In this document: piece by piece, positions 1 through 64,000 of the stretch
How the letters are laid out: each line of letters begins with the position of its first letter
Numbering within the stretch: the first letter of the stretch is position 1
Sequence record: NC_047884.1
From: Escherichia phage saus132
DNA length: 64,000 nt
Direction: 5' to 3' (one strand)
The notes under the pieces: generated by a model
The model's input: the letters and a program-made list of their open reading frames with translations, nothing else
What the model was told of the DNA's origin: nothing
Databases searched by the model: none
Program-made: the position numbers and the translations under genes

Positions 1-70
1 AGTCACTCAGAATTGAACTGAGTTCCACTGCTTGCAAGGCAGTAAGTTTAACCAAATAACCTATGACCCC
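1..70 (-). tRNA. tRNA-Ala (anticodon UGC), partial; 3' acceptor end lies beyond window start
   Basis: Minus strand: acceptor GGGGTCA, U8, D stem GGTT/AACT, anticodon stem ACTGC/GCAGT with loop CTTGCAA, T arm CTCAG-TTCAATT-CTGAG; G3:U70 pair consistent with Ala identity. Confidence 0.6.
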
Positions 71-75
71 GAATT

Positions 76-154
76 TGGTGGAGAATAACGGAATCGAACC
101 GTTCTGATGTCCTCGGTGCAAGCGAGGTGTCCACTCCATGCAGACCCATTCCCC
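76..154 (-). tRNA. tRNA-like gene, anticodon UGC (Ala-type G3:U70), atypical G8 and 7-nt variable loop
   Basis: Minus strand: acceptor GGGGAAT/ATTCTCC, anticodon arm CCTCG-CTTGCAC-CGAGG, T arm AACGG-TTCGATT-CCGTT, encoded CCA. Confidence 0.45.
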
Positions 155-488
155 AAAATCTTTAAGTTTACTAAGGCTATTAGCTCGGTGTGCGTATTAC
201 CCTCAGACATTATCCAGTAGAGGATAACCGCTCTTCACAAACCCGATACACTATTCAGTTGCCGCTGAATCTAGTGGACTAATCTAGAACTTCTCCCGAG
301 TCGTAGGGATCGTGCTTTTTGGCAGCCAGTCCTAGGTCGAGCTAATACCTTAGTGAACTAAATTGATGGATATCAGACTAATTTTGCTACGGCGTTTATC
401 CTGAGGATCTCTTTTTCGGTAGCTCTGCTAGTGTAGACGTCATACACCTGATATCTAGGCAGCTATTTTCACATCAATTTATATAAAT

Positions 489-517
489 ATTATAACAAGA
501 AATTAAGCATTAAGCAA
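489..517 (-). promoter_or_regulatory. sigma70-type early promoter with conserved downstream UTR; drives ORF-free region and tRNA-Ala genes
   Basis: Minus strand -35 TTGCTT, 17-bp spacer, -10 TATAAT. Confidence 0.55.
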
Positions 518-869
518 GTACATTTTTAGCGATTTCTTGTAGTTCCTTAACGTCGCTAACGAAAAGGTAATCAGAGCTTCCAGAGTGCATACTCTGCATA
601 ACCACACCACCATCCGGTGCATCTTCTTTCAAAGTAATACCTAACCAGAACTTGGCAAAACTAGGTGTTACCTCACCTTGACTTGCCTTGAACACATCGC
701 CTTCTGTGATCTCTTGACCAGTGGAGAGTCCCATGTATGGTACGTTCAGATCAATATCTTTGTAGAACTCAGCTAGATCTTGCTCGAAATCCCAACCTTT
801 AGAGATAGCGAACTCCATTGTTACATGACCGAAATAGCCTTGAACCTTGCTTGATAATTGCATTTGCAA
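510..869 (-). CDS. hypothetical protein (119 aa)
   Basis: Clean ORF on the strand of flanking tRNA genes; no recognisable motif. Confidence 0.5.
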   Translation of the reverse strand: MQMQLSSKVQGYFGHVTMEFAISKGWDFEQDLAEFYKDIDLNVPYMGLSTGQEITEGDVFKASQGEVTPSFAKFWLGITLKEDAPDGGVVMQSMHSGSSDYLFVSDVKELQEIAKNVLA

Positions 870-888
870 TTCCTTATTTTGAGTTAAT

Positions 889-962
889 TGGTACTCGGTG
901 ATAGAATCGAACTATCGCAACCGCCGTGTAAAGACGGGGTTCTCCCATTAAACTAACCGAGC
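889..962 (-). tRNA. tRNA-Val (UAC)
   Basis: Acceptor GCTCGGT/ACCGAGT, anticodon arm CCGTC-TTTACAC-GGCGG, T arm GATAG-TTCGATT-CTATC, CCA encoded. Confidence 0.6.
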
Positions 963-1095
963 AAAAGACGTCCTATAATATAGGCTTCAACTACAAATTC
1001 ACAGAAACCTGCTAAAAACATACCTATTGTAAAATCGGCAGAGAATACATAGGAATCTTTTATTTTCTGCTTCATTAAGTAAAACCAGATAGTCA

Positions 1096-1413
1096 TTAAA
1101 ATCTCTCCATTCTAAAGCCAATGAAGTAAGGTGCATTACATGGAACATGCTTAAGATCTTTAAGAGTAATTTTACGTCCTAAGCGTCGTTCCATACAAGT
1201 GAAACATAGAACAATATCTTTGGGCTGCTCTTTTCTTATCTGATCCCAGACCCAATCTTCAACCATACACATTTCATGGTATTGTTCACAGTCTCGACAA
1301 TAGTGACACTGATGTTCTGGTACTTTTTGATTTTTAATACACAGTTCAGTAAAGCGTTTTCCGGCTCTGCCAGACATTTCTGATATTGTTTCTAGAACTT
1401 TGTTAATATTCAT
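1096..1413 (-). CDS. Cys/His-rich small protein (105 aa), probable zinc binding
   Basis: ORF with HxCHYCxxC and CFTC clusters. Confidence 0.5.
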   Translation of the reverse strand: MNINKVLETISEMSGRAGKRFTELCIKNQKVPEHQCHYCRDCEQYHEMCMVEDWVWDQIRKEQPKDIVLCFTCMERRLGRKITLKDLKHVPCNAPYFIGFRMERF

Positions 1414-1430
1414 AACAAATTCCTTTAAAT

Positions 1431-1509
1431 TGGTAGACCGCCTGGGACTCGAACCCAGAACCTTCCGGTTAAAAGCCGGGTGCTGCTAAACCAATTGAGC
1501 TAGCGATCT
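1431..1509 (-). tRNA. tRNA-Lys (UUU)
   Basis: Acceptor AGATCGC/GCGGTCT, anticodon loop CTTTTAA, T arm CTGGG-TTCGAGT-CCCAG, CCA encoded. Confidence 0.7.
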
Positions 1510-1511
1510 AT

Positions 1512-1676
1512 TTAGTACATATATACTTCTTTAATAGAGTAGACTTTTAAGTAAGGATGATTAATACCAAATTCCGCCATCACTTCGTTTTCATCTTTAC
1601 CGTAATGGGCTAGTGGATACTTCTTACGATCTTTGCTAGAACGTAGATCACTTACTTTTAAGCGAAATAATTTCAT
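1512..1676 (-). CDS. small hypothetical protein (54 aa)
   Basis: ATG with weak SD between two tRNA genes; hand-translated MKLFRLKVSDLRSSKDRKKYPLAHYGKDENEVMAEFGINHPYLKVYSIKEVYMY; below track cutoff. Confidence 0.3.
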   Translation of the reverse strand: MKLFRLKVSDLRSSKDRKKYPLAHYGKDENEVMAEFGINHPYLKVYSIKEVYMY

Positions 1677-1697
1677 TTCGAAATCCTTCTATTAAAT

Positions 1698-1775
1698 TGG
1701 AAGCGGGTGTAGGAATCGAACCTACCTCTTTCTAGCTTATGAGACTAGCGATCTCTACCAGAGATCTAACCCGCA
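1698..1775 (-). tRNA. tRNA with CAU anticodon (Met or Ile2)
   Basis: D stem GATC/GATC, anticodon arm CTAGT-CTCATAA-GCTAG, T arm GTAGG-TTCGATT-CCTAC, CCA encoded; 1-72 pair imperfect. Confidence 0.55.
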
Positions 1776-1781
1776 ATTGTT

Positions 1782-1859
1782 TGGTCTCCGTGGGAGGATT
1801 TGAACCCCCGACCCTACCGCCCCAAACGGAACGCTCTGGCCAAACTGAGCTACACGGAG
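1782..1859 (-). tRNA. tRNA-Pro (UGG)
   Basis: Acceptor CTCCGTG/CACGGAG, anticodon loop TTTGGGG (G37), T arm GGGGG-TTCAAAT-CCTCC, CCA encoded; one U-U mismatch in anticodon stem. Confidence 0.55.
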
Positions 1860-2336
1860 AATATTATCTTTTTAACCATAGTAAGGTTATACCTAACATG
1901 GTAAATCCAGTACCCAGCCCAATACTTTTTTCTATGAAATTGAAGGTATCAGTATTGACTGCGGTAATTAGTATAGGTATAGACCATAGTACCATGAATA
2001 CTTGAGCTATCTTATATTTCACTTTGCTTTCCTTCTTAACATTTTATAAGATATATTATACAGAGAATTAAGCAAAGTAGCAAATGAATTTTTAATAAAT
2101 TTACTTATTGCGTAGGCCACCTGGAGGGTTCAAGCCCCACGGCTGACAAAGAAGTTTGCGAGACTTCTCTTAAACGCCAGAATAGACCCGCCGATCTATC
2201 GGAACCTACTCAATAAGTAAACTTTCATTTACTTACACCTACCTGGTCGGGAGGATTTTCAGCGACTAGAACCGGCCGGAAACTCATCGCCTTGTTTATC
2301 TAGGAGTCCGTTCTCTAGGAAGCAGAAACCTAAATT

Positions 2337-2410
2337 TGGTGCGGTCGGAGGGAATCGAACCCTCAACTTCTGGTTGGCAACCAAAAATTATACCTTTTAA
2401 CTACGAACGC
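2337..2410 (-). tRNA. tRNA-Gly (GCC)
   Basis: Anticodon arm TTTGG-TTGCCAA-CCAGA, T arm GAGGG-TTCGATT-CCCTC, CCA encoded. Confidence 0.65.
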
Positions 2411-2608
2411 ATAATAAGTCAATCTAGGCAGGACTTGAACCTGCTATCACTTGTGCGGATTTACGAGAACCATTCTTTCACTCGAATCGAACGAGCTTCT
2501 ACCCTCGGCAAGCTGGTGTCCCCTCTCCACCACGCTAGAATGTTTGATAAAGAGTCCGGTGTAGCAATCCGTAAGGGTGCACCTACTGTAGCCTTTACTC
2601 TTTAAATT

Positions 2609-2685
2609 TGGTACACCCACTAGGACTTGAACCTAGAACCCTCCGCTTAAGAGGCGGTAGCTCTAACCATTGAGCTATGGATGTA
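2609..2685 (-). tRNA. tRNA with anticodon CUU (Lys-decoding); identity uncertain
   Basis: Acceptor ACATCCA/TGGGTGT, D stem GCTC/GAGC, anticodon arm ACCGC-CTCTTAA-GCGGA (27-43 mismatch), T arm CTAGG-TTCAAGT-CCTAG, CCA encoded. Confidence 0.5.
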
Positions 2686-2690
2686 TTATT

Positions 2691-2767
2691 TGGCGCGACC
2701 GATGGGATTCGAACCCACATTCTCTCCCGTGACAGGGGAGTACCATTACCAAGCCAGCCCCGATCGC
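2691..2767 (-). tRNA. tRNA-Asp (GUC)
   Basis: Acceptor GCGATCG/CGGTCGC, anticodon arm CTCCC-CTGTCAC-GGGAG, T arm GTGGG-TTCGAAT-CCCAT, CCA encoded. Confidence 0.75.
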
Positions 2768-2776
2768 ATAATTTGT

Positions 2777-2962
2777 TTACTCAGCTTTGAGTTTTTCGAT
2801 AGCTTCCTCAACCTCTTTTAGAGCTTCACGACGTGCATTCTGTTGCTGCATATCTTGAATTAATGTCAGTTTTTGGTTTTCAATTTCTTGATCCCAAACC
2901 TTAATATTATTAATCAGACTATCACGATCAGCTTCTAGTCGAGCAATTGCACGAGTTGTCAT
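2777..2962 (-). CDS. small coiled-coil protein (61 aa)
   Basis: ORF immediately upstream of a tRNA block, same strand. Confidence 0.4.
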   Translation of the reverse strand: MTTRAIARLEADRDSLINNIKVWDQEIENQKLTLIQDMQQQNARREALKEVEEAIEKLKAE

Positions 2963-3065
2963 ATCTATTTCCTCAGTTGTTAATGAAAAATGGTATCTGT
3001 GACTGAATTCGATATCAGCAATGATAGCTGGTTGGCTACCGGTTTACTTAACTCTACACAGAATT

Positions 3066-3143
3066 TGGCGGTTCCTGCTGGATTCGAACCAGCAACCCTC
3101 AACTTAACAAGATGCCGCTCTAACCAATTAGAGCTAAGGAACC
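3066..3143 (-). tRNA. tRNA-Asn (GUU)
   Basis: Acceptor GGTTCCT/AGGAACC, D stem GCTC/GAGC, anticodon loop TTGTTAA, T arm GCTGG-TTCGAAT-CCAGC; anticodon stem has mismatches. Confidence 0.55.
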
Positions 3144-3638
3144 ATATAAGTCAGAACTAGAGTTAATACGTTCTAGATATTTACTAAGATCCCTAGAATT
3201 TATACTAAACCACTCATGTTCTTTTAAGTCTTTGAAATATTGGTGAATTTGTTTTTCACCTTTTCGTTTGTCAAACCAAAACGACCAATGCTCTAGTTTA
3301 TAGTCCCTATAAGGACTATAAGTTTGATACTGAGCTAATCTCTCTTTTGGATTTTGACTCATACCTATTTTATACTGGTTTTTCCATGCAGGATTACTGA
3401 TACAGTATACAAAACCTTCAGAAATAGGAAGCTTATTTTCCTGTTTAAACTTTATAAAGGAAAGTGCGGCAAGTTTCCTCGAATACAGAGTATTTGTATT
3501 CTTTTTGGTATTACCACTGGTTCCTGAAAGATTTATATACTCTTCCATAAATCTTTGGATTAGTTCTGTGGTTATGTAGAAAGGCTCATTAGTAACAATG
3601 CCTTTCTCTACCAAGCTGTCAAAAACTTTTGTATGCAC
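3120..3638 (-). CDS. T5orf172-domain (GIY-YIG-like) protein, 172 aa
   Basis: Motif GFVYCISNP...YKIGMSQNPKERLAQY matches the T5orf172 consensus as recalled; 3' end overlaps tRNA-Asn by about 24 nt. Confidence 0.55.
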   Translation of the reverse strand: MHTKVFDSLVEKGIVTNEPFYITTELIQRFMEEYINLSGTSGNTKKNTNTLYSRKLAALSFIKFKQENKLPISEGFVYCISNPAWKNQYKIGMSQNPKERLAQYQTYSPYRDYKLEHWSFWFDKRKGEKQIHQYFKDLKEHEWFSINSRDLSKYLERINSSSDLYGSLALIG

Positions 3639-3659
3639 TACTTCTTTCCTTTAGTAATT

Positions 3660-3734
3660 TGGAGCATCCTGTTGGAATTGAACCAACCTAGACGATTTTG
3701 CAGACCGTCACCTAAGCCACTCGGACAAGGATGC
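3660..3734 (-). tRNA. tRNA-Cys (GCA)
   Basis: Acceptor GCATCCT/AGGATGC, anticodon arm ACGGT-CTGCAAA-ATCGT, T arm GTTGG-TTCAATT-CCAAC, CCA encoded. Confidence 0.65.
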
Positions 3735-3737
3735 AAA

Positions 3738-4010
3738 TTAATCTACTTCACACATATCATCATAGCCACAAGTTGGGCATTCCCAATGACATTCGTCATG
3801 CTCACCGCATTGAGCACATTCATAAATCTTTGGCTTTTCAACTTCTTCTAGATTAATAAATTCTAGATCATCGAAGTTACCAATGGATCTGGCATAGTAA
3901 CCATCGCCTGCGTCATAACCTGATTTACCACACTCACACATCTTAAACTCACGCAGATGTGTGAAGATATGTTCAGAGCCACAACACTTAAATTTAACTA
4001 ACTTTTTCAT
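3738..4010 (-). CDS. Cys-rich zinc-ribbon protein (90 aa)
   Basis: Several CxxC pairs (CCGSEH, CECG, CAQCG, CPTCG); early promoter immediately upstream. Confidence 0.5.
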   Translation of the reverse strand: MKKLVKFKCCGSEHIFTHLREFKMCECGKSGYDAGDGYYARSIGNFDDLEFINLEEVEKPKIYECAQCGEHDECHWECPTCGYDDMCEVD

Positions 4011-4038
4011 TTGCTTCTCCAGTTCAATTTATGTAATA

Positions 4039-4067
4039 ATTATACAGAACTTTAAGCGGTTAAGCAA
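4039..4067 (-). promoter_or_regulatory. early promoter cassette
   Basis: Minus strand -35 TTGCTT, 17 bp, -10 TATAAT. Confidence 0.55.
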
Positions 4068-4347
4068 CTACATTTTTCAGAAATATGATGCCTTTCTTTT
4101 TCTTCTTATACTTCCACGTTAACGGGTTCTGTCGATTATGAACGCTTGAGATCTTTGTCTCGTCAAAGTTCTTCAATACCATGTAATCACAGGCCAACTG
4201 TTCTAGTGGAATGTGATCTCCGTCAAAAGCGTAAACGTAAGGCTGTTGACTGGCACGATAATGATAGACTTTGTTAATTCTGCGTTTCAGTGACTTATCC
4301 GCACAGTAAATAAAGAAGTTTTCAGGATGCATCAGCATCTCCTTCAA
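4060..4347 (-). CDS. hypothetical protein (95 aa)
   Basis: ORF; no recognisable motif. Confidence 0.45.
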   Translation of the reverse strand: MKEMLMHPENFFIYCADKSLKRRINKVYHYRASQQPYVYAFDGDHIPLEQLACDYMVLKNFDETKISSVHNRQNPLTWKYKKKKKGIIFLKNVVA

Positions 4348-4349
4348 AT

Positions 4350-4424
4350 TGGTGCACCCTGTTCGAATTGAACGAACCTCTCAAGCTCTTCAGGCAAGCG
4401 CTAATCCATCTCAGCTAAAGGTGC
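4350..4424 (-). tRNA. tRNA-Phe (GAA)
   Basis: Acceptor GCACCTT/AGGGTGC, D stem GCTG/TAGC, anticodon loop CTGAAGA, T arm GTTCG-TTCAATT-CGAAC; two U-U mismatches in anticodon stem. Confidence 0.55.
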
Positions 4425-4430
4425 AAATAT

Positions 4431-4508
4431 TGGCAAACCTACTAGGACTCGAACCTAGACCGTACGGTTTTGGAGACCGACATGCTGTCCAGTAACACTC
4501 TAGGAATG
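4431..4508 (-). tRNA. tRNA-Trp (CCA); acceptor stem poorly paired
   Basis: Anticodon arm TCGGT-CTCCAAA-ACCGT, T arm CTAGG-TTCGAGT-CCTAG, CCA encoded; 5' boundary approximate. Confidence 0.45.
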
Positions 4509-4515
4509 CAGAAAT

Positions 4516-4592
4516 TGGCGTCCTGTGCGGGGATCGAACCCGCAAATCCTACCTTGAAAGGGTAGTGACTTTACCAGTTTGTCTAACAGGAC
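4516..4592 (-). tRNA. tRNA-Glu (UUC)
   Basis: Acceptor GTCCTGT/ACAGGAC, anticodon arm CTACC-CTTTCAA-GGTAG, T arm GCGGG-TTCGATC-CCCGC, CCA encoded. Confidence 0.8.
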
Positions 4593-4599
4593 TTAAATT

Positions 4600-4690
4600 T
4601 GGTGTTGGATGATGGAGTCGAACCACCCGAGACCCTTCCGAGTCGGCAGATTTACAGTCTACTTCGCTACCTCTACGATACTAATCCAAC
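4600..4690 (-). tRNA. tRNA-Tyr (GUA), long variable arm
   Basis: Acceptor GTTGGAT/ATCCAAC, anticodon arm GTAGA-CTGTAAA-TCTGC, long variable arm, T arm GGTGG-TTCGACT-CCATC, 91 nt with CCA. Confidence 0.75.
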
Positions 4691-4814
4691 ATATTTGAAT
4701 GAAAAGTAAGTCGGTTAAACTCAAGGTGGAATATTTCAGGATTTCCTGACTTTACCCCTAAAAGCAACTCGCTTAATTACTTCTCATTCAGATATGTTTC
4801 CAAATTAGATAAAT

Positions 4815-4843
4815 ATTATATCAAGTTTTAAGGCACTGAGCAA
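4815..4843 (-). promoter_or_regulatory. promoter for tRNA block Tyr-Glu-Trp-Phe; -35 overlaps a 12-bp-stem hairpin (4833-4871)
   Basis: Minus strand -35 TTGCTC, 17 bp, -10 TATAAT; inverted repeat GCACTGAGCAAG/CTTGCTCAGTGC. Confidence 0.5.
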
Positions 4844-4879
4844 GTCAAATTTTAAAGAACTTGCTCAGTGCTGTATCAG

Positions 4880-5173
4880 TTAATCAAATGAAGGAGTGAC
4901 TTTCAAAGTGAATGGAAGTTCGAATACCTCTTCACCTTCATCAGTAACAGTGACTACTCGACCCTCTAGCTTATTCATGCTGATTTCAACATCAGCCGTA
5001 GCATCAGGAGCCATACCAGCCTCAATACATTGAGCTTTGATCTCTGGAAGAAGTTCTACATTGTAGAAATAAAGCCACTCGATCTCACCTTCCCAACCAC
5101 CCCAGGATTTACATACTGAGCTTTCAATACCAGTTGCTGCAAAACGTTTTAACATTCTGATTCCTCTCATCAA
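4880..5173 (-). CDS. hypothetical protein (97 aa)
   Basis: ORF downstream of early promoter cassette. Confidence 0.5.
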   Translation of the reverse strand: MMRGIRMLKRFAATGIESSVCKSWGGWEGEIEWLYFYNVELLPEIKAQCIEAGMAPDATADVEISMNKLEGRVVTVTDEGEEVFELPFTLKVTPSFD

Positions 5174-5184
5174 CTTATATAACT

Positions 5185-5214
5185 ATTATAGCAGAAATCT
5201 TAAGCAAAAAGCAA
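5185..5214 (-). promoter_or_regulatory. early promoter cassette
   Basis: Minus strand -35 TTGCTT, 18 bp, -10 TATAAT. Confidence 0.5.
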
Positions 5215-5244
5215 GTACATTTTTAAAATTTCTGCTTGGAGGAG

Positions 5245-5517
5245 TTAAACTCCTGATTCTTCAGCCAGATCAAGCCCAACCAATGTGATTGCCATAATAG
5301 CCGCGCCATGTTCTTTCTCTCCTAGCTCTTTGGCTTGAGTGAGAATATTGAGGAATTGCTTTTGAAAATCTGCAACTTCTTCTGTCATGCCTGCTTCAGC
5401 AATAATTCCTTTCAGCATAAAGCGTTGTGCCGTAATTTCAGGATTAGCCATTTGTTTTCTCCAGTTATTTAGAATGTAAGCCAAACTTAGGATCATAGCG
5501 ATCGTAAGTAGTACCAT
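5245..5517 (-). CDS. hypothetical protein (90 aa)
   Basis: ORF; hydrophobic N-terminal segment. Confidence 0.45.
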   Translation of the reverse strand: MVLLTIAMILSLAYILNNWRKQMANPEITAQRFMLKGIIAEAGMTEEVADFQKQFLNILTQAKELGEKEHGAAIMAITLVGLDLAEESGV

Positions 5518-5602
5518 TAGTTGAAGCCTTGATGCTATGAAAACGACAATACATAAATTTACGCAGTGCTTTCTTAATAGCTTTCATTTTATTTCCTTAA
5601 TT

Positions 5603-5679
5603 TGGTAGGGGTGGTGGGATTCGAACCCACAAAACCTGAATTTTAAGTCCAGTACCTATGCCAATTCGATTACACCCCC
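5603..5679 (-). tRNA. tRNA with anticodon UAA (Leu-decoding) but short variable loop (type I)
   Basis: Acceptor GGGGGTG/CACCCCT, A73, anticodon arm CTGGA-CTTAAAA-TTCAG, T arm GTGGG-TTCGAAT-CCCAC, CCA encoded. Confidence 0.55.
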
Positions 5680-5687
5680 ATGTAATC

Positions 5688-6041
5688 TTAGCGAATCTCT
5701 AAACCCTGGAAATATCGAGGGAATGGAGAGCCAACTTCAAAATTGATGCCCCAGTTAAGTTCAACGAGTTCAGATTTATTAAGATCTAGGCCATTACCTT
5801 CAAAGATATAGCCGTAAACCGCAGGGAACATAGCTGCTAGATCTTCCATATCGGAATGAGCATTGTGTTCTTCACGTAACTGCTCAAACTCTTCAAAGAA
5901 CTTTTCTAGGAAGAACTCAGGTACGATGAACGTTACCACATCAGTAGAATCATCAGTACGATACACCGTAGCTTGGAACAAGCCAACACCTAAAAGGTTT
6001 ATTGCCGGAGTAGTAAAAATATCCATCTTAACCTCGCTCAA
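5688..6041 (-). CDS. hypothetical protein (117 aa)
   Basis: ORF; no recognisable motif. Confidence 0.45.
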   Translation of the reverse strand: MSEVKMDIFTTPAINLLGVGLFQATVYRTDDSTDVVTFIVPEFFLEKFFEEFEQLREEHNAHSDMEDLAAMFPAVYGYIFEGNGLDLNKSELVELNWGINFEVGSPFPRYFQGLEIR

Positions 6042-6213
6042 TGTCTAGAGAAATACCACATTCAGGATTAATACCAGAACCATTACAATATGTACAAACG
6101 TATGTATTATACCGTGTATCACCGGGTTCAGCATCGTTCCACTCACCTACTCCGAAGCATTTTGGGCAGGCACACTCTTCTAGCTCTTGCTTGAGTTCTT
6201 GAAATTTGGACAT
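6028..6213 (-). CDS. small zinc-finger protein (61 aa)
   Basis: CPKCFGVGEW and CTYCNGSG resemble DnaJ-type CxxCxGxG zinc finger repeats. Confidence 0.45.
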   Translation of the reverse strand: MSKFQELKQELEECACPKCFGVGEWNDAEPGDTRYNTYVCTYCNGSGINPECGISLDIERG

Positions 6214-6221
6214 ATAGTCTC

Positions 6222-6410
6222 CTAGTTAATTACTTTTGAGGCTTCTAAAGCATTGACGTAGTAAACGTCTTCTACTTTATACATATAGTCTACTACTTTG
6301 TCCATAGCATGTAGTTCAGATGTAGCCTTTACTAGTCTGTACCCTTGTTTAAACTCGTCCGAATGTTCTCTATCTTGTGCAAATTTAACAGAAACTATGA
6401 ATAATTCCAT
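6222..6410 (-). CDS. hypothetical protein (62 aa)
   Basis: ORF; no recognisable motif. Confidence 0.4.
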   Translation of the reverse strand: MELFIVSVKFAQDREHSDEFKQGYRLVKATSELHAMDKVVDYMYKVEDVYYVNALEASKVIN

Positions 6411-6429
6411 TAGTTGTCCTTATTTAATT

Positions 6430-6507
6430 TGGTGGCTCCCGGAGGATTCGAACCTACCTACCTTTCGCTTATGAGGCGACGGCTCATACCAAATGAGCTT
6501 GAGAACC
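6430..6507 (-). tRNA. tRNA with CAU anticodon (Met or Ile2), second copy
   Basis: Acceptor GGTTCTC/GGGAGCC, D stem GCTC/GAGC, anticodon arm GTCGC-CTCATAA-GCGAA, T loop TTCGAAT, CCA encoded. Confidence 0.6.
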
Positions 6508-6512
6508 AAATT

Positions 6513-6606
6513 TGGAGGAAGATGCCAGATTCGAACTGGCACACCGTGTCTCCACAGCTACTGGCTGTTTAGCAAACAGCTCCCTTACCTTTAGGGTTAA
6601 TCTTCC
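6513..6606 (-). tRNA. tRNA-Ser (GCU), long variable arm
   Basis: Acceptor GGAAGAT/ATCTTCC, anticodon arm GCTGT-TTGCTAA-ACAGC, long variable arm, T arm GCCAG-TTCGAAT-CTGGC, 94 nt with CCA. Confidence 0.8.
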
Positions 6607-6622
6607 AAATTTATGAATATAT

Positions 6623-6650
6623 TATATTAGAAATTTAGCTTCATGGCAAG
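6623..6650 (-). promoter_or_regulatory. promoter driving tRNA-Ser and tRNA(CAU)
   Basis: Minus strand -10 TATAAT plus conserved UTR-like sequence; -35 TTGCCA at suboptimal spacing. Confidence 0.45.
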
Positions 6651-7028
6651 AAAATTTTTCAAGTTTTCTGTATTCATTTCATCTAAATCCATGAGGGAAG
6701 TAAACCCATTTAGTTTTTTAGCAAAATTCTCACCAGCAGAATCATTATCGCCTACGGCTACTACTTTAAAAGGTTGTAATTTTAGCTGCTTTAGCAATGC
6801 TTTGCTAGGGGAAGATCCTAGCATTGCTAGTGCGGGATATCCCGCGTTGTGTAGTGCCACAGCTTTAAATACAGATTCTGCAACTAATACTAGGTCTTCA
6901 TTACCTGTAAGAGTTTCTAAACCCCATAGACATTGAGTAGAAGAATGCGTAAAATATTTAGCTTCAGAAGGACATTTTCCATGACCTTTAGCTGCACTAG
7001 GGTTATATGTTTGATATCCACGTAACAT
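6627..7028 (-). CDS. Toprim-domain protein (133 aa from first ATG); frame stays open upstream to an in-frame TAA at 7113-7115 that follows a 10-codon ATG-initiated leader
   Basis: Toprim-like Glu (LVLVAESVF) and DxD (VVAVGDNDSAGE) motifs; promoter and strong SD lie upstream of the ATG at 7143, not of the ATG at 7028. Confidence 0.5.
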   Translation of the reverse strand: MLRGYQTYNPSAAKGHGKCPSEAKYFTHSSTQCLWGLETLTGNEDLVLVAESVFKAVALHNAGYPALAMLGSSPSKALLKQLKLQPFKVVAVGDNDSAGENFAKKLNGFTSLMDLDEMNTENLKNFLAMKLNF

Positions 7029-7176
7029 GCCAGAGAAATCATACAGTGGAACTGTTAACCATCCATGTGGAGAGAGCCAACAGTGATACTTATCACTATC
7101 AAAGCCCCTAGATTAAAGATGTTGTTTTAACTCGTCAACAGTCATATATGACTCCTATCTATAATTTATAGAATAT

Positions 7177-7205
7177 ATTATATAGAAAATTTCGGCATTA
7201 AGCAA
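7177..7205 (-). promoter_or_regulatory. early promoter cassette upstream of Toprim-gene leader
   Basis: Minus strand -35 TTGCTT, 17 bp, -10 TATAAT. Confidence 0.6.
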
Positions 7206-7213
7206 GTGAAATT

Positions 7214-7510
7214 TTACTGAACACTGCACTGATACACTTGTTTGATACGTGTCACTGACTTCTTAGTTGGATTGATAGAAGAACCTTGCCACCAACGTGA
7301 TTCTGAGCTGAGAACAGCACCAGGAACAGCTTGTTCTTTTGGCAGAACAATATCAAAACATTGCTCACCCATATTATCTTTAATGTGTGACCAAATATCC
7401 AAAGTAAATCGTTCTAGCTTATTACAAACTTGAACTTGACAAAGTTCCTGTTGTGGAGCAGCAAATACAGAAGTAGATACTAGAGTCAATGCAAGTACAA
7501 TGCGTTTCAT
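7214..7510 (-). CDS. small secreted protein (98 aa) with cleavable signal peptide
   Basis: MKRIVLALTLVSTSVFAAPQQ signal-like N-terminus; start moved to ATG after SD GAGAGAGG (track start is a TTG inside the UTR). Confidence 0.5.
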   Translation of the reverse strand: MKRIVLALTLVSTSVFAAPQQELCQVQVCNKLERFTLDIWSHIKDNMGEQCFDIVLPKEQAVPGAVLSSESRWWQGSSINPTKKSVTRIKQVYQCSVQ

Positions 7511-7540
7511 ATTTGATTCCTCTCTCAAATTTATAAATAT

Positions 7541-7569
7541 ATTATACAGAAATTTTCTATATTAAGCAA
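7541..7569 (-). promoter_or_regulatory. early promoter cassette
   Basis: Minus strand -35 TTGCTT, 17 bp, -10 TATAAT, then ATATATTTATAAATTTGAGAGAGG UTR with SD. Confidence 0.65.
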
Positions 7570-7616
7570 GTGAAAATTTCTGTATAATAGCCCTCTAAGC
7601 GAGGGCTATAACTACT

Positions 7617-8309
7617 TTATTTGTTAACGCGTACAAAGTATCCTTTATAGGCTCCCATAATAGAGTTACCTAAGAATACTAGCCACATTGCTAGGATTGC
7701 ATAAGATGCACCTGTAGATTGAGCAGTTACAAGCCAAATGTATACAGTACCAATGTTAATAGCAATCCAGATCAGCCATTGTTCAGCATATTGTTTGACC
7801 ATAAGCCACATAGCAATCACACTACCAACCGCAGTAAATGCGTCAAGCATTGGGAATGGATCAGCGGTAGTAGCAAGGAAGCTGCCGTAACCTAAAGTAG
7901 CTACTGCTAGAATCCCTAGAGTCAGCAGAGCTTGGGCTTTAGTCAGAACCTTAGTTGGAACATCTGGCAGATTACTTGGCTTATTTTTATGCCATAAGTA
8001 CATTCCATAAAACTGCATAGGAACGTAGTATAGCAGGTTTAGTGCAGCGTTACCATAAAGATCTGCGTTTAAAGCTGTAATACCATATGTAAGAACACCC
8101 ACTAAGCCCCAAATATAGTTGGAAACACGTCCTTTTGCAACCAGAATAACACAAACCACATTGGTTATTGCAGTAGCCCAATCTAGAGCTGTACCATTAT
8201 AGTTTGCTAAACTAATGAAGACAACCGCTATGAACAGCCACAGATATTCCAGAGGTTTCCAGTTTTTAAAGTCATTTACGAGATAGTTAGTCATATTAAA
8301 ACTCTCCAA
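7617..8309 (-). CDS. pnuC: PnuC-like nicotinamide riboside transporter (230 aa)
   Basis: Size and multi-helix hydrophobic profile typical of PnuC; directly downstream of and overlapping the NadR-like gene. Confidence 0.65.
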   Translation of the reverse strand: MESFNMTNYLVNDFKNWKPLEYLWLFIAVVFISLANYNGTALDWATAITNVVCVILVAKGRVSNYIWGLVGVLTYGITALNADLYGNAALNLLYYVPMQFYGMYLWHKNKPSNLPDVPTKVLTKAQALLTLGILAVATLGYGSFLATTADPFPMLDAFTAVGSVIAMWLMVKQYAEQWLIWIAINIGTVYIWLVTAQSTGASYAILAMWLVFLGNSIMGAYKGYFVRVNK

Positions 8310-9351
8310 CGTTAAAGTGATGAATCAGCCAGTCTACTGCGTTTACTGCTTCGTCCATACGAACTTTGTAGTCCGGGGAGTCGATGTAAACAGTACGCCC
8401 TTCAGGGAACTGATTTGGAAATTCTTTCTTCATCTGCTCGAACAGTTCAGAAGTAATTGAACGATCGGAGTTAATACGTAAACCATCATCTACCCACTTG
8501 ACAGTAGGCGCTAGAACAATTACTAAATCGTAATGTTCTTCTTTTGCAATTGCTGTAACCACAGGGTTCTTACTATGTTCATAAAGTCTGTGGTAGAACT
8601 CAGTAATAAAAGCATTTGTATCCACAAACATGATCTTATTTGCAGTACGTTCTGCTTCAAACTCTAGCTCTTTGTGTCTGAACGCAATTTTACTATAGTC
8701 TTCGCTGGTAAGCAGATTTTCGTTACCAACTAGATCAACTTCACAATACGTTCGGCCATATTCTTCTACCCACGAAGTGTTGTATAGCTTCGCAAGGTAT
8801 TTTGTTAAAGTAGTCTTTCCTGAGCTTTCAGTCCCAATGATTACAACCTTACGCACGTAATCTTTACGAACTACGCTAGGAAGAAACTCCCAATACTTCA
8901 TAAGATCATTACGAATCATTGTAGCTGAGATTGGAACACGAGTCCGATCAGAATCTACAATATAATGACCAAACTTCGGCAGATATTTCTTATATTCTGC
9001 ATCATAGTCTAGTTCGCTAGAGAAAATGGTGATCTCAGGCAAATGTCCGTAATTTTCATTAAGGATTCTAGCATATTCCGGCCAACCATTCGGATATTCA
9101 GGAATATCATCTTCAATAGTGTACTCTACCGAAATGTGCTCAATATCCGCGTAAGTTTGTTCTAACCAACGAAGTCGATTCTTTAACTGTAATACTTCCT
9201 GATCACGTGTGTTCTGCTTATCCAACCAACGATTATCATGACTAACTACAACAATAACTCGTTCACACATAGTTGCTGCTGTGTTTATTAGGTTAATATG
9301 ACCACGCGTTAATGGTGCGAACTTACCAATTACTAGACCAGTCTTAATCAT
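8296..9351 (-). CDS. nadR: NadR-like bifunctional NMN adenylyltransferase / ribosylnicotinamide kinase
   Basis: N-terminal GKFAPLTRGH nucleotidyltransferase motif; C-terminal P-loop GTESSGKTTL; start taken at ATG after SD, not the track start inside the promoter. Confidence 0.75.
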   Translation of the reverse strand: MIKTGLVIGKFAPLTRGHINLINTAATMCERVIVVVSHDNRWLDKQNTRDQEVLQLKNRLRWLEQTYADIEHISVEYTIEDDIPEYPNGWPEYARILNENYGHLPEITIFSSELDYDAEYKKYLPKFGHYIVDSDRTRVPISATMIRNDLMKYWEFLPSVVRKDYVRKVVIIGTESSGKTTLTKYLAKLYNTSWVEEYGRTYCEVDLVGNENLLTSEDYSKIAFRHKELEFEAERTANKIMFVDTNAFITEFYHRLYEHSKNPVVTAIAKEEHYDLVIVLAPTVKWVDDGLRINSDRSITSELFEQMKKEFPNQFPEGRTVYIDSPDYKVRMDEAVNAVDWLIHHFNVGEF

Positions 9352-9381
9352 ATTTGATTCCTCTCTCAAATTTATAAATAT

Positions 9382-9410
9382 ATTATACAGAGAATTTAGC
9401 ATTCAAGCAA
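9382..9410 (-). promoter_or_regulatory. early promoter cassette for nadR-pnuC operon
   Basis: 29-nt block identical to the cassette at 7541; -35 TTGCTT, 17 bp, -10 TATAAT. Confidence 0.65.
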
Positions 9411-9562
9411 TCGAATTTTTTAACTTTTTAGTGGAAAAAATCTCAAGGCATTTAGTGGTAGCACGTTGTTGCTACAATAATAGTATATGATTCTAAAGAA
9501 TTAAAGAATTAAATACTAAAGACCTTAGTTGAATAACTTATGGGCTTTTCTTTTGCCTTAAA

Positions 9563-9601
9563 TACAGAAAAGCCCGCGCTCTCGGAGGAAACGCGGGCTT
9601 A
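9563..9601 (-). terminator. rho-independent terminator after SPFH gene
   Basis: GC-rich hairpin AAGCCCGCG...CGCGGGCTT then U-run on minus strand. Confidence 0.7.
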
Positions 9602-9623
9602 TTTCGAAGATTACGTGTAACTA

Positions 9624-10568
9624 TTACTTATTACGCATATCCATAATCATCTGGCCATCATAACCAGTACCTACAACAGTCTGAGGAACGCCACCCTGAT
9701 ATTTTTCAGCGCGTTTCATATCAACTTCCAGCTGTTTCCAGCGAATCATCTCTGGAGTGATGGTACGCTGCAGAGCGGTGTTAGCTTCAGCTTCTTTCTT
9801 AGCCGCATACAGTTTAGCATCTGCGTCACGTTCGTTAGCTACTGCCATATTTTCACGAGCAGAACGATCAGCCTCAGCTTGCTTAACTTTCTGCTGTGCT
9901 TCTTGTTCAACACGAGCTAGTTCAGCTTTTGCAGCGTTAACTTGTTCTTCACGAACTTTGGTGTTTTGTACCTGTTCCATGATTACCGGTGGCAGAGTAA
10001 TATCCTGAAGGAATACTTGCTTAACGGTGTAGCCATAAGGACGCGCATACTCTTCTACTTCTTGCTGAATAGCGGTTTGCAGTTGAGCCTGAATCTTAGC
10101 GTCGAACAGATCTTGTGCTTTTGGTACAGACTTACCAAACTCACGAATCGTAGACAGCATCTTCTCTTCAACGTACTTGTTCAGAGCTTGATCCTGAGTA
10201 CCTGCGTTAACACGGTTCATAGGAGCTTTAGCACCATCAAACTGCAACATAACGGTAATGTCAACTGTAGACTTAAACTTATCCTGGCTAGGAACCTGAA
10301 GTTTATCCAGTTTCATAGAAATATCTTTCGTACTAAAAGTATCAAAAGAGGCGAATGGGTTGACAATATGGAACCCCGGCAATACAGGATTAGGACTAAC
10401 TTTACCCAGGAAAGTCTGAGTTTTAACCGTACCGTCCTGAACAACTGTATAGGAATTGAGAGCCAGAATAAGAGCGCCAAGACCAACTACAGCACCAACA
10501 CCCCAACGTTTAATAGTACGAATTACTTTTTGATCGGAAGTCAGTTCTTTAGTGTTTTTAGTAAACAT
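9624..10568 (-). CDS. SPFH/band-7 (HflK/C, prohibitin-like) membrane protein
   Basis: N-terminal TM helix, central SPFH-like region, C-terminal Ala/Glu/Gln-rich coiled coil; rho-independent terminator downstream. Confidence 0.6.
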   Translation of the reverse strand: MFTKNTKELTSDQKVIRTIKRWGVGAVVGLGALILALNSYTVVQDGTVKTQTFLGKVSPNPVLPGFHIVNPFASFDTFSTKDISMKLDKLQVPSQDKFKSTVDITVMLQFDGAKAPMNRVNAGTQDQALNKYVEEKMLSTIREFGKSVPKAQDLFDAKIQAQLQTAIQQEVEEYARPYGYTVKQVFLQDITLPPVIMEQVQNTKVREEQVNAAKAELARVEQEAQQKVKQAEADRSARENMAVANERDADAKLYAAKKEAEANTALQRTITPEMIRWKQLEVDMKRAEKYQGGVPQTVVGTGYDGQMIMDMRNK

Positions 10569-10579
10569 ATATTTCCTTA

Positions 10580-10780
10580 TTATTTAGAAGAGTTAGCTAC
10601 TACAGTTACTTTAGTTGCAGAAATAAACAGGCTAGCATCCACAGCAAATTCAGGAGCTTTGATATCTCCGTTATGAAATATGACTATACCGGAGACTACT
10701 TCAAATGCTAGCGCTGTAACATCGGTGGTATTTACTTGTGAATGTTCACCTACTACTTTTACTATATATCGTGTTTTCAC
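10580..10780 (-). CDS. hypothetical protein (66 aa)
   Basis: Short ORF between SPFH gene and tRNA-Arg. Confidence 0.35.
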   Translation of the reverse strand: MKTRYIVKVVGEHSQVNTTDVTALAFEVVSGIVIFHNGDIKAPEFAVDASLFISATKVTVVANSSK

Positions 10781-10806
10781 TTTATTTTCCTAGCAGTTAA
10801 TAAAAT

Positions 10807-10881
10807 TGGCCGAGGTGACAGGATTCGAACCTGCATAAAGGAATTTAGAAGACTCCTGCCTATCCCTTAGACTACACCCCG
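10807..10881 (-). tRNA. tRNA-Arg (UCU)
   Basis: Acceptor CGGGGTG/CACCTCG, anticodon arm GGAGT-CTTCTAA-ATTCC, T arm GCAGG-TTCGAAT-CCTGT, CCA encoded. Confidence 0.7.
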
Positions 10882-11740
10882 TTTAGGTATTTTTAAGAAC
10901 TCTTATAAAAGCTCTTAAAGATACCCGACGGTAGGTAGGGTCAGCCCCCTCAGATTAAGCTCTGCAGCCCTTCCGTCAGACAATATCTTCCAGTTTAAGT
11001 CAGGGTGACTTTGTGGTTATGTTCTCCGTATGTGAAGAACTCGGTTAGGCTTAGGTCATGACTCCCAGCCTACTGCTGCCGCTCAACAGGAATTATCGCG
11101 AATTACCTGTACTATTGGGCACCATTAGTGACATCTCTCATGTCAGCGTTTCCCACTCTCATATTCACGCGGTCTGTTAGAATCGCACCTCCGATTTTCG
11201 ATGCGAAGCTGGATGCCTAGTCTCAGGTTAAACGGGGCACACACTAGGCAGTGATCCCGAGTTCCGAGTTTGGTTGAGGCCGTCAGGTTTCCTCGTGGTT
11301 TAGCTGTTTCGATTCTAACCTAATACTGATCAGGTGGCGTACCTCCTGAACTGTCATAGTATGTACTCCAGCAGCGAATGCTTATCCGGTATAAGCCCGA
11401 GTTATCTGATTCTTTCCGACCGCAGGATTCGAACCTGCATCTTCCACCAGTTACGGTTTGATATTACCGTTTATACTAGGACGGCAGTGTTATCACATAA
11501 GTCAGTTCGACACCCCACTAACATAAACTAGAGAAGAGTTTACGAGATTTCGGGACAGCTCCCGAGTTTTCCGCAGATTTTCAGTTCCCTATCAATAGCA
11601 ATAAGCGTTAGCTCGTAGCCTCTCTCAGAGTACTTACTAGTCTCCAACTCACCGACTCTATTCAGTGGAATAGCTATCCTAGTAGGAATCACTAAACTCA
11701 CTCAGCGTAATCGGCTCGCTGTTCTCTAATTTATGAATCT

Positions 11741-11769
11741 ATTATACAGAATTTTGAGGCGTTTAGCAA
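11741..11769 (-). promoter_or_regulatory. early promoter facing an 860-nt ORF-free region and tRNA-Arg
   Basis: Minus strand -35 TTGCTA, 17 bp, -10 TATAAT. Confidence 0.6.
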
Positions 11770-11777
11770 ATCAATTT

Positions 11778-12221
11778 TTAATTAAATTCGCCAGCAACCT
11801 GAGCAGCAATGCCACCGTCGTAACGACCAGGAAACTCTTCCTTAATCGCTTTCATCAGCATACCTTTTGTAATCCCAGGGTTCAACTTAACTAATTCTGC
11901 AAAGTATTTGCGAATCTCAGAATCAGATAACTGAGGCGGCAGATACTGTTGTAGCCATTTGTTCAGTATATACTCATACTGAGCAGACTGCAAGCTATAA
12001 TTATCAAGGTCTTGACCGTGAAGTTTAGCTTTCGTCTGATTAATGCTTTTCAGTTGAGCTTTTAGATAAGATACAAACTGTTCAGAAGTAATGAAGTCTT
12101 TATCAACACGCTGAAGATCTCCGATTATGGTCTGGTAGCTTTTAGCTACTTCTTTATCAGAACCATCAACCTTAGATTCCTGCAAAGCCCTACGCAAAAC
12201 ATCTAGAATATTCTCTTCCAT
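11778..12221 (-). CDS. hypothetical protein (147 aa)
   Basis: ORF; no recognisable motif. Confidence 0.5.
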   Translation of the reverse strand: MEENILDVLRRALQESKVDGSDKEVAKSYQTIIGDLQRVDKDFITSEQFVSYLKAQLKSINQTKAKLHGQDLDNYSLQSAQYEYILNKWLQQYLPPQLSDSEIRKYFAELVKLNPGITKGMLMKAIKEEFPGRYDGGIAAQVAGEFN

Positions 12222-12259
12222 TATTTAATTCCCAGTGCTTGGTTAAAAGATTGTTCTGT

Positions 12260-12391
12260 CATAACTGCCGAGACTTTAGCGAAATCAAACTTCTTAGGGT
12301 TTGTAGTAATTTCAGCAACGTTAGTAGTTTTAACTGTTTTCGTAGTACGGATACCACGAGTATTAACACCAATAATTACAACTGATTTCAT
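12260..12391 (-). CDS. small hypothetical protein (43 aa)
   Basis: ATG with SD GAGAGGAAG directly downstream of early promoter 12423-12451; hand-translated; below track cutoff. Confidence 0.3.
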
Positions 12392-12422
12392 ATTTCGCTT
12401 CCTCTCATTAATTTATGAAAGT

Positions 12423-12451
12423 ATTATACAGAAATTTAAGGCTTTAAGCAA
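12423..12451 (-). promoter_or_regulatory. early promoter cassette
   Basis: Minus strand -35 TTGCTT, 17 bp, -10 TATAAT. Confidence 0.6.
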
Positions 12452-12459
12452 TCGAATTT

Positions 12460-12927
12460 TTAAGTTTTCTTAACCACAGGCTTGTAGAATGTATGGCCTT
12501 GAATCTTCGTTGTTTTCTTAAACTTCTTTGTCCAGTACGGTTTATCTTTACCACTATGGAAGTATAACGCTCCATGTGTTGGATCTTGTGGTAAATCAAC
12601 GTAGTATATCACTCTAGCTAAATTCTTAGCAACTTGCCAAGCCTCATCGGTTTTATCAACTTTTGGTCTCCTGGCCACCCAAGAGAACTGGTTAGACTGA
12701 TATACTACTTTACAGTAAGAATCAGGAAAAGTACCAGAGTTAACACGGTTTTTAGTAACCTGTGCAACTGCGATCATTCCTTTAGTGCCCTCACCTCGTG
12801 CTTCGAAGTAGATATTTTTTGCAATGCAATCAATCTGCTTTGAGTCGTAGGTCGCATGACTATTGAAGCTATAGGTTAGGGCAGCTATTAAAAGCAAAGC
12901 TGCCTTCATTTTATTTACTCCGGCCAA
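12460..12927 (-). CDS. secreted cell-wall hydrolase, SleB/CwlJ-like
   Basis: Signal peptide MKAALLLIAALTYSFNSHA; NIYFEARGE motif characteristic of SleB-type hydrolase domain. Confidence 0.55.
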   Translation of the reverse strand: MAGVNKMKAALLLIAALTYSFNSHATYDSKQIDCIAKNIYFEARGEGTKGMIAVAQVTKNRVNSGTFPDSYCKVVYQSNQFSWVARRPKVDKTDEAWQVAKNLARVIYYVDLPQDPTHGALYFHSGKDKPYWTKKFKKTTKIQGHTFYKPVVKKT

Positions 12928-13232
12928 TCGTACTCAATACGATTAGGGCTTTCTTGATACCCTTCGTCTAAGAGATCATTACGCATGGTCTCTTTAGCTA
13001 CTGGGTTCGAGGTTACTAGTACCACTTTCTTGGGTCTCTGACCAAATTCTAGGAGTAAACGAAGAATTTGATAACCTTCCATACCATCTACAGCCAGATC
13101 GTTATCCATATAAACGAAATGACCTGTGGTATCGGTTTTATTCAGAAACTCAACAGCGGCTTCGGGGGTTCGAATGATAATGTCCATTCCATGAAGGTTA
13201 CGCACATCATCAATCAGAATATGAAAAATCAT
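12915..13232 (-). CDS. hypothetical protein (105 aa)
   Basis: ORF downstream of early promoter cassette. Confidence 0.5.
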   Translation of the reverse strand: MIFHILIDDVRNLHGMDIIIRTPEAAVEFLNKTDTTGHFVYMDNDLAVDGMEGYQILRLLLEFGQRPKKVVLVTSNPVAKETMRNDLLDEGYQESPNRIEYDWPE

Positions 13233-13262
13233 AATAGCCTCGTCTCATCAATTTAAAAATAT

Positions 13263-13291
13263 ATTATACAGAAAACTAAACTAATTAGCAA
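13263..13291 (-). promoter_or_regulatory. early promoter cassette
   Basis: Minus strand -35 TTGCTA, 17 bp, -10 TATAAT. Confidence 0.6.
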
Positions 13292-13675
13292 ATACATTTT
13301 TAAATTGAGAGACTAGTAAACCGATAAACAGCCTAGAGGCGCCACAGGCCATATCTTATGAGCCATGTACCTTTGATCTAGGGTTTGAATCATCAACGAA
13401 TACTTTGCATCTTTTAGCTTTAGAAGGTTAGAAGTTTGAGTGCTTTTAACTTTTCAGCTTTCATACTTGAGCGTTGATCTTTGAAGTTGTGTTGGTACTA
13501 CCAACGACCTTTTGTTTTTACGTGTCAGATTAAATGTCTGATGTAATAAACATAATCTCCAATAGATTATACTTTATAGTATGGTCAGCGGTCTTATTTA
13601 ACCTCGTATTTCAACCGCTGCTGCGAGGTAAGATGCTTGGGCTTTCGTCTACCGATTTACTAGTCTTTTAAATTA

Positions 13676-14314
13676 TTACTCTACTTCGATAAAAGTAGAG
13701 GCGTTGGACTCAGACAGAACAAAGTCAACGTTAGTTGCAAAGTCCTGGTATTCTTCGTCGTGTTGCTTGATCAGCTTTTCCAGCTCCAGCGGATCGATCA
13801 GGAACGGAGTGTTCTTGAGTTCCAGCAGGTTAAGCTGCATCTTAACTTCATCCTCGGAAGTCTTCTTGTCGCGGGTAGCCATGGTATCCTGCAAACGCTC
13901 ATACTTGGCATCAAACTGAGCCTTCTGAGTGTTAAACTTAACAGTAGCAGCATGGAACTGCTTACGCATGTTAGCCAGCAACTGAGCCTTGAGTTCCATA
14001 GAACGCTTAGCTTCGATTGCTTCCGCAACAGTCATAGAGCGAGAGCCGATCTCTACAACAGTTTCAGCATTGCTCTTGATCAGCGCAGCTTTCAGACGAT
14101 CACGCTGGGACATCATATCCAGCAGAGACTGGAAATCAGTCTTAATACGAGTAGACAGAGCATCTACTTCGATTGCAGCGCCAACTACAACTTGGTTCTT
14201 GTCCTTACCTTCACCAACAGCAATCAAAAGCTGTTGTTCAGTAGCTTTACGGATTTTAGCTTCCAGAGACTTGATAGTTGCCAGAGCACGAGTTTTAGAG
14301 ATACGAGTAGTCAT
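13676..14314 (-). CDS. hypothetical coiled-coil protein (212 aa)
   Basis: Long ORF, charged and heptad-like composition. Confidence 0.55.
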   Translation of the reverse strand: MTTRISKTRALATIKSLEAKIRKATEQQLLIAVGEGKDKNQVVVGAAIEVDALSTRIKTDFQSLLDMMSQRDRLKAALIKSNAETVVEIGSRSMTVAEAIEAKRSMELKAQLLANMRKQFHAATVKFNTQKAQFDAKYERLQDTMATRDKKTSEDEVKMQLNLLELKNTPFLIDPLELEKLIKQHDEEYQDFATNVDFVLSESNASTFIEVE

Positions 14315-14367
14315 TATTTGCTTCCTTATATGAAGTTTGAGATTTGAATTTGTTTTAAAATGGTCTA

Positions 14368-14550
14368 TTACAGACCGATTGCCAGCAGAGTGCGCAGAAC
14401 AGTATCAGAACTGTTATCAATATTCGGATTAGCGCGATTCAGCACGTTAAAGATTTTCTGGATGCCGGACTGACGCTCAGCCATACGACGCAGACCCAGG
14501 TTACGTTTTGCTACTTTACCATTTTTACGGACGTTTTTAGATACTGGCAT
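14368..14550 (-). CDS. small basic protein (60 aa)
   Basis: ORF downstream of promoter cassette; Lys/Arg-rich. Confidence 0.4.
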   Translation of the reverse strand: MPVSKNVRKNGKVAKRNLGLRRMAERQSGIQKIFNVLNRANPNIDNSSDTVLRTLLAIGL

Positions 14551-14590
14551 AATTATTTTCCTTTTGTTGTTCTCTCAAATTTATGAATAT

Positions 14591-14619
14591 ATTATACAGA
14601 ATTTTGGAGCTGAAAGCAA
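14591..14619 (-). promoter_or_regulatory. early promoter cassette
   Basis: Minus strand -35 TTGCTT, 17 bp, -10 TATAAT. Confidence 0.6.
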
Positions 14620-14620
14620 A

Positions 14621-15322
14621 TCAAATTTTGATTTTTTCGATCATGATGGCTACACAATAACTTTCAACTAAAGCATCGAATGCTGGATCATGCTTCACGG
14701 GATAGATTCCATAACGAATGGTGTCCATCTTTTCCATTTTAGCTTTTGCCCAGCTAGCACCTTCGGCTTCTAGATCTTTATAACTATAACCAGCTTGCAT
14801 CCACTGATTACGGAAAGATCGAACGTTACCTAAGTTCCAGAATTTCCACGGAACTATTTCTTCATGGGTTCCGGCATGGAACGTATTTGCAGAGTAGATA
14901 GTCATATCAAACTCTGGGCCATTGCCGTAATACAGAGCATTATCTCCTAGAGACAATTCCATAATGTTCTGAGCCATAGAGAAGGCAGCGTAATTAGAAC
15001 CTACATCATTAGTGCAGTGATGCTTACCATCACGGAAGGCAATCAGTTTCGGATTGCGATTAGTCAATGCTTCTACTATATGGCAAGCTGAAGTACTCAG
15101 TCTAGCTTGTTCCATCCAGAATGCAATAGTAGAGGCAGTTACCTTAGCACCCGCATTAAGCTGATCCTGAACGTCTAGAGTAACGAAAACCAGATCAGGA
15201 TCTTTATCAATTCCGTGCATCGCTACAAAAGCGAAAGAAGGCATTGCGATATGAGTAGTACCGCAATTTCCTGGAGTACCTAGAGATTCAATGTCCAGCA
15301 TACCAAAGGGCTTGAATTTCAT
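14621..15322 (-). CDS. putative DEDD-type 3'-5' exonuclease (233 aa)
   Basis: N-terminal LDIESLG (DxE) and C-terminal HDPAFDA (H-x4-D) motifs. Confidence 0.45.
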   Translation of the reverse strand: MKFKPFGMLDIESLGTPGNCGTTHIAMPSFAFVAMHGIDKDPDLVFVTLDVQDQLNAGAKVTASTIAFWMEQARLSTSACHIVEALTNRNPKLIAFRDGKHHCTNDVGSNYAAFSMAQNIMELSLGDNALYYGNGPEFDMTIYSANTFHAGTHEEIVPWKFWNLGNVRSFRNQWMQAGYSYKDLEAEGASWAKAKMEKMDTIRYGIYPVKHDPAFDALVESYCVAIMIEKIKI

Positions 15323-15352
15323 AATTATGTCCTTTATTGTTGTAGAAAACTA

Positions 15353-15565
15353 TTAAAGAGCTGTCTCTTTAATAGACTCCCACTGTTTGGGGTCTTTCAG
15401 AGGAATTTCCTCTTCTTCAAACAGGTCTGTTCCATTTTCGTTAACATCCCAGTTTTCTTCCATGATTTCTTCTAGAAGCTCATGTTTAGAAAGACGAGTG
15501 TAGTCTCTAGCAGACTTATGAGTGCTAGCACGGTTAAAATCATTCTTTGCAACGAAGTTACGCAT
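15353..15565 (-). CDS. hypothetical acidic protein (70 aa)
   Basis: ORF. Confidence 0.4.
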   Translation of the reverse strand: MRNFVAKNDFNRASTHKSARDYTRLSKHELLEEIMEENWDVNENGTDLFEEEEIPLKDPKQWESIKETAL

Positions 15566-15573
15566 AGTTTCTC

Positions 15574-15598
15574 CAAATAAGAGGGGCTTTCGCCCCCT
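15574..15598 (-). terminator. rho-independent terminator
   Basis: Hairpin GGGGC-TTTC-GCCCC with U-rich tail on minus strand. Confidence 0.55.
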
Positions 15599-15606
15599 GA
15601 TTTAAA

Positions 15607-15822
15607 TTACTTGCCCAGTAGTTTAAGGATATTTTCCTTAATAGTTTGAGCAGATTTTTCACTCTTATTGGTTTCAGCCAGTTTCAGAGCGAGTTCTTCC
15701 TGCTGTTTCTGAATATCAGCAGCAGTTTTCTGGTCAGCTTCAATACGAGCTTGAAGTTCATCAGTAATAGTGGTAAAGGAAGCAACGATTTCAGTAACGG
15801 AACGTGGTTTCTTAGAGAACAT
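15607..15822 (-). CDS. hypothetical coiled-coil protein (71 aa)
   Basis: ORF followed by terminator hairpin. Confidence 0.45.
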   Translation of the reverse strand: MFSKKPRSVTEIVASFTTITDELQARIEADQKTAADIQKQQEELALKLAETNKSEKSAQTIKENILKLLGK

Positions 15823-15854
15823 AAAAATATCCTTAATTAGTCAGAGAAAGAGTT

Positions 15855-15878
15855 AATATATGGGGCTTTCGCCCCATC
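15855..15878 (-). terminator. terminator-like hairpin
   Basis: Hairpin GGGGC-TTTC-GCCCC; weak U tract. Confidence 0.4.
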
Positions 15879-15883
15879 AATCA

Positions 15884-16399
15884 TTACTTCGCTTTACGCT
15901 TACGAGCAGGTTTAGCGGATTTACGATCAGAAGCACCAGTAAACTTAATACCGATACCATAGCACAGAGCGCGAACGTTGTCACGGCTGTACTCTACACC
16001 GAAGATATTCGGTTTAACGGAGCCAAACTGTCCACGCGATTCACGCATTACGTCAGCCATTGGCTTACGCTTCTGATTGACTGCTTTTTCGTAGTCTTTC
16101 AGAGCCATACCGTTGCGGGCGAACATTTCAGCACCGCCGTTAAAGCTCAGAGTTACCGGTACAGACTTATGACCTTCACCCTTGATGAACACAACCTGCT
16201 TAGCAGTTGCGCGAGTAGAGTTCTTGGCCTTCGGCTTCTGGCGAACCGGAGCCGGAGACTTCAGGGCAGTCTGAGCCTGAGCATCAGTAGGATGCTTACG
16301 CAGATGACGTTCCAGACGAGCCTTACGATTGGCTTCGGTCTGAGCGAAAGTTTTAACTGCCGGAGCTGCCTGAGTTTTTGCGTTTTTCTGCTTAGCCAT
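15884..16399 (-). CDS. highly basic protein (171 aa), possible nucleic-acid binding
   Basis: Lys/Arg/Ala-rich N- and C-termini; promoter cassette upstream. Confidence 0.5.
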   Translation of the reverse strand: MAKQKNAKTQAAPAVKTFAQTEANRKARLERHLRKHPTDAQAQTALKSPAPVRQKPKAKNSTRATAKQVVFIKGEGHKSVPVTLSFNGGAEMFARNGMALKDYEKAVNQKRKPMADVMRESRGQFGSVKPNIFGVEYSRDNVRALCYGIGIKFTGASDRKSAKPARKRKAK

Positions 16400-16437
16400 T
16401 ATTTGTTTTCCTTTTTGTTGATCAATTTATGAGATAT

Positions 16438-16466
16438 ATTATACGAAATTTTGAAGCGTTTAGCAA
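16438..16466 (-). promoter_or_regulatory. early promoter cassette
   Basis: Minus strand -35 TTGCTA, 17 bp, -10 TATAAT. Confidence 0.6.
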
Positions 16467-16482
16467 ATGAATTTTTTAAAAA

Positions 16483-16761
16483 TTATCTGCCAATCATCTT
16501 AGCTTGTTCCTCACTGGAAACGTACTGATAACCACCCTTGTTATACGCAGGAGCAGTACACAGTTTCTTGCGCTCAATTTCTTCTTGAGCTTTGCGTTCC
16601 CTTTCGGCTAATTCTTCGTCTAGGTAAACTAGACGTTGCTCCGGAGGTGGTGGAAGCCTAGTTTCTGGCTCACCAATATTTGCCTTTCTGATCTGACGCG
16701 GAGGTTGTGCGCGTTTTCTCAAAGGTTTAAATCCTAATGAATTTGAGTTGTAAATTCGCAT
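16483..16761 (-). CDS. hypothetical protein (92 aa)
   Basis: ORF downstream of promoter cassette. Confidence 0.45.
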   Translation of the reverse strand: MRIYNSNSLGFKPLRKRAQPPRQIRKANIGEPETRLPPPPEQRLVYLDEELAERERKAQEEIERKKLCTAPAYNKGGYQYVSSEEQAKMIGR

Positions 16762-16788
16762 AAAGCCCTCCTCACTTTCAATACGAAT

Positions 16789-16817
16789 ATTATACTAAAT
16801 TCGAGGGCTTTAAGCAA
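16789..16817 (-). promoter_or_regulatory. early promoter cassette
   Basis: Minus strand -35 TTGCTT, 17 bp, -10 TATAAT. Confidence 0.6.
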
Positions 16818-16837
16818 GTGAATTTTTAATTTATTTA

Positions 16838-17326
16838 TTACATCTCAGCAAGTTCTTGCTCAGTAATTACAGTATTGCATAGAGCATCAACTTCTTCGTT
16901 ACCACGAATACCTGAGTGACCTTTAACCTTAACAAAGGTTGGGTTAGTATCATGGAAATTAATATACTGTTGAGTTAGTTTAAACGCTTCTTGCCAGAGT
17001 TCTAGATTAAGAGGAGTTTCACCATCTCCTTTCTTCCATCCTTTCTTCTGCCAAGACCACATCCAGCTTTCCATACCATTTTTGCAGTAAGCAGAATCAG
17101 TGTATATAATTACTGGACGATTATCTTTCTTAGTAGACCAACGAAGAACTTCAACAATTGCAGTGAGTTCCATTTCATTGTTAGTAGTTTTAGGACTGAA
17201 GCCAGATTTAGAGCCAATACGATCATCATTATCATTATAGACAACGAATCCCCACGCACCTAAACCAGGATTGCCTTTACATGCACCATCTGTATATATG
17301 TGGAAAACCGACATTATTTGCTCCAA
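16838..17326 (-). CDS. rnhA: ribonuclease H
   Basis: YTDGAC, EMEL, YTDSAY and GHSGxxGNEEVDALC motifs of RNase HI. Confidence 0.85.
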   Translation of the reverse strand: MEQIMSVFHIYTDGACKGNPGLGAWGFVVYNDNDDRIGSKSGFSPKTTNNEMELTAIVEVLRWSTKKDNRPVIIYTDSAYCKNGMESWMWSWQKKGWKKGDGETPLNLELWQEAFKLTQQYINFHDTNPTFVKVKGHSGIRGNEEVDALCNTVITEQELAEM

Positions 17327-17583
17327 TCAATTTCAAGCCAAAAACCTTCACGCTGTTCATACTTAGCTTCCACAACATAACCTAGTTTGCTAAGTTTTTG
17401 CATAACGCTATTTCTAGCGTTTTCTGAGTATTCAGTCAATCCCTGGATGTGACAGTTAAATTCTTTATCTTTGATAGCTTTGTCAATCTCTACGGCAATA
17501 AGTGATTCTAAATCAAGTACTTCCTTTTTAATACTAGCAATAGTATTTTGTTTTGCTTCTAAAGCAGATAAAAGAATAGACAT
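17314..17583 (-). CDS. hypothetical protein (89 aa)
   Basis: ORF. Confidence 0.45.
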   Translation of the reverse strand: MSILLSALEAKQNTIASIKKEVLDLESLIAVEIDKAIKDKEFNCHIQGLTEYSENARNSVMQKLSKLGYVVEAKYEQREGFWLEIDWSK

Positions 17584-17585
17584 AT

Positions 17586-18164
17586 TTATTCTCCAATTAC
17601 TAAAACATCATGTTGAGAAGATACACCACACATATAATCTGCACAATGCGTAAAAGCCAGATCAATGATTTCAAATATATCATCTACATCTAAATCTGTG
17701 GCTCGACAATCCGCAATAGCTAAACCTGTACGAATACTGGAAAGTACATCTTCTCCTCCACAGCCTACACCGGCATATTCAACTTCTAGGATAGAAGCAT
17801 TAGATTGGAAAATAAAGATTCTTCCTTTGTAGAGCATAATAAATTGTCCCAGATTAGGTTCAGCATATTTTTCATTTTTCTTTTCGCCAAAATCTTTCTG
17901 GTTAAACATATCACGTAATTTAGGTACTATTTCCGTATATAAATATTTATCATCGGAAATATCTGCTAAACGTGGTGGTATAGTAAAGCTATGCTCTAGT
18001 AATTGTCCCATGTAGAAGGAACTAGTGTATCCGAAGTACAAATCATCGGAGATTTTGAATACTTTCGGATTTTTAACCAGCAGTTTCGTATAGCCATTAG
18101 AACCCATACGATCACCAGCTAAGTATACTTTATCTTTATATTTAAATGCTACTATGGCTGTCAT
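17586..18164 (-). CDS. Ntn-hydrolase, HslV/proteasome-beta-like protein (192 aa)
   Basis: N-terminal MTAIVAF (Thr2 nucleophile position), VYLAGD and AGVGCGG motifs resemble HslV. Confidence 0.4.
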   Translation of the reverse strand: MTAIVAFKYKDKVYLAGDRMGSNGYTKLLVKNPKVFKISDDLYFGYTSSFYMGQLLEHSFTIPPRLADISDDKYLYTEIVPKLRDMFNQKDFGEKKNEKYAEPNLGQFIMLYKGRIFIFQSNASILEVEYAGVGCGGEDVLSSIRTGLAIADCRATDLDVDDIFEIIDLAFTHCADYMCGVSSQHDVLVIGE

Positions 18165-18194
18165 TATTAAATCCTTCTGTCAAATTAGAAGTAT

Positions 18195-18223
18195 ATTATA
18201 TTTGAATTTCACTAAGTAAGCAA
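18195..18223 (-). promoter_or_regulatory. early promoter cassette
   Basis: Minus strand -35 TTGCTT, 17 bp, -10 TATAAT. Confidence 0.6.
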
Positions 18224-18262
18224 ATGAAATTTAAATATAATAGCCCCGAAGGGCTATTTGAA

Positions 18263-18616
18263 TTAGATTATAATCAAGATTATTAGGGCGTATGTCAGAT
18301 AATGCAGTAACTGATCAAATCCTAAAGCTATCCAAAACTTAGCATCGCTTATAGCATATTTACAGCGTTGTGCTTTCCAATAATCTATAATAAAGTGTAG
18401 AATTAATTCCATAATAGCTAAAGCTATAGACATTCCTGGTGATGTGAATAGGATTAGAATTGCAAATGTTAACCCAGCATGTACTAGCGAATGGGTTAAT
18501 AATGGAAGTTTCCACCCTATTTTATGCGTCTTTCTTAGCATATATGGTGTTTGGAGTGGATAATCGGCCATAAAATGTTTTAGAAAGAATATGACAAATA
18601 ATAGTATAATTAACAT
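18263..18616 (-). CDS. small integral membrane protein (117 aa)
   Basis: Several hydrophobic helices. Confidence 0.5.
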   Translation of the reverse strand: MLIILLFVIFFLKHFMADYPLQTPYMLRKTHKIGWKLPLLTHSLVHAGLTFAILILFTSPGMSIALAIMELILHFIIDYWKAQRCKYAISDAKFWIALGFDQLLHYLTYALIILIII

Positions 18617-18619
18617 ATG

Positions 18620-19474
18620 TTACACCGTAAATGGATATGCAATAGCAGGATGGTGTTCATAGCCATGAACAGTAAAATCATCCTTACTTACCCACGTTAA
18701 TACATCATCCAAAGTTCTAATATTTGGATTGATTTCTAAAGTAGGAGGTGCAAAAGGTTCACGATCGAATTGCTTGTGCTCCATCAGAACATTATACTGA
18801 TCTTCATAGATATGAAGATTGATAATCTTTTGACGAGCAATACCTGGCTTAAGACCTGTAATCTGTGCCATAATAGCTAGAAGTGCATAGCATTGTACCA
18901 TATTAAATACTTGGCCCAGCAAGAAATCATTAGACCTCTGGAAAGAGTTTAGGTATAGTGTATCACCTAAAATAGAGAATTGATGGGTATGCATACACGG
19001 ACGTAGGCATCCTTTACGAAATTCCCCAGGGTTCCAAAAAGTTAAAATTTCTCCACGATCGTCAATCCCTCTTTTCAAATTATGATAGACTTTGGCTAAC
19101 TGATCAAATACCATACCATCAGAATTAGTCCAATGACGTCCTTGAACACCATAGACTCGTCCCATATCATCCTCGCCTTTACGGAATGGATTACCTAGCC
19201 AGGCAATATTTTCATTTGCATTAGCATTCCATGTATTAACACCAATAGCGCGGAATTGTGCTGCTGAGTCGTACCCACGGAGATATCCGATCATTTCCAT
19301 TATTGCTTGTTTAGCAAATGCTTTACGAGTAGTTACTAGCGGCAGTTCTCCTGCTCCTACGTTAAAGGTAAAGTCTGCATCAATAATGGTTAGGCAACGA
19401 ACCCCTGTTCTAGGATTCGTTACCCATACACCCTCTTCAATAATACGTTTTCCAGTTTCAATATATTGGCGCAT
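18620..19474 (-). CDS. thyA: thymidylate synthase
   Basis: [12 protein letters not shown] and PCMHTHQF motifs resembling ThyA signatures; overlaps DHFR stop (ATGA). Confidence 0.75.
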
Positions 19475-20001
19475 TAATAAGTCACCAGTTCTTGTACAAA
19501 AGATAAACTTTTGTCTGCATTATGCCCTACTGCATAGTCCATCCTAGTTGCTGTTGAATTAGTCATAGTAATATGATGGTGAAGATGTACATCAGCAGAT
19601 AATGGTGTAACTGAATTAATAGTAGATACATACGCCATATCTAGATGATTATTGACGTACATTTCAAGAAGCAGAGTTGCTCCTCCTAATACTACAGTTA
19701 CTTCTTCCTTGAGGAAATCAGGCAGACTGTACCCAATATTACTTATGCGTGTGGCTGATCCTACAGAGTTCGGTAGTGGTCTATTTGCATAAATAAATAG
19801 GTCAGAATCCCCTAGTATTCTTTTTTGCAGAGTCTCAGGGAATGCTAACCAAGTTCCTGCTCCTACAATAATATTGTCAGGTGCTAGAGAATCCAAAGTA
19901 GCATAGAAGATATCTAGTTCTTCTTTGAAAGAACCCCAAGGGAGTTTACCATTGAGGCCGAACTCCCCATTCGGCCCAGTTGCATAGATTGCTGCTATCA
20001 T
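19474..20001 (-). CDS. dihydrofolate reductase
   Basis: N-terminal [22 protein letters not shown] typical of DHFR; operon context with thyA and nrdB. Confidence 0.7.
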
Positions 20002-21146
20002 TAGAACATACCCTCAAATTCGTTGCCAAGATCTTTCAGAGTATCCATAGATGTTTCTGTGACTTGACCTACACGATATGCTGCGCCAATCTGAATCTCT
20101 TGCGGAGCAGGTTGTAAAGATGTAGTATCCAACCAGTTCATGATCCACGGAATAGGGTTCTTAGTAATTACAGGTAAGTGGCTTGGCCATTCTACACCAA
20201 TGTGCATAAATGCGTTACGTCCTACAAAGTAAAGGTATTCTTCAAGCAGTTCTGCGTTCAAACCAATCAGACTACGGCCTTTAAAGATAAAGTGACCCCA
20301 TTCAATCTCAGTTTTCAGAGTTTTTAGGAGTTGTGTTGGTGCTTTAGCTAATGCTTCATCTACCAGATCTTTATCAAATTGCTGAAACATAATCTGGATG
20401 ATAGCTTTAGACATTTGAGTATGTAGAGCTTCATCTTTAGCGATTAATTGCAGGTTCTTAGCAATACCTTGCAGAATATCGTTCTCTGCTAGAGCAAAGG
20501 TACATGCAAAGGATGCGTAGAACTGCATTGCTTCCAGACCGTAGATTGCAAAGTAAGCATCTAACAGCTTAGCCTGAGTTTCACGTTTAACTTCAGGGAA
20601 CTCAGTTTCTGGATAAGTATTATCACCACGATGATCACGTACTGCAAGGAAATACTGACCTAACAGATACAATTCATCAAACAGTTCAACAGAATCTGCG
20701 ATACGTGCAAATGCTTCTTGGTTTTTAGTTACAGAATCAATAAATTCTGCTGGATCAGTCAGAACGTTACGAATAATATTACTATACGCACGGCTGTGCA
20801 GATCTTCGAAGTAGCTCCACTGCTTGAGCATACCCTCCAATTCAGGACGGCTTACAAGCGGCATAATAGCTGCTTCAGGAGCACGGCTAATGAAAGAATC
20901 TGTTTGGGTCTGCCATGCTAAGTTCAGGAGAGTAATTTCCTGAATATCACGCGGAAGGTTTGGCCATTGTTTCTTATCGGCTTCCAGACTGATTTCAGTT
21001 TCAGTCCAAAATTGAGAACGTTGCAGAAGTGCTAGACGCTCAAGTTCAGGATGTGCTACACGAACGTAATCTGCGATACCAAGAGAATCGCCCAGGAAAA
21101 GGTCAGCGTTAGTATGATCCCAATTCAGGTTTAGTAAAGTAGTCAT
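20001..21146 (-). CDS. nrdB: ribonucleotide reductase class I small (beta) subunit
   Basis: Size and ferritin-like helical composition; adjacent to nrdA. Confidence 0.8.
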   Translation of the reverse strand: MTTLLNLNWDHTNADLFLGDSLGIADYVRVAHPELERLALLQRSQFWTETEISLEADKKQWPNLPRDIQEITLLNLAWQTQTDSFISRAPEAAIMPLVSRPELEGMLKQWSYFEDLHSRAYSNIIRNVLTDPAEFIDSVTKNQEAFARIADSVELFDELYLLGQYFLAVRDHRGDNTYPETEFPEVKRETQAKLLDAYFAIYGLEAMQFYASFACTFALAENDILQGIAKNLQLIAKDEALHTQMSKAIIQIMFQQFDKDLVDEALAKAPTQLLKTLKTEIEWGHFIFKGRSLIGLNAELLEEYLYFVGRNAFMHIGVEWPSHLPVITKNPIPWIMNWLDTTSLQPAPQEIQIGAAYRVGQVTETSMDTLKDLGNEFEGMF

Positions 21147-21177
21147 TGATTTTCCTCTTTCTCACTATTTCAGGAAT

Positions 21178-21206
21178 ATTATAGCAAATCTGGTAGCGAT
21201 TAGCAA
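21178..21206 (-). promoter_or_regulatory. promoter for nrdB-DHFR-thyA operon
   Basis: Minus strand -35 TTGCTA, 17 bp, -10 TATAAT. Confidence 0.6.
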
Positions 21207-21212
21207 GTAAAA

Positions 21213-21695
21213 TTATAAACTATCAAGCTCCAATAGTTTAGCATCGCGCCATTCTATAGCATCCTCTAATTCTTTAAATGTTTTAGTATGTTTTACACCT
21301 TTCCTAGCTATTTGGACTTGATAAGATCCACTTGCTTTTTGGTGTATATTTTTAATACCTAACTTATTGTCCTTATGTGCTCCAACGTTCTTTCCATTAC
21401 TAAATCTGTTAGAGGCTAGTAAATTAATTGCTCTATTATCATGACGTATTCTATTATCATGATCTACTTCTTTTGGGATGTACCCATGCGTAATATAGAA
21501 TGCTAGGATATGTGCGTAGTATTTTGTACCTCTTACCTGCATTACTATGTATCCTGAGCATTTTTCCAAAGAGCCTGCCTCTTTGCCTGCAAACTTAGTA
21601 TTAAATGATTTATCTTCTCTAGGTTTGTGGGTAAAGATTCCGGTTTCTGGATTATAGTCAAATAACTCAGCTATTTCTTTGTATTTTTCTTCCAT
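21213..21695 (-). CDS. HNH homing endonuclease
   Basis: HNH core DHDNRIRHDNRAINLLASN; lies between nrdA and nrdB. Confidence 0.7.
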   Translation of the reverse strand: MEEKYKEIAELFDYNPETGIFTHKPREDKSFNTKFAGKEAGSLEKCSGYIVMQVRGTKYYAHILAFYITHGYIPKEVDHDNRIRHDNRAINLLASNRFSNGKNVGAHKDNKLGIKNIHQKASGSYQVQIARKGVKHTKTFKELEDAIEWRDAKLLELDSL

Positions 21696-21723
21696 AATCT
21701 AAAATTACAGCCATTATAGGCCT

Positions 21724-21747
21724 AATAAAGGGGCTTTCGCCCCTTAT
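21724..21747 (-). terminator. terminator after nrdA
   Basis: Hairpin AAGGGGC-TTTC-GCCCCTT then U-run on minus strand. Confidence 0.55.
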
Positions 21748-21750
21748 TTA

Positions 21751-24144
21751 TTATAATTGACAACCACCAGATGCGCATCCAGCAGCAGCTTCCTCTCCTG
21801 CACCTCCACCATTTTCAGTGTTGAAGTTTGCATAATAAAAGGTTTTCCAACCGTACTTAACAGCAGTCATAAAGTCACGAACTACTACTGGGCCGGGAAT
21901 GATTTCATTCTCGAACTTGGTGTAGTCATAGTACATATTCGTACTGATAGACTGGCTGAAGAATTTCTGCATGGTTGCTACCCATTTGATCCACTCGATA
22001 CGATCTACATCATAAGCCAGTTTATAGCTCATTAATGTATCCCAATCAGTTGCACCTGGAGCAATTGCAATTACTTTATTCACTGCACTACCCTTGATAG
22101 ATACGATCTTACGGGGCGGTTCGATAGAGTTAGTAACACCTAGCAGTACAGAGGAACTTTCACCTGGCATCTGAGCAGTCAGAACAGAGTTGCGCATACC
22201 ATATTTCAGAATATCTGCACGCAGAGATTCCCAATCCATTTCTAGACCTACAGTTACCAGTTCATCAACAGTTTTCTTGTACGTGTCGATTACCAGAGTT
22301 CCTTGCGAAGGCTTAGTACGATTAAACCAGTCACATGCACCTTGTTCTTTAGCCAGACGTACAGAGGCTTTATGTAGGAAGTAGGACAGCTTTTCAGCTT
22401 CACGGTGAATCCAGTTACGTGCTTCAACACCTTCGTAAGCCAAACCTTCTGCTGCCATTGCACCTGCTGCGTTCATCAGACCAATACCAACGTTACGACG
22501 TTTCTTAGCCGTGTATTCCATAGTTGGGAATGGATAATCCTGAATCTCGATGATTGTATCAACGAATTTCAGAAGGATGTAGCAAGTTTTCTCCCATTCA
22601 GCCAGAGATTCCATGCGGCCTAGTACAACACCACCTAAGTTACACAGAGATACTTCACCAATATCTTCTGGACGCATATCGTCTAACTGATCTTGGGTTT
22701 TATACAGTTCCGTAACGTGATGGAATGGACGGGTTGGCTGAGTAATTTCAACACAAAGGTTGGTCATACGAATCGGGTCAAGGAAGTTACCATGACGGTT
22801 AGATTCACCAATGTGATGAGCATACATACGCCCTGTTTCCATACGGATACGTAACCAAGTATCTAGGATTTCTTTTGCAGAGATTCTAGGAGCTGCTGGA
22901 ATTGTTTTTCCTTCGTGGTCGATCTTTGTAAGAGATGCCACACGTTTCTCCGCTGCCACGTAGATTTCTTCAAACTTAGCCTCATCTTCACCATAAAACG
23001 CTTCATGAACTTCTGGTGCGTAGAAGTAGGACATTAGCGTAATATCTTCGTTTTTCAGGTAACGTTTTAACAGAAGGTTGTTAAAGCTCAGAGAATAATC
23101 CATCTTATCGATTTTATTCTCGTCTGTAGCACGTTGCTGCTTAACCTGCATCAACTGAATGATTTCAGGATCGAAGTATGGATAAGACACAGTAGCAGAA
23201 CCGCCACGGGTTTGCTGAGTGTTAGCTTTTACTGAACGGTCAATGTGTCGATAATATGGCAGTTTTCCGGAATGCGGGAATGCCCCATTTCGCACCGGAT
23301 CAGCAATTGATCGGCTTTCAAGATGATACCCGATTCCCGCTCTGGCTGCGACCATTTTGAAGACGATATGCTCGGCTGTGTCGATTGAATCCAGCGTGTC
23401 AGTGGAATCCACGAGGCAACAACTAGCAAATCCACGGTCACTAGAGCGCAGGCCAACCAGTGGCGGCGTAGGAACGTTGATTTTGTGGAGCGACATTGCA
23501 TTGTAGAGGTCGATTGCATCTAGAATTGTCCAGTTAGGTTGAGATAACATCGCCATTGCCATACCCATGTAGGCAAACTGCGGGGTTTCATAAATTTCAC
23601 CAGTTGCAATATTACGACGAGAATACTTGTCGAAGAACTGTTTCAGTCCACCACTGGTGAATAAACGATCGCGATCATGATCAATAACTTGGTTCAGAGC
23701 GTCAAACTGATCATCGCTAATCCATGCACTCATGTCTTCCCAAGCGCCAACACGAACCATATGATCGTGGAAGAAACGCAGAGAAGGTGGTTCGAAGGAA
23801 TCATATAGGCGTTTACGCATCTGCGCAAGACGTAATTCCTTTGCTGGCACATCGTATGCTGGGTTATCTTTGATAAGACCTTCAGCGGCTTTAATTAACG
23901 CATCCATTAGGGTATCGGAATCTACAACACCTTTAGGTAGAGTTTTTTGAGCAGACATAGTGATGGCTGACCAGCTCACATCAACTGTTTTGCAGCCATA
24001 TACTGCCCAACCATTGAGTTTTTCAGGAGCAAAGTCTTCTACAGTACCGTCACGTTTAATTACTTTTGTAATTCTAAAGTCCATTGCGGTTTCCTTTTTA
24101 TAGTTCTCAGGATTTAGATAGTATTCTACTTTGTTTTGAGTCAT
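21751..24144 (-). CDS. nrdA: ribonucleotide reductase class I large (alpha) subunit
   Basis: 797 aa; NLCVEITQP active-site motif; C-terminal Cys pair. Confidence 0.85.
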   Translation of the reverse strand: MTQNKVEYYLNPENYKKETAMDFRITKVIKRDGTVEDFAPEKLNGWAVYGCKTVDVSWSAITMSAQKTLPKGVVDSDTLMDALIKAAEGLIKDNPAYDVPAKELRLAQMRKRLYDSFEPPSLRFFHDHMVRVGAWEDMSAWISDDQFDALNQVIDHDRDRLFTSGGLKQFFDKYSRRNIATGEIYETPQFAYMGMAMAMLSQPNWTILDAIDLYNAMSLHKINVPTPPLVGLRSSDRGFASCCLVDSTDTLDSIDTAEHIVFKMVAARAGIGYHLESRSIADPVRNGAFPHSGKLPYYRHIDRSVKANTQQTRGGSATVSYPYFDPEIIQLMQVKQQRATDENKIDKMDYSLSFNNLLLKRYLKNEDITLMSYFYAPEVHEAFYGEDEAKFEEIYVAAEKRVASLTKIDHEGKTIPAAPRISAKEILDTWLRIRMETGRMYAHHIGESNRHGNFLDPIRMTNLCVEITQPTRPFHHVTELYKTQDQLDDMRPEDIGEVSLCNLGGVVLGRMESLAEWEKTCYILLKFVDTIIEIQDYPFPTMEYTAKKRRNVGIGLMNAAGAMAAEGLAYEGVEARNWIHREAEKLSYFLHKASVRLAKEQGACDWFNRTKPSQGTLVIDTYKKTVDELVTVGLEMDWESLRADILKYGMRNSVLTAQMPGESSSVLLGVTNSIEPPRKIVSIKGSAVNKVIAIAPGATDWDTLMSYKLAYDVDRIEWIKWVATMQKFFSQSISTNMYYDYTKFENEIIPGPVVVRDFMTAVKYGWKTFYYANFNTENGGGAGEEAAAGCASGGCQL

Positions 24145-24207
24145 TATGCAAGTACAATTTTTCAGATAAAAAGAGCCCGGATATTTTCATACCCAGGCTC
24201 GTCTGTC

Positions 24208-24450
24208 TTACCATTTAAGTTTATCGGCTTGATCAAGTAACTGCTGTTGTATTTCTCGGTTAAAGAGAATATCTACAGAAGTACTTAGTTCATTATAGTT
24301 GAAAGGCCGATTTGGATTAGAGGCTACAATTTTCCACGCTAGGGTAGTCTTAGGACTTTCTTCTCCTTCCTTACGTGTAATCATATTAGCAGCACTCAAT
24401 GAAGTACGGTGGATCTTAGTTTTGCGGTGCAGATGTACGACGTTTCCCAT
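24208..24450 (-). CDS. hypothetical protein (80 aa)
   Basis: ORF between nrdA and phoH. Confidence 0.4.
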   Translation of the reverse strand: MGNVVHLHRKTKIHRTSLSAANMITRKEGEESPKTTLAWKIVASNPNRPFNYNELSTSVDILFNREIQQQLLDQADKLKW

Positions 24451-24451
24451 A

Positions 24452-25213
24452 TTACACCTTCCCCATATCCTTAAAGATATCGTAGAATGCTTTAGACTCT
24501 GGTGAGCGAACGTTGTCGATCAGTTCGATCATAGAGAAAGGAGAGTTTTCGTACTTCTCATAGACTTCCATAAGAAGTGCTAGACCTGAATCACCCTTGA
24601 TGTCTTTCTGAGCTATATCTCCACAGATAATTAGACGACAATCTTGTCCGACACGAGTCAAGAGACAGATCATTGCTTCAACGGAGATATTCTGAGCTTC
24701 ATCGACAATTACATAGGAGTTGTTGAAAGTTCGGCCACGGGCATGTTCGATAGCCAGGAATTTGATTTTCTGACGTTCGACATATCCTTTGTAGGCGTGA
24801 TCACCGATTGCCCATTTCATGCCATCGGCTATTGGTTCCAACCAAGGCTCTAGCTTTTCTGCTAGATCACCTGGGAGCATACCAAGAGATTTACCTAGAG
24901 GTTCGTTCGGACGCACGAGGATCACTTGCTCAATATCTGAGTGAATGTCTACGAGTTCCTGAGCTGCAAGAACGGACGGAATAAAGGTTTTACCAGTACC
25001 TGGTTCACCGATACCCACAGTCACTGTGTTGTTCTTGATCATATTGATATATGATTTTTGCTCACGGTTTTTACCAACTAGGGATTTAGCAACTGGATTG
25101 GCGTAATCACCAGAGAAATCTGCTTGAATTACGTTACTCTCATACTTGTTGCCACGCTTTCTTGAACCATTGCGGTTCTCTCTTTTTTGACGTGCTTTTC
25201 CCATAAATAACAC
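24452..25213 (-). CDS. phoH: PhoH-like ATPase
   Basis: Walker A GEPGTGKTF and Walker B VIVDEAQN. Confidence 0.85.
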   Translation of the reverse strand: MLFMGKARQKRENRNGSRKRGNKYESNVIQADFSGDYANPVAKSLVGKNREQKSYINMIKNNTVTVGIGEPGTGKTFIPSVLAAQELVDIHSDIEQVILVRPNEPLGKSLGMLPGDLAEKLEPWLEPIADGMKWAIGDHAYKGYVERQKIKFLAIEHARGRTFNNSYVIVDEAQNISVEAMICLLTRVGQDCRLIICGDIAQKDIKGDSGLALLMEVYEKYENSPFSMIELIDNVRSPESKAFYDIFKDMGKV

Positions 25214-25277
25214 TCCTATAGTGTACTTCGCTAACAGAGGATCAACAAAAAGATCTTGTTTATCAACTTACAAATAT

Positions 25278-25306
25278 ATTATACCAATATATGCGGGAGA
25301 AAGCAA
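25278..25306 (-). promoter_or_regulatory. promoter for phoH-nrdA block in divergent intergenic region
   Basis: Minus strand -35 TTGCTT, 17 bp, -10 TATAAT. Confidence 0.6.
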
Positions 25307-25498
25307 CTACAATTTTAAATAAGCCTATGATATTGCATTTAAATAAAAAATTTGCTTGCTTTTATTGGGAGATGTATGGTACTAGATAATCATTTTATAT
25401 CGCGTACACGGGCGCGTGATTATACTATTTTTAATAGAGGTTGGCAAATAAAATTTTTTGACTCAGATCATGTTACAGAACTTTATAGTAAAATATTG

Positions 25499-25527
25499 TT
25501 GACATCCGCCTTCGAATGAGTTATAAT
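25499..25527 (+). promoter_or_regulatory. promoter for nrdD
   Basis: -35 TTGACA, 17 bp, -10 TATAAT, SD GAAGGAGGG. Confidence 0.65.
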
Positions 25528-25556
25528 AGTAGTCTTAGTTAGAGAAGGAGGGTATA

Positions 25557-27431
25557 ATGAATCGCAATGAAGAACTAAAATATAAAGGAATGCAGTCCTT
25601 AATTCGAAACTGCAAAGAAATTATCGAAGGTTCAGCAGATGAAGAGCTGCTGTTTAATAATGCCAATAAGCCCTCAGAACGTTTCCCTACACAAAGGGAT
25701 ATGCTTGCAGGGGAATTGAGTAAATATCTGATTCTGGAAGAAATGCCAATCCAGATTCGAAATGCTCACATGATTGGTGATATTCACTTCCATGATGCTG
25801 ATTACGCTGCGTTAGGTATGACTAACTGTTGCCTGGTTGCTTTGGAAGATATGTTGAAGAATGGTATGAAGGTTGGTAATGCTGAAATCAGTACGCCAAA
25901 CTCCATTACTACTGCGGCTGCTATTACAGCTCAGATTATCACTCAGGTTAGCTCACACCAATATGGTGGTACTTCTGTAGACCGATTAGATGAAGTATTG
26001 GCTCCTTATGTTCGTAAGTCTTACGATAAGAATCATGCGTTTGCAAAACGTTGGACTAAGGATGAAGCCAAAGCATCTGTAATGGCTACGGAAATGACTG
26101 AGAAAGAAGTTTACGATGCCTGTCAAGGTCTAGAGTATGAAATCAATACGATGTTCAACTCTAATGGTCAGAGTCCATTTATTACCTTTGGTTTTGGTCT
26201 AGGAACTTCCTGGGAAGCACGTCTTGTACAGAAAGCAATCTTAGAAGTGCGTATGGATGGTTTGGGTATCAATAAACGTACAGCTATCTTCCCTAAACTG
26301 GTATTTGTTTTGCGTGATGGCGTAAATATGAAACCTGGTGATGTTAACTATGATATCAAGAAGTTAGCTATGAAATGTACTGCTGAACGTATGTATCCTG
26401 ACTACATCAGTTATGATAAGGTTGTAGAAGTTACGGGAGACTACAAAGTCTCTATGGGCTGTCGTTCATTCCTGGCTGCTGCGGAAGATGGTGAAACTTC
26501 TGGTCGTAACAACTTAGGCGTTGTTTCCGTAAACCTTCCTCGAATCGCTATCGAAGCGGAAGGAAATATTGATCTATTCTTCGATCTGCTTGAGCTGCGT
26601 GTGGATACCGCGTTAAAAGCATTGGAGTGGAGGGTTGATCGCTTAAAATACATCCAAGCTAAAGCTGCGCCCATCCTCTATATGTCAGGAGCCTTTGGAT
26701 TACGTCTGGGGCCAGATGAATATGTGTTTGATCATTTCTACAAGCGTGCTTCTGTATCTCTAGGATATATTGGTTGCCACGAAATGTTGCAGCTCATGTT
26801 TGGTAAAGATGTAGATACAATGTCTGAGTCTTGTATCAAGTTCGTTCAACGTGTGCTACAATACATGCGTGATCGTGCTGATCAGAAGAAGGAAGAGACT
26901 CAATTAGGGTATAGTCTGTATGCTACACCATCTGAATCTCTATGTGATCGCTTCTGTCGTCTAGATCGTGAGTATTTCCCAGAGCATGAAGATATTCTGG
27001 CTAAAGGATATTACACTAACTCTCATCACCTTGATGTGGAGCGTAAGGTTGCTCCGAACGTGAAGTTCGATTATGAGTCTAACTTTACCCCAATTGCTTC
27101 TGGTGGGTGCATTTCCTATGTGGAATTGCCTGATATGAAACGATTCCCAGATGCGCTGGAGTGGGTTATTAACTATGCTGCAAGTAAAGTTCATTACTTC
27201 GGTATTAATACTCCAGTAGACTCTTGTGGGGAATGTGGATTCTTGGGTGAAACTATAGCTTCTGAGGATGGTTTCAAATGCCCAATTTGTGGCAACCATG
27301 ATCCTGAGACTCTTGAGGTAACTCGTCGAGTTTGCGGATATCTTGGAAATCCAGGTGCTCGTCCATTTAACCCAGGTAAACAACATGAGGTTATGGGTCG
27401 AGTGAAACATCAGGACATTCGCGCTAAATAA
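25557..27431 (+). CDS. nrdD: anaerobic ribonucleoside-triphosphate reductase
   Basis: C-terminal glycyl-radical motif RVCGYLG and CPICGNHD zinc site; SD GGAGGG. Confidence 0.85.
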   Translation: MNRNEELKYKGMQSLIRNCKEIIEGSADEELLFNNANKPSERFPTQRDMLAGELSKYLILEEMPIQIRNAHMIGDIHFHDADYAALGMTNCCLVALEDMLKNGMKVGNAEISTPNSITTAAAITAQIITQVSSHQYGGTSVDRLDEVLAPYVRKSYDKNHAFAKRWTKDEAKASVMATEMTEKEVYDACQGLEYEINTMFNSNGQSPFITFGFGLGTSWEARLVQKAILEVRMDGLGINKRTAIFPKLVFVLRDGVNMKPGDVNYDIKKLAMKCTAERMYPDYISYDKVVEVTGDYKVSMGCRSFLAAAEDGETSGRNNLGVVSVNLPRIAIEAEGNIDLFFDLLELRVDTALKALEWRVDRLKYIQAKAAPILYMSGAFGLRLGPDEYVFDHFYKRASVSLGYIGCHEMLQLMFGKDVDTMSESCIKFVQRVLQYMRDRADQKKEETQLGYSLYATPSESLCDRFCRLDREYFPEHEDILAKGYYTNSHHLDVERKVAPNVKFDYESNFTPIASGGCISYVELPDMKRFPDALEWVINYAASKVHYFGINTPVDSCGECGFLGETIASEDGFKCPICGNHDPETLEVTRRVCGYLGNPGARPFNPGKQHEVMGRVKHQDIRAK

Positions 27432-27436
27432 TGAAT

Positions 27437-27470
27437 CAGCCAGGTTGCTAGTCGACCTGGCTTTTATTTT
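27437..27470 (+). terminator. rho-independent terminator after nrdD
   Basis: Hairpin AGCCAGGT...ACCTGGCT then TTTTATTTT. Confidence 0.7.
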
Positions 27471-27473
27471 ATT

Positions 27474-27502
27474 TGCTTTCGAGCTAAAACTTAGGTATAA
27501 TT
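27474..27502 (+). promoter_or_regulatory. promoter
   Basis: -35 TTGCTT, 17 bp, -10 TATAAT. Confidence 0.6.
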
Positions 27503-27518
27503 GTACAAGGAGGGCTAA

Positions 27519-28205
27519 ATGGTACGAAGGAAGTTAGATAAAGACACTATCAATAAAGATTTAGAGCCTAGAAGAATTAAGCTAATAAGTGAGTATTCTG
27601 GAATCCTTAATAAAGGCACATTCATATGTAGTGTAGGTCATACATGGGAAGCTACTGTTAATAATGTAAGGAATAGCAAATCTGGCTGTCCAATATGCGC
27701 AGGTACTTTTAAACTTACTAAAGATTCGGTAAATGAAGGGTTACGTAGTAGGGGTATTACTCTTATTGGAGAGTATAAAAATAATGCTACTAAAACTCTT
27801 TTTGAATGTGAGCATGGGCATAGGTGGGAAGCCACAGTAGGCAATGTAAAGAATAAAAATTCTGGGTGTCCTGTGTGCGATACTGATTGGAATACCCCTG
27901 GTTTTATATACATTATGTGTAGTAGTATGGGAACTAAAATAGGAATTAGTATCTCTCCTGAAAGACGGTGGAAAGAGATAGTTAAAAGCTCCAATATACT
28001 AGATTTATATATTTTTGGTGTCTATTCAATAGATTCTGGTACCAAATCTAAAAGTAGGTCTATCGAGAAACAGACTCATGAATATTTTTCAGAATATAGA
28101 TTAAAGTATACAGGATTTGCTGGATGTACTGAATTCTTTGATATATCTCCCATAGCCGTAGAAAAGCACTTAATTAATAATGGGTGTATAAAGGTAGAAA
28201 AATAA
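27519..28205 (+). CDS. zinc-ribbon repeat protein with C-terminal T5orf172 (GIY-YIG-like) domain
   Basis: Two repeats CxxGHxWEATVxNVxNxxSGCPxC, then GFIYIMCSSMGTKIGIS. Confidence 0.5.
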   Translation: MVRRKLDKDTINKDLEPRRIKLISEYSGILNKGTFICSVGHTWEATVNNVRNSKSGCPICAGTFKLTKDSVNEGLRSRGITLIGEYKNNATKTLFECEHGHRWEATVGNVKNKNSGCPVCDTDWNTPGFIYIMCSSMGTKIGISISPERRWKEIVKSSNILDLYIFGVYSIDSGTKSKSRSIEKQTHEYFSEYRLKYTGFAGCTEFFDISPIAVEKHLINNGCIKVEK

Positions 28206-28214
28206 ATAAAGTAC

Positions 28215-28245
28215 TTGCTTATATTACTTTTATTTGATATTATAT
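28215..28245 (+). promoter_or_regulatory. promoter
   Basis: -35 TTGCTT, about 17 bp, AT-rich -10, conserved UTR-like sequence. Confidence 0.5.
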
Positions 28246-28270
28246 TATTATAAATTAGAGAGGAGGGTGT

Positions 28271-28630
28271 ATGAAATTAAAACCATTTATTGTTGTATCT
28301 AAACTAGGGCATTATCACGTAGGAGTAGATACAATTCAGGAAGCTATTTTTGCTGCTACAGGTGATTACTCATTACTAGAAGGTATTGGGTATCCTACAT
28401 TACTAGGAGACTTCGTAGAGCAAGAACTAGATATTACTGTCTATAATCCTATATATGAAGAACCTGAAGACTTAAAAGAGACTCTAGAATTTGTATACTG
28501 GAACCACTTACAAGTATTTAATGTTACCTCTAATGGCACAGAGGATTTCTCTTCTGCTATTAAGTATTATATTAAACAAGTTTACTATGATTATTTCTAT
28601 GAGGATATTGGAGCGGAGCTAAAAGTATGA
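28271..28630 (+). CDS. hypothetical protein (119 aa)
   Basis: ORF with SD GAGGAGGG. Confidence 0.5.
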   Translation: MKLKPFIVVSKLGHYHVGVDTIQEAIFAATGDYSLLEGIGYPTLLGDFVEQELDITVYNPIYEEPEDLKETLEFVYWNHLQVFNVTSNGTEDFSSAIKYYIKQVYYDYFYEDIGAELKV

Positions 28631-28830
28631 AAAACGTAAAACATCTTAAGTATCGCTTAATTTACAACGGACGTATGGAAATAGAAGATCTAGCTCAGCT
28701 AGCGATCAATTCAGATGAAGTTACAGTTCGTGCTTTGTCCATCGAGAAGCTGCGTGCTTCTTACGAAAATCGTATTATGGAATTAGAGGAGAAACTTTAT
28801 GGCATTCTCGAGTCAGAAGCTACCAGGTGA
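28627..28830 (+). CDS. hypothetical protein (67 aa)
   Basis: ORF overlapping upstream stop. Confidence 0.4.
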   Translation: MKNVKHLKYRLIYNGRMEIEDLAQLAINSDEVTVRALSIEKLRASYENRIMELEEKLYGILESEATR

Positions 28831-29044
28831 AAATGTTAGTCTTATTGATCTGAATAAGCTCAATCAAGAGTTTCAGGGAGTTTTAATGAAGCACTGGGAA
28901 ACTGGTTATAAGGATGGTGTTGAATCCTGTGCTACTATGCTAGAAGTTCTTGCTGATAACCTAGTGGAGAAAGGCAATAAAGAATTAGCTGAGCTGTTAG
29001 ACAGTATTGGGCAAAACTTTAGAGAACAGGTGAAAAATGCGTAG
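28799..29044 (+). CDS. hypothetical protein (81 aa)
   Basis: ORF. Confidence 0.4.
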   Translation: MAFSSQKLPGENVSLIDLNKLNQEFQGVLMKHWETGYKDGVESCATMLEVLADNLVEKGNKELAELLDSIGQNFREQVKNA

Positions 29045-29888
29045 ACTAATCGTTGTTAGTGGTGCAGGTTTGAGTGTAGATAGTGGTGTTCGTGCTTTCC
29101 GTACTGATACTGCTAGTGGGAAATCCTTGTGGGATGAGTACGATCTAGAGGAAGTATGTAGCTTGCCTAACTTTGAAGCTGGCTTCCGTCGCTTCTGTGG
29201 TGAAGATGATCCTAACTACTTCAGTGCTCGTTTCCCTGGCATTGATGAAGATGGTAACGATCTGTATCTCAAGACTCATGAGTTCTACAACATGCGTCGT
29301 CAGGAATTACAGACTGTTGAGCCTAACATTGCCCATCTGCGAATTGCAGAATGGTTCCAGCGTTATGGTGCGGATAGCGTGAAGAACTTCACTACTAACG
29401 TTGATGACCTTCTGGAGCGCGCTGGTATCCCTCGTGATGAAATCATCCATGCTCACGGATACTTGAAAGAGGTGATCTATCGTCGGGGTCGCAATCAAAT
29501 CATCGAAGATGTTGGATACACTGCAATTGTTCCTGAAGATTACGAATGGGTAAAACCAAACGTGGTGTTCTTTGGTGAAACAGCTCCGTGGTACATGGGT
29601 CAGATCAACCTGTTTGATACGCTTACTAGCAATGATATGGTTATTGTGGTGGGTTGTAGCAACCAAGTTATCAACTTCAACTGGGAATTATTCCCTGCTG
29701 TATGTCGTGGAACTAAGATGATGGTTGTTAACCCTCAAGTTCGTTATGATGAACAGCTTGAGTATGAGAAACGTGGTGTTACTGTATGGCGGGCTGGAGC
29801 TGCCGAAGTTTTTGGTAACAAGAATTTCATTGGTCAAGTAGAAGCCTTTATGGAAGGAACTATTTATGCACCGCAAGAGCATGTGTGA
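29037..29888 (+). CDS. SIR2-like NAD-binding protein (283 aa)
   Basis: VVSGAGLSVDSGVRAFR NAD-binding motif and IHAHGY catalytic His region; no clear CxxC...CxxC zinc ribbon. Confidence 0.6.
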   Translation: MRRLIVVSGAGLSVDSGVRAFRTDTASGKSLWDEYDLEEVCSLPNFEAGFRRFCGEDDPNYFSARFPGIDEDGNDLYLKTHEFYNMRRQELQTVEPNIAHLRIAEWFQRYGADSVKNFTTNVDDLLERAGIPRDEIIHAHGYLKEVIYRRGRNQIIEDVGYTAIVPEDYEWVKPNVVFFGETAPWYMGQINLFDTLTSNDMVIVVGCSNQVINFNWELFPAVCRGTKMMVVNPQVRYDEQLEYEKRGVTVWRAGAAEVFGNKNFIGQVEAFMEGTIYAPQEHV

Positions 29889-30048
29889 TCTTTTAGTATG
29901 GCCGGACGGTAGTTGGTGCTACCGTTTCGAATTTGCTACCGATGACTTCTCATGGAAGAGTGATGATTTCTGCGTTATCTATGAGGATACAGCAGAATGG
30001 AAAGAGTTCCTTATTAAGGAGGGAGAATATGGTGAAGAAGATTTTTAA
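29866..30048 (+). CDS. hypothetical protein (60 aa)
   Basis: ORF. Confidence 0.35.
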   Translation: MHRKSMCDLLVWPDGSWCYRFEFATDDFSWKSDDFCVIYEDTAEWKEFLIKEGEYGEEDF

Positions 30049-30214
30049 GGGTATCTGGAAGGGTCTAGTATGGTTTGTCAACCTAATTGGTATGATTACC
30101 ATTTATTCTCTGTTCCTATCTGTTATGTGGGGTAAAGGTGAGCTGAAGGTTCCGGTTCCTTTTACTGATGAAGTTAAAGTCTGGACGTGGGATGCTACTG
30201 GTGGAAATAAGTAA
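30029..30214 (+). CDS. small membrane protein (61 aa)
   Basis: ATG after SD AAGGAGGGAG; hydrophobic core. Confidence 0.4.
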   Translation: MVKKIFKGIWKGLVWFVNLIGMITIYSLFLSVMWGKGELKVPVPFTDEVKVWTWDATGGNK

Positions 30215-30707
30215 TACTCCTGTGATTTTCCTGGATATTGATGGGGTACTCAATTCGAGCATCTCTCACCATCATGCTCTAGACAGTGAAAAGCTGTTCT
30301 TTGGCAGTGATTGGGTTTATAAGCCATTACTCCAGGTTTTTCAGAACTTTCTTAAACCCTCCCCAATAATGATTGTTGGGGTCTCTTCATGGTTTTCTGT
30401 ACGAAATGAAATGGAGAACGTTCAGATTATGACCGGACTCGGTTTGATCGATCGTTTCCTTGGTACAACAGATTTTACTGGAGGTGGTTTATATCGGGGT
30501 AATTCTGTTTTACGTTTCGTCGAAAAACATAAGCTCAAGCATTGGTGTGTCTTAGACGATGCTGGTGCTATGATGTATCAATTTCCTACTGTTATTGTAA
30601 ATGGCAGGACTGGAGTAAACCTTCAAGATTTAAATGCTATAAGCTATATGCTGGAATTTAGTCCAGATCTTGAAATGTGTAAGGCTCTTCAGAAACTTAA
30701 GGTATAA
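30168..30707 (+). CDS. HAD-superfamily phosphatase-like protein
   Basis: N-terminal VIFLDIDGVLN (DxDG) motif; start may be ATG at 30192. Confidence 0.5.
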   Translation: MKLKSGRGMLLVEISNTPVIFLDIDGVLNSSISHHHALDSEKLFFGSDWVYKPLLQVFQNFLKPSPIMIVGVSSWFSVRNEMENVQIMTGLGLIDRFLGTTDFTGGGLYRGNSVLRFVEKHKLKHWCVLDDAGAMMYQFPTVIVNGRTGVNLQDLNAISYMLEFSPDLEMCKALQKLKV

Positions 30708-30709
30708 GC

Positions 30710-31138
30710 ATGTTCAATAATATTTTCATGAAAGAGGTAAATCCTATGCTCCTCAACTTCTGGCGTTCTCTCCCTAATGGTATGTATAATGAAACCATCA
30801 ATCTGCTTAAGATTTGGTGTGAGAATAATGATATCTTCTTATCCTTTAAAGGCCCACTAGAGGAAGCTCCATGTATTGGAGTTAGTGTGGATTTAGGTGA
30901 GGGAGTAGAAGAGATTGTAGACTGGAAAGAACTCGATGAAATGGGTCTGGTTTTTGCCTTAAATCATAAGCTGTTTATGCCTGCAAATCACCGTCTTATT
31001 GTAAATTATCGCACTGGTGAAGCTCCTGCTTTCCAGGTAAATGAACGTGAGGGCTGGTCATATTCGCCCGAGGAAGTAAATGAGGGGATTCAGAAACTTC
31101 GTCGTTTCGGGTATATGATCCCAGGTTTAACTGCTTAA
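30710..31138 (+). CDS. hypothetical protein (142 aa), paralog of next gene
   Basis: Shares FALNxxxF...ETGExP and LxRxGxxxPGL motifs with 31148-31543. Confidence 0.5.
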   Translation: MFNNIFMKEVNPMLLNFWRSLPNGMYNETINLLKIWCENNDIFLSFKGPLEEAPCIGVSVDLGEGVEEIVDWKELDEMGLVFALNHKLFMPANHRLIVNYRTGEAPAFQVNEREGWSYSPEEVNEGIQKLRRFGYMIPGLTA

Positions 31139-31147
31139 GGAGGCAGA

Positions 31148-31543
31148 ATGGAACAAGTATTTTGGCGTCAGATAGATCCTAGTTTGGTAGAGCGTGCTGA
31201 GGGGCTCCTTGCACGTTGGTTGGGGGTTGACAAGGTTAGTGTAACATTTCCGTTTACTTCTGTAACAGACCCTAGTGTAGGTGTCTTTGTGGACGAAGAT
31301 GAAGATGATGGTTGGGAAGCTGACTGGAATGAATTGTCCAGTATGGGCTTGATTGTTGCCCTCAACTTCTCTATATTCCATCCACGTGGCTTAGCCATTA
31401 CACGTGACCCCGAAACTGGTGAATCCCCTTATCTTTTGCAAGTAGAAGATGATATTTGGGAGTACACCGAAGATATTCTCGAAGAAGCTAAAGGTCAATT
31501 AAATCGCATTGGGATCTATGTTCCAGGCCTAAATGATGATTGA
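31148..31543 (+). CDS. hypothetical protein (131 aa), paralog of previous gene
   Basis: Tandem paralog; SD AAGGAGG. Confidence 0.5.
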   Translation: MEQVFWRQIDPSLVERAEGLLARWLGVDKVSVTFPFTSVTDPSVGVFVDEDEDDGWEADWNELSSMGLIVALNFSIFHPRGLAITRDPETGESPYLLQVEDDIWEYTEDILEEAKGQLNRIGIYVPGLNDD

Positions 31544-31634
31544 TTTTCATTAGTCCAATCCTGATTACCGAGTCATTTTGGCTCGGTTTTCTCTGTGCTC
31601 AAAGACACTGATAGCACCTTCGGAAAAATTTTAC

Positions 31635-31663
31635 TTGCAGGATGCTCAAAATCTTGATATAAT
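31635..31663 (+). promoter_or_regulatory. promoter with conserved UTR-like sequence but no ORF for about 500 nt
   Basis: -35 TTGCAG, 17 bp, -10 TATAAT. Confidence 0.55.
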
Positions 31664-32159
31664 ATTTATATTGAATTGAGAGACATTAGTAAAAATTGAT
31701 TTTGCTAATTTTTCTTGTTTACAATCCGCAATACGGAACAGTTAGGCTGCCCCATTAAGGGTTGTTTTAACTATTACTAGTGTTTATACTGCATTAGTTA
31801 ATTATCAATTAAGTGATCTGCGTACCCTGAATTCGGAAAGGTAAATCCAAACCGTGCATATTTAGCTCGTTATATAGGCAGAGCTTTATATGGGGGTGCG
31901 AACGAAAAGAGCAGCGAATGGTGACACGTCCAGTAGCCACCTACCAATAGGATAGTGAGGGCAATCAGAATCGGCTTAGCGGCCAATGACCTAGGTTCTG
32001 ATCTGGATAAGAGTTAAGAGAGCGCAGCACTGAGGTATGATAACTTATTCATACTGCTTGATGATGATTAATGTTTGTGTAAATGGTAGTAATAGTTGTT
32101 CTATTCTTTTGAATAGTCCTAAAGAAAGATATCCGAATAACCAACATAGGAGTATTGTT

Positions 32160-34949
32160 GTGTTCTCAATCCTACAAGGTCACGCAGGATTTTCCAGAGA
32201 TAAAGCCACTGGCATCTGGAAAGAGATCAAAGTGGAAGACTACACCTTTGCAAAGCGATTCTCTAAAGAGCATCCAGAAGGTAAACCAGCTTCCATGCCC
32301 TTCAAATTTGATGTACTTGAAGAACTTGACCCGCAAAACCTTGCTGAAATGTTACCTATCATGCGTCGTCTTACCAAAGACCCGCATATTGTAGCTATTC
32401 GTGGTAAATGTTTAGCTCCAAAAGATAATGTGCGTCGTACCAGAGGAAACTTTAATGTATCCAATCCTAGTCATATTATTGCTATGGACGTGGATGGTAT
32501 TGTAGATACTGGTGGCTATGACAAGTTTAATCTTGTCGGCATGGCACGTCATATTATTAAGATGTTGAATAGTATTAGTGAGGATATGTTTCCTCTTGAT
32601 GCAGGGTTTATTGCTCATGCATCGTCTTCGGCTGGCTTAAAACCAGGTATCCGAATGCACTTAATGCTAGAATCTAATGTCAAGGTAACGCAGGGGCAAT
32701 TAAAATTCCTATTTACATCCATCAATGACAGTAGTAAGCAAAAGTATGGCTTTGATATTGCTGACTTAGCTTATTATTCTTCTGTTCAGCTTCACTATTT
32801 CGCAGATCCCTTATTTGATGATGGTATAGTCGATCCGTTTAAAGCGGAGAATAAACCACGTCTTGTGTATGTTAAGGGTTCGAAAGTGAATCTACCCAAT
32901 AACCTAGTTGACTTTGAAACAACTAGAGGTGAGTTTAAAGAAGAATTCTACTCCTTACTTGACCAAATTAAAGGCAAGAAGGCTGCATCTGATAAAGTGG
33001 AAGAAACCATCAGCGAACTAGAAGAAGCTGAGGATGGGGTGTACCTGCGTATTATCCCAAAACTTTATCACAGAGCGTTAGAAGATGGTGTTGACTTTAC
33101 GTGGTTAGAACGTGAGATTAAACCAGCTTTATCTGAGTATATTGCGACTAAAGATAATAGTCGTAATATTCAAGATTACTTTAATAACGGTCGTAAGCAG
33201 GCTCTCAAAGCCTTTGTAAATAACTCCAAACGTGAGATTCCACCAAACTTAAAAGGTGTACCATTAAAACGTCTAGACACAGATTCTCCACCAGAAGTTC
33301 CATACCTGAAAATTAACATTGTACCACCAAAAGGACATTTAACATTTGTTAAGGCAAGTCTTGGTACGGGTAAAACTACAGCAGTAACTAAGTGGCTAGA
33401 TGCAGGTGTTCTTCCAGGGAACTTTATTGCAATCACAAATACTAGGGCACTTGTATCTTCTAACGCGAAGAAATTCGGTGCTGGCCAGTATGATAAGTCA
33501 GTTGATATGCTGAACTTCAAACGTGGTGCTATTGATCGTATGTCTTCAACTATTCACTCTATCCATAAGTTCAAGAGCTTTGTGGGTCAGATTGATACGA
33601 TCTTTATTGATGAATGTGATGCAGTAATGAACGATCTGTTATTCGCTCCGGTTGTTAAAAACCGTCGTGAATGTATTCAGGTTCTTCGTGATATTCTTAT
33701 TACTGCAAAAACGGTGATCTTATCTGATGGGGATATCAGTGCAGAAACGATTGAAGCCTATGGTTCTTTGATTGATTTTGATAAACCGGTTGCGTTCTAT
33801 AATCATCACCGTAAAATGCTGGCAAAAGCTCATGCTTATGAATTCCCTGACGAATCCAGTATTTGGGTTGCACTTCAAACATCTCTAGAGATGGGTGAGA
33901 AGTCAATCCTAGTATCTGACTGTGGACCAGATGAACTGAATGAAAAGGGAATGGCATTACGTCGTAATACGGGTGCGTTAGTTAAAGAAATTCACTCAAA
34001 CTCTACGTCTGATGTAGATATCCGTCGTATTCTGGATTATACAACTAATGAGCTAATTGATCAACAGATTGATTGTTTGTTATGTAGTCCATCTGTAACG
34101 AGTGGTGTTGACTTTAACTATTTTGATAACGTATTCGTAATCACTAGAACCTCAAACCAAGCGCCAAACATGCGTTTTCAAGCAATCAGGCGCGACCGTG
34201 GTGCTCAGAACATTTATTATTTTATTGATAAATCTACGAGTGGATTTTCTGCGGGTTCCGAGCAATATAATATTGACGAAGGTTGGATTGAGTTAGCCCA
34301 ACAACTGTACGCACGTCGCCGTGAGCTGGAATCTAGAAACTATACCAGTACTTTGCGTTATTATCTTCTCGATCAAGGTGCAACTATCGATATTTTCAGC
34401 GAAAGCTGGGGAACTATCGAAGGTGCAGGCAAAGAGTATATAGAAGAGCGAATCAAAGCTATTTTGCACTCAACTCCTGAATATTGCGCACCACGTCATG
34501 CAGACGCCTATGAAGCCAAGTTACTTCTGGTTCGCTATTATCATCTGGATTCTATTAAAGATGTAATAGTGGAACACGTTGAACAGTATATTAAGGATAA
34601 ACCAAACGATAGAGCTGCATTCTTCCATAAGATGCACGACATGTTCTGGGAAGATATTAAAAAGTGTTCAAACGTAACAATCAAACCGTTTATCGAAGCT
34701 CTTAAGAATAAGAAGAAGGATTTCTTCCTTAAGACAGGTCAGAGCGCTAACCCAAAATATGCTCGTATGTATCTTGGCATGATGGGTATCGGTAAAGATC
34801 TGGATACGGAAAAGATTGTGGACTGGTACAGAACTTACTGTAAGATCGAATGTATGCCGATTCCAGTTAAGTTTATGACAGATGAAGAACGTCAGATGCA
34901 TGAGGAAGCTCTTGCTGAATTGGGGGCTAGAAATGACAGCGAAGAATAA
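32160..34949 (+). CDS. putative replication helicase / origin-binding protein (about 930 aa)
   Basis: Walker A FVKASLGTGKTT and Walker B IFIDECDA; start set at GTG 32160 after SD AGGAG (track start ATG 32037 has no SD). Confidence 0.55.
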   Translation: MFSILQGHAGFSRDKATGIWKEIKVEDYTFAKRFSKEHPEGKPASMPFKFDVLEELDPQNLAEMLPIMRRLTKDPHIVAIRGKCLAPKDNVRRTRGNFNVSNPSHIIAMDVDGIVDTGGYDKFNLVGMARHIIKMLNSISEDMFPLDAGFIAHASSSAGLKPGIRMHLMLESNVKVTQGQLKFLFTSINDSSKQKYGFDIADLAYYSSVQLHYFADPLFDDGIVDPFKAENKPRLVYVKGSKVNLPNNLVDFETTRGEFKEEFYSLLDQIKGKKAASDKVEETISELEEAEDGVYLRIIPKLYHRALEDGVDFTWLEREIKPALSEYIATKDNSRNIQDYFNNGRKQALKAFVNNSKREIPPNLKGVPLKRLDTDSPPEVPYLKINIVPPKGHLTFVKASLGTGKTTAVTKWLDAGVLPGNFIAITNTRALVSSNAKKFGAGQYDKSVDMLNFKRGAIDRMSSTIHSIHKFKSFVGQIDTIFIDECDAVMNDLLFAPVVKNRRECIQVLRDILITAKTVILSDGDISAETIEAYGSLIDFDKPVAFYNHHRKMLAKAHAYEFPDESSIWVALQTSLEMGEKSILVSDCGPDELNEKGMALRRNTGALVKEIHSNSTSDVDIRRILDYTTNELIDQQIDCLLCSPSVTSGVDFNYFDNVFVITRTSNQAPNMRFQAIRRDRGAQNIYYFIDKSTSGFSAGSEQYNIDEGWIELAQQLYARRRELESRNYTSTLRYYLLDQGATIDIFSESWGTIEGAGKEYIEERIKAILHSTPEYCAPRHADAYEAKLLLVRYYHLDSIKDVIVEHVEQYIKDKPNDRAAFFHKMHDMFWEDIKKCSNVTIKPFIEALKNKKKDFFLKTGQSANPKYARMYLGMMGIGKDLDTEKIVDWYRTYCKIECMPIPVKFMTDEERQMHEEALAELGARNDSEE

Positions 34950-35166
34950 AAAGTGGGAAACAAGGAAGTTTCCCGTAAAAGAACGTAAAACTTCTGTTTA
35001 CGATACTGCGGAGAAACTATGTAGGGTTGTACCACCTCGTCTCGCGGGCATCCCTAACGTCTCCATATGGTTACTTAAACAACGGAAGACTCGTGTGTCT
35101 CTTCGCATTGGCTTTGAGTTAGATAAAGTCTATGCTGAACTTGCTTCTTTGCTCAAAGAATCGTAA
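34932..35166 (+). CDS. hypothetical basic protein (78 aa)
   Basis: ORF overlapping helicase stop. Confidence 0.35.
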
Positions 35167-35174
35167 AAATTTAT

Positions 35175-35203
35175 TTGCTTTCAGAAAAATTTTTCTGTAT
35201 AAT
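35175..35203 (+). promoter_or_regulatory. promoter
   Basis: -35 TTGCTT, 17 bp, -10 TATAAT, conserved UTR and SD. Confidence 0.65.
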
Positions 35204-35234
35204 AGATTCATAAATTTGAGAGAGGAGTTTAAAT

Positions 35235-35939
35235 ATGGCTGGTTCTCGTAGAAAGAAACTTATCCATGAAATCCCTGATGAAACCTTTAAAAAGGTTATT
35301 GAACATCTAGAGAATGGTGGTACTAAGAAAGCAGCATGTGAAATGCTCGGCGTTTCTTCTAACCCAACTATGGAACGAATGATCGAGGAATGGAGAGATC
35401 GTCAGGTTCAAGTTGCGGAAATGAAAAAGAAGAAGCGCGGAACACTGATTGAAGGTGTTGAGCTTGCAAACGTAATTGAACAGTATCTTTCTGGTGATTC
35501 TTTTGAAGAAATCGCTGATCGTAATTATCGTTCTGTAGCGATGATTAAATCTGTTCTAGAACGTTACGGTGCTCTGCTTCGTTTAAATGATACTGTTGAT
35601 CCATTGAATCCTCCATTGATTCCTGATGATGCAATGGCAGAGGAATTTGAAGTTGGTGAACTTGTTTGGGTTCCTGGCTATCAGTGTATTGGTGAAATCA
35701 AGAAAGCAATGACTAACCCAGTTGGTTGCTATCGTGTTTGGTTGTTATCAGAAGGTAAACAACAGAACGTTCACTATATGCACTACGAATTAGCTTCTGT
35801 TAAACATCTGGAAAAGCTGGGAGTTGATGTTAAAGCTCTTGGCTTTAAATGGAGCCGTGAAGAAGTTATCACGTTGGTTAATGAAGCTGTTAAAGCTGCA
35901 CTGAAACTCGATAAAGAGAAAGGAAAACGCCGTGAGTAA
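35235..35939 (+). CDS. putative HTH DNA-binding protein (234 aa)
   Basis: N-terminal HTH-like GGTKKAACEMLGVSSNPTMERMIE; promoter cassette upstream. Confidence 0.5.
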   Translation: MAGSRRKKLIHEIPDETFKKVIEHLENGGTKKAACEMLGVSSNPTMERMIEEWRDRQVQVAEMKKKKRGTLIEGVELANVIEQYLSGDSFEEIADRNYRSVAMIKSVLERYGALLRLNDTVDPLNPPLIPDDAMAEEFEVGELVWVPGYQCIGEIKKAMTNPVGCYRVWLLSEGKQQNVHYMHYELASVKHLEKLGVDVKALGFKWSREEVITLVNEAVKAALKLDKEKGKRRE

Positions 35940-36186
35940 ACTAACTGATCTGTTAAAAGCTGGAGACGTAAAATATCTCCAGCGAGATAGCTGGGAAAAT
36001 AATACTTATTCTACCACTATCATCAAAGTAGATGTTGATAATAACAACATTATAGAATTTACTTGGTGGTGGTCTAAAGATGGGCGCACTAAACCCACGC
36101 TAGACGATGCATCGTGGAAAACCACTGAGCTAACTCTAGACGAAGCCCTAGCTGACGATTGGGAGATCGTTGAACTAGATGTGTAG
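35932..36186 (+). CDS. hypothetical protein (84 aa)
   Basis: ORF. Confidence 0.45.
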   Translation: MSKLTDLLKAGDVKYLQRDSWENNTYSTTIIKVDVDNNNIIEFTWWWSKDGRTKPTLDDASWKTTELTLDEALADDWEIVELDV

Positions 36187-36206
36187 CAGTTACTGAAAAA
36201 TTTCAG

Positions 36207-36235
36207 TTGCTCAATCCTATAATTCTTGATATAAT
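36207..36235 (+). promoter_or_regulatory. promoter
   Basis: -35 TTGCTC, 17 bp, -10 TATAAT. Confidence 0.55.
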
Positions 36236-36293
36236 ATTCTCATAGTTTGAAAGAACTATTCTGTTTAATTCTTAATTAAGGAAATTCAAAAAT

Positions 36294-36704
36294 ATGACTA
36301 CTCCAACTCAGTGGACTGATGAACTGTTCGAAAAAATGTCTTCCGATTACGTTGCTCGTATGGAGCAATTCCCAGAAGATGAGCGTCCGGGCGTTAGCAT
36401 GGAAATTGTTAGCGAAATTGCTCAGGAAAATGGTGTAACTCCGAACGGTTTCCGTATGAAGCTGACCAAAGCAGGTCTGTATATCAAGAAAGCTGCTGGC
36501 TCTACTTCTAAATCAAGCGCATCTACTGGAGAAAAAGCTTCTGGTGGTTCTCGTACTTCCAAAGCTCAGGCTCACTCCGATCTTCGCTCTGCATTCTCTG
36601 ATGCTGGCTTAGCACCGGACTTCCTGGACGACGCAATCATCGACAAGCTGACTGGTAAAGCAGCTGCTCATCTGGCAGAAGCTATCAGAGCTATCACTAA
36701 GTAA
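36294..36704 (+). CDS. hypothetical protein (136 aa) with one HTH-like module; host-like codon usage
   Basis: Module EIAQENGVTPNGFRMKLTKAGLYIK; codons rich in CTG/CGT/GCT/GGT. Confidence 0.5.
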   Translation: MTTPTQWTDELFEKMSSDYVARMEQFPEDERPGVSMEIVSEIAQENGVTPNGFRMKLTKAGLYIKKAAGSTSKSSASTGEKASGGSRTSKAQAHSDLRSAFSDAGLAPDFLDDAIIDKLTGKAAAHLAEAIRAITK

Positions 36705-36740
36705 TTCTTAGATAAATCCACCAACACAAGGAATACAGTT

Positions 36741-37037
36741 ATGAATAAAGCTGAAATTATTGCTCAATGCGAAAAATTTGGTGAGTTTTATCTTCATTAC
36801 GAAAAACTTCGTCAGAAAGGAACCACGTATCTTCAGGGTACGATGGAATTTGATCCAGCTCAGGATAAATACCTGGCTGAGCGTATTAAACGTGAGCGCA
36901 TCCGTAAGCCGAAAGAGGATGAAATCCTCGTTTTCTCTCGTACTAACGATAGCTTCCGTTTCATTCCTGTTGCGAAAGTTCGCCGTGTGACGAGCCTCCA
37001 GTCAGAGTTAGATCGTGCTTCTCCAGTAGGCCGATAA
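36741..37037 (+). CDS. hypothetical protein (98 aa)
   Basis: ORF followed by terminator. Confidence 0.5.
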   Translation: MNKAEIIAQCEKFGEFYLHYEKLRQKGTTYLQGTMEFDPAQDKYLAERIKRERIRKPKEDEILVFSRTNDSFRFIPVAKVRRVTSLQSELDRASPVGR

Positions 37038-37045
37038 GAAACCAA

Positions 37046-37070
37046 TTAGCCCCTATATGGGGCTTTTTGT
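37046..37070 (+). terminator. rho-independent terminator
   Basis: Hairpin AGCCCC-TATAT-GGGGCT then TTTTTG. Confidence 0.65.
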
Positions 37071-37087
37071 GTATTTGGGATATGTAA

Positions 37088-37396
37088 ATGAGCGATCAGG
37101 TAAATCAAAACTATGAAGGACACGTTGACGACCAGTCCATCATGCTTTGGGAGAAGGAGGGGGAACAAGTAAGACTAACCGTATCTGAATTTCGTGGGAA
37201 TCTATACATGGGAATTCGTTACTGGCTCCAAGATATTACTGGAGAGTGGTTTCCAACGAAATCCGGCTTCTCTTTTCCTTATACCCTAGAAACTACATCA
37301 CAGCTATTCTACGCTTTTACGCAAATCCTCAGTGAATCCGAGGTCTTGCATGAAGTACAGAAACGAGCTGAAGAACTCAAAGCCAAGAATGCCTAG
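37088..37396 (+). CDS. hypothetical protein (102 aa)
   Basis: ORF. Confidence 0.45.
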   Translation: MSDQVNQNYEGHVDDQSIMLWEKEGEQVRLTVSEFRGNLYMGIRYWLQDITGEWFPTKSGFSFPYTLETTSQLFYAFTQILSESEVLHEVQKRAEELKAKNA

Positions 37397-37423
37397 TTCT
37401 TGGCTTTTTCTTTATAAATGTAC

Positions 37424-37452
37424 TTGCTTTCATCCCTATTTTCTTATATAAT
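37424..37452 (+). promoter_or_regulatory. promoter
   Basis: -35 TTGCTT, 17 bp, -10 TATAAT, conserved UTR. Confidence 0.6.
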
Positions 37453-37481
37453 AGTTATATAAATTAATGAGAGGGGTGAAT

Positions 37482-37754
37482 ATGAAAAAGATAAAAATAA
37501 GTCCACTTAAACCTTTACCGTACATAGGACAGTCTTTAGTTCTTTCCTGGGAAGAAAAGCTCAATGGAGAGAAGGTACGTATGGTTCGACAGGGGTATAA
37601 ACTTATATCTCTCGCTTACGAAGCAAACACATTAGTTGCTGATATTTACTCTCCAATAACTCAAAGAGTGGGAAGTACTACCTATCTTTGCTTATGTAAG
37701 AACTTTACATGGCAGGGGGATACTATTCAGCCTAAAGCATATGAGGTACAGTAA
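37482..37754 (+). CDS. hypothetical protein (90 aa)
   Basis: ATG after SD GAGAGGGG. Confidence 0.45.
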   Translation: MKKIKISPLKPLPYIGQSLVLSWEEKLNGEKVRMVRQGYKLISLAYEANTLVADIYSPITQRVGSTTYLCLCKNFTWQGDTIQPKAYEVQ

Positions 37755-37949
37755 ATGGCAATAACACTTCCAAAGATTCAAGCAAAACTTAATTTGCTCT
37801 CCATAGCAAGAATCAATTACCAGGATAGTATCGGCACTCCAAACCAGAAAGCGTACAAAGATGCGTGGTTGAAAGAAGCTGCTGATTTAGCTGGTATGGC
37901 TGCGCAGTATAGTAAAGAACTCAAAATGGAAATCGCAGATGATGAATAA
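37755..37949 (+). CDS. hypothetical protein (64 aa)
   Basis: ATG directly after upstream TAA, SD GAGGT 9 nt upstream. Confidence 0.4.
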   Translation: MAITLPKIQAKLNLLSIARINYQDSIGTPNQKAYKDAWLKEAADLAGMAAQYSKELKMEIADDE

Positions 37950-38913
37950 TGTAAAAGACTTTATTAAACGTTGTCAAGAAGCGTACTACCAGGGAATGAG
38001 TCTTATTTCCGATGAAGAATATGATCGTCTGATTAAAAGATTCCCACTAGAGGAAGAAATCGGACCGAAAGGTGATATCCCTCATTTGTATCGTATGTAT
38101 TCTTTGCAGAAAGTCTATTACGATCGTGGTGATAAAGCTCCATTCAACCCACTTGGTCAGGTTGAAACTGATAAGTTAGATGGTTGTGCGATTTCTCTAT
38201 TATATATTAATGGTGAATTTATTCAAGCGTTAACTCGTGGTAACGGTATTCTAGGGAATGATGTAACGCATAATGTTAAAATGCTGAACATCCCTAAAAC
38301 TATCTCCCAAAAAGTTCCAACTCAAATCACTGGTGAAGTTCTCATCACTAAAGAAGTAGAGAACAAACGTAACTATGCTTCCGGTGCTATTAACTTGAAA
38401 GATAGTGATGATTTCATGCAACGTATTGGTGAAGGTGGTTTAATCTTCGTTGCATATGGTATCCAGTGTTCAGCGGAAACAGTCGGTATTACAGAAGCCT
38501 ATTTAAAAGATATGCTTTGGCTAGAGAATGAGAACTTCTTGACAGTTGTTAATGTTCGTTCCTTCTTTAAGTGGATTCCGACGGATGGTAAAGTTGTTCG
38601 TATTAATGATAACAACAAATTCTTCCGTGAAGGTTGGACTAATAAATTTCCTCGCGGTGCATTTGCTATTAAAGAGGATGAAGAAGGCGAAATTACCACA
38701 CTTGTTAAAGTTGAATGGCAAGTAGGGGCTTCTGGTAAAGTAACTCCAGTTGGTTATTTCGAACCGGTGATTATTGATGATGCCACAATCGTTAAAGCAA
38801 CTCTTAATAACGTTGATTATATTAACGCTCTCGATTTAGAGATCGGTTGCCAGATTCGAGTGATTCGTGCTGGTGGTGTAATCCCTTGTATAGTAGAGCG
38901 AGTATACGACTAA
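37939..38913 (+). CDS. NAD-dependent DNA ligase, adenylation-domain part
   Basis: KxDG adenylation motif (VETDKLDGCAIS). Confidence 0.75.
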   Translation: MMNNVKDFIKRCQEAYYQGMSLISDEEYDRLIKRFPLEEEIGPKGDIPHLYRMYSLQKVYYDRGDKAPFNPLGQVETDKLDGCAISLLYINGEFIQALTRGNGILGNDVTHNVKMLNIPKTISQKVPTQITGEVLITKEVENKRNYASGAINLKDSDDFMQRIGEGGLIFVAYGIQCSAETVGITEAYLKDMLWLENENFLTVVNVRSFFKWIPTDGKVVRINDNNKFFREGWTNKFPRGAFAIKEDEEGEITTLVKVEWQVGASGKVTPVGYFEPVIIDDATIVKATLNNVDYINALDLEIGCQIRVIRAGGVIPCIVERVYD

Positions 38914-38963
38914 TTCGTAACCCTTTGCTACCCGTTTACCATGTCGGAATTATAAAGTGGTTA

Positions 38964-38992
38964 TTGACATTTTCGCCGCTTAGGTATATACT
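38964..38992 (+). promoter_or_regulatory. promoter in the gap between the two ligase ORFs
   Basis: -35 TTGACA, 17 bp, -10 TATACT. Confidence 0.55.
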
Positions 38993-39056
38993 ATTATCAT
39001 TCAGTTGAGGGATAGAAAGTTATGGCGAGGGTAAGCAAAGTTAGTTAAAATTGTAG

Positions 39057-39085
39057 TTGCTAAATGCTTAAATACTTGCTATAAT
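39057..39085 (+). promoter_or_regulatory. promoter immediately upstream of ligase C-terminal ORF
   Basis: -35 TTGCTA, 17 bp, -10 TATAAT, conserved UTR. Confidence 0.6.
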
Positions 39086-39115
39086 ATTTATATAAATTGA
39101 TAAGGAAGAAATTTG

Positions 39116-39895
39116 ATGAAAATCGAAATTCCAACACAATGTCCCTCTTGTGGTTCTAAGCTAGATCTTGTCAACGGGCAATTATTCTGTAGGAATAAGT
39201 CCAACTGTCCAGCACAATCAAGTAAGTTAATCGAGAACTTCTGCACAAAAATGAAGTTAAAGGGCTTTGGCCCGAAAACTATTGAGAAGCTGGAACTGAC
39301 TAAGATCTCAGAACTGTTTTACCTGACCGAAGAAGATTTGGTCGGAGCTGTGGGTAGCAAGGTTGCCGCTAAGTTGATTAGCGAGTTAAATACTAAGGTT
39401 CGCGGAGACATTGACTTTGGTTCGGTTCTCGGTTCTTTAGGAATTCCTCTTATTGGAGAGGTTGCAGCAAAGAAACTGTCCCAAAATTGCACTAGCTTCC
39501 ACGATGTGAAGGCTGACGGCAAGGCTGGAGAAAATTACAAAACCTGGCTAAATTCCCCACAAGGCAAGGATGTTATTGAATTACCATGGAAATTCTCAAC
39601 TGGTATTCGAGGTACTAAAGCTGATATCATCATTACGGATGATTTAGTTGCCCAGCCAAATGGAATCACGATCTGTATTACCGGATCTTTGCAAGATTTT
39701 GCAAATCGAACGGATGCAACAAACTATTTAGAAAGTCTAGGATATACGGTTAAGAAATCCGTTACCAAAGACGTCAAATACCTAATCTGTGAGGATGAAT
39801 CAAAACGTTCTTCCTCATCTTATAAGAAAGCCGAAACGAATGGGATAGAAATCCTGTCGATTAAAGAACTATTGGAGAAAAATAATAATGTCTAA
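39116..39895 (+). CDS. NAD-dependent DNA ligase, C-terminal part (zinc finger, HhH, BRCT-like)
   Basis: Cys4 site CPSCGSKL...CRNKSNCP; own promoter and SD upstream. Confidence 0.7.
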   Translation: MKIEIPTQCPSCGSKLDLVNGQLFCRNKSNCPAQSSKLIENFCTKMKLKGFGPKTIEKLELTKISELFYLTEEDLVGAVGSKVAAKLISELNTKVRGDIDFGSVLGSLGIPLIGEVAAKKLSQNCTSFHDVKADGKAGENYKTWLNSPQGKDVIELPWKFSTGIRGTKADIIITDDLVAQPNGITICITGSLQDFANRTDATNYLESLGYTVKKSVTKDVKYLICEDESKRSSSSYKKAETNGIEILSIKELLEKNNNV

Positions 39896-40655
39896 ACTGA
39901 ACTGGAACGTAGAAGGTGTAACCGAGTCTCTGAAAGCAAAAGCCACTGCTCTGGGTGTTGCTGTAATCTCTCAAGAACAAGTAGCTGCTATCGCTGCTGA
40001 ACTGGCTACCGAGACTGGTAAAGACGTTACCGCTCGCTCTGTTGGCTCTAAGCTGCGTAAAGAAGGTTTCGAAGTACAGAAAGCTAACGAAGTACAGAAA
40101 TCCCCGTGGACTCCTGAGCAGGAAGCTGAACTAGTTGATTTCCTGAACGCTCATGCTGGTCAGTATACTTACGCTGAAATCGCTGCTGCTGTAGCTGGTG
40201 GTCAGTTCGGTGCTAAGCAGGTACAGGGTAAGATCCTGAGTCTGGAAATGACTGCTTCTGTTAAGCCAACTGAAAAAGCTGCTGCTGTTCGTTCCTTCAC
40301 TCCTGACGAAGAAACTGATTTCGTTAATCAGGTTGTTGCTGGTGCTACTATTGAAGCTATCGCTGCTCACTTCGGTCGTAATATTAAGCAGATCCGTGGT
40401 AAAGCTCTGAGCCTGCTTCGTGAAGGTCGTATCGCTGCTATGCCGGTACAGGAAACATCAAGTGCTAAGACTCGTGAAGATCTGTTAGAAGGTCTGGATC
40501 TGGCTTCCATGACTGTTGCAGAAGTTGCTGAGAAAACTGGTAAGTCTGAGCGCGGTGTTAAATCTATGCTGTCTCGTCGTGGTCTGGTTGCTAAGGACTA
40601 TGATGGTGCTGCTAAGCGTGCTAAACTGGATGCAAAAGCTGCGGCTGCTGAATAA
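39888..40655 (+). CDS. protein with four tandem HTH-like modules (255 aa); host-like codon usage
   Basis: Repeated modules (ELATETGKDVTARSVGSKLRKEGFEVQK, EAIAAHFGRNIKQIRGKALSLLREG, EVAEKTGKSERGVKSMLSRRGLVAKD); terminator downstream. Confidence 0.5.
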   Translation: MSKLNWNVEGVTESLKAKATALGVAVISQEQVAAIAAELATETGKDVTARSVGSKLRKEGFEVQKANEVQKSPWTPEQEAELVDFLNAHAGQYTYAEIAAAVAGGQFGAKQVQGKILSLEMTASVKPTEKAAAVRSFTPDEETDFVNQVVAGATIEAIAAHFGRNIKQIRGKALSLLREGRIAAMPVQETSSAKTREDLLEGLDLASMTVAEVAEKTGKSERGVKSMLSRRGLVAKDYDGAAKRAKLDAKAAAAE

Positions 40656-40671
40656 TCTGGTAAATTAAACC

Positions 40672-40706
40672 TAAGGGGAGGGGGCTATGCTCCTTCCCCT
40701 TTTTGC
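40672..40706 (+). terminator. rho-independent terminator
   Basis: G/C-rich imperfect hairpin AAGGGGAGG...CCTTCCCC then TTTTTG. Confidence 0.55.
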
Positions 40707-40737
40707 ATTTAGAAGGCACGAAAGCGTGCAAAGGAGA

Positions 40738-42210
40738 ATGACCTTGTTTAACGTGCAAGCTGTAGTGTTGAAGATGCTTCTCGCTTCTGAACAGAAGCAA
40801 ATAGCATTGGAAACATTCTCAAAACTGCATAAAGATCATTTTAATGACGCTTTCTCCTCAATTTACCAAGCCGTCCAGAATTATTATAAGAAATATAACG
40901 CAATGCCGTCCATTGACGCACTGATGCTTGAGGCCAATAGGAACGCCCGCCTTTCTCAAGCTCTTGTCGTCTTAGCTAACACTCAAATTCCAGAAGTGAG
41001 CATGGAACAGGCACTTGAAGTCCTAGAAGCTGAATATACACAGGATCTATTCCTGAAACTTCTAGAAACAGACGTGCTTCAAGATTTAACAATGCTGGAT
41101 CAGGGAGAAATTCTCAATCGAGTTGCCTCCCTTCACTTAAAATTAGAAGAGAAAGTAACGAATACTGGAAAGGTATTCAACGCAGACACAATGCGTATTT
41201 TCCAGAGAGAAGAAGATACCAAACTGAACTTGATCGCTCTTGGTATTTGTAATGAGTTCGACGCTCAAATTGGTTTAGCTCGCACAGAAACGTTACTGCT
41301 TGGTGGTTGGCGTGGTACTGGTAAATCCATTATCTGTTCAAACATACAGGTTCAGCAATATTTGAATGGAGACATTGCTCCATATTTCTCAATTGAGATG
41401 AAAGAGCACGAAGTGTTTAGACGTAATCTGGCTATGTTAGCTGGAGTATCTGCATTAGCAATGCGTAATAACACTCTTGAAGGTGCTGCTCTGTTGAGAT
41501 TAGCCAGAACTAGGGCTAGAATGTTTAATGGTGGTGAAGAGCTTTTCGATAGTTTCGTTAAGCAATACACTATGGCTAAAATGAGTGACTTCTATGATAT
41601 GGAAAGTAAACTCCTTGAAGGCTATGAGCTTCACACTCCTATGATCATCGTTTACGATCCTGAACTGTCTATTACGACGGTTGACGTAGAATTAAATAAA
41701 CTAGTTGCTAAGTATGGTGATAAGGTTACTGTAGCTCTTCTAGACTATATTAACCAAACAAGACTTCCAGATTCAAAGACCATTGACATGTATGACTGGA
41801 AAGAACAGATGGTTGTTAGTTCGTCTTTCAAATCTATCTGCCAGAAACATAACGTGGCTGGTGTTGCTCCTTACCAGATTGACCAAGATGGTAGAACGCG
41901 TATGTCTAAAGGGATTCTTGATTCCGCAGATATGGCTGCTAATCTTAATGCTGCAAAAGCTGATAATGGTCAAGGTGCTATTATGTTTGACTTCGTTAAG
42001 ACTCGTTCCTCTGATAGTGTGAAGTTTATGCCTAAGATGAACTGGGAAACTCTGCGAATGGATAACACTACCAACCTAGCAATGGAAGATATTGCGCAAA
42101 TGGAAGCTGAGTTCGTTATTCCTATTGAAAAGGATAAACCAGCTCAACCTAAACGTGCTAAGAAAGACAAAGCTGAAAATTCAACAGGTGAACAGGCCAG
42201 CGATATATGA
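40738..42210 (+). CDS. putative replicative helicase (DnaB/RecA-fold ATPase)
   Basis: Walker A-like GGWRGTGKS; start at ATG after SD AAGGAGA (track start lies in the upstream terminator). Confidence 0.6.
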   Translation: MTLFNVQAVVLKMLLASEQKQIALETFSKLHKDHFNDAFSSIYQAVQNYYKKYNAMPSIDALMLEANRNARLSQALVVLANTQIPEVSMEQALEVLEAEYTQDLFLKLLETDVLQDLTMLDQGEILNRVASLHLKLEEKVTNTGKVFNADTMRIFQREEDTKLNLIALGICNEFDAQIGLARTETLLLGGWRGTGKSIICSNIQVQQYLNGDIAPYFSIEMKEHEVFRRNLAMLAGVSALAMRNNTLEGAALLRLARTRARMFNGGEELFDSFVKQYTMAKMSDFYDMESKLLEGYELHTPMIIVYDPELSITTVDVELNKLVAKYGDKVTVALLDYINQTRLPDSKTIDMYDWKEQMVVSSSFKSICQKHNVAGVAPYQIDQDGRTRMSKGILDSADMAANLNAAKADNGQGAIMFDFVKTRSSDSVKFMPKMNWETLRMDNTTNLAMEDIAQMEAEFVIPIEKDKPAQPKRAKKDKAENSTGEQASDI

Positions 42211-43097
42211 GTAGAATAACAGAACTACTTGATCTGAAAGGCATTGAATACAAAGACACAGGTGGGGACATCCTCATCTGTTGTCTCAATCCAGATCATG
42301 ATGATAAACACCCAAGCTTGCGTATTGATCCTGAATCAGGTATTATGCATTGCTTGAGCTGTGGCTTCGGTAGAGGAATACCGAGCATTTACCATTATTT
42401 TAATGAGACTCAGTACAGACAGTCCCCAAGATTGTCACAAGTACATAAAAAGATTTCAGAGATTAGGAATGGATCTACGAATCTTGCAATTCCTGAATCT
42501 GCTTACCTTTTCGAAGGTGATTTCCGAGGTATCAGTTCTAAGACCTTGAAGAAATATTTTGCTTTCCAACATCAAGCAGACTGGGAAGGCAGAATTGTAT
42601 TCCCAATAACAGATGCTGTTGGACGCAATATCCTATTCCTGGGACGTTCTATAAACAGTTCTGCCCCTCCTAAATACTTAGTAAAACCAAAACAAGTTTC
42701 ACCACCGATTTTCCCTGTACGATATAATACACCAGTTCTTGTTCTAGTTGAAGGTATCTTTGATATGTTAAATCTAGAAGACAATGGTGTAGATTATGCT
42801 TCTTGCTGCTTTGGTACACATCAGTTTACATCTGATAACATTGCGGATAAGTTTAGTCCTTACATTATTGCTGGAGTAAGAGTAGTTGTTATCTTGCTAG
42901 ATAATGATGCCTCTGGTAATAAAGCTGCCCAAGCACTAGCGAAGCTAATTCGTACAAAAACACGTTTAACACCTGTAGTTGGTAACTTCCTTCTTCCAGA
43001 AGGCAAAGACCCAGGTGACTTAAATAAAGAAGAGATCGATATGTTGGCTCAACGTATTGAAATTTTAGTTGCCGAATCGCTCAAAGATTTGGTATAA
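42207..43097 (+). CDS. DNA primase (zinc-binding plus Toprim)
   Basis: Zinc motif CCLNPDHDDKHPSL...HCLSCG; Toprim EGIFD and LLDNDASG. Confidence 0.8.
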   Translation: MSRITELLDLKGIEYKDTGGDILICCLNPDHDDKHPSLRIDPESGIMHCLSCGFGRGIPSIYHYFNETQYRQSPRLSQVHKKISEIRNGSTNLAIPESAYLFEGDFRGISSKTLKKYFAFQHQADWEGRIVFPITDAVGRNILFLGRSINSSAPPKYLVKPKQVSPPIFPVRYNTPVLVLVEGIFDMLNLEDNGVDYASCCFGTHQFTSDNIADKFSPYIIAGVRVVVILLDNDASGNKAAQALAKLIRTKTRLTPVVGNFLLPEGKDPGDLNKEEIDMLAQRIEILVAESLKDLV

Positions 43098-43159
43098 TAT
43101 ATTGGTAAGTTAGAGAAGAAACACTGAAGTTATACTTACTTACCAAAAGGAGACTAAAT

Positions 43160-45727
43160 TTGAAAATTGCAGTAGTTGATAAAGCTCTAAATAACACTCG
43201 TTATGATAAACACTTCCAGCTTTATGGTGAGGAAGTTGATGTATTCCATATGTGTAACGAGAAGTTATCTGGCCGTTTGCTGAAAAAGCATATTACAATC
43301 GGAACTCCAGATAACCCGTTCGATCCGAACGATTACGATTTTGTTGTACTAGTTGGTGCTGAACCTTTCCTGTATTTCGCAGGTAAGAAAGGTATCGGTG
43401 ATTATACTGGTAAACGTGTAGAGCATGGAGGCTATGCCAACTGGATTGCAAGTATTAGTCCAGCTCAGCTACACTTTAAACCTGAAATGAAACCAGTTTT
43501 CGATGCAACTGTTGAAAGTATTCATGACATTATTAATGGTCGTGAGAAGATTGCAAAAGCTGGTGATTATCGTCCTATTACTGATCCAGATGAAGCTGAA
43601 GAATACATCAAGATGGTGTATAATATGGTTATCGGACCTATCGCATTCGACTCCGAAACCTCAGCTCTGTATGCTCGTGATGGTTATCTTCTTGGTGTTT
43701 CTATGTCTCACCAAGAGTATCAGGGTGTCTATATTGACTCTGACAGCATTACCGAAGTAGCTGTACATTATCTCCAGAAAATTCTGGATAGCAAGAATCA
43801 TCAGATCGTTTTTCATAACTTGAAGTTCGATATGCACTTTTACTCCTATCATCTAGGACTTTCCTTCGAGAAAGCACATAAAGAGCGTAGACTTCATGAT
43901 ACCATGTTGCAACACTATGTTCTTGATGAACGTCGTGGTACTCACGGCTTGAAATCTCTGGCTATGAAGTATACTGACATGGGCGATTATGACTTTGAAC
44001 TGGATAAGTTCAAGGATGATTATTGCAAGGCACATAAGATCAAAAAAGAGGATTTCAGCTATGATCTGATTCCTTTTGATATTATGTGGCCATATGCTGC
44101 AAAAGATACCGATGCTACTCTGCGTCTGCATAACTTCTTCTTACCAAAAATTGAGAAGAACGAAAAGCTTTGCAGTCTATACTACGAAGTTCTGATGCCT
44201 GGTTGTGTATTCCTGCAACGTGTTGAAGATCGTGGTGTACCGATTTCCGTTGATCGCTTGAAAGAAGCTCAGTATCAGTTGACACATCGATTAAATATGG
44301 CTCGTGAGAAGCTGTATACTTATCCAGAAGTCGTTCAGCTGGAGAAGAATCAGAACGAAGCGTTTAACCCGAACTCTGTTAAGCAACTCCGTGTTCTTCT
44401 GTTTGATTATGTTGGTTTGACTCCAACTGGTAAACTGACGGATACAGGTGCAGATTCTACAAATGCAGAAGCTCTGAATGAACTGGCTACTCAGCACCCG
44501 ATTGCTAAAACTCTGCTAGAGATTCGTAAGCTGACTAAGCTGATCTCTACTTATGTTGAGAAGATTCTTCTGAGCATCGATGCAGATGGTTGCATTCGTA
44601 CCGGTTTCCACGAACACATGACTACTTCTGGTCGTCTGAGTTCTTCTGGTAAGCTAAACCTGCAACAGTTACCACGTGATGAATCTATTATCAAGGGTTG
44701 TGTAGTAGCTCCCCCTGGATATCGTGTAATCGCATGGGACTTAACAACTGCGGAAGTTTATTACGCTGCTGTACTGTCTGGTGACAGAAACATGCAACAA
44801 GTATTTATCAACATGAAGAATGAGCCGGATAAATACCCTGACTTCCACTCAAACATCGCACACATGGTATTTAAACTGACCTGTGAACCACGTGATGTTA
44901 AAAAGCTGTTCCCAGCTCTGCGTCAGGCTGCTAAGGCAATTACCTTCGGTATTCTGTATGGTTCTGGCCCAGCGAAAGTAGCTCATTCTGTTAACGAAGC
45001 TCTTCTGGAACAGGCTGCTAAGACAGGTGAACCGTTTGTTGAATGTACCGTTGCAGATGCTAAGGACTATATCGAAACTTACTTCGGTCAGTTCCCTCAG
45101 CTTAAGCGTTGGATTGATAAGTGCCACGATCAGATCAAGAACTTTGGATTCATCTATAGTCACTTTGGTCGTAAGCGTCGTCTGCACAACATCCATTCCG
45201 AAGATCGTGGTGTTCAGGGTGAAGAAATCCGTTCTGGATTTAACGCAATCATTCAGTCTGCATCTTCTGATAGCCTGTTGTTAGGTGCTATTGATGCTGA
45301 TGAAGAAATCCTGTCACTGGGTCTAGGAAAAGAGATGAAGATCGTCATGTTGGTTCACGACTCCGTGGTTGCCATTGTACGTGAAGATCTGATCGATCAG
45401 TATAACGAGATTCTGATTCGTAACATCCAGAAGGATCGTGGTATTAGTATCCCTGGCTGCCCAATCGGTATTGATTCTGATTCTGAGAAAGGTGGTTCTC
45501 GCGACTACTCTTGTGGTAAGATGAAGAAACAGCACCCATCAATCGCTTGTATTGATGATGATGAATATACTCGTTATGTTAAGGGTGTATTACTCGATGC
45601 AGATTTCGAGTATAAGAAGTTAGCTGCAATGGATAAAGAGCATCCAGACCACAGCAAGTACAAGGATGATAAGTTTATTGCTGTATGTAAAGATCTGGAT
45701 AATGTGAAAAGGATTTTAGGTGCTTGA
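43160..45727 (+). CDS. DNA polymerase, family A, with 3'-5' exonuclease domain (855 aa)
   Basis: Exo I FDSETSAL, motif B RQAAKAITFGILYG, motif C VHDS; length matches T5 polymerase as recalled; TTG start. Confidence 0.9.
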   Translation: MKIAVVDKALNNTRYDKHFQLYGEEVDVFHMCNEKLSGRLLKKHITIGTPDNPFDPNDYDFVVLVGAEPFLYFAGKKGIGDYTGKRVEHGGYANWIASISPAQLHFKPEMKPVFDATVESIHDIINGREKIAKAGDYRPITDPDEAEEYIKMVYNMVIGPIAFDSETSALYARDGYLLGVSMSHQEYQGVYIDSDSITEVAVHYLQKILDSKNHQIVFHNLKFDMHFYSYHLGLSFEKAHKERRLHDTMLQHYVLDERRGTHGLKSLAMKYTDMGDYDFELDKFKDDYCKAHKIKKEDFSYDLIPFDIMWPYAAKDTDATLRLHNFFLPKIEKNEKLCSLYYEVLMPGCVFLQRVEDRGVPISVDRLKEAQYQLTHRLNMAREKLYTYPEVVQLEKNQNEAFNPNSVKQLRVLLFDYVGLTPTGKLTDTGADSTNAEALNELATQHPIAKTLLEIRKLTKLISTYVEKILLSIDADGCIRTGFHEHMTTSGRLSSSGKLNLQQLPRDESIIKGCVVAPPGYRVIAWDLTTAEVYYAAVLSGDRNMQQVFINMKNEPDKYPDFHSNIAHMVFKLTCEPRDVKKLFPALRQAAKAITFGILYGSGPAKVAHSVNEALLEQAAKTGEPFVECTVADAKDYIETYFGQFPQLKRWIDKCHDQIKNFGFIYSHFGRKRRLHNIHSEDRGVQGEEIRSGFNAIIQSASSDSLLLGAIDADEEILSLGLGKEMKIVMLVHDSVVAIVREDLIDQYNEILIRNIQKDRGISIPGCPIGIDSDSEKGGSRDYSCGKMKKQHPSIACIDDDEYTRYVKGVLLDADFEYKKLAAMDKEHPDHSKYKDDKFIAVCKDLDNVKRILGA

Positions 45728-46217
45728 TTTCAAATTGCCCGTATATGCTTTACGGGCGTTTGTATCAATTGAGCAGGAAGGTGATTATTCCGTAATTACA
45801 ACAAGATATAATAAATATGTGCTAGATAACAGGAAGTTGCCTGGCACATTCTCTCAACGTAGATTAGACCTATTCGAGAAGCGGAAAGAATTACCTTATA
45901 AGCTCTATCCTATTCGTGGTAGAATATCAATGTTGTCCCAATTAGTTGGGTCAAAGCGTAGCCAGTTCATAGATTCTGATGGAAATCTTATTAATTGGAA
46001 GAAAACTACGTTCTATGATGTTATCACGTCTAAAGTTCTGCATTCTGCAAGAATTTATAATGGAAAGTATCAATGTTATGTGGCCAAAGTTCCATATCCA
46101 TTCGTACTATCCTATGTTCCAGCTTATATAAGCTATATTCTGGTAAATAATAGCCCTGTTATTTACCAAGTCCATCAAGAGGAGCCTGAAATTCCTAGAC
46201 TTAGAATAAAATTATGA
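45720..46217 (+). CDS. hypothetical protein (165 aa)
   Basis: ORF overlapping polymerase stop. Confidence 0.45.
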   Translation: MLDFKLPVYALRAFVSIEQEGDYSVITTRYNKYVLDNRKLPGTFSQRRLDLFEKRKELPYKLYPIRGRISMLSQLVGSKRSQFIDSDGNLINWKKTTFYDVITSKVLHSARIYNGKYQCYVAKVPYPFVLSYVPAYISYILVNNSPVIYQVHQEEPEIPRLRIKL

Positions 46218-47560
46218 AGGTTGTTATATCTAATAAAGCCTATTTCAAGCCCGATGATGAACTCTGGGATTACTGTAGTAAACAAACTACTTATCACATC
46301 GAGACAATGACTAGTAAATACCCTATTATGTATAAGAATAGTGGTGTTGTTGCTAAAGAGATTAAGTGGATTCCCGTTACGCGTCTGGATTTACTAGAGG
46401 CTAAGGGAGTAAAATACGAATTAGTTGATAAACGCACGTTATCTCCGGTAGAAATACCAGAACCTCAGTTCAAGCTACGTGAAGAAGATCAGCTTCCTAT
46501 ATATGAAGAGTGTGATGATACTTGTATTATCAATGGTAAGCCTGGATTTGGTAAAACTATCTTAGCTCTAGCTCTTGCGTATAAGTTTGGTCAGAAAACT
46601 CTGGTAATCTGCACTAACACATCCATTCGTGAAATGTGGGCTGCAGAAGTTCGTAAATGGTTTGGGTTCGAGCCTGGTATTATAGGTTCTGGAAAGTATA
46701 ATATTGATCCACCAATCGTGGTCAGTAATATACAAACAGTGAACAAACATGCGAATAATCTTTCTAAGGTATTCGGTACTGTTATAGTTGATGAAGTTCA
46801 CCACTGTGTAGCTACAACTTTCACTAATTTCCTAGAGATCTCATGTGCTCGCTACAAGATCGGTCTATCAGGTACATTAAAACGTAAAGATGGGCTACAA
46901 GTTATGTTCAAAGATTTCTTTGGATATAAGATCTTTAGTCCCCCTGTTAATAACACTGTTCCACCCACAATCCATAGGTACTCCGTACCTGTCGAGTTAT
47001 CAGGAAACCAGAACGTACCGTGGGCACTACGTGCTAATGATGTATATAATCATCCTGAATATCGGGAAACTATTATAAACCTAGCACATTTATATGTGTC
47101 TATGGGGCATAAGGTTCTCTTTGTAAGTGATAGGACGGAACTAATCCAAACAATATTAGAAGCTCTCGCACAACGTGGTGTTACAACCTATGAGATTATA
47201 GGTGCAACTCCTTTGGATGACCGATTGAGAATCCAGAAAGATGTAGCGGAGGGCGGACCCTGTGTGCTTGCAGCAGCTCAGAGTATCTTCTCAGAAGGTA
47301 TTTCTCTTAACGAGCTGTCTTGTTTAATAATGGGAAGTCTCATTAATAATGAATCTCTCATAGAACAGTTAGCAGGCCGCGTTCAACGTATTGTTGACGG
47401 AAAGTTAGATCCGATTGTTGTAGATTTAATTATGAAAGGAGGTACTGGTTTAAGACAGGCTTCTGGACGTATGGCCGTGTATCGCAATAATGCATGGAAA
47501 ACTATTACTATGACTCCGGAGAAAGCAGTTAGATTAGCCCAGGAAGTATTTAAGGCATAA
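46214..47560 (+). CDS. SF2 DNA helicase
   Basis: Walker A GKPGFGKT and DEVH box VIVDEVHH. Confidence 0.8.
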   Translation: MKVVISNKAYFKPDDELWDYCSKQTTYHIETMTSKYPIMYKNSGVVAKEIKWIPVTRLDLLEAKGVKYELVDKRTLSPVEIPEPQFKLREEDQLPIYEECDDTCIINGKPGFGKTILALALAYKFGQKTLVICTNTSIREMWAAEVRKWFGFEPGIIGSGKYNIDPPIVVSNIQTVNKHANNLSKVFGTVIVDEVHHCVATTFTNFLEISCARYKIGLSGTLKRKDGLQVMFKDFFGYKIFSPPVNNTVPPTIHRYSVPVELSGNQNVPWALRANDVYNHPEYRETIINLAHLYVSMGHKVLFVSDRTELIQTILEALAQRGVTTYEIIGATPLDDRLRIQKDVAEGGPCVLAAAQSIFSEGISLNELSCLIMGSLINNESLIEQLAGRVQRIVDGKLDPIVVDLIMKGGTGLRQASGRMAVYRNNAWKTITMTPEKAVRLAQEVFKA

Positions 47561-47561
47561 A

Positions 47562-48092
47562 ATGATAACACAAGATAAGCTCAAAGAACTTTTCGAGTAT
47601 AACCCAGATACAGGTGATTTTACTCGTAGAGTAGCTAAAGGTAGAGCTGCAAAAGGAAGTATTGCTGGATCTCGTAACTCTAATGGTTATGTCTATATAA
47701 AAATAGATAAAATATCTTATCCTGCACATAGGCTTGCCTTCCTATACGTGGAAGGCAGGCTTCCTGAAGAGATAGACCATATTAATCGTATAAGATGGGA
47801 TAATAGGTGGAATAACTTGCGAGAGACCACACATCAACAAAACTGCAGAAATAGAAACACTAGAAGTACTTCTGGATATTTAGGCGTACATTGGGATAAT
47901 AATTCTTCTAAATGGAAGGTAGAGATAACTAACTGTATAGGTGTTAAAATATACGGTGGGTTATTCCCTTATGAGGAATTAGAGTTAGCTATAGATAAAG
48001 CTAATGAACTTAGAGCACAGCATCTAGGCATGGATTCCAGACAAGAACTATTCAAAGGATATATTTGTCGACGTGAGGACTTAGATAAGTAA
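47562..48092 (+). CDS. HNH homing endonuclease
   Basis: HNH core DHINRIRWDNRWNNLRETTHQQN; N-terminus similar to the nrd HNH. Confidence 0.75.
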   Translation: MITQDKLKELFEYNPDTGDFTRRVAKGRAAKGSIAGSRNSNGYVYIKIDKISYPAHRLAFLYVEGRLPEEIDHINRIRWDNRWNNLRETTHQQNCRNRNTRSTSGYLGVHWDNNSSKWKVEITNCIGVKIYGGLFPYEELELAIDKANELRAQHLGMDSRQELFKGYICRREDLDK

Positions 48093-48100
48093 AATTGCAT

Positions 48101-48129
48101 TTGGCAACTGCTCATAATTATTGTATAAT
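48101..48129 (+). promoter_or_regulatory. orphan promoter cassette (no ORF follows; hairpin 48155-48178 downstream)
   Basis: -35 TTGGCA, 17 bp, -10 TATAAT, UTR ATACACATAAATTTGAGAGAG. Confidence 0.5.
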
Positions 48130-48201
48130 ATACACATAAATTTGAGAGAGAAAGTTTCGGATTGATAAGAAAGTCCGAAGCAGAAAAATAAAAATTGTAC
48201 T

Positions 48202-48230
48202 TGTCAAATCCTCCCGATTTAATGTATAAT
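48202..48230 (+). promoter_or_regulatory. promoter
   Basis: -35 TTGTCA, 17 bp, -10 TATAAT, conserved UTR then ATG. Confidence 0.6.
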
Positions 48231-48257
48231 ATATACATAAATTGATGAGAGACAAAA

Positions 48258-48620
48258 ATGAAATTCTTTGATTACGAGAGAATTTACCTCTTAGCTAGAG
48301 GAAACTCCGACCTGATTGTCAAGCTATTTAATAGAATGCTTGCAGAGCCTGATGCTCACCAGTTACTGGTCGGTTCTTCATTCATCTTGAATGAATCAAC
48401 TATTGTTGATAACCCTTACAAATTGTCTAATAGACAACTGGCAGAATATCTAGGAATTCTAAGTCTACGAAATTATGCCGAATATAAGTTTACAAACGAT
48501 CCGAGTTTGGACATGCAATATGTCCCCATATGGATACCACGTTCTGTAATCGACACTAACCCACTAATTGCAATCAATAAATCGAAGATAATCTTTAAAG
48601 AGGAAATAAAATATGGCTAA
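48258..48620 (+). CDS. hypothetical protein (120 aa)
   Basis: ORF after promoter cassette. Confidence 0.5.
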   Translation: MKFFDYERIYLLARGNSDLIVKLFNRMLAEPDAHQLLVGSSFILNESTIVDNPYKLSNRQLAEYLGILSLRNYAEYKFTNDPSLDMQYVPIWIPRSVIDTNPLIAINKSKIIFKEEIKYG

Positions 48621-49386
48621 GTCTTGGGGCGAAACTACTGGCGGTTCTAACGATAAAATCGACTTCCTGAAATTCAACAACGGTGTAACTCGTGTTCGTA
48701 TCGTTTCTGGTGTTCTTCCACGTTATGTCTACTGGCTGACTAACAAAGATGGTAATGCAGCTCCGTTTGAGTGCCTGCGTTTCAACCGTACTAAAGAGAG
48801 CTTCGTTCGCGGTAAAGCTGACCCGATTCACGAAATGGGCTTCTTCGAGAAAGAGCTGGACAAAGATGGTAATCGTGTTCCGCTGAAACCGAAGAAAAAC
48901 TACATCGCTTTCGTTATCGACCGTTCTGATAACAAACTGAAAGTTATGGAAGTTAAAGCTACGATCCTGAAAGGCATCCAGTCTATCATGAAGCAGCTGA
49001 AACTGTCCGACCCGTTCGATATCGATATTTCTATCGAGAAGAAAGGTAAAGGCTTCGATACTGAGTACGATGTACAGCAGATCGCAGCAATGCAGTTCCA
49101 GATGGCTCTGAAAGATCCTACTAGCGCAGAAGCTAAACTGCACGCCGCAGATGCCGATATCCTCGGTGAAGCTATGTGTGATGATACTGGTGAGTTCATC
49201 AAGTTTGAAAAAGTTCCTTCTCTGGAAGAAACCTACCCGGTTCCGTCCTACGAAGAGCAGAAAGAAGCTATTCTCGCCTTCATGGAAGGTCGTGAGAAGC
49301 AAGACGGCGGTGACGCTAAGTCTGGTGGTGATGCTGGTTCTCAGAAAGGCATCGACGCTGAAGCTGCTAGCGATCTGGACGACTAA
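48613..49386 (+). CDS. putative ssDNA-binding protein (257 aa)
   Basis: Acidic C-terminal tail (ASDLDD) typical of SSBs, host-like codon usage, position before recombination nuclease genes. Confidence 0.45.
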   Translation: MAKSWGETTGGSNDKIDFLKFNNGVTRVRIVSGVLPRYVYWLTNKDGNAAPFECLRFNRTKESFVRGKADPIHEMGFFEKELDKDGNRVPLKPKKNYIAFVIDRSDNKLKVMEVKATILKGIQSIMKQLKLSDPFDIDISIEKKGKGFDTEYDVQQIAAMQFQMALKDPTSAEAKLHAADADILGEAMCDDTGEFIKFEKVPSLEETYPVPSYEEQKEAILAFMEGREKQDGGDAKSGGDAGSQKGIDAEAASDLDD

Positions 49387-49391
49387 TAAAC

Positions 49392-49420
49392 CAAGGGGAG
49401 CTACGGCTCCCTTTCTTTTT
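49392..49420 (+). terminator. rho-independent terminator after SSB-like gene
   Basis: Hairpin AAGGGGAGC-TACG-GCTCCCTT then TCTTTTT. Confidence 0.7.
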
Positions 49421-49425
49421 AACTT

Positions 49426-50403
49426 ATGAGAATACTATTTAGTGCTGATCATCATATCAAATTAGGACAAGATAAAGTTCCAAAGGAATGGCAGAAGCGT
49501 CGCTTCCTGATGCTAGGAGAACGGTTAAATGACATATTCCATAATCATAACTGTGATCTGCATATTGCTGGTGGTGATATTCTTGATGTTGCCGACCCAT
49601 CGTCGGAAGAAATAGAACTTCTTGAACAGTTCATGTCAAGACTTGACCATTCAGGCAAGATCTTCACTGGGAACCATGAAATGTTAACTAAAACTATTTC
49701 ATGTCTGTATCATTATGCAGGAGTTATTAATAAAGTAACAAACGGAAATTGGGAAGTCATTACTAAACCATATCGTTCTCCTGAATTTGATATTATCCCT
49801 TATGATGAAATCCACAAACCAAAGTGGAAACCATCTGAGTCAAAACTATGTTTCACGCATGTTCGTGGTGAAATCCCTCCACATGTAAAACCAGAGATTG
49901 ATCTAACGAGGTATAACTGTTATGACACTGTAATTGCTGGCGATTTACATTCTTATACTAATAGTCAAACTGTTGGTTCTACTAGACTTCTTTATCCAGG
50001 ATCTCCATTAACTACATCGTTCCATAGAGAACGAACAAAAGGTACAAATGGTTGTTTTATCATTGATACCGACACATTAAAAGTAGAATGGATTGAACTT
50101 GGTGACTTACCACAACTGATTCGTAAAACAATCGGAGTTGGTGAGGAAATGGAGCCTAGTGACTATGACCGTGTAATTTATGAAGTCACTGGTGACGTCG
50201 TTCAGTTAAAGTCTATTAAAGATTCTGATCTCTTAGATAAAAAGATTAACCATCGAGTTACTAAAGATGCTAAGTTAAATCTTGTTGATCTTGATATGTT
50301 AGGCGAGCTTGAGCTTTACTTCCGTGAAGTTGAAAAGCTGTCTCAAGACGACATTGATAGAATCTTGGCTAGAGCTGCTAAATATGTCAAAGATTATAAT
50401 TAA
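49426..50403 (+). CDS. SbcD/Mre11-like nuclease
   Basis: Phosphoesterase motifs ADHH, GGDILD, GNHE. Confidence 0.85.
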   Translation: MRILFSADHHIKLGQDKVPKEWQKRRFLMLGERLNDIFHNHNCDLHIAGGDILDVADPSSEEIELLEQFMSRLDHSGKIFTGNHEMLTKTISCLYHYAGVINKVTNGNWEVITKPYRSPEFDIIPYDEIHKPKWKPSESKLCFTHVRGEIPPHVKPEIDLTRYNCYDTVIAGDLHSYTNSQTVGSTRLLYPGSPLTTSFHRERTKGTNGCFIIDTDTLKVEWIELGDLPQLIRKTIGVGEEMEPSDYDRVIYEVTGDVVQLKSIKDSDLLDKKINHRVTKDAKLNLVDLDMLGELELYFREVEKLSQDDIDRILARAAKYVKDYN

Positions 50404-52222
50404 GACACTAAAATTCAGCAACGTTATGTCTTACGGTAAGGATACCGTAATTCATTTCGATAAGAATCCAGTTACTCAGTTAATCGGAGGAAACGGTCTA
50501 GGGAAGTCCACTATTGCTACTGTTATTGAGGAATTGTTTTATAACAAGAACTCACGTGGTATCAAGAAGGACGCCCTATTCTCTTGGGGTTCTCCGAAGA
50601 AAGAGTATGATATGCATGCTTACTTCTCGAAAGATGAAGATGAGTATGAATTGCATAAAGTAGTTAAATCAACTGCTAAGGTTACACTGATTAAGAATGG
50701 AGAAGATATCAGTGGACACACAGCAACTCAAACGTACAAGATGATTGAAGAGATTATGGGTGGTGACTTCCAAACATTCACTAAACTAATCTATCAATCT
50801 GTTGGTTCCAATCTAGACTTCCTCAAAGCAACTGATGCAACACGTAAAGCTTTTCTTGTTAATCTGTTCAATCAGGAACAGTATAAAGAGATGTCAGAAA
50901 CTATTAAGGCTGATCGTAAAGAAGTGGCAAGTACGTTAAGTAACTTGCAAGGCCAGATGGCCGTAATTACGAAGATCCTCAATGGAAAAGGTAATCTCGG
51001 AAGTTTACAGGAGCCAGTTGAAGTTCCAGAATTTGATGAAGAACCGTTAGCACAAGAACTTACTGAATCGAAAATTAAGGCGGCATTAGCCAAGTCACAA
51101 GAGGCTAATATTACTAAACTCCGTAATTTGGACAAAGCTGTACAAGTTGCCGAACAATCTTTCGAGCCTTTCAAAAATTTCCCTGCGCCCACCGACCAAT
51201 CTGAAGAGATCTCAAGTGTTACGCGTGACTTAACGATTGTTGCCTCACGTGCGGGAGAAGTCAAGAAACGTTATCAGAAGTTTAAGCAAGAGGCTTCAAA
51301 TACTGAATGTCCTACTTGTGGTACGCATCTTGATACAACTGCTGCTCAAAAAGCAATGGATATGGCTAGAACAGAATATGATCCTCTGTTTAAAGAGAAA
51401 CAATCTCTTGAAGCTACATTGGAGCAGTTGAAGAAAGAACAAGTCGAGTACACTGCGTATACTAGAGCTAAGGATGCTTTGGATAAGGCAATAGAAGCTA
51501 GGGACGAGTTCAAAAATTCAATGAGTGATGCTTCTTTTGAAGAACTCAATGTGCAAATCCTACAGGTGCAAATCCGACAATTAGAACAGGAAATCGCTGA
51601 TGGCCGTTCTAAAGTTGCAATTGCCAAAGAGCATAATGTAAATGTCGAATTAGCCAATGCAAAATATAAAGCGAAACTAGAACAGATTGAAAAAGCTGAG
51701 GCAGAAATGTCTGAGATAACGTCCAAACTGGATGGAGTATCAGAAGCTGTTGCTGATCTTGATATTCTGATCGCTGCATTGAAAAATCTGGTAGGATATA
51801 AACTAGAGCATAGTGTGAAAGTATTTGAGGAATTGATTAATAAATATCTTTCTATTATGACTGGTGGTAAGTTCGCACTTGGATTTGAACTTGATGAAAC
51901 TAAATTACAAGTAGTAATCTTCAATGATGGAAACCGCACCAGTATGGAGAACTGCTCTACAGGTCAGCAAAGTAGAATTAACCTAGCAACTCTGTTAGCA
52001 ATTCGAATGCTGTTAACATCTATTAGTAAAGTTAATATTAATCTTCTGTTCCTTGACGAAGTTATTAGCTTTATTGATACGAAAGGACTTGATACTCTCG
52101 TTGAATTATTAAATGAGGAGGATAGTCTGAATTCTATCATTGTTTCTCATGGGCATACGCATCCATTAGCCCATAAGATTACTGTCAAAAAAGATGCAGA
52201 AGGATTTTCCTACTTAGAATAA
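50384..52222 (+). CDS. SbcC/Rad50-like ATPase
   Basis: N-terminal Walker A GGNGLGKST, central coiled coil, C-terminal Walker B LLFLDE; start at in-frame ATG 50384. Confidence 0.85.
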   Translation: MSKIIIKTLKFSNVMSYGKDTVIHFDKNPVTQLIGGNGLGKSTIATVIEELFYNKNSRGIKKDALFSWGSPKKEYDMHAYFSKDEDEYELHKVVKSTAKVTLIKNGEDISGHTATQTYKMIEEIMGGDFQTFTKLIYQSVGSNLDFLKATDATRKAFLVNLFNQEQYKEMSETIKADRKEVASTLSNLQGQMAVITKILNGKGNLGSLQEPVEVPEFDEEPLAQELTESKIKAALAKSQEANITKLRNLDKAVQVAEQSFEPFKNFPAPTDQSEEISSVTRDLTIVASRAGEVKKRYQKFKQEASNTECPTCGTHLDTTAAQKAMDMARTEYDPLFKEKQSLEATLEQLKKEQVEYTAYTRAKDALDKAIEARDEFKNSMSDASFEELNVQILQVQIRQLEQEIADGRSKVAIAKEHNVNVELANAKYKAKLEQIEKAEAEMSEITSKLDGVSEAVADLDILIAALKNLVGYKLEHSVKVFEELINKYLSIMTGGKFALGFELDETKLQVVIFNDGNRTSMENCSTGQQSRINLATLLAIRMLLTSISKVNINLLFLDEVISFIDTKGLDTLVELLNEEDSLNSIIVSHGHTHPLAHKITVKKDAEGFSYLE

Positions 52223-52225
52223 AAC

Positions 52226-52708
52226 ATGGCCGTAGATAGTAGAGAGAAAGGTAAACGTGGTGAATATCAGGTAAGAGATATACTGCGTGAACGTACAGGT
52301 CTTGAGTGGGAACGTGTTCCAGGTTCTGGTGCTTTTGGCCAGAGCCATGGACTGAAAGGTGACATCTACCTTCCACCACAAAGCGGACACATTAGTAAAT
52401 ACTGCTTCGAAGTTAAGTGGTATAAAGATGATAACATATCAAGTAATTTATTTAACGTTGGTGAATCCACTCTAGAGAAGTGGTGGCAGCAGTGTTCCCG
52501 TGAAGGTGAACAGATGAACTCCAAACCAGCTTTAATATTCAAGAAAGACAGAGGACAGTGGTTAATTGCTTTGGATAGCTCAGACCCGATGGTCGACAAC
52601 TTAATGAGTCGTACCCATATGGTGTTAAATAAGAAAGACATGGAAATCGTAATCGGGTTATTCGAACCGTGGTTACATCACGCATCTGTTGAGGACTTAA
52701 TTAAATAA
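52226..52708 (+). CDS. putative PD-(D/E)xK nuclease (160 aa)
   Basis: GDIYL...EVK arrangement resembles D...ExK core. Confidence 0.45.
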   Translation: MAVDSREKGKRGEYQVRDILRERTGLEWERVPGSGAFGQSHGLKGDIYLPPQSGHISKYCFEVKWYKDDNISSNLFNVGESTLEKWWQQCSREGEQMNSKPALIFKKDRGQWLIALDSSDPMVDNLMSRTHMVLNKKDMEIVIGLFEPWLHHASVEDLIK

Positions 52709-53583
52709 TGAGTAAATCCTGGGGAAAATTTATTGAAGAGGAAGAAGCTGAGCTGGCTTCTCGTCGCAACCTAATGATTGTTGATGGAACTAACTTAGGC
52801 TTCCGCTTCAAACATAATAATAGTAAGAAACCATTCGCTTCAAGTTATGTTTCTACAATTCAATCTTTAGCAAAATCCTATTCAGCTAGAACTACAATCG
52901 TTCTCGGCGATAAAGGAAAGTCTGTATTCCGTTTAGAACATCTTCCCGATTACAAAGGGAACCGTGACGAAAAGTATGCACAACGTACAGAAGAAGAGAA
53001 AGCACTAGATGAACAGTTCTTCGAGTATCTTCGTGATGCTTTCGAGTTGTGTGAAACCACATTCCCAACTTTCACTATTCGTGGTGTAGAAGCAGACGAT
53101 ATGGCAGCTTATATTGTTAAGCTCATTGGTCATTTATATGATCACGTTTGGCTGATCTCTACTGATGGTGACTGGGATACTCTATTAACTGATCGAGTTT
53201 CTCGCTTCTCCTTCACCACACGTCGTGAGTACCATCTTCGTGATATGTATGAACATCATAACGTTGATGATGTAGATCAGTTTATCTCTCTGAAAGCAAT
53301 TATGGGAGATCTTGGTGATAACATCCGTGGTGTTGAAGGCATCGGTGCAAAACGTGGTTATAATATTATCCGTGAATTTGGTAATGTTCTGGATATTATT
53401 GATCAACTCCCTCTGCCTGGGAAACAGAAATATATACAGAATCTAAATGCATCGGAGGAGTTGCTTTTCCGAAATTTGATTCTGGTTGATTTACCGACCT
53501 ATTGTATAGATGCTATTGCTGCTGTGGGTCAAGACGTACTAGATAAGTTTACGAAAGATATTTTGGAGATCGCAGGACAATGA
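52708..53583 (+). CDS. flap endonuclease / 5'-3' exonuclease (291 aa)
   Basis: N-terminal MSKSWGKFIEEEE...MIVDGTNLGFR and length match T5 flap endonuclease as recalled. Confidence 0.9.
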   Translation: MSKSWGKFIEEEEAELASRRNLMIVDGTNLGFRFKHNNSKKPFASSYVSTIQSLAKSYSARTTIVLGDKGKSVFRLEHLPDYKGNRDEKYAQRTEEEKALDEQFFEYLRDAFELCETTFPTFTIRGVEADDMAAYIVKLIGHLYDHVWLISTDGDWDTLLTDRVSRFSFTTRREYHLRDMYEHHNVDDVDQFISLKAIMGDLGDNIRGVEGIGAKRGYNIIREFGNVLDIIDQLPLPGKQKYIQNLNASEELLFRNLILVDLPTYCIDAIAAVGQDVLDKFTKDILEIAGQ

Positions 53584-54026
53584 TTAAAATTAAACTAACT
53601 CATCCAGATTGCATGCCAAAGATTGGTTCTAATGATGCCGCAGGTATGGATCTGCGTGCATTCTTTGGTACTAACCTTGCAGCAGATTTACGTGCTATTG
53701 CACCAGGCAAATCCCTTATGATTGACACCGGTGTCGCGGTGGAAATTCCGCGAGGTTGGTTTGGTCTGGTAGTTCCTCGCAGCTCTTTAGGTAAGCGTAA
53801 ACTGATGATCGCAAACACCGCAGGAGTGATCGACTCAGACTACCGTGGTACTATTAAGATGAACCTTTATAACTATGGTTCTGAAATGCAAACTCTGGAG
53901 AATTTCGAGAGACTTTGTCAGCTAGTAGTACTACCACACTACTCAACTCATCATTTTGAAATCGTTGACGAACTAGAGGAGACTGATCGTGGAGAAGGCG
54001 GCTTTGGAAGCTCAGGAAGTAAGTAA
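53580..54026 (+). CDS. dut: dUTPase
   Basis: dUTPase motifs AGMDL, PRSSL, GVIDSDYRG, RGEGGFGSSG. Confidence 0.9.
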   Translation: MIKIKLTHPDCMPKIGSNDAAGMDLRAFFGTNLAADLRAIAPGKSLMIDTGVAVEIPRGWFGLVVPRSSLGKRKLMIANTAGVIDSDYRGTIKMNLYNYGSEMQTLENFERLCQLVVLPHYSTHHFEIVDELEETDRGEGGFGSSGSK

Positions 54027-54255
54027 TTTTGTTGGTCCTACTATGGTAGGAGTAGGCGTAGATCAATCTAACTTTTACAAGATTGACGTTAAATACGTTG
54101 AACCTGAGAAAATAGTACTGAGAGTTGGTGCATCTGGTGTAGTAGAACAGTGGGATGAAGAAGGATTTATCGCACTTTGCACTGAATCTCAAGATCCTAT
54201 GCTTAAAGCCATGCTAGCAGTATATAACTTAGGTAGTATTGCAGGTAGTAGATAA
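53989..54255 (+). CDS. hypothetical protein (88 aa)
   Basis: ORF overlapping dut 3' end, before bidirectional terminator. Confidence 0.35.
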   Translation: MEKAALEAQEVSNFVGPTMVGVGVDQSNFYKIDVKYVEPEKIVLRVGASGVVEQWDEEGFIALCTESQDPMLKAMLAVYNLGSIAGSR

Positions 54256-54257
54256 TA

Positions 54258-54295
54258 AGAAACCCCAGTGGACAATCCACTGGGGTTTCTTTATA
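54258..54295. terminator. bidirectional terminator between convergent early (plus) and tail (minus) transcription units
   Basis: 12-bp perfect stem AAACCCCAGTGG/CCACTGGGGTTT with A/T tracts on both sides. Confidence 0.7.
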
Positions 54296-54314
54296 TTACG
54301 TATATATATATATA

Positions 54315-55640
54315 TTATGAGTTATCTGGCGTAATGAGCTCGCTCACAAGTTTTTTCAGTTCGTCTAGCTCTTGTTCTAAAGTAGCAACTTTTAGTTTCA
54401 ATTCGTCTGTTTCCTTCTGTTGCTTATCATTATCCTCAATTATTTCTTTAATTGCGTTGGTGAGTAACGCCGTCACACCTGCATAGTTAATTGAAAGATA
54501 ATCCGTGTCTGCTACTTTGTAGACAGCTTCTGGTAAAACAGTTACAACGTCTTGAGCAATTAAACCAGCTTCTTCCGTGTAAAAAGAATGTTCGTTTTCC
54601 TCTAAGCTATTACGTTTGAAGTAGGTGTATCCCTGTAAGACTTTAACTTTATCTTTTGCGGATACTATTTCTTTTAACTGAGCTTTAAGGCGTATATCAG
54701 ATGTGCTTTGCCATGCGACGGCCGTAGCTTGTCCCGCGCTATTGAAACCATAAGATGTATTTCCAACTAGAAGACGCTGGTAGGGGTTCCCATCCCCATA
54801 AATAACAACATCAGCGCCAGATGCAAAAGTATCACCCCATCTAACTGATTTCCAAATATTTACACCGCCGTCCCTAGACGGGATTTCCACTAACAGACCA
54901 GCCGCCCGATCTCGCCATTCACCATGACCGCCAGCTTGCACTTGACCCGCTATAAGCGCACTACCGGCCCCAGCACGAACACCGTATACATACATACCAC
55001 GAGAGTCATTAGGCGCTGAACTGGAGATAGCGCGTAGGGTGGAAAATCCATTCCCATTAAAAGTACAGAGATTAAGTGAATCGGTATAAACATCTAAAAC
55101 ACCATCACTACGCTGTGCAAATCCAGTGTCACTATCACCAATAGCAATAGATCGAGCACCTAAACCCTGTGCGTCACCCGGAGTACCAATTGACATACGA
55201 TCGGTTACTGCTAATGTTGCTGTACGGGATTTGCCAGAAACACCCAAAGCGTTAATAGATAAAAGCCCTGAATTATTGAACGTACAATATGATTCTATAT
55301 TATTTGATAGATTCTTAGTGTGAATTACGGTTTGGGTTTCACCAGTGGCACCATTAATCGCATTATAAAAACGCGATTGGGAACGTGCCGAGCCTGACGT
55401 AGAATATAATGTACTATGATAGATCCCACCATTAGTAGATTCAATATCATAACGAGTAAGAGCATTAACACCGCTAAAGGTAACAGTTTGACCTTCGCCT
55501 AATCGAAGATTAGTACGAGCACCGTTTACATCTGTTGCACCTGTACCGCCAGCACCAATAGGAAGAGCTGATGTAGCGTTATCGCTATTTCTAGCAACTC
55601 GCCAATCGCCATTATTAGCAATCCGGAGTTCATATGTGGC
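54315..55640 (-). pseudogene. ltf: L-shaped tail fibre distal segment with C-terminal S74 chaperone domain; in frame with upstream segment, no own ATG/SD
   Basis: 442 sense codons directly after the TAA in the same frame; Gly-rich fibre sequence; C-terminal TSDIRLK...coiled coil matches the autoproteolytic chaperone-domain signature. Confidence 0.65.
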
Positions 55641-57242
55641 TTATGGGTTAGTAAATGCGTTATAATCACCTAAAGTAGTTCCAGTTGTTTGTCTAACAGA
55701 ATCAACGCCGAGATTCCCTCGAGCTGAAACTTTATCTGTAAGGTCCGCGAGGTTCTGGTCCTTTTTCAAAGACGCTTGCATAACCTGTGCTGCAGATGCA
55801 GCCGCTGTCTCCGCTCTATCTGCTGCACTGGTGGCGTTAGTAGCTTTCTCACTTGCCGTTGTAGCGCTACCAGCGGCCTCTGTAGCCTTTTGCGTAGCTG
55901 TGGTAGCCTTTTGTGTAGCTAAAGCCGCAGCATCTTCTGCTGCTTCTCTCAGCGGTGTCATTGCGTTCAGTGATTCAGTTTTAGCAGTATTAATAGCGTT
56001 AACACCAGCGACCTTGGCTGTGTTAACACCACCAATCGCGCTAGATTTAGCACTTCCTATTGCCGTTAACGCTGCGTCTTTTGACTGGGTAATGCTGGTT
56101 GTTGCATCCGTTTTAGCGGTATTAATTTCTCCAACAGCACCGTCTTTAATAGTTTGCGTGTCGCTCTTTAACTGCTCAACGTCGGACTTAAGATTCTGTA
56201 CTGTGATCACAGCTTGCATAGCAGTACTCGCGCTACCTGATGCAGCTTGTTGAGCTAACTTAGCAGCGTCTTCACTAGCTTTTGAGTTAATTTCGCTAGT
56301 CTTTGCATTAGTTTCTGAATTTTTTGCTGCTAATGCTGATGTAGAGGCTTGTGTAGCGAATGTTTCTGCTTCATCTCTGAATCCTTTGGATTCAGAGGCA
56401 GAGGCAGCGGATAGGGCAGCATTAGTCTCACTATTTTTTGCTGCTGCTGCATATGCTGCTGCATTAGTCTCACTAGTTTTTGCCTTAGTCTCACTAGTTT
56501 TTGCATTAGTCTCACTAGTTTTTGCATTAGTCTCACTAGTTTTTGCCTTAGTCTCACTAGTTTTTGCATTAGTCTCACTAGTTTTTGCTGCTATTTGTGA
56601 TGTAGCAGCAGCATTTTTACTTGCTAATGCATTAGTTTCGCTAGTAGCAGCATTCATAGCCGAAGTAGCTGCCGCTAATTCGGAAGCTTTAGCGTTAGTC
56701 TCTGAAACTTCAGCGTTAGTCTCAGAAGTTTTTGCTGCTGTTTGTGAAGCTGCTGCCGCATTTTTACTTGCTAATGCATTAGTTTCAGAAGTCTTGGCAT
56801 TAGTCTCAGAAGTTTTTGCGTTAGTTTCAGAAGTTTTTGCTGCGTTTTTGCTTGCTAAAGCTGCTATTTCAGAAGCCTTAGCACTAGTTTCAGAAGTCTT
56901 GGCATTAGTTTCTGAAGTTTTAGCATTTGTAGCAGAAGTTGCTGCGGCTGTTTGAGAGGCGGCAGCTGCATTTTTACTAGTTAATGCATTAGTCTCGGAA
57001 GTCTTAGCGTTTGTCTCAGAAGTTTTTGCATTGATTTCTGATGTTTTTGCAGCATTCTCAGAATCTTTTGCTGCCGCAGCAGAAGCAGCAGAGGCCTCAA
57101 CAGCCGCTGTTAGTTGACCAGCAGTAATAGAACTAATAGAATTACCTAAAACTACTGTATATTTAGGATACTTACTAGCAGTAGTTGTAGTGTCATCTAT
57201 GTTCAGAGTCTGCTGTACAATAATTTTAGTTTTAAGTGCCAT
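55641..57242 (-). CDS. ltf: L-shaped tail fibre, N-terminal 533-codon segment ending at in-frame TAA (55641-55643)
   Basis: Fibrous Ala/Thr/Ser/Asn-rich heptad repeats; first gene after the pb4-like gene; frame continues past the TAA. Confidence 0.7.
   Translation of the reverse strand: MALKTKIIVQQTLNIDDTTTTASKYPKYTVVLGNSISSITAGQLTAAVEASAASAAAAKDSENAAKTSEINAKTSETNAKTSETNALTSKNAAAASQTAAATSATNAKTSETNAKTSETSAKASEIAALASKNAAKTSETNAKTSETNAKTSETNALASKNAAAASQTAAKTSETNAEVSETNAKASELAAATSAMNAATSETNALASKNAAATSQIAAKTSETNAKTSETKAKTSETNAKTSETNAKTSETKAKTSETNAAAYAAAAKNSETNAALSAASASESKGFRDEAETFATQASTSALAAKNSETNAKTSEINSKASEDAAKLAQQAASGSASTAMQAVITVQNLKSDVEQLKSDTQTIKDGAVGEINTAKTDATTSITQSKDAALTAIGSAKSSAIGGVNTAKVAGVNAINTAKTESLNAMTPLREAAEDAAALATQKATTATQKATEAAGSATTASEKATNATSAADRAETAAASAAQVMQASLKKDQNLADLTDKVSARGNLGVDSVRQTTGTTLGDYNAFTNP
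56419..57080. repeat. tandem 21-bp repeat array inside ltf (6 near-perfect copies 56461-56586, degenerate copies flanking), encoding heptad repeats of type TSETNAK
   Basis: Direct reading: GCATTAGTCTCACTAGTTTTT / GCCTTAGTCTCACTAGTTTTT repeated head-to-tail. Confidence 0.85.
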
Positions 57243-57664
57243 TATTTAGTTACTCCATCGCTGATGTATACTTTACCTTCCATAATACGGAAAGAATTGA
57301 CTTCAGAGCCAATCACATCACGAGTCATTAGGATATCATAATAACCAGCAAAACGTTGTCTTGGGTTATACTTATCACGTTCTTTAGATGCTTTTTCACC
57401 AATATTAGTAGTGTCTACAATGGAAAGACTAATTGCAGCAGCACCTTGAGCAGCATCAATAACATGAGTTTTAAAGTTAGCTAGAACCTCGGCGTTCTCA
57501 TCTAGACTAGATTTAATAGTTCCTCGGAGTGAATATCCGGTTAAGTTAATAGGAACTTCTGTTGGTGGATATACACTGTCGTCAACATCCATAAACTGCA
57601 TGATAAGACCATAAGGCACTTTCTCATCAACAATAATATCAATAACTCGGTTTTCTGTACTCAT
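57242..57664 (-). CDS. small tail protein (140 aa), possibly collar/fibre-attachment
   Basis: Position between pb4-like and ltf genes; 1-nt ATGA overlap with ltf. Confidence 0.4.
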
Positions 57665-57669
57665 TATAA

Positions 57670-59727
57670 TTACCTTATATGGATATACCCACTATTTAGG
57701 TCTATCTTCATCTTGTAGTATGCTTCAGGGTTTCCTGATAACGCAGCATTTCTATCGTATATTATATTAACACCTATTTGTGATAAGAAGGCATTTCCTG
57801 CCACAATCTTATCAGCAGTTACAGTTCCATTAACAATCATGTTGCCATGAAGAACCATTGCAGGGTTAATCCATCCACCCCCGTTCCATTGGCGGGTAAA
57901 TGCTGTTTGTGGAGCATTACTGTTAAATTGTGTTAAGACATCGTATTTAACTGGAGGTTTTCCAAAGTTATTTTGGAAGAATGCATTAGCCTGTCCATCA
58001 TCCCAACCACCTAATCCAGGAATACCCATGGAGTACATCCCAGGACCACGCTGTCCATCACGCCCTATAGTACCTTCAGTACCACTCCACTGAACCACAT
58101 CAGACCAGCTAGTACCTTCAAGAAGTTTGTTAGTAACTGGATCAAGTGTACCAGTAGTAGTATAGATATTTTGTGTCATATCTGTACGATTAGGTGGAGT
58201 TTTTGACCAACCAGGAGGTGGATAATCTTGTTCTAGCGGTTTGGTGGGTAGAGATGTTGCTAACTTATAAACAAATACTGTTTGTTTACCCTGTAATCCA
58301 GTACCAATATCTACGTCACCATTTGGTGTTCCAATTACTACACCACTAGAAATACGTAGGGTAGTACCATCATAACGTATCCATTGTGTAGCATTACCAA
58401 TATCTAATTTAGCTTTGGCAGAGGTATTATCCATGCCCATCCAAATACCAGAGTTATTATCTCCCCAAGATTTACCTTGAGTGTAAATTGCTGGATTATC
58501 TTTACCAGACAAGTTAGTCATAATAAAGTTTGCAGCATTAATATCTCTAGTGATTACTTTACCATCAACGTTAACAACACGGTTTATAGGGTCGAAAGAA
58601 ATAGGTGCTTTACCTTCTCTATCTAGCAGACCAATGTTAATAGCACCAGTAGCTGCATCAATTAGGAATGTTTGTCTCCATATTTCCCCATCTTTCATAC
58701 TACCCTTAATAAAGGCATAGTTAACATCAATACCCGTCTCATTGACAAAACTATTATCTAGAGGAGTATCTTCATTCAGAATAAATGTTACAGGAGCTGA
58801 TTCTGTTATATCTTGTTTGTTTGGTCCCCAGGCAATTGATGAAACCTTAAAGGTATGTTCAACTTTCCATGGGAATGATATAATCGTTGCAGCTCTAGCA
58901 GCACCCACGTTTATCTTTTGAGCTTTAGCCCATCCGGTTTTAGCGTATTCCTCGGAGTTTATATAAGTAACCAAGAACTCACGAACATTAGCACCAGCAC
59001 CGCGTTCCCAATCCCACTCAATTCTAACATCATATCGTTCTTTACCATCAGCAATTCGTGCAGCTTTAAAAACAATATCGATAGGTGCAGTAGGAGGAAC
59101 AAAATTATAAGCTACAGTTAGAATACTAGGGGACTCATAGTAACCAGAAGAATCAACTGTAACACCATCAGGCATAGTTACTTGACCAGATATTCTGATC
59201 TTATAATCTCCGATAGGAACTCCACCAAATTTAATAGTAGAACCTAAAGCCCCAATGTAATACTTAGTCCAAGGACTATCTTCCGTGGCTGTACTTTTTA
59301 ACTCAATAGTACAGTAACTTGCTTCACCAGTAGTTTCCACAACAACTATCGGTGCGCCCACCCCAACATCCACTGGTTCTGACTCAGACCTTGCTGTAAC
59401 AATTATTGGCTTCTCTTTTGTTTTAAAGTTAGTTTCATTAGAGAGGTTAATACCAATTTTTGCATTTAAAAGTTCTGAGTCAATAATTGAGTCATAAAAA
59501 GCTCCCTGAACCTGATAGGTAGTTGAGGGAGTTAAATTATTGATCATAACAAAGAAAGTGTCGATCCCAGTGAAATCTCTTCTATCCACTTCTTCGCCAA
59601 GTTTAAGCCAGAATGATCTACCGATAACATCGTAGTCGGTATAGATAGAATGCTGGATATACGCCATCGTATACCCAGTCATAATACTATTTAAGACCAT
59701 CTTGGCTGGTGCATTATTAGAAATCAT
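57670..59727 (-). CDS. tail baseplate protein, T5 pb4-like (685 aa)
   Basis: Size and gene order relative to T5 (pb4 about 688 aa). Confidence 0.55.
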
Positions 59728-62577
59728 TTAAATAGATGCCCAATCCACAGATTGCTCGCCATTATCACCTTCTGCTCTTATACGGAAGCGTAACTTCCTA
59801 TTAATACCTAGAGCATCCTCGTTATGAAGAGCATAGTCTGCCTTATTGTATATCAGTAGATAATCGTAGACATACTGATCTTCAATTCGTACACTTCTTA
59901 ATAAACGATCTAGGTTATCGTAGATTTCGAGAGTGTAGAAGATTCCATCAATGATATCTTCTTCTGGAATTCTATCCCAGGCCAACTTAACGTCTGGTCC
60001 TACAAACTCCGATGCATCTCCTGAAGCTGTATTAGTAACCCTGAAATTACTAACGACGCTTAAGTTTTTAGCAGAGTTAAGTTCTACCGATAGTGTTACA
60101 GGAGAACTTCGTCTACCATTAATATCTACAGCTCTAATCTCAAAGACTGCTAAACCAGCAGGTTCTCCAATAATTTCTTGGATCATTCGTAGATTTGGAT
60201 TAGTTTCTAGTTGCTGTACGATATAAGGATCAGCATGTCCAGAATGAACGATGGAGTAATAAACAACGTTATTAGTTAAGCTAGGAAGCCAAGATAGCTC
60301 ACCATTCTTACCAATAGATCCTACTTGTCCACCCGGTGTTGGTGTGTACATAAAGTCTCTAGGGGGCAGTACGTTATTACTAACATCAGGGATATCGTTA
60401 CCACTATTATCAACCTGCTCGGAGTTAATGAATACATCCTCACCATACTCTTGCAGTGTAATATTAATCTTACCTTCTCTAGAGTTTTCAACTTCATCAA
60501 CTAGGAAGTATTTCTTATCCCAACCATAACGACCATATGTAAAAGCAACCGGATCGTTAGGCTCAATACCTATGAAATGATATGGTAATGAGAATGTGAG
60601 AGTTCGTGAGTAACGAGATTTTTTCAGTTCTCTATCTGCAAAGCTACGTGCAGTATAATAGTTAGTGATGTTTGCAAAAGAAAGCTGAAGTTTTTTATCT
60701 AATCCTTTATCTTGTTCTTTAAATACAGAATTAAAGAATGTGATAGAGTTAGTTTTCCAACTTAATGCAGGATCTAATATAGAGGCTTGTACTGAGTTGA
60801 ATTTATTTCTGCCAGTAGTATCTGACAATTCCAGATCACCATAGGTATCTAAGAAGTCAATCTCCAGTGGAGTATTCGAGAACTTCTCAACAGTTATTCT
60901 ATACTGACCAGATAAGTTGTTGATAGCACCCCCATAAGACTCTATTAATCCCTGCACGTTTTTAAATACTGACTCAGAGGTATCGAGAATAGTGTTCATT
61001 TGAACTATTTGTCTATTCTCTCCTACAGCATCAGTCCATCCAACGTATCTCCAGTAGGGTTGCCAAGAAACCTGATAGGATTCATCAATTATATCCAGAA
61101 TAGCTGCTTCTTGAATAAGTTGCTGGAGAGGGAACTGATCAATAGTGATATTAGCACCATAGCGATCAGAGGTTAGGTAGTCCAGAGTTTGCCAGATACC
61201 ATTTAAGCTAGTCTTATCAGCAGTTACTCTACCATCTGAATGATAGATCTTAATCTTCTTACCTTGAACTTCAGCGCTAACTTCTGGAATTTCTGTTCTG
61301 TTTTCATTAATAGTAAAGCGAACAATAGCGTAAGCAGTATCTAACAGTTTATAACGAGAGTCCCAGTATTCTGGTCCATTCTCATTCATGTTCTGTAGGT
61401 AGAAACCTTTCTCTTTTGCAATGTTAACTAGAACATCCGCAGCAGATTGGTCTGCTTTACCATGATAAGTCCAGATACGTATATCGCCATTACCATCGTT
61501 ATACCTATATTCCTGTCCATGAACAGAGGGTTCAGAGCTTGATTGACCAGAAGCAATACGTTGCATGGTATCTCCAGCTACTTTCTTAGTACCAAAGCAA
61601 GTACGAGACTTACTATCGTTAGGATCAATACAGATCATTGGTACATCACCAAAGTAGAAATCTAGAAATCCATCAATCTCACCCTCACAGAAGGCGTATA
61701 CTATATATACGATATTAGGGTTATGCAGCTCAGTATCCGCAAATACGGGGATTCCAGGGATTTTCTGAGTTCCATACACTACTGGAAGGAACTTAGCCGC
61801 TAAGTTAAAATCGATGTCAACTTCCTTAGTCACAGTCTCATAGTATTTCTTTAGGCTATAGCTTCTAGAAAGACCAAATAACTTTTTCTTAGACTGTAAC
61901 TTGTAACGCTCTTCCTGAACCTGATATTTAGCAAGAATAGAAATACTCTTGTTAGCGTGGAAGAATCCATAGTCCTCTTGATATTCAGGTCGCTTAGCAC
62001 CATTAGATGGAACTAATTGGCCAGCAACAATCTCAAGTCCCCTATGGTCAGCATCGTCTGTGAAACGTCCGTTTACTCTATCAAAGTCGTAAAACTGGTT
62101 CGAACAGTTCCATGTGATAGTGGATGTGCTAATTCCAGAAGTACCAATGTTATCCTTAATACCACCACCAGTGATTTTACCACGGAAGTAAAGTAAAGGA
62201 CCATTAGTGTCTGGATCTACAGGAAGAATGTTACCTTCTTCATCAATAACCGCTTGATGGATTGAGATGGATCTATCTAGGAATGATACACCATTTTGGA
62301 CTAGTTTTAATACTTCATCCTCAGCAGTACCTGTGATAGTAAAAGAAAGACTACCAATGGAAAGATCTCTATTTTGTTTATGTGTTGTTATAGACTTAAC
62401 CTTACCGGATGTATAAAGAATCCCATTATATCTTACATCTCTAAAATAATCTGTAAGATATATGTAGGCAGAACTTGATCCAGTAGAGCTTGGCAATTCA
62501 AGAGTAATAAGGCATGCAGTTTTTATTTTATTATTAGTTCTTAAATACTCTCTTGCACTGTCAAGAATTTTCTTCAT
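59728..62577 (-). CDS. baseplate hub protein, T5 pb3-like (949 aa)
   Basis: Length identical to T5 pb3 as recalled; gene order. Confidence 0.6.
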   Translation of the reverse strand: MKKILDSAREYLRTNNKIKTACLITLELPSSTGSSSAYIYLTDYFRDVRYNGILYTSGKVKSITTHKQNRDLSIGSLSFTITGTAEDEVLKLVQNGVSFLDRSISIHQAVIDEEGNILPVDPDTNGPLLYFRGKITGGGIKDNIGTSGISTSTITWNCSNQFYDFDRVNGRFTDDADHRGLEIVAGQLVPSNGAKRPEYQEDYGFFHANKSISILAKYQVQEERYKLQSKKKLFGLSRSYSLKKYYETVTKEVDIDFNLAAKFLPVVYGTQKIPGIPVFADTELHNPNIVYIVYAFCEGEIDGFLDFYFGDVPMICIDPNDSKSRTCFGTKKVAGDTMQRIASGQSSSEPSVHGQEYRYNDGNGDIRIWTYHGKADQSAADVLVNIAKEKGFYLQNMNENGPEYWDSRYKLLDTAYAIVRFTINENRTEIPEVSAEVQGKKIKIYHSDGRVTADKTSLNGIWQTLDYLTSDRYGANITIDQFPLQQLIQEAAILDIIDESYQVSWQPYWRYVGWTDAVGENRQIVQMNTILDTSESVFKNVQGLIESYGGAINNLSGQYRITVEKFSNTPLEIDFLDTYGDLELSDTTGRNKFNSVQASILDPALSWKTNSITFFNSVFKEQDKGLDKKLQLSFANITNYYTARSFADRELKKSRYSRTLTFSLPYHFIGIEPNDPVAFTYGRYGWDKKYFLVDEVENSREGKINITLQEYGEDVFINSEQVDNSGNDIPDVSNNVLPPRDFMYTPTPGGQVGSIGKNGELSWLPSLTNNVVYYSIVHSGHADPYIVQQLETNPNLRMIQEIIGEPAGLAVFEIRAVDINGRRSSPVTLSVELNSAKNLSVVSNFRVTNTASGDASEFVGPDVKLAWDRIPEEDIIDGIFYTLEIYDNLDRLLRSVRIEDQYVYDYLLIYNKADYALHNEDALGINRKLRFRIRAEGDNGEQSVDWASI

Positions 62578-63188
62578 AGACTTTCCCTCAAGGAAAGTGA
62601 AATACCAGTATATGTACCATTGCTATTTAACGTAGAGCCGAAGCTATCTCCATTCATTAATTTAGTTCTAAATAGAATACCATTAAATACCGGTTTCTCA
62701 CTACCCGTAGTAGTAATGAATAGATCAGGATAAACACTTATATTCCAAGTATTTCCTGCTGTGTTGATAGAAGTGATTTTATACACTTTTGGATGATTGG
62801 ACAACTTAAATAAATCGCCTGGTTTAGGCAGTCCACGAAGTGTACCTTTAGTGTACATAATAACTGTTGAACCTTTTTGTCCAGCAGGAATATTTACAGC
62901 ACTAGTATCACCACGAACTCGGAAAGCCTCATATTGTGGTAATAACACATCAATATAGCTACCTGTTCTTTTATAATCTAGGATGAATGAGTCTAATTTA
63001 GCAAATTCATCTGGGAATAATTCTGGATAAGAGATATTAATACCCCAATATTGAGCAGACACCTTAACCTCCCTAACTTTACCATTGGGTAATTCATCAC
63101 GAATCATAGGGTCATTGTCTACTAAGTTAACGCTTTCAAAACCTAACCCTGATAGCTCTGGGTTCGTGTATGGGTCTGGTAGTCTCAT
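62574..63188 (-). CDS. distal tail protein, T5 pb9-like (204 aa)
   Basis: Length identical to T5 pb9 as recalled; follows tape measure gene. Confidence 0.55.
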   Translation of the reverse strand: MRLPDPYTNPELSGLGFESVNLVDNDPMIRDELPNGKVREVKVSAQYWGINISYPELFPDEFAKLDSFILDYKRTGSYIDVLLPQYEAFRVRGDTSAVNIPAGQKGSTVIMYTKGTLRGLPKPGDLFKLSNHPKVYKITSINTAGNTWNISVYPDLFITTTGSEKPVFNGILFRTKLMNGDSFGSTLNSNGTYTGISLSLRESL

Positions 63189-63214
63189 AGTTAATTTCTC
63201 CTCTTAATAACAAT

Positions 63215-63243
63215 ATTATAATAGGATTGGAAAATTTTATCAA
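63215..63243 (-). promoter_or_regulatory. promoter-like element upstream of pb9-like gene
   Basis: Minus strand -35 TTGATA, 17 bp, -10 TATAAT, SD GAGGAG. Confidence 0.4.
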
Positions 63244-63261
63244 GAAATTTTTATTTTTCCA

Positions 63262-63290
63262 TAAAGAAAAGGAGGACATAAAGTCCTCCT
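63262..63290 (-). terminator. hairpin with U tract directly after tape-measure stop codon
   Basis: Stem GGAGGAC/GTCCTCC followed by UUUUCUUU on minus strand. Confidence 0.45.
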
Positions 63291-63296
63291 CCAGTA

Positions 63297-64000
63297 TTAA
63301 GAATTACCAAGTGATTTCAGGGTGGTTCCATTCTCATTAAGAGCCTGTTCCACGGCATCCCTGAAAGCAGCACTGTTACTCGAAGCAAAGTCTCGGAAGC
63401 TAGCCGCATCCATCGTACTGATGTTCAGCACAATAGGTCTACCCGATGTACTCTTTGAAGATCCTTTGAGTTCATCAGTAGGAGTAGCCTTCATCGGAAC
63501 CATAGGAGTGATTACTTCGGTACCATGCTCACCCATCTGGTAACTAACTCCAGGGTACATATTACCACCTTCTGCACGAGGTACGAAAGAGTTCGCATTA
63601 CCAATCCCTTGATCTCCTCTAATATAAGAAAGTTCTCCTGCGTTAGCCGACATAGAAACGTCCACGTTCTTCTGGCGCTCTCCAAGAGACAAGTATTGAG
63701 CTGTATCAGTACCCGAGTCTCCAATAGAAGACATACCAGATGCAGAGGATGCTTGTGCAAGAGACAATGCACCTGCAACACCTGCGGCAATCATAAGAGG
63801 AATAGACCAGGGGTAGGGAACAGCTGTTGCTGCTTGCATCACCGCTACTGCCGTCTGAATAATGATTTGCTTCTTAGCTGCATCCTGCTGGATCTTAACC
63901 TTTTCCGCTTCCAGTTTCTTGAGCTTAGCTTTAGATGCTTCGGATTTACCGTCACGTTTTTGCTCTGCTGCAATAGCCTGATCAATAGCGGATACTTGAT
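63297..64000 (-). CDS. tail tape measure protein (pb2-like), C-terminal part; gene continues beyond window end
   Basis: Frame open to the window edge; Ala/Ser/Gly-rich C-terminus; position upstream of pb9-like gene. Confidence 0.55.
   Translation of the reverse strand, partial: QVSAIDQAIAAEQKRDGKSEASKAKLKKLEAEKVKIQQDAAKKQIIIQTAVAVMQAATAVPYPWSIPLMIAAGVAGALSLAQASSASGMSSIGDSGTDTAQYLSLGERQKNVDVSMSANAGELSYIRGDQGIGNANSFVPRAEGGNMYPGVSYQMGEHGTEVITPMVPMKATPTDELKGSSKSTSGRPIVLNISTMDAASFRDFASSNSAAFRDAVEQALNENGTTLKSLGNS

What the first reader, a model, noticed from the sequence alone, without database searches (positions are those of the whole stretch)
17586..18164. HslV/proteasome-beta-like Ntn hydrolase in the early region
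Seen in sequence: MTAIVAF at the N-terminus (Thr directly after Met, as in HslV where Thr is the nucleophile), VYLAGD, and a Gly-rich AGVGCGG segment in the position of the HslV GSGG loop. Inference: a phage-encoded peptidase of the proteasome family with unknown target, possibly pairing with host HslU/ClpY-type ATPases. Assignment is by short motifs only.
Basis: partly seen in the sequence, partly recalled or inferred. Interest (0 to 1): 0.45.

Follow-up and report, generated by a model that had tools for sequence, protein, structure and literature searches.

The report
Phage-encoded proteasome-like threonine peptidase gene
This T5-like phage carries a small accessory early gene for a proteasome/HslV-type enzyme with an intact catalytic site; the gene is real and correctly recognised, but databases already annotate it this way and nobody has tested what it does.

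Summary
A 192-aa ORF on the minus strand (17586..18164) starts MTAIVAF and contains VYLAGD and AGVGCGG.

It belongs to the proteasome family:
- Pfam PF00227 scores 38.3 bits (cut-off 22.4), and PHROG 1040 "peptidase HslV family" gives 1e-21.
- Thr2, Asp18, Lys34 and Gly45 are present in 168 of 168 aligned sequences. The HslV Ser of the GSG loop is Cys (62%) or Ser (32%).

It is not an HslV orthologue. NCBIfam's HslV models do not match it, while E. coli HslV scores 304 bits. HslU-pocket residues are only partly kept, and the pore loop is longer. No AAA+ partner is conserved in 60 viral or 23 bacterial loci.

T5 itself lacks the gene. It sits in a variable slot between thy and rnh, as the first gene after a conserved T5-type early promoter.

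The exact protein is already named "Proteasome subunit" or "peptidase HslV family". Phage-borne proteasome homologues were described in silico in 2021 (PMC8665760).

Verdict: correct family assignment, already known, function untested, HslU pairing unsupported.

The parts
17586..18164 (-). Coding sequence of the 192-aa proteasome-like Ntn hydrolase (stop codon included)
18159..18161 (-). Codon of Thr2, which becomes Thr1 (the predicted N-terminal nucleophile) once the initiator Met is removed
   Evidence: Thr in 168/168 aligned sequences; 160 of 167 retrieved proteins start with MT
18111..18113 (-). Codon of Asp18 (Asp17 in mature numbering)
   Evidence: 168/168 conserved; aligns with HslV Asp17
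18063..18065 (-). Codon of Lys34 (Lys33 in mature numbering)
   Evidence: 168/168 conserved; aligns with HslV Lys33
18030..18032 (-). Codon of Gly45, aligned with HslV Gly45, the counterpart of the proteasome oxyanion-hole Gly47; it opens the family motif G-Y-T-S-S-F-[RY]-M-G-Q
   Evidence: 168/168 conserved; aligns with HslV Gly45; the role of Gly47 is from PMC8665760
17757..17765 (-). Codons of Gly134-Cys135-Gly136, the counterpart of the HslV/proteasome G-S-G loop, with Cys in place of HslV Ser124 (proteasome Ser129, from my own knowledge)
   Evidence: Gly134 168/168, Gly136 166/168, position 135 Cys 104 / Ser 53 / Ala 6; aligned to HslV GSG
18195..18223 (-). Sigma-70-type early promoter: -35 TTGCTT (18223-18218), 17-nt spacer, -10 TATAAT (18200-18195)
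   Evidence: Read. It aligns column for column with the element T5 annotates as a promoter upstream of rnh, and with LVR16A and KEY. The generic scanner did not flag it because TTGCTT matches only 3 of 6 positions of TTGACA
18239..18258 (-). GC-rich hairpin (8-bp stem AATAGCCC/GGGCTATT, loop TTCG) that closes the upstream thy-DUF3307 unit
   Evidence: Sequence; conserved in T5, LVR16A and KEY. The terminator scan did not call it because the T-run is weak
18172..18176 (-). Shine-Dalgarno AAGGA, 7 nt upstream of the ATG
   Evidence: Read
17314..17583 (-). orf89, function unknown. Its start lies 2 nt after the stop of the proteasome-like gene, with GGAG inside the end of that gene, so the two are probably translationally coupled
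   Evidence: phrog_13270 with no function. It is found in about 216 T5-like records against about 124 for the proteasome-like gene, so it is not an obligate partner
16838..17314 (-). rnh (RNase H), the last gene of the same transcription unit; its ATG overlaps the orf89 stop
   Evidence: Pfam RNase_H 1.1e-30; 477-nt CDS in related records
18263..18616 (-). DUF3307 membrane protein, a second accessory ORF in the thy-rnh slot, upstream of the hairpin and so in a different transcription unit
   Evidence: Pfam DUF3307 4.8e-12; phrog_2470; absent from T5 and LVR16A

Best explanation
The gene encodes a catalytically competent member of the proteasome (MEROPS T1, Pfam PF00227) family of N-terminal-nucleophile hydrolases. 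It belongs to a large, mostly phage-borne clade of compact, propeptide-free subunits that is about equally distant from HslV, BPH and 20S beta. This fits 'group I' of Fuchs, Alva and Lupas 2021, and most resembles their AAH group.

Shown here:
- The fold.
- Invariant Thr1, Asp17, Lys33 and oxyanion Gly, and a G-[CS]-G loop.
- A start codon immediately before the Thr, with no possible upstream start.
- Position as the first cistron behind a conserved T5-type early promoter, followed by orf89 and rnh.
- Accessory status (absent from T5).

Inferred:
- Host methionine aminopeptidase removes the initiator Met, as it does for E. coli HslV (MTTIV...), exposing Thr1 as nucleophile and general base.
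- Like its structurally characterised relatives, the subunit assembles into stacked homo-oligomeric rings with the active sites inside.
- It cleaves peptide bonds of unfolded or specific proteins early in infection, without a dedicated unfoldase and probably without host HslU.

The substrate is unknown. My guess is host-takeover or protein-turnover proteolysis.
For: Family and fold:
- Pfam PF00227 scores above its gathering cut-off over the full length, and PHROG 1040 matches.
- The AF2 model has pLDDT 89.8 and pTM 0.87, with the order S1-S5, H1, H2, S6-S9, H3, H4, S10.
- Foldseek's top hits are HslV, BPH and 20S beta, with TM up to 0.70.

Active site:
- Thr2, Asp18, Lys34, Gly45 and Gly134 are conserved in 168/168 sequences. 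They are also invariant in a 100-sequence alignment whose members are 25-73% identical to the query.
- 160 of 167 retrieved proteins begin with MT.

Size of the clade:
- 841 cluster representatives at E<=1e-30.
- 367 IMG/VR loci and at least 25 viral structure clusters.

Expression context:
- The promoter is homologous to the one T5 annotates.
- A Shine-Dalgarno site is present, and orf89 looks translationally coupled.

No unfoldase partner:
- The most frequent neighbours in 60 viral loci are portal, prohead protease, capsid, PhoH, DnaB and methylase genes, each in 11 loci or fewer.
- 23 bacterial loci share no neighbour.
- The window has no HslU-like gene.
- Fuchs et al. likewise report no co-occurring AAA+ protein.
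Against: - No activity, oligomeric state or substrate can be tested here.
- BPH, one of the closest characterised relatives, was inert in all standard peptidase assays (PMC5777263). An intact active site therefore does not guarantee general protease activity.
- The Ser-to-Cys change in the GSG loop has unknown consequences.
- Ring assembly is assumed from homology alone.
- The AAH assignment rests on taxonomic spread and architecture only, because the reference sequence WP_035979212 could not be retrieved.
- The family also occurs in Planctomycetes, a phylum the AAH row of their Table 1 does not list.
Confidence: 0.6

Rival explanations
1. One reading: the phage protein is a functional HslV analogue. 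It forms a dodecamer and docks onto the host HslU (ClpY) unfoldase, redirecting ATP-dependent proteolysis during infection.
For: HslV gives the best sequence-profile match among solved structures (E about 1e-10, against 3e-7 for BPH and 7e-7 for bacterial 20S beta) and the best Foldseek E-values. Two HslU-pocket positions have conserved counterparts: HslV Phe54 aligns with family Phe50, and Lys80 with Arg84. The E. coli and Salmonella hosts have hslVU (for E. coli). JGI and RefSeq label relatives as the HslV/ClpQ type.
Against: There is no hit to either NCBIfam HslV equivalog model at E<=1, whereas E. coli HslV scores 303.8 and 288.2 bits. HslV Phe57 becomes an invariant Gly, Gln114 becomes Glu, Lys28 becomes a hydrophobic residue (the role of Lys28 is from my memory only), and Arg86/Arg89/Lys90 become Lys/Gly/Glu. 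Four residues after Gly45 are deleted, and the pore loop is 9 residues longer. The literature links a short pore loop to HslU gating. Relatives occur in Actinobacteria, where the Table 1 row for HslV in PMC8665760 shows no occurrence. BPH, a descendant of HslV, did not bind HslU.
Confidence: 0.15
2. It is a specialised, non-degradative Ntn enzyme. Thr1 would be used for a single specific reaction on one target, such as site-specific processing, transpeptidation or ligation as in connectase, or an amidase reaction, rather than for bulk proteolysis.
For: The family has its own nearly invariant motif, G-Y-T-S-S-F-[RY]-M-G-Q, at the start of H1, which lies next to the substrate channel; HslV has no equivalent motif at the aligned positions. 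BPH is inert on generic substrates. Connectase shows that the fold can act as a ligase. Some members carry long acidic C-terminal extensions that could bind partners.
Confidence: 0.15
3. It is a decoy or poison subunit. It would co-assemble with host HslV, or titrate a host factor, to block host proteolysis, and its own catalysis would be irrelevant.
For: None directly. The idea rests only on the shared fold with host HslV and on the precedent of phage inhibitors of host proteases (my own knowledge).
Against: The catalytic residues are invariant across sequences only 25-40% identical to the query, which would not be expected if catalysis were dispensable. With 19% identity to E. coli HslV, mixed rings are unlikely. 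The family also occurs in hosts from phyla that, per PMC8665760 Table 1, lack HslV.
Confidence: 0.05

Closest known systems
HslV (ClpQ), the peptidase of the bacterial HslUV protease
   Different: Only 19% identity. It fails both NCBIfam HslV equivalog models. There is no adjacent hslU. The Ser124 position is Cys. Four residues after Gly45 are deleted, the pore loop is 9 residues longer, the Arg86/Arg89/Lys90 basic cluster is missing, and HslU-pocket residues are only partly kept.
AAH, CPH and PPH: the phage-associated 'group I' proteasome homologues of Fuchs, Alva and Lupas 2021 (PMC8665760)
   Same: Propeptide-free compact subunits related to HslV and BPH, found in Caudovirales phages and scattered bacteria, with no known function and no AAA+ partner. 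The taxonomic spread of relatives (alpha-proteobacteria, Actinobacteria, Firmicutes, phages) best fits AAH.
   Different: It is not PPH, which has about 140 residues and lacks helix H2; this protein has 192 residues and a predicted H2 at residues 71-89. Membership of AAH as against CPH could not be checked by sequence. The family also occurs in Planctomycetes, a phylum the AAH row does not list.
BPH (Betaproteobacteria proteasome homologue; PDB 5ovs, 5ovu)
   Different: Profile E-value is only 3e-7. BPH's run of acidic pore-loop residues is absent here: the segment reads NQKDFGEKKNEKYAEPNLGQ, and the family's median net charge over it is -1. BPH is a chromosomal gene linked to stress operons, not a phage gene.
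20S proteasome beta subunits (archaeal, bacterial, eukaryotic)
   Different: No propeptide, no alpha-subunit partner and no C-terminal S12/H5 elements. The NCBIfam 20S beta models score 12-15 bits against cut-offs of 192-224.

Membership tests
Proteasome-like Ntn hydrolases (Pfam PF00227 / MEROPS T1) | Score above the Pfam gathering cut-off over the whole domain | tested here: met
   38.3 bits against 22.4, covering profile positions 5-188 of 189. Only 22 of 100 family members reach E<=1e-3, so the clade sits at the edge of the model.
Proteasome-like Ntn hydrolases (Pfam PF00227 / MEROPS T1) | Alpha-beta-beta-alpha sandwich with two helix pairs (H1/H2, H3/H4) flanking the sheets | tested here: met
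Proteasome-like Ntn hydrolases (Pfam PF00227 / MEROPS T1) | N-terminal nucleophile Thr (or Ser) plus Asp17, Lys33 and the oxyanion Gly47 | tested here: met
   Thr2, Asp18, Lys34 and Gly45 are 168/168 conserved and in register with HslV.
Proteasome-like Ntn hydrolases (Pfam PF00227 / MEROPS T1) | Gly-Ser-Gly loop (Ser129 in the proteasome, Ser124 in HslV) | tested here: inconclusive
   The loop and both glycines are conserved, but the Ser position is Cys in the query and in 62% of the family, Ser in 32% and Ala in 4%.
Proteasome-like Ntn hydrolases (Pfam PF00227 / MEROPS T1) | Peptidase activity and ring-shaped homo-oligomer | not testable with these tools
   Needs biochemistry or multimer modelling.
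HslV (ClpQ) proper | Match to the NCBIfam equivalog models NF003964 / TIGR03692 above cut-off | tested here: not met
   No hit at E<=1. The E. coli HslV control scores 303.8 bits (cut-off 137) and 288.2 bits (cut-off 157.75).
HslV (ClpQ) proper | Partner HslU unfoldase encoded alongside | tested here: not met
   No HslU-like ORF in the window or in the first 50 kb of SE24; the only hit is a 45-aa P-loop match. No AAA+ unfoldase among recurrent neighbours in 60 viral and 23 bacterial loci.
HslV (ClpQ) proper | Conserved pocket for the HslU C-terminal tail (Phe54, Phe57, Gln114, Ala79/Lys80) and the pore cluster Arg86/Arg89/Lys90 | tested here: inconclusive
   From the hhalign mapping and family frequencies: Phe54 aligns with Phe (93%), Lys80 with Arg/Lys (74%), Phe57 with Gly (97%), Gln114 with Glu, and Arg86/Arg89/Lys90 with Lys/Gly/Glu. 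The alignment is profile-based, not structural.
PPH (Fuchs et al. 2021) | About 140 residues, lacking helix H2 | tested here: not met
   192 aa, with H2 predicted at residues 71-89. Definition.
AAH (Fuchs et al. 2021) | Compact group I subunit without propeptide, insertions or S12/H5 | tested here: met
   Secondary-structure order; MT start; definition.
AAH (Fuchs et al. 2021) | Clusters by sequence with the AAH representative WP_035979212 | not testable with these tools
   The reference sequence could not be retrieved, and two look-ups of 19 relatives did not contain that accession. The taxonomic spread is compatible.
Connectase | Two-helix insertion between S3 and S4, and loss of the first helix pair | tested here: not met

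The most novel reading that the evidence does not exclude
This would be a virus-encoded proteasome-like chamber that works without any unfoldase. It would be matured only by host Met removal and made from a strong early promoter. It would selectively destroy a host protein, such as a defence or stress-response factor, or a phage pre-early protein to time the infection programme. That would make it the first viral member of the proteasome family with a demonstrated function, in a genetically tractable E. coli/Salmonella phage.
Probability: 0.2. Interest if true: 0.65.

Novelty: already known. Interest (0 to 1): 0.3.

Why it matters
Proteasome-family enzymes in viruses have been catalogued by sequence analysis (PMC8665760), but I found no experimental work on any of them in the searchable literature.

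T5-like phages would make a convenient model:
- The hosts are E. coli and Salmonella.
- The gene is naturally present in about a third of sequenced relatives and absent from T5 itself, which amounts to a natural knock-out comparison.
- A BASEL-collection phage, Bas30 (TrudiRoth), carries a near-identical copy in the same 90%-identity cluster.

As a genome-scan finding, though, it adds nothing to current annotation. The value here is the negative result on HslV orthology and HslU pairing, and the description of the active-site variant (Cys in the GSG loop).

Tried and rejected
- Plus-strand reading of the stated coordinates: full of stops. The gene is on the minus strand.
- Generic promoter and terminator scan: it flagged neither the promoter nor the hairpin, and promoter-like sites were not enriched (15 found, 13.5 expected). 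The promoter call therefore rests on homology to T5's annotated element.
- Conserved small partner: blastp among the immediate neighbours in the window and in phages KEY, 2L372D, Vibrio 2.058.O and 121Q found none. orf89 occurs in more T5-like phages than the proteasome-like gene does, so it was rejected as an obligate partner.
- Defence-system models (PADLOC): no hit for the gene.
- Redox pair idea (Cys3 with Cys135): no co-variation. Counts are C/C 74, C/S 49 and A/C 26. Rejected.
- Direct assignment to the AAH group through accession look-ups: failed. The paper's one held supplement file is short (2,178 characters) and I did not open it.
- Literature searches for experimental work on a phage HslV-like or proteasome homologue found nothing beyond the 2021 bioinformatic survey.
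- Not attempted: multimer modelling, which the tools do not offer, and measuring active-site geometry in the model, because its coordinates are not exposed.

Full report
**Observation**

The stated coordinates hold a 192-aa ORF on the minus strand (17586..18164). The plus-strand translation is full of stops. The ATG is the first possible start after an in-frame TGA five codons upstream, so there is no room for a propeptide.

**Source of the window**

In the 2.7-kb stretch I searched, the window is 100% identical to 'Bacteriophage T5-like poul149' (MF431738) and Salmonella phage GRNsp8, and 99% identical to Epseptimavirus SE24 (Demerecviridae, Markadamsvirinae).

**Family and fold**

- Pfam's Proteasome model (PF00227) matches at 38.3 bits against a gathering cut-off of 22.4, over profile positions 5-188 of 189.
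- PHROG 1040, 'peptidase HslV family', matches at 1.1e-21.
- An AlphaFold2 model built on 18 homologues is confident (mean pLDDT 89.8, pTM 0.87). It shows the strand and helix order of a compact proteasome-type subunit: five N-terminal strands, H1 (50-59), H2 (71-89), four strands, H3 (137-153), H4 (160-177) and a final strand.
- Foldseek against the PDB returns HslV from four organisms, BPH and 20S beta subunits at E about 1e-9 to 1e-7. The best TM-score is 0.70, to BPH.

**Active site**

An exhaustive profile search found 6704 cluster representatives at E<=1e-3 and 841 at E<=1e-30. Of the 167 proteins retrieved, 160 begin with Met-Thr.

In a 168-sequence alignment, Thr2, Asp18, Lys34, Gly45, Gly106 and Gly134 are present in every sequence, and Gly136 in 166. 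A curated 100-sequence alignment, whose members are 25-73% identical to the query, gives the same invariant set.

Once the Met is removed these are Thr1, Asp17 and Lys33, in exact register with E. coli HslV and with the catalytic triad described for the family in PMC8665760.

The residue aligned with the HslV/proteasome Ser of the G-S-G loop is Cys in the query. Across the family it is Cys 104, Ser 53 and Ala 6. This is a tolerated variant, not a loss.

The family also has its own near-invariant motif, G-Y-T-S-S-F-[RY]-M-G-Q, at the start of H1.

That host methionine aminopeptidase removes the Met is an inference. It rests on established MetAP specificity for small second residues, and on the precedent of E. 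coli HslV, whose gene also encodes Thr directly after the initiator codon.

**Is it an HslV?**

HslV is the nearest solved family by sequence profile (E about 1e-10, against 3e-7 for BPH and 7e-7 for a bacterial 20S beta). hhalign to E. coli HslV gives 96.8% probability at 19% identity. But it is not an HslV orthologue:

- Neither NCBIfam equivalog model for HslV matches at E<=1. The E. coli control scores 303.8 and 288.2 bits.
- Of the HslV residues that accommodate the HslU C-terminal tail (Phe54, Phe57, Gln114, Ala79/Lys80; PMC6429459), only Phe54 and Lys80 have conserved counterparts. Phe57 aligns with an invariant Gly and Gln114 with Glu.
- The basic pore cluster Arg86/Arg89/Lys90, needed for HslV activity (PMC5777263), aligns with Lys/Gly/Glu.
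- Four residues after Gly45 are deleted.
- The H2-S7 'pore loop' is 9 residues longer. The literature links a short pore loop to gating by HslU, and a longer one to unfoldase-independent BPH.
- Relatives occur in Actinobacteria such as Actinoallomurus and Amycolatopsis. The Table 1 row for HslV in PMC8665760 shows no occurrence in that phylum.

**Partner search**

- tblastn with E. coli HslU finds only a 45-residue P-loop match in the window, at 8719-8853. The matching SE24 coordinates fall inside its annotated nicotinamide-nucleotide adenylyltransferase gene.
- In 60 IMG/VR loci of the family, no neighbour family is shared by more than 11 loci. The recurrent ones are portal, S78 prohead protease, capsid, PhoH, DnaB and a DNA methylase.
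- In 23 bacterial loci nothing is shared.
- The immediate small neighbours in five phages are unrelated to each other.

This agrees with the published statement that no AAA+ partner co-occurs with these homologues.

**Place among known groups**

Fuchs, Alva and Lupas (2021) described phage-associated 'group I' proteasome homologues (PPH, AAH, CPH) radiating from BPH and HslV. All lack propeptides, and none has a known function.

This protein is not PPH, which has about 140 residues and no H2. Its architecture, and the taxonomic spread of its relatives (alpha-proteobacteria, Actinobacteria, Firmicutes, phages), best fit AAH. I could not verify this by sequence.

**Genomic anatomy**

T5 itself lacks the gene. 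Its rnh (T5.091) follows thy (T5.092) after a 133-nt spacer that carries an annotated promoter. The thy-rnh slot differs between relatives:

| Phage | Order of genes in the slot |
|---|---|
| T5 | thy, hairpin + promoter, rnh |
| This window and Eps7 | thy, DUF3307 membrane ORF, hairpin + promoter, proteasome-like gene, orf89, rnh |
| LVR16A | thy, hairpin + promoter, an unrelated 84-aa ORF, orf89, rnh |
| Erwinia phage KEY | thy, a different 89-aa ORF, a 51%-identical homologue, a 62-aa ORF, rnh |

- The hairpin and the TTGCTT-17 nt-TATAAT promoter upstream of the gene align column for column with T5's annotated promoter, and with LVR16A and KEY. The gene is therefore the first cistron of a conserved early transcription unit.
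- It has an AAGGA ribosome-binding site 7 nt upstream. orf89 starts 2 nt after its stop, and rnh overlaps the orf89 stop.
- The three accessory ORFs have 32-35% GC, against 38-41% for the flanking core genes.
- About 124 T5-like records carry the gene, out of 418 that match the flanking DNA.

It is thus a dispensable accessory early gene.

**Mechanism**

The best-supported reading has these steps:
1. Early transcription from the T5-type promoter.
2. Met excision, which exposes Thr1.
3. Self-assembly into HslV/BPH-like stacked rings.
4. Thr1-dependent peptide-bond hydrolysis inside the chamber, without a dedicated unfoldase.

The fold, the active site and the expression context are shown here. 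Maturation, assembly, activity and target are inferred.

Rivals:
- Docking onto host HslU. It is not excluded, but several membership features fail.
- A specialised non-degradative Ntn reaction. It is suggested by the family-specific motif and by BPH being inert in standard assays.
- A decoy role. It is unlikely, given the invariant catalytic residues.

**Novelty**

The exact protein is already in public databases as 'Proteasome subunit' (UniRef), 'peptidase HslV family' (RefSeq), 'putative proteasome' and 'protease'. 121Q's homologue is annotated 'ClpYQ-like'.

Phage proteasome homologues as a class were published in 2021. I found no experimental study of any of them.

The finding is therefore correct but already known. 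The remaining interest lies in the unknown function and in how tractable this phage-host pair is.

Noticed in passing
L005:4001-5454 (Aeromonas phage 2L372D, gp210 and gp211): Two different proteasome homologues lie side by side. gp210 (183 aa) belongs to this family. gp211 (294 aa, starting VTTIAY, with a G-S-G-S loop) is a separate subfamily with a long acidic C-terminal extension, and scores slightly closer to the HslV models (32 bits). This could be a two-component system.
   Followed up: partly
Proteins P0031, P0036, P0041, P0047, P0061, P0074, P0096: Some family members are 300-388 aa long, with a normal N-terminal proteasome-like domain followed by a 120-200-residue, very acidic extension of unknown function. 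The T5-like protein lacks it.
   Followed up: no
window 17314-18616, compared with L002 (T5), L031 (LVR16A), L003 (Eps7) and L004 (KEY): The thy-rnh junction is a hot spot for accessory genes in T5-like phages. T5 has none, LVR16A has an 84-aa ORF plus orf89, this phage has DUF3307, the proteasome-like gene and orf89, and KEY has other small ORFs. A conserved hairpin-plus-promoter element marks the boundary. The inserted ORFs have lower GC (32-35%) than the core genes (38-41%).
   Followed up: yes
window 18263-18616 (-): A DUF3307 membrane protein (PHROG 2470, category 'moron, auxiliary metabolic gene and host takeover'). It is also found in Aeromonas, Vibrio, Erwinia and Rhizobium phages, and its function is unknown.
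   Followed up: partly
window 21213-21695 (-): A 160-aa ORF with an H-N-H motif lies between nrdB and nrdA. It sits where SE24 and T5 annotate a homing endonuclease (hegH in T5).
   Followed up: partly
L113:25337-25936 (SE24 gp036, outside this window); L007:3065-3673 (121Q gene 473): T5-like phages also carry a gene annotated 'ATP-dependent protease' (200 aa); I did not check which family it belongs to. In jumbo phage 121Q a gene annotated 'ClpP-like' lies two genes away from the proteasome-like gene. These phages may therefore carry two chamber-type peptidases and no unfoldase of their own.
   Followed up: no
Alignment A2: Only 22 of 100 family members reach Pfam PF00227 at E<=1e-3. Most bacterial relatives are labelled 'hypothetical protein'. 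The clade is poorly covered by current domain models.
   Followed up: partly
L006:2498-2995 (Vibrio phage 2.058.O): A phage-encoded peptide deformylase lies about 1 kb upstream of that phage's homologue. Exposing Thr1 requires deformylation followed by Met removal, so the proximity may or may not be meaningful.
   Followed up: no

What the first reader, a model, noticed from the sequence alone, without database searches (positions are those of the whole stretch)
21213..21695. HNH homing endonuclease inserted between nrdA and nrdB
Seen in sequence: free-standing HNH ORF sits exactly between the two class I RNR subunit genes, with the nrdA terminator upstream and the nrdB operon promoter downstream. 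Established knowledge: nrd genes are classic targets of phage homing endonucleases. Suggests a mobile insertion.
Basis: partly seen in the sequence, partly recalled or inferred. Interest (0 to 1): 0.4.

Follow-up and report, generated by a model that had tools for sequence, protein, structure and literature searches.

The report
Mobile HNH nuclease gene between nrdA/nrdB
This is an ordinary, already annotated selfish nuclease gene of T5-like phages, sitting between the two ribonucleotide reductase genes; about one related phage in ten carries it and most others have an empty site or a different nuclease gene there.

Summary
Window 21213-21695 (- strand) is an intact 160-aa ORF: Pfam HNH_3, 36.2 bits against a cut-off of 24.8. 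It lies in the spacer between nrdA (21751-24144) and nrdB (20001-21146) of a T5-like phage. The two stretches compared (20500-22500 and 46900-48700) are 100% identical to chee130_1; 20500-22500 is also ~100% identical to EPS7.

The mobile-insertion reading is supported. Of 443 related phage records, 46 carry this gene. In a 53-row sample of the other 397, about two thirds have a 107-nt empty spacer. About a quarter carry a different HNH gene (T5 hegH type), and a few carry the AKFV33 type; both are inserted ~40 nt further downstream.

In Yersinia phage phiR2-01, a 688-nt tract (window 21162-21849) is 98.4% identical to the window. Its flanks are only ~83% identical.

The insertion replaces the native nrdA terminator with another hairpin and ends exactly at the ORF stop, just upstream of the intact nrdB promoter.

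The catalytic residues match I-HmuI. The predicted fold is I-HmuI-like HNH plus a C-terminal AP2-like domain. dN/dS is 0.02-0.16.

Cleavage and homing are untested. GenBank records already annotate the gene, and the literature already notes HNH genes between nrdA and nrdB in T5-like phages. Interest is low.

The parts
21213..21695 (-). Free-standing HNH homing endonuclease gene ('type A'), 160 aa. N-terminal region plus HNH (D78, H79, N91, N100), with a C-terminal AP2-like DNA-binding domain (about residues 112-158).
21696..21750 (-). Leader of the endonuclease gene. It has no Shine-Dalgarno sequence (GTAATTTTAGATT-ATG) and no convincing -35 box. It is specific to carriers of the insertion.
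   Evidence: Sequence. The promoter scan found nothing here. The leader is absent from empty-site genomes.
21728..21745 (-). Replacement hairpin after the nrdA stop (GGGGC-GAAA-GCCCC core). It stands where the native terminator is in other phages and is probably a leaky terminator or attenuator ahead of the endonuclease gene.
   Evidence: The stem is kept while the loop differs in S113, 1-23 and mar003J3 (GGGGC-UCUC-GCCCC). A different hairpin occupies the same place in the S124/phC17 variant.
21756..21841 (-). Divergent 3' end of nrdA: 22 differences in 86 nt against Sepoy, including one extra codon. This haplotype travels with the insertion but is not exclusive to it.
   Evidence: The same tail occurs in 8sent65, which lacks this ORF, and a related tail in TrudiRoth and JNwz02.
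21162..21849 (-). Tract shared at 98.4% identity (11 mismatches in 688 nt) with Yersinia phage phiR2-01, whose flanks are ~83% identical. This is the apparent transferred cassette: nrdA tail, hairpin, ORF and nrdB promoter.
21178..21206 (-). nrdB promoter (TTGCTA-17-TATAAT, extended -10). It is intact and begins 6 nt after the endonuclease stop codon. The right junction of the insertion is TAA|TTTTAC.
   Evidence: It is identical in empty-site genomes. The carrier match to the native 81-mer starts at this junction. It is annotated as a promoter in AKFV33, BF23 and T5.
21751..24144 (-). nrdA, class Ia ribonucleotide reductase large subunit (upstream neighbour).
20001..21146 (-). nrdB, class Ia ribonucleotide reductase small subunit (downstream neighbour).

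Best explanation
The ORF is a free-standing homing endonuclease gene of the HNH (I-HmuI-like, HNH_3) class with a C-terminal AP2-like DNA-binding domain. It sits in the nrdA-nrdB spacer of a T5-like phage of the Epseptimavirus (EPS7) group. Shown here: the gene is intact, conserved under purifying selection, present in about 10% of related genomes at one fixed position, and absent from otherwise near-identical genomes. In at least one case it has moved between diverged phages together with ~100 nt of nrdA 3' end. Inferred mechanism, by analogy with T4 MobE and I-HmuI: when a carrier and a non-carrier phage co-infect a cell, the enzyme nicks or cuts the non-carrier DNA close to the insertion point. 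The most likely target is the last ~90 nt of nrdA or the native terminator, because that is the only nearby sequence that differs in or is missing from carriers. The break is then repaired by recombination from the carrier genome. This copies the gene and the adjacent nrdA tail into the recipient and deletes the native terminator. Expression is probably low: the gene has no promoter or ribosome-binding site of its own and would depend on read-through of the weak replacement hairpin from nrdA transcription.
For: - Polymorphism: 46 of 443 records are carriers. 391 records keep the native terminator-promoter junction, nearly all at >=95% identity.
- Precise boundaries: Sepoy has one mismatch in ~580 nt up to 21842 and none from 21212 to 20980. 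8sent65 narrows the carrier-specific segment to about 21213-21759.
- Transfer: the phiR2-01 tract 21162-21849 is 98.4% identical against ~83% for its flanks.
- Selection: dN/dS is 0.02 (vs SP01, dS 0.55) to 0.16 (vs S124, dS 0.99).
- Foreign composition: 33.7% G+C against 41-44% for the neighbours.
- Hotspot: two other HNH lineages (T5 hegH type, AKFV33 orf96 type; 34-42% identical) occupy a second insertion point ~40 nt downstream in the same spacer.
- All homologues at >=75% protein identity lie at this locus. The next nearest are <45% identical and lie elsewhere.
- There are no terminal inverted repeats, target duplications or intron RNA.
Against: No cleavage, nicking or homing has been measured for this protein or any relative closer than 42% identity, so the target site and the strand specificity are guesses. 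The divergent nrdA tail is not strictly linked to the gene: 8sent65, JNwz02 and TrudiRoth carry it or a close variant without this ORF. It may therefore be a hitch-hiking marker and not an immunity polymorphism. Most carriers (SP01, FFH1, NBEco001) show divergence in the gene similar to that of their flanks, which fits long vertical inheritance. Only phiR2-01 shows clear recent transfer in the loci examined. General recombination between mosaic T5-like genomes could in principle give the same footprints without nuclease action.
Confidence: 0.85

Rival explanations
1. The gene is a retained, useful nuclease, not a purely selfish element. The phage would keep it because it damages co-infecting relatives that lack it (marker exclusion or inter-phage competition), or serves some other phage function. 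Homing would then be a by-product.
For: Purifying selection is very strong for a supposedly selfish gene (dN/dS 0.02-0.05 within the main lineage). All 12 carrier ORFs checked are full length (FFH1 and H8 were not checked). The gene has persisted through ~0.5 synonymous substitutions per site in the Tequintavirus carriers.
Against: About 90% of related phages do without it, so it is dispensable. Selection for homing itself also gives low dN/dS. Competition and homing are the same biochemical act, so this is more a different emphasis than a different mechanism.
Confidence: 0.1
2. The gene is a passive passenger. The nuclease is no longer active on any current target, and the gene is shuffled among T5-like phages only by ordinary homologous recombination between mosaic genomes.
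For: T5-like genomes are highly mosaic around this locus irrespective of this gene. The nrdA tail and the nrdB 5' end each have several haplotypes. No activity data exist.
Against: The catalytic residues and DNA-binding domain are intact and under purifying selection. A decaying example of the neighbouring type-B gene (frameshift in 8sent65) shows what loss of constraint looks like, and it is not seen here. Identity breaks hug the gene closely.
Confidence: 0.04
3. The insertion is a transposon-like or intron/intein-borne element and not a free-standing homing endonuclease gene.
For: None beyond the fact that nrd genes in other phages host introns and inteins. The Shivani nrdA is annotated with an intein.
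Against: There are no terminal inverted repeats or target-site duplication and no Rfam intron family. The ORF lies wholly in the intergenic spacer, and both nrd genes are uninterrupted.
Confidence: 0.01

Closest known systems
T4 MobE (free-standing HNH homing endonuclease between nrdA and nrdB of T4; Wilson & Edgell 2009, PMC2790892)
   Same: Same genomic niche (between nrdA and nrdB, same gene order and strand) and the same nuclease superfamily. Both are free-standing with no evident promoter of their own. [quoted passage not shown] Both are associated with gene-conversion tracts in the adjacent nrd gene.
   Different: There is no detectable sequence homology (BLASTP E 0.92). MobE's target is in nrdB, downstream; here the linked divergent tract lies in nrdA, upstream. 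MobE's mobility and nicking are experimentally shown; for this gene they are not.
I-HmuI (intron-encoded HNH nicking homing endonuclease of Bacillus phage SPO1, PDB 1U3E)
   Different: I-HmuI is encoded in a group I intron and has a different C-terminal DNA-binding region, whereas this protein has an AP2-like domain. Identity over the aligned part is only 18%.
T5 hegF (F-TflVI), hegH (P-TflVIII) and AKFV33 orf96
   Same: Same protein family and architecture: 41.6% identity to hegF, 34% to hegH and 42% to orf96. hegH and orf96 also lie between nrdA and nrdB. The AKFV33 paper already noted this arrangement and compared it with mobE (PMC3326045).
   Different: hegF sits at another T5 locus, next to the spanin genes. 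hegH and orf96 are inserted after the -10 box of the nrdB promoter and abut or overlap the nrdB start. This gene is inserted before the -35 box and replaces the nrdA terminator. [quoted passage not shown] The tRNA-region genes hegC and hegD show no significant similarity (E 1.7 and 3.6), and hegA gave no match. Which of these genes encodes which enzyme was not checked.
HNH-AP2 homing endonucleases (HNH nuclease fused to an AP2-type DNA-binding domain; recalled from Magnani et al. 2004, not read here)
   Different: Pfam AP2 is not significant on this sequence; the best value is E 0.2, for a different aligned member. The assignment therefore rests on a predicted fold.

Membership tests
HNH / His-Me finger nucleases (Pfam HNH_3, I-HmuI-like) | Significant match to the family profile | tested here: met
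   PF13392 at 36.2 bits against a gathering score of 24.8, E 4.7e-9. All six aligned homologues match HNH_3.
HNH / His-Me finger nucleases (Pfam HNH_3, I-HmuI-like) | Catalytic Asp-His general base plus the structural and metal-binding Asn residues | tested here: met
   D78, H79, N91 and N100 are invariant in alignments A2 and A3. They align with I-HmuI D74, H75, N87 and N96. The roles of the residues are recalled from the I-HmuI structure paper, which was not read here.
HNH / His-Me finger nucleases (Pfam HNH_3, I-HmuI-like) | beta-beta-alpha-metal fold | tested here: met
Free-standing homing endonuclease gene | The ORF is not inside an intron or intein and lies between genes | tested here: met
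   It lies in the nrdA-nrdB spacer and the region has no Rfam hit.
Free-standing homing endonuclease gene | Presence/absence polymorphism at one fixed site among close relatives | tested here: met
   46 carriers among 443 records. 391 records have the uninterrupted native junction. The empty allele in Sepoy and BF23 is a 107-nt spacer.
Free-standing homing endonuclease gene | Transfer with co-conversion of flanking DNA | tested here: inconclusive
   The natural footprint is present: a phiR2-01 tract of 98.4% identity in ~83% flanks. Dependence on the nuclease cannot be shown from sequence.
Free-standing homing endonuclease gene | Site-specific cleavage or nicking of the allele that lacks the gene | not testable with these tools
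   This needs a cleavage assay on the empty allele. No publication on this protein was found.
HNH-AP2 endonucleases | AP2-type DNA-binding domain fused to the HNH domain | tested here: met
T4 MobE family | Sequence homology to MobE | tested here: not met
   BLASTP E 0.92. Only the genomic position is shared.
T5 F-TflVI (hegF) orthologue, as the EPS7 and mar003J3 records name it | Same locus and high identity to T5 hegF | tested here: not met
   Identity is 41.6%, and hegF lies at T5 23245-23742, next to the spanin genes and not at the nrd locus. It is a paralogue-level relative, so the GenBank name is misleading.
Transposon / insertion sequence | Terminal inverted repeats and target-site duplication | tested here: not met
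   No such repeats flank the insertion. The insertion replaces ~48 nt instead of duplicating any.

The most novel reading that the evidence does not exclude
The 107-nt nrdA-nrdB spacer of T5-like phages may be a contested landing pad. Three HNH-AP2 lineages use two insertion points only ~40 nt apart. The window's lineage sits at the nrdA end and drags an nrdA-tail haplotype. The T5 hegH-type lineage sits at the nrdB start and drags a ~250-nt nrdB 5' haplotype across genus boundaries. No genome holds both: 0 of 46 carriers, against about a quarter of the sampled non-carriers holding a hegH-type gene. So little shared DNA lies between the two insertion points that each homing event would erase the rival gene. 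That would be direct displacement competition between homing endonuclease genes.
Probability: 0.35. Interest if true: 0.4.

Novelty: already known. Interest (0 to 1): 0.15.

Why it matters
It matters little beyond annotation. The locus is a clean natural example of a homing endonuclease gene with empty, occupied and alternatively occupied alleles in hundreds of sequenced phages. That makes it a convenient system for mapping a target site and for studying competition between selfish nuclease genes. There are also practical points. The nrdA 3' end and nrdB 5' end of T5-like phages are gene-conversion hot zones and should not be used for phylogeny. The database name 'F-TflVI' for this gene is wrong by orthology.

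Tried and rejected
- MobE homology: rejected (BLASTP E 0.92).
- Single-sequence search of solved structures: nothing. Only the six-sequence profile reached I-HmuI.
- NCBIfam: no meaningful hit.
- Own promoter for the ORF: none found by the consensus scan. The TATAAT upstream of the ORF lacks a -35 box and is not conserved in SP01 or NBEco001.
- Intron or structured RNA: no Rfam hit.
- Transposon features: none.
- IMG/VR scan for more loci: returned only four, all already in GenBank.
- The word-indexed protein search gave only 7 relatives, so the structure was predicted from a shallow 9-row alignment. Four of the five models were clearly less confident (67-75 pLDDT), and only the best was used.
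- Strict linkage of the divergent nrdA tail to the gene: rejected, because 8sent65, JNwz02 and TrudiRoth have that tail or a variant without the gene.
- The multiple alignment of mixed allele types mis-scored the spacer columns, so pairwise alignments were used for boundaries.
- The H8 record has indels that break the nrdB frame, so it was left out of the haplotype comparison.

Full report
**What is in the window.**
- Window 21213-21695 (- strand) is an ATG-initiated ORF of 160 aa ending in TAA.
- It matches Pfam HNH_3 (E 4.7e-9, 36.2 bits, cut-off 24.8) and PHROG 99 'HNH endonuclease' (E 1e-49).
- On the same strand, nrdA (21751-24144, 797 aa) lies upstream and nrdB (20001-21146, 381 aa) downstream. 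Both have strong ribonucleotide reductase profile matches.
- Further along are dihydrofolate reductase, thymidylate synthase and RNase H homologues. This is the T5-type early region (compare the T5 map).
- The two stretches compared (20500-22500 and 46900-48700) are 100% identical to 'Bacteriophage T5-like chee130_1' (MF431736), at window coordinate + 32000. The first stretch is also ~100% identical to EPS7, oselot and other Epseptimavirus phages.
- The ORF has 33.7% G+C against 43.7% for nrdA and 41.4% for nrdB.

**Signals around the ORF.**
- A hairpin (GGGGC-GAAA-GCCCC core, 21728-21745) lies between the nrdA stop and the ORF start. On the coding strand its U-tract is poor (UUUAUUAGG), and the scan called it a terminator only on the opposite strand. 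I read it as a weak terminator.
- The 25 nt before the ATG hold no Shine-Dalgarno sequence, and no promoter was found there.
- Six nucleotides after the ORF stop begins a strong sigma-70-type promoter (TTGCTA-17-TATAAT with an extended -10, 21206-21178).
- The same sequence is annotated as a promoter in AKFV33, BF23 and T5.

**Is it an insertion?** Yes.
- A 2-kb query across the locus finds 443 phage records. Only 46 cover the ORF.
- In a 53-row sample spread across the other 397 records, 36 had a span 500 nt shorter (empty site). Thirteen had a span of ~2015-2022 nt holding unrelated DNA, two had ~1969 nt, and two were contig fragments.
- The empty allele (Sepoy, BF23) is a 107-nt spacer. It consists of the nrdA stop, a strong terminator (AAGGAGAUC-UUCG-GGUCUCCUUUUUU), the promoter, and the nrdB leader with a good ribosome-binding site.
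- An 81-mer spanning that terminator and promoter is found nearly full length in 391 records, almost all at >=95% identity. Carriers of the ORF match it only from position 43, the promoter half.
- The right junction is therefore exact: TAA|TTTTAC-TTGCTA.
- On the left, Sepoy has a single mismatch to the window over ~580 nt, up to 21842. It then differs at 22 positions in 86 nt (21756-21841, including one extra codon in the window). After that it has its own terminator where the window has hairpin, leader and ORF. On the nrdB side there is no mismatch for 233 nt.
- Phage 8sent65 is assigned to the same species as the carrier bombadil (taxonomy line). It has the window's nrdA tail up to the last two codons, then the native terminator.
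- The segment strictly specific to carriers is thus about 21213-21759. It replaces ~48 nt.
- No inverted or direct repeats flank it, and no Rfam family matches.

**Has it moved?**
- In Yersinia phage phiR2-01 the flanking nrdA and nrdB DNA differs from the window every few bases (~83% identity).
- Window 21162-21849 has only 11 mismatches in 688 nt (98.4%), with sharp edges on both sides. That is a transferred cassette: nrdA tail, hairpin, ORF and promoter.
- Other carriers (SP01, FFH1, NBEco001) are ~92% identical in the ORF and similarly diverged in the flanks. This fits vertical descent within Tequintavirus.
- A second variant (S124, H8, phC17) is 75-78% identical in protein. It sits at the same position with a different hairpin and nrdA tail.
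- All relatives at >=75% protein identity lie at this locus. The next nearest are below 45% and lie elsewhere.

**Is it a working gene?**
- All 12 carrier ORFs checked are full length; FFH1 and H8 were not checked.
- Nei-Gojobori dN/dS is 0.02-0.05 within the main lineage (dS up to 0.55) and 0.15-0.16 against the S124-type variant (dS ~1.0). The C-terminal half is the more conserved.
- D78, H79, N91 and N100 are invariant across the homologues. A six-sequence profile aligns them to I-HmuI D74, H75, N87 and N96 (E 0.0047).
- An AlphaFold2 model from a shallow alignment reached pLDDT 86.6 and pTM 0.74.
- The protein is therefore an I-HmuI-like HNH nuclease with a C-terminal AP2-like DNA-binding domain.

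**The neighbourhood is a hotspot.**
- T5 itself, Shivani, TrudiRoth and JNwz02 carry a different HNH gene ('type B', T5 hegH / P-TflVIII, 34% identical). AKFV33 carries a third ('type C', orf96, 42% identical).
- Both are inserted after the -10 box of the nrdB promoter, abutting or overlapping the nrdB start. That is ~40 nt downstream of the window's insertion point.
- Type B is linked across genera to a distinct haplotype of the first ~250 nt of nrdB, while the rest of nrdB follows the genus. The window's type A travels with an nrdA-tail haplotype.
- None of the 46 type-A records also holds a B or C gene (spans). Yet 13 of 53 sampled non-A records hold a type-B-length insert.
- A naive binomial for zero in 46 is about 2e-6 (my arithmetic). 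Duplicated records and shared ancestry make that figure unreliable, so the pattern is suggestive only.

**Most likely mechanism.**
- Shown: the gene map, the polymorphism, the boundaries, the transfer footprint, the intact catalytic and binding domains, and the purifying selection.
- Inferred from the MobE and I-HmuI paradigms: the enzyme nicks or cuts DNA of co-infecting relatives that lack it, and recombinational repair copies the gene in.
- The target is most likely in the nrdA tail or the native terminator, because that is what differs in or is missing from carriers. The promoter and nrdB side are identical in carriers and non-carriers.
- Expression probably depends on read-through from nrdA and is kept low by the hairpin and the lack of a ribosome-binding site. 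MobE is likewise promoterless and co-transcribed with nrdA (PMC2790892).

**Comparison with what is known.**
- It works like MobE and sits in the same niche, but it is not a MobE homologue (E 0.92).
- It belongs to the same family as T5 hegF (F-TflVI, 41.6%), after which the EPS7 and mar003J3 records name it. But hegF lies at another T5 locus, so it is not the orthologue.
- The tRNA-region T5 genes hegC and hegD show no significant similarity (E 1.7 and 3.6), and hegA gave no match.
- GenBank records already call this gene 'homing endonuclease'.
- The AKFV33 paper reports that EPS7 has a single homing endonuclease. It describes HNH genes between nrdA and nrdB of T5 and AKFV33 and draws the mobE parallel (PMC3326045).
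- The BF23 and BASEL papers note that homing endonuclease genes are a main source of differences among T5-like genomes (PMC10644984; PMC8594841).
- I found no biochemical work on this particular protein.

**Verdict.** The finding is ordinary and already annotated. The only mildly new points are the mapping of the insertion, the transfer tract, and the apparent mutual exclusion of two nuclease-gene lineages in one 107-nt spacer. Interest 0.15.

Noticed in passing
window 47562-48092 (+): A second free-standing HNH ORF (176 aa, 33-35% identical to the nrd one) lies directly after the D10 helicase ORF (46214-47560). It is also a presence/absence polymorphism: 58 of 440 related records hold it. Phage phagemcphageface has the nrd gene but lacks this one.
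   Followed up: partly
L002 (Salmonella phage SB6) 2668-2994: The nrdA-nrdB endonuclease locus carries a ~300-nt tandem duplication of the leader plus the 5' part of the gene. The junction lies at the CATGATAATAGAGC motif. It could be a real rearrangement or an assembly artefact.
   Followed up: no
L020 (Salmonella phage 8sent65) 1178-1800: The T5 hegH-type HNH gene upstream of nrdB has a 2-nt insertion that breaks the frame, and the record does not annotate it. This is a decaying homing endonuclease gene. The phage shares the window's nrdA tail.
   Followed up: partly
nrdB first ~250 nt: window 20897-21146 and the same part of L004, L006, L019, L020, L021, L008: The 5' quarter of nrdB forms a haplotype that goes with the hegH-type gene across genera (87-95% among TrudiRoth, T5, JNwz02, 8sent65 and Shivani), while the rest of nrdB follows genus. 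SP01, which carries the window's gene type, has this nrdB 5' haplotype 100% identical to JNwz02. 1-23 and mar003J3 have yet another haplotype (74-75% identical to the window).
   Followed up: partly
nrdA-nrdB spacer in all 46 carrier records: No record holds both the window's gene type and a hegH- or orf96-type gene, although about a quarter of sampled non-carriers hold the latter. Only ~38 nt of shared DNA separates the two insertion points.
   Followed up: partly
L006 (Salmonella phage Shivani) 2774-5020; L013 (mar003J3) 490-1002: The Shivani nrdA is annotated as containing an intein (gene 3243 nt against 2394 here). mar003J3 has a further HNH gene (P-TflX) between nrdB and the dihydrofolate reductase gene. 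Both are additional mobile elements in the same operon.
   Followed up: no
window 21432-21444 and 21450-21462: A perfect 13-nt direct repeat (TCTATTATCATGA on the + strand) lies inside the ORF. It encodes the twofold H-D-N-R of the motif VDHDNRIRHDNR.
   Followed up: no
L012 (Yersinia phage phiR2-01) 2753-4105 and 4154-5002: nrdA is annotated as two CDS separated by 48 nt. Whether this is a frameshift, a sequencing error or a real split was not examined.
   Followed up: no

What the first reader, a model, noticed from the sequence alone, without database searches (positions are those of the whole stretch)
29037..29888. SIR2-like protein lacking an obvious zinc ribbon
Seen in sequence: Rossmann NAD-binding signature (SGAGLSVDSGVRAFR) and catalytic-His region (IHAHGY) but no clear CxxC...CxxC zinc module. 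Established knowledge: SIR2 folds act as deacylases, ADP-ribosyltransferases or NADases, and defence systems use SIR2 NADases. Inference: could modify host proteins using NAD+ or modulate NAD+ pools; its coexistence with the NAD+ salvage genes is notable.
Basis: partly seen in the sequence, partly recalled or inferred. Interest (0 to 1): 0.5.

Follow-up and report, generated by a model that had tools for sequence, protein, structure and literature searches.

The report
Zinc-less sirtuin of a T5-like phage
This is the already-annotated Sir2-like early gene of a T5-like phage (the ortholog of T5.102): a real CobB/SIRT5-type NAD+-using enzyme that has lost its zinc-binding cysteines and whose substrate has never been tested.

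Summary
ORF 29037-29888 (+), 283 aa, is a real sirtuin (Pfam SIR2 E=1e-21; AF2 pLDDT 87; best solved match E. coli CobB). NAD-binding and catalytic residues are intact (GAGxS, F21/R22, N121, D123, H140, FFGE). There is no Cys where CobB binds zinc, and no CxxC in any of 53 clade members.

The window is 100% identical to T5-like phage chee130_1 (Epseptimavirus). The gene is the ortholog of T5.102, annotated "Sir2" since T5 was sequenced, and has homologs in 978 phage records.

Loss of the zinc ligands was published for vibriophage homologs (2016). A Tpt1-like RNA-repair role for this phage sirtuin clade, including the T5-type pairing with a HAD "Swiss-army-knife" phosphatase, was proposed in 2022. 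No experiment was found.

My best reading is a CobB/SIRT5-like lysine deacylase (0.4). The main rival is RNA 2'-phosphate removal (0.3).

The NAD+ salvage genes in the window are the characterised NARP3 counter-defence module. They are 20 kb away and not obligately coupled. Already known; modest interest.

The parts
29037..29888 (+). [quoted passage not shown]
   Evidence: ORF; 100% identical to MF431736.1 61037-61888; Pfam SIR2, PHROG 2162; AF2 pLDDT 87.2, pTM 0.86; CobB TM 0.83; dN/dS about 0.1
29058..29102 (+). NAD-binding motif, residues 8-22 (SGAGLSVDSGVRAFR); G9, A10, G11, S13, S16, F21 and R22 are invariant in the clade
29286..29300 (+). Residues 84-88 (YNMRR): Y84 and R87 align with CobB Y92/R95 (SIRT5 Y102/R105), the class III pair that binds an anionic acyl group. 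Y84, R87 and R88 are invariant.
29391..29405 (+). Residues 119-123 (TTNVD), the counterpart of the sirtuin TQNID motif. N121 and D123 are kept; the Gln is replaced by an invariant Thr (T120).
29448..29459 (+). Residues 138-141 (HAHG); H140 aligns with the CobB catalytic His147 and is invariant
29457..29567 (+). Residues 141-177: Cys-free beta hairpin plus loop that stands where the zinc-binding module sits in canonical sirtuins
29568..29579 (+). Residues 178-181 (FFGE), the FGE loop that lines the acyl-lysine tunnel in deacylase sirtuins. F178, F179 and E181 are invariant.
30192..30707 (+). Downstream co-oriented gene in the same gene chain: HAD phosphatase of the 'Swiss Army Knife RNA repair' type (HAD_SAK_2), ortholog of T5.105
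   Evidence: Pfam PF18143 E=3e-17. Present next to the sirtuin in 3 of 5 T5-like sirtuin groups and in 463 phage records. Deleted together with the sirtuin in DT57C.
30710..31543 (+). Two tandem DUF7415 genes (30710-31138 and 31148-31543), orthologs of T5.106/T5.107, last genes of the unit
   Evidence: Pfam PF24187 E=9e-37 and 3e-28; present in all 5 T5-like sirtuin groups
27438..27462 (+). Terminator-like hairpin after nrdD: upstream boundary of the transcription unit that holds the sirtuin
   Evidence: 10-bp stem plus T run; T5 has an annotated terminator at the same place
31567..31587 (+). Terminator-like hairpin after the second DUF7415 gene: downstream boundary of the unit
   Evidence: T5 has an annotated terminator after T5.107
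7617..9351 (-). Context only, not shown to be a functional part: PnuC-like nicotinamide riboside transporter (7617-8294) and NadR-like NR kinase/NMN adenylyltransferase (8296-9351). This is NARP3, the 'NAD+ salvage genes' of the finding.
   Evidence: annotation; NadR 99.7% identical to that of phage TrudiRoth/Bas30, whose pair was characterised in PMC13464706

Best explanation
The gene encodes a stand-alone, catalytically intact sirtuin. It descends from the CobB/SIRT5 (class III) branch and has lost the four zinc-ligand cysteines. It is made from a chain of overlapping or closely spaced early genes, between two terminators, in a T5-like phage.

Proposed mechanism:
1. NAD+ binds the Rossmann site (G9-A10-G11-x-S13, F21/R22, N232).
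2. An oxygen of an anionic acceptor, held by Y84/R87(/R88), attacks C1' of the nicotinamide ribose, and nicotinamide leaves.
3. His140 then activates the ribose 2'-OH for the second step.

The acceptor I consider most likely is an acyl-lysine on host or phage proteins: acetyl, or an acidic succinyl/malonyl-type group. That would make the enzyme a CobB/SIRT5-like deacylase that strips acyl marks from proteins early in infection, consuming one NAD+ per event. NAD+ could be kept available by the phage's own NARP3 pathway.

Shown here: gene, fold, motif conservation, loss of the zinc ligands, purifying selection, operon layout.
Inferred: enzymatic activity, the acceptor, the biological benefit, and any link to NARP3.
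For: - Best NCBIfam matches are the 'NAD-dependent protein deacylase' families.
- Every residue needed for two-step sirtuin chemistry is invariant in 53 clade members: G9, A10, G11, S13, F21, R22, N121, D123, H140, F178, F179, E181, G206, S208, N232.
- The class III Y-x-x-R pair (CobB Y92/R95) is invariant as Y84/R87.
- The FGE loop that lines the acyl-lysine tunnel is kept.
- The clade is acidic (median pI 5.05, charge -13), like the CobB catalytic domain (pI 5.4, -10.5) and unlike the RNA enzyme KptA (pI 9.4, +6).
- The only conserved basic residues are ones CobB also has, so no new nucleic-acid-binding surface is evident.
- dN/dS is 0.07-0.11.
- Sirtuin-bearing lineages repeatedly also carry NAD+ synthesis genes: NARP3 here, an NAMPT/PRPS-like pair in Mydovirus, NadV plus NadM in Serratia phage BF.
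Against: - No activity has been measured for any member (no experimental paper found).
- It scores far below the CobB equivalog cut-offs (74.6 bits against 320).
- The clade has specific changes at substrate or cofactor positions. The Gln of TQNID is an invariant Thr. CobB's V-Y-P peptide-staple loop is an invariant V-I-N-F-N-W. The zinc module is gone. There is an insert at residues 47-78 and an extra C-terminal helical segment.
- Gene neighbours point to RNA-end processing rather than protein modification.
- The hosts already have CobB.
- The gene is dispensable in the lab: DT57C carries only a remnant.
Confidence: 0.4

Rival explanations
1. RNA 2'-phosphate remover: a functional analogue, not a homologue, of Tpt1/KptA. 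The acceptor would be a 2'-phosphate on RNA left after healing of a 2',3'-cyclic phosphate end, for example on tRNA cut by a host anticodon nuclease. The phosphate oxygen attacks NAD+ C1'. His140 then activates the ribose 2'-OH to displace the phosphate as ADP-ribose 1'',2''-cyclic phosphate. The neighbouring HAD_SAK_2 phosphatase would process RNA ends or the by-product. This is the proposal of Iyer, Burroughs, Anantharaman and Aravind 2022 (PMC9503650, section 3.7.3).
For: - I re-derived the neighbourhoods independently from 64 loci in 22 sirtuin groups.
- Vequintavirinae: calcineurin-like phosphoesterase, Rnl1-type RNA ligase, P-loop kinase, cREC (cyclic-phosphate processing domain), sirtuin, DNA ligase, MazG-like.
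- Serratia phage BF: a 2H-like ORF with two H-x-T/S motifs two genes upstream (motifs read by eye in the ORF translation; not confirmed by a domain search), and a Nudix-cREC fusion immediately downstream.
- A 608-kb jumbo contig: an Rnl1 RNA ligase two genes upstream.
- T5-like phages: HAD_SAK_2.
- The chemistry is parallel to deacylation and also needs the conserved His.
- The invariant Y84/R87/R88 could hold a phosphate.
- The clade-specific changes (Q to T, loss of zinc, new V-I-N-F-N-W loop) fit a changed substrate.
- No T5-like record appears among the KptA-bearing phage records listed (40 of 98) or in the summary by organism name.
- T5-like phages invest heavily in tRNAs: 30 tRNA genes are annotated in the record, 17 to 19 of them inside the window depending on whether the two that straddle its left edge are counted.
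Against: - This is guilt by association only. Phage early regions bundle nucleotide-metabolism genes regardless of pathway.
- T5-like genomes show no RNA ligase in the 80 kb inspected.
- HAD_SAK_2 is missing next to the sirtuin in 2 of 5 T5-like groups and in a diverged T5-like contig.
- Stephanstirmvirinae and the P0124 lineage show no recognisable RNA-repair neighbour.
- The protein is strongly acidic and has gained no conserved basic residues over CobB.
- Genes flanking KptA in three jumbo phages share no family with the sirtuin's flanks except NrdB, so no like-for-like displacement was seen.
- The 'RNA repair' labels of HAD_SAK_2 and cREC are themselves predictions.
Confidence: 0.3
2. Mono-ADP-ribosyltransferase. 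The enzyme stops after the first step and leaves ADP-ribose on a host protein (as SirTM, SIRT4 or SIRT6 can) or on a nucleic-acid end, to hijack or inactivate a host factor. This would be functionally like T4 Alt/ModA/ModB but with a sirtuin fold.
For: - The NAD+ site is intact.
- Phages are known to ADP-ribosylate host proteins (established knowledge on T4; PMC9503650).
- The divergent peptide-binding loop could reflect a non-acyl-lysine target.
Against: - No macrodomain partner is found among the nine flanking ORFs or in other lineages.
- The catalytic His, which serves the second (2'-OH) step, is invariant. From memory, SirTM enzymes have replaced it; I did not verify this here.
- Similarity is higher to deacylases than to SirTM.
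Confidence: 0.1
3. Free NADase or NAD+-pool modulator, or an enzyme that destroys an NAD+-derived immune signal. The sirtuin would hydrolyse NAD+ or a related small molecule to shut off the host or blunt signalling defences, with NARP3 rebalancing the pool.
For: - Defence SIR2 domains that lack a zinc ribbon are NADases (established knowledge; PMC9503650).
- The phage also makes NAD+.
Against: - No PADLOC match.
- The acyl-lysine tunnel residues and the Y-x-x-R pair are invariant, which a plain NADase would not need.
- Destroying NAD+ would work against the phage's own NAD+-dependent DNA ligase (window 37942-39895) and against NARP3.
- The sirtuin is widespread in phages without NARP3.
Confidence: 0.07

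Closest known systems
Phage T5 gene T5.102 (YP_006930.1, 'Sir2 (NAD-dependent deacetylase)') and PHROG 2162
   Same: Orthologous position: nrdD, small ORFs, sirtuin, two small ORFs, HAD (T5.105), two DUF7415 genes (T5.106/107), terminator. About 52% identity to Tequintavirus versions and 96-98% to other Epseptimavirus versions. PHROG 2162 E=8e-108 over the full length.
   Different: An extra T5orf172/GIY-YIG-like ORF (27519-28205) sits between nrdD and the unit here. This allele has a longer insert at residues 47-78 than T5.
E. coli CobB (PDB 1s5p, 6rxj); human and zebrafish SIRT5 (class III sirtuins)
   Same: Same fold (TM 0.83 normalised to CobB; 27% identity). Same NAD+ and catalytic residues: Y84=Y92, R87=R95, N121=N130, D123=D132, H140=H147, FGE loop. 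Acidic catalytic domain.
   Different: No zinc ligands (CobB Cys155/174/176/177). Gln129 replaced by Thr120. V-Y-P loop replaced by V-I-N-F-N-W. Insert at 47-78 and an extra C-terminal helical segment. No basic N-terminal extension. Far below the NCBIfam CobB cut-offs.
Sir2/CobB of KVP40-like vibriophages phiSt2/phiGrn1 (Skliros et al. 2016, PMC5107563)
   Same: Phage-encoded CobB-like sirtuin for which absence of the zinc ligand was already reported; that paper lists the T5 homolog. Co-occurs with phage NAD+ synthesis genes. 31.7% identity (H82).
   Different: Distant clade member in a T4-like jumbo vibriophage. Its proposed role (deacetylation and activation of host acetyl-CoA synthetase) rests on modelling and transcript profiles only.
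'Distinct clade of phage sirtuins' predicted to act in RNA repair (Iyer, Burroughs, Anantharaman, Aravind 2022, PMC9503650, section 3.7.3)
   Same: This gene belongs to that clade. It is homologous to the named exemplar, Serratia phage BF AQW88637.1 (35.6% identity, E=4e-33; H83). It shows their neighbourhood type 3, the T5-like phage SP15 sirtuin plus HAD 'Swiss-army-knife' phosphatase (SP15 carries the same HAD gene, H162).
   Different: Nothing differs in kind. I add that HAD linkage is not universal in T5-like phages, that the protein is acidic with no added basic residues, and that Q to T tracks zinc loss.
Defence-associated SIR2 NADases (ThsA, DSR1/2, SIR2-HerA, SIR2-APAZ, Avs5 SIR2)
   Same: SIR2 superfamily Rossmann core; lack of a Cys4 zinc ribbon.
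Tpt1/KptA RNA 2'-phosphotransferase
   Same: NAD+-consuming two-step chemistry on an anionic oxygen is formally parallel. Phage KptA genes exist (98 records).
   Different: Unrelated fold (an ART-type fold, by established knowledge, against a Rossmann sirtuin). KptA is basic (pI 9.4) and this protein is acidic (pI 4.8). No shared gene context was found.

Membership tests
SIR2 superfamily (Pfam PF02146) | Significant match to the family model above the curated cut-off | tested here: met
   78.2 bits against a 24-bit cut-off, E=9.9e-22
SIR2 superfamily (Pfam PF02146) | Rossmann fold with GAGxS, the Asn/Asp of the (T)QNID motif, and the catalytic His of the HG motif | tested here: met
   G9, A10, G11, S13, N121, D123 and H140 are invariant in 53 sequences. 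H/N/D are kept in 137 of 141 representatives. The fold is confirmed.
Canonical deacylase sirtuins (classes I-IV, U) | Cys4 zinc-binding module (CxxC...CxxC) in the small domain | tested here: not met
   No Cys in residues 141-177; no CxxC in 53 of 53 clade members. The top 20 or so representative clusters all lack it. The CobB Cys positions are unmatched.
Canonical deacylase sirtuins (classes I-IV, U) | Gln of the TQNID motif | tested here: not met
   Invariant Thr120
Class III sirtuins (CobB/SIRT5) | Tyr-x-x-Arg pair that recognises acidic acyl groups | tested here: met
   Y84/R87 align with CobB Y92/R95 and are invariant
CobB equivalog (NCBIfam NF040867 / NF001755) | Score above the curated equivalog cut-off | tested here: not met
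   74.6 bits against 320, and 73.3 against 318
Class III sirtuins (CobB/SIRT5) | NAD+-dependent lysine deacetylase/desuccinylase activity | not testable with these tools
   Needs an enzyme assay; no published assay was found
Phage sirtuin clade of Iyer et al. 2022 (PHROG 2162) | Homology to the named exemplars (Serratia phage BF AQW88637.1, phage rV5 type, phage SP15 type) | tested here: met
   tblastn: BF 35.6% identity, E=4e-33; Vequintavirus 46-47%; T5-like 51-98%. PHROG 2162 over the full length.
Phage sirtuin clade of Iyer et al. 2022 (PHROG 2162) | Conserved neighbourhood with RNA-end-processing genes (HAD_SAK in the T5-like type) | tested here: met
   HAD_SAK_2 lies 304 nt downstream in the same gene chain. 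However, it is present in only 3 of 5 T5-like sirtuin groups.
Phage sirtuin clade of Iyer et al. 2022 (PHROG 2162) | RNA 2'-phosphate-directed ADP-ribosyl transfer | not testable with these tools
   A prediction only
Defence-associated SIR2 NADases | Match to defence-system SIR2 models | tested here: not met
   PADLOC: 0 families at E<=1
Defence-associated SIR2 NADases | Fusion to, or an operon with, a sensor or partner (SLOG, HerA, pAgo/APAZ, STAND, TIR) | tested here: not met
   A single-domain 283-aa protein. The nine flanking ORFs show none of these domains.
SirTM (macrodomain-linked ADP-ribosylating sirtuins) | Adjacent or fused macrodomain | tested here: not met
   No Macro domain in the flanking ORFs here or in the other lineages examined

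The most novel reading that the evidence does not exclude
The phage zinc-less sirtuin clade does not act on proteins at all. Instead it would be the first sirtuin that works on RNA. It would use NAD+ to remove 2'-phosphates (or to cap phosphorylated ends) during repair of tRNAs cut by host anticodon nucleases, and it would work together with the HAD_SAK_2, cREC and Rnl1 neighbours. This was proposed on paper in 2022 and never tested. My evidence neither excludes it nor strengthens it much beyond confirming the neighbourhoods.
Probability: 0.3. Interest if true: 0.75.

Novelty: already known. Interest (0 to 1): 0.3.

Why it matters
Phage T5 is a classic model phage, and this sirtuin family occurs in nearly a thousand sequenced phage genomes: T5-like, rV5-like, phAPEC8-like, KVP40-like and jumbo phages. 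Its substrate is nevertheless unknown.

NAD+ is now recognised as a central battleground between phages and bacterial defences, and the same genome carries the NARP3 NAD+-rebuilding module. Knowing what a phage-encoded NAD+ consumer does would complete that picture.

If it is a deacylase, phages reset host protein acylation. If it acts on RNA 2'-phosphates, it would be a new chemistry for the sirtuin fold and a new arm of phage tRNA repair.

The finding itself adds nothing beyond published annotation and published hypotheses. It mainly points to a cheap, well-defined experiment.

Tried and rejected
1. Defence-type SIR2 NADase. Rejected as a family assignment: no PADLOC hit, the lowest structural ranks among sirtuin hits, and no partner domains.

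2. Obligate coupling with the NAD+ salvage genes. Rejected. NARP3-type NadR at >=90% identity occurs in about 203 records, against 978 records with the sirtuin. T5 has the sirtuin in the same synteny. The two loci are 20 kb apart on opposite strands.

3. 'Analogous displacement' test for the RNA hypothesis. I took E. coli kptA and found 98 phage records with KptA. I then compared the ORFs flanking KptA in three jumbo phages with all sirtuin-flanking ORFs. Only NrdB was shared, so this test gave no support either way.

4. Surface-charge argument. The clade is acidic, like the CobB catalytic domain and unlike KptA. This is weak evidence against RNA binding, not decisive. I could not inspect the model's coordinates for local electrostatics.

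5. Literature search for any biochemical or genetic study of a phage sirtuin. None was found. 'phage-encoded sirtuin' and 'T5.102' gave zero hits; other searches returned only genome reports, the 2016 in-silico study and the 2022 survey.

6. Pseudogene or decaying gene. Rejected for this phage (dN/dS about 0.1, all motifs intact). A remnant does exist in DT57C.

7. More distant zinc-less relatives (P0124, P0125, P0128, P0129, P0136). Their contexts were phage-like or uninformative and added no new functional partner.
Full report
WHAT THE WINDOW IS

The ORF region is 100% identical over its full 852 bases to five deposited genomes of T5-like phages from food. One is MF431736.1 'Bacteriophage T5-like chee130_1' (Demerecviridae, Epseptimavirus), positions 61037-61888. 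Window coordinates therefore equal record coordinates minus 32000.

[quoted passage not shown] It is mentioned as such in the paper that describes these phages (PMC5816814).

THE OBSERVATION

The ORF 29037..29888 (+), 283 aa, is real. Both quoted motifs are present (residues 8-22 and 137-142).

- Pfam SIR2 scores 78 bits against a 24-bit cut-off (E=1e-21).
- PHROG 2162 'Sir2' matches end to end (E=8e-108).
- The best solved relative by sequence is E. coli CobB (E=1.2e-16).
- Against four close relatives, dN/dS is 0.07-0.11, so the gene is under purifying selection.

The absence of a zinc ribbon is also real.

- The protein's four cysteines are C41, C54, C207 and C223. None lies in residues 141-177, where the zinc module should be.
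- None of 53 clade members has any CxxC. The only invariant cysteine is C41.
- The zinc ligands of E. coli CobB (Cys155, 174, 176, 177) have no cysteine counterpart in the alignment.

STRUCTURE

AlphaFold2 with a 53-sequence alignment gives a confident model (mean pLDDT 87.2, pTM 0.86). The only disordered stretch is residues 23-31, which is the flexible cofactor-binding loop. A confident two-stranded hairpin (141-150 and 153-158) stands in place of the zinc module.

PADLOC finds nothing. So this is a deacylase-type sirtuin that has lost its zinc ligands. It is not a defence-type SIR2.

RESIDUE-LEVEL ANATOMY

These residues are invariant in the 53-member alignment: G9, A10, G11, S13, S16, F21, R22, Y84, R87, R88, N121, D123, H140, F178, F179, E181, G206, S208 and N232.

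Mapping onto E. coli CobB: Y84=Y92, R87=R95, N121=N130, D123=D132, H140=H147.

Y92/R95 of CobB (Y102/R105 of SIRT5) is the class III pair that binds the carboxylate of succinyl- or malonyl-lysine. That is established knowledge, not tested here.

Clade-specific departures:

- The Gln of TQNID is an invariant Thr120.
- CobB's V-Y-P loop is an invariant V-I-N-F-N-W.
- There is an insert at residues 47-78.
- There is an extra C-terminal helical segment at about residues 246-275.

Among 141 representatives from a 1.8-billion-protein search, the Q-to-T change tracks zinc loss. The counts are T with fewer than 3 Cys, 36; Q with 3 or more Cys, 75; Q with fewer than 3 Cys, 8; T with 3 or more Cys, 7. 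These counts are not phylogenetically independent.

The closest 20 or so representative clusters all lack CxxC. Canonical CxxC...CxxC proteins appear from E of about 1e-29 outward. The zinc-less state therefore defines a clade derived from CobB-like ancestors.

The protein falls far below the NCBIfam CobB equivalog cut-offs.

DISTRIBUTION

tblastn finds the protein in 978 phage records:

- T5-like phages of several genera
- Vequintavirinae (rV5, Mydovirus)
- Stephanstirmvirinae
- KVP40-like vibriophages

In T5 itself it is T5.102, in the same order: nrdD, small ORFs, sirtuin, two small ORFs, T5.105, T5.106, T5.107, terminator.

It is dispensable in the laboratory. Phage DT57C carries only a 90-aa remnant that fuses sirtuin residues 197-250 to HAD residues 135-171.

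LOCAL CONTEXT

Terminator-like hairpins at 27438-27462 and 31567-31587 bracket a run of co-oriented genes. From 28271 onward these overlap or are closely spaced.

- 27519-28205: a T5orf172/GIY-YIG-like ORF, absent from T5
- three small ORFs
- 29037-29888: the sirtuin
- two small ORFs
- 30192-30707: a HAD_SAK_2 phosphatase (Pfam E=3e-17)
- 30710-31138 and 31148-31543: two DUF7415 genes

WIDER NEIGHBOURHOODS

I fetched 59 IMG/VR loci and added five others. I called and clustered 2143 ORFs and grouped the loci into 22 sirtuin groups at 75% identity.

- T5-like phages: DUF7415 follows the sirtuin in 5 of 5 groups, and HAD_SAK_2 in 3 of 5. PhoH lies about 3 kb upstream on the other strand.
- Vequintavirinae: calcineurin-like phosphoesterase, Rnl1-type RNA ligase, P-loop kinase, cREC, sirtuin, DNA ligase, MazG-like.
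- Serratia phage BF: NadM, NadV, a 2H-like ORF, sirtuin, Nudix-cREC fusion, PhoH. The 2H assignment rests on two H-x-T/S motifs that I read by eye in the translation, not on a domain search.
- A 608-kb jumbo contig: an Rnl1 ligase two genes upstream.
- Stephanstirmvirinae: DUF7275/DUF7277 and unknown proteins.
- A more distant lineage (P0124): anti-repressor-type genes and a DNA ligase.

WHAT IS ALREADY PUBLISHED

- Skliros et al. 2016 (PMC5107563) reported the missing zinc ligand in the KVP40 and phiSt2 Sir2/CobB proteins. They proposed salt bridges instead and host acetyl-CoA synthetase deacetylation as the role. They listed the T5 homolog.
[quoted passage not shown] The types include the T5-like SP15 sirtuin plus 'Swiss-army-knife' HAD. 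They proposed a KptA/Tpt1-like removal of RNA 2'-phosphates.
- The NAD+ salvage genes of the window are PnuC at 7617-8294 and NadR at 8296-9351, both on the minus strand. NadR is 99.7% identical to that of Bas30/TrudiRoth. This pair is the NARP3 module, shown experimentally in 2026 to rebuild NAD+ against Sir2-HerA and DSR1 defences (PMC13464706).
- I found no experimental work on any phage sirtuin.

MECHANISM

Shown here: an intact NAD+ site, the catalytic His/Asn/Asp, the FGE tunnel loop and an anion-binding Tyr/Arg pair, all under selection. This argues for a working enzyme that carries out the full two-step sirtuin reaction on an anionic oxygen acceptor. A bare NADase or an inactive relic is unlikely.

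Two acceptors fit.

(a) Acyl-lysine (acetyl, or succinyl/malonyl type).
- Favoured by homology, the kept tunnel residues and the Y-x-x-R pair.
- Also favoured by an acidic charge like that of CobB's catalytic domain (pI 5.4) and unlike KptA (pI 9.4), and by the lack of any newly conserved basic residue.

(b) An RNA 2'-phosphate.
- Favoured by the recurrent RNA-end-processing neighbours in at least four lineages, and by the clade-specific remodelling of the substrate side.
- Weakened by missing partners. No RNA ligase is seen in the inspected 80 kb of this genome. HAD is absent from some T5-like groups. No RNA-repair neighbour is seen in Stephanstirmvirinae.
- A test for like-for-like replacement of KptA by the sirtuin in shared cassettes found no shared context.

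I put (a) at 0.4 and (b) at 0.3. An ADP-ribosyltransferase that stops at step one gets 0.1, and an NADase or signal-degrading role 0.07.

RELATION TO NAD+ SALVAGE

The two loci are 20 kb apart on opposite strands. NARP3-type NadR at >=90% identity occurs in about 203 records, against 978 with the sirtuin.

However, sirtuin-bearing lineages often carry some NAD+ synthesis route nearby: an NAMPT/PRPS-like pair 5 kb away in Mydovirus, and NadV plus NadM within 4 kb in phage BF. T5-like phages also use an NAD+-dependent DNA ligase (window 37942-38913 and 39116-39895). A supply-and-demand relationship is plausible but not shown.

VERDICT

The object is a known, annotated gene family whose peculiarity (no zinc ligands) and most interesting hypothesis (RNA repair) are both already in print, and its function is experimentally open. 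Novelty: already known. Interest: about 0.3, carried by the fact that a simple enzyme assay on a model-phage protein could settle a question with a potentially new sirtuin chemistry.

Noticed in passing
window 7617-9351 (-): PnuC-like nicotinamide riboside transporter plus an HTH-less NadR (NR kinase/NMN adenylyltransferase). This is the NARP3 NAD+-rebuilding counter-defence module characterised in 2026 for phage Bas30/TrudiRoth. NadR is 99.7% identical to the Bas30 protein.
   Followed up: yes
window 30192-30707 (+); T5 gene T5.105: The HAD_SAK_2 phosphatase gene is labelled 'Sir2 (NAD-dependent deacetylase)' in many RefSeq phage records, including T5.105. This is apparently because PHROG 18062, which matches only the C-terminal half of the HAD protein, carries that name. 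It is an annotation error that propagates.
   Followed up: partly
window 27519-28205 (+): A 228-aa ORF with two treble-clef zinc-finger repeats (DUF4379/CapR) and a T5orf172/MUG113 (GIY-YIG-like) domain. It is inserted between nrdD and the sirtuin unit and is absent at this position in T5. It looks like a homing-endonuclease-type mobile insert.
   Followed up: partly
window 30710-31138 and 31148-31543 (+): Two tandem paralogous DUF7415 genes (orthologs of T5.106/T5.107) follow the sirtuin/HAD pair in all five T5-like sirtuin groups. They remain in DT57C after the sirtuin and HAD were deleted. Function unknown.
   Followed up: partly
L068 (phage DT57C, NC_027356.1) 4968-5240: The 'defective sir2' ORF is a fusion remnant: sirtuin residues 197-250 joined to HAD residues 135-171. 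The sirtuin, two small ORFs and the HAD gene were therefore lost together in a viable phage.
   Followed up: yes
window 24452-25204 (-); also L008, L005, L055, L076: A PhoH-family ATPase gene lies within about 3 kb of the sirtuin in T5-like phages, Stephanstirmvirinae and Serratia phage BF (10 of 22 sirtuin groups). It was the most widely shared neighbour across lineages.
   Followed up: no
representatives P0121-P0269: Replacement of the TQNID Gln by Thr tracks loss of the zinc cysteines among CobB-like relatives. A few proteins (for example P0155 and P0159) have Thr together with 3 Cys in that region, which is fewer than a full Cys4 set. The structural or chemical reason is unexplained.
   Followed up: partly
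window 37942-38913 and 39116-39895 (+): The NAD+-dependent DNA ligase is encoded as two separate ORFs (ligA/ligB), as in T5, so the phage has at least two NAD+-consuming enzymes.
   Followed up: no
window 1-10900 (-): A dense tRNA gene array: 30 tRNA genes are annotated in the record, 17 to 19 of them inside the window depending on whether the two that straddle its left edge are counted. They are interspersed with small ORFs upstream of the NARP3 genes. GC skew changes sign near 24-25 kb, where the divergent PhoH and NrdD units meet.
   Followed up: no
phage records MG065689.1, MG065654.1, MG065652.1: Records named 'Campylobacter phage' (135-146 kb, unannotated) carry sirtuins 47-60% identical to this one and group with E. 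coli Vequintavirinae/Stephanstirmvirinae-type phages. The host labels may be wrong.
   Followed up: no
L006 (Klebsiella phage VIK251) 1-1129: A nicotinamide phosphoribosyltransferase-like gene and a ribose-phosphate pyrophosphokinase-like gene sit about 5 kb from the sirtuin and RNA ligase cluster. The pair resembles the NARP1 (Namat plus Adps) NAD+ reconstitution pathway.
   Followed up: no
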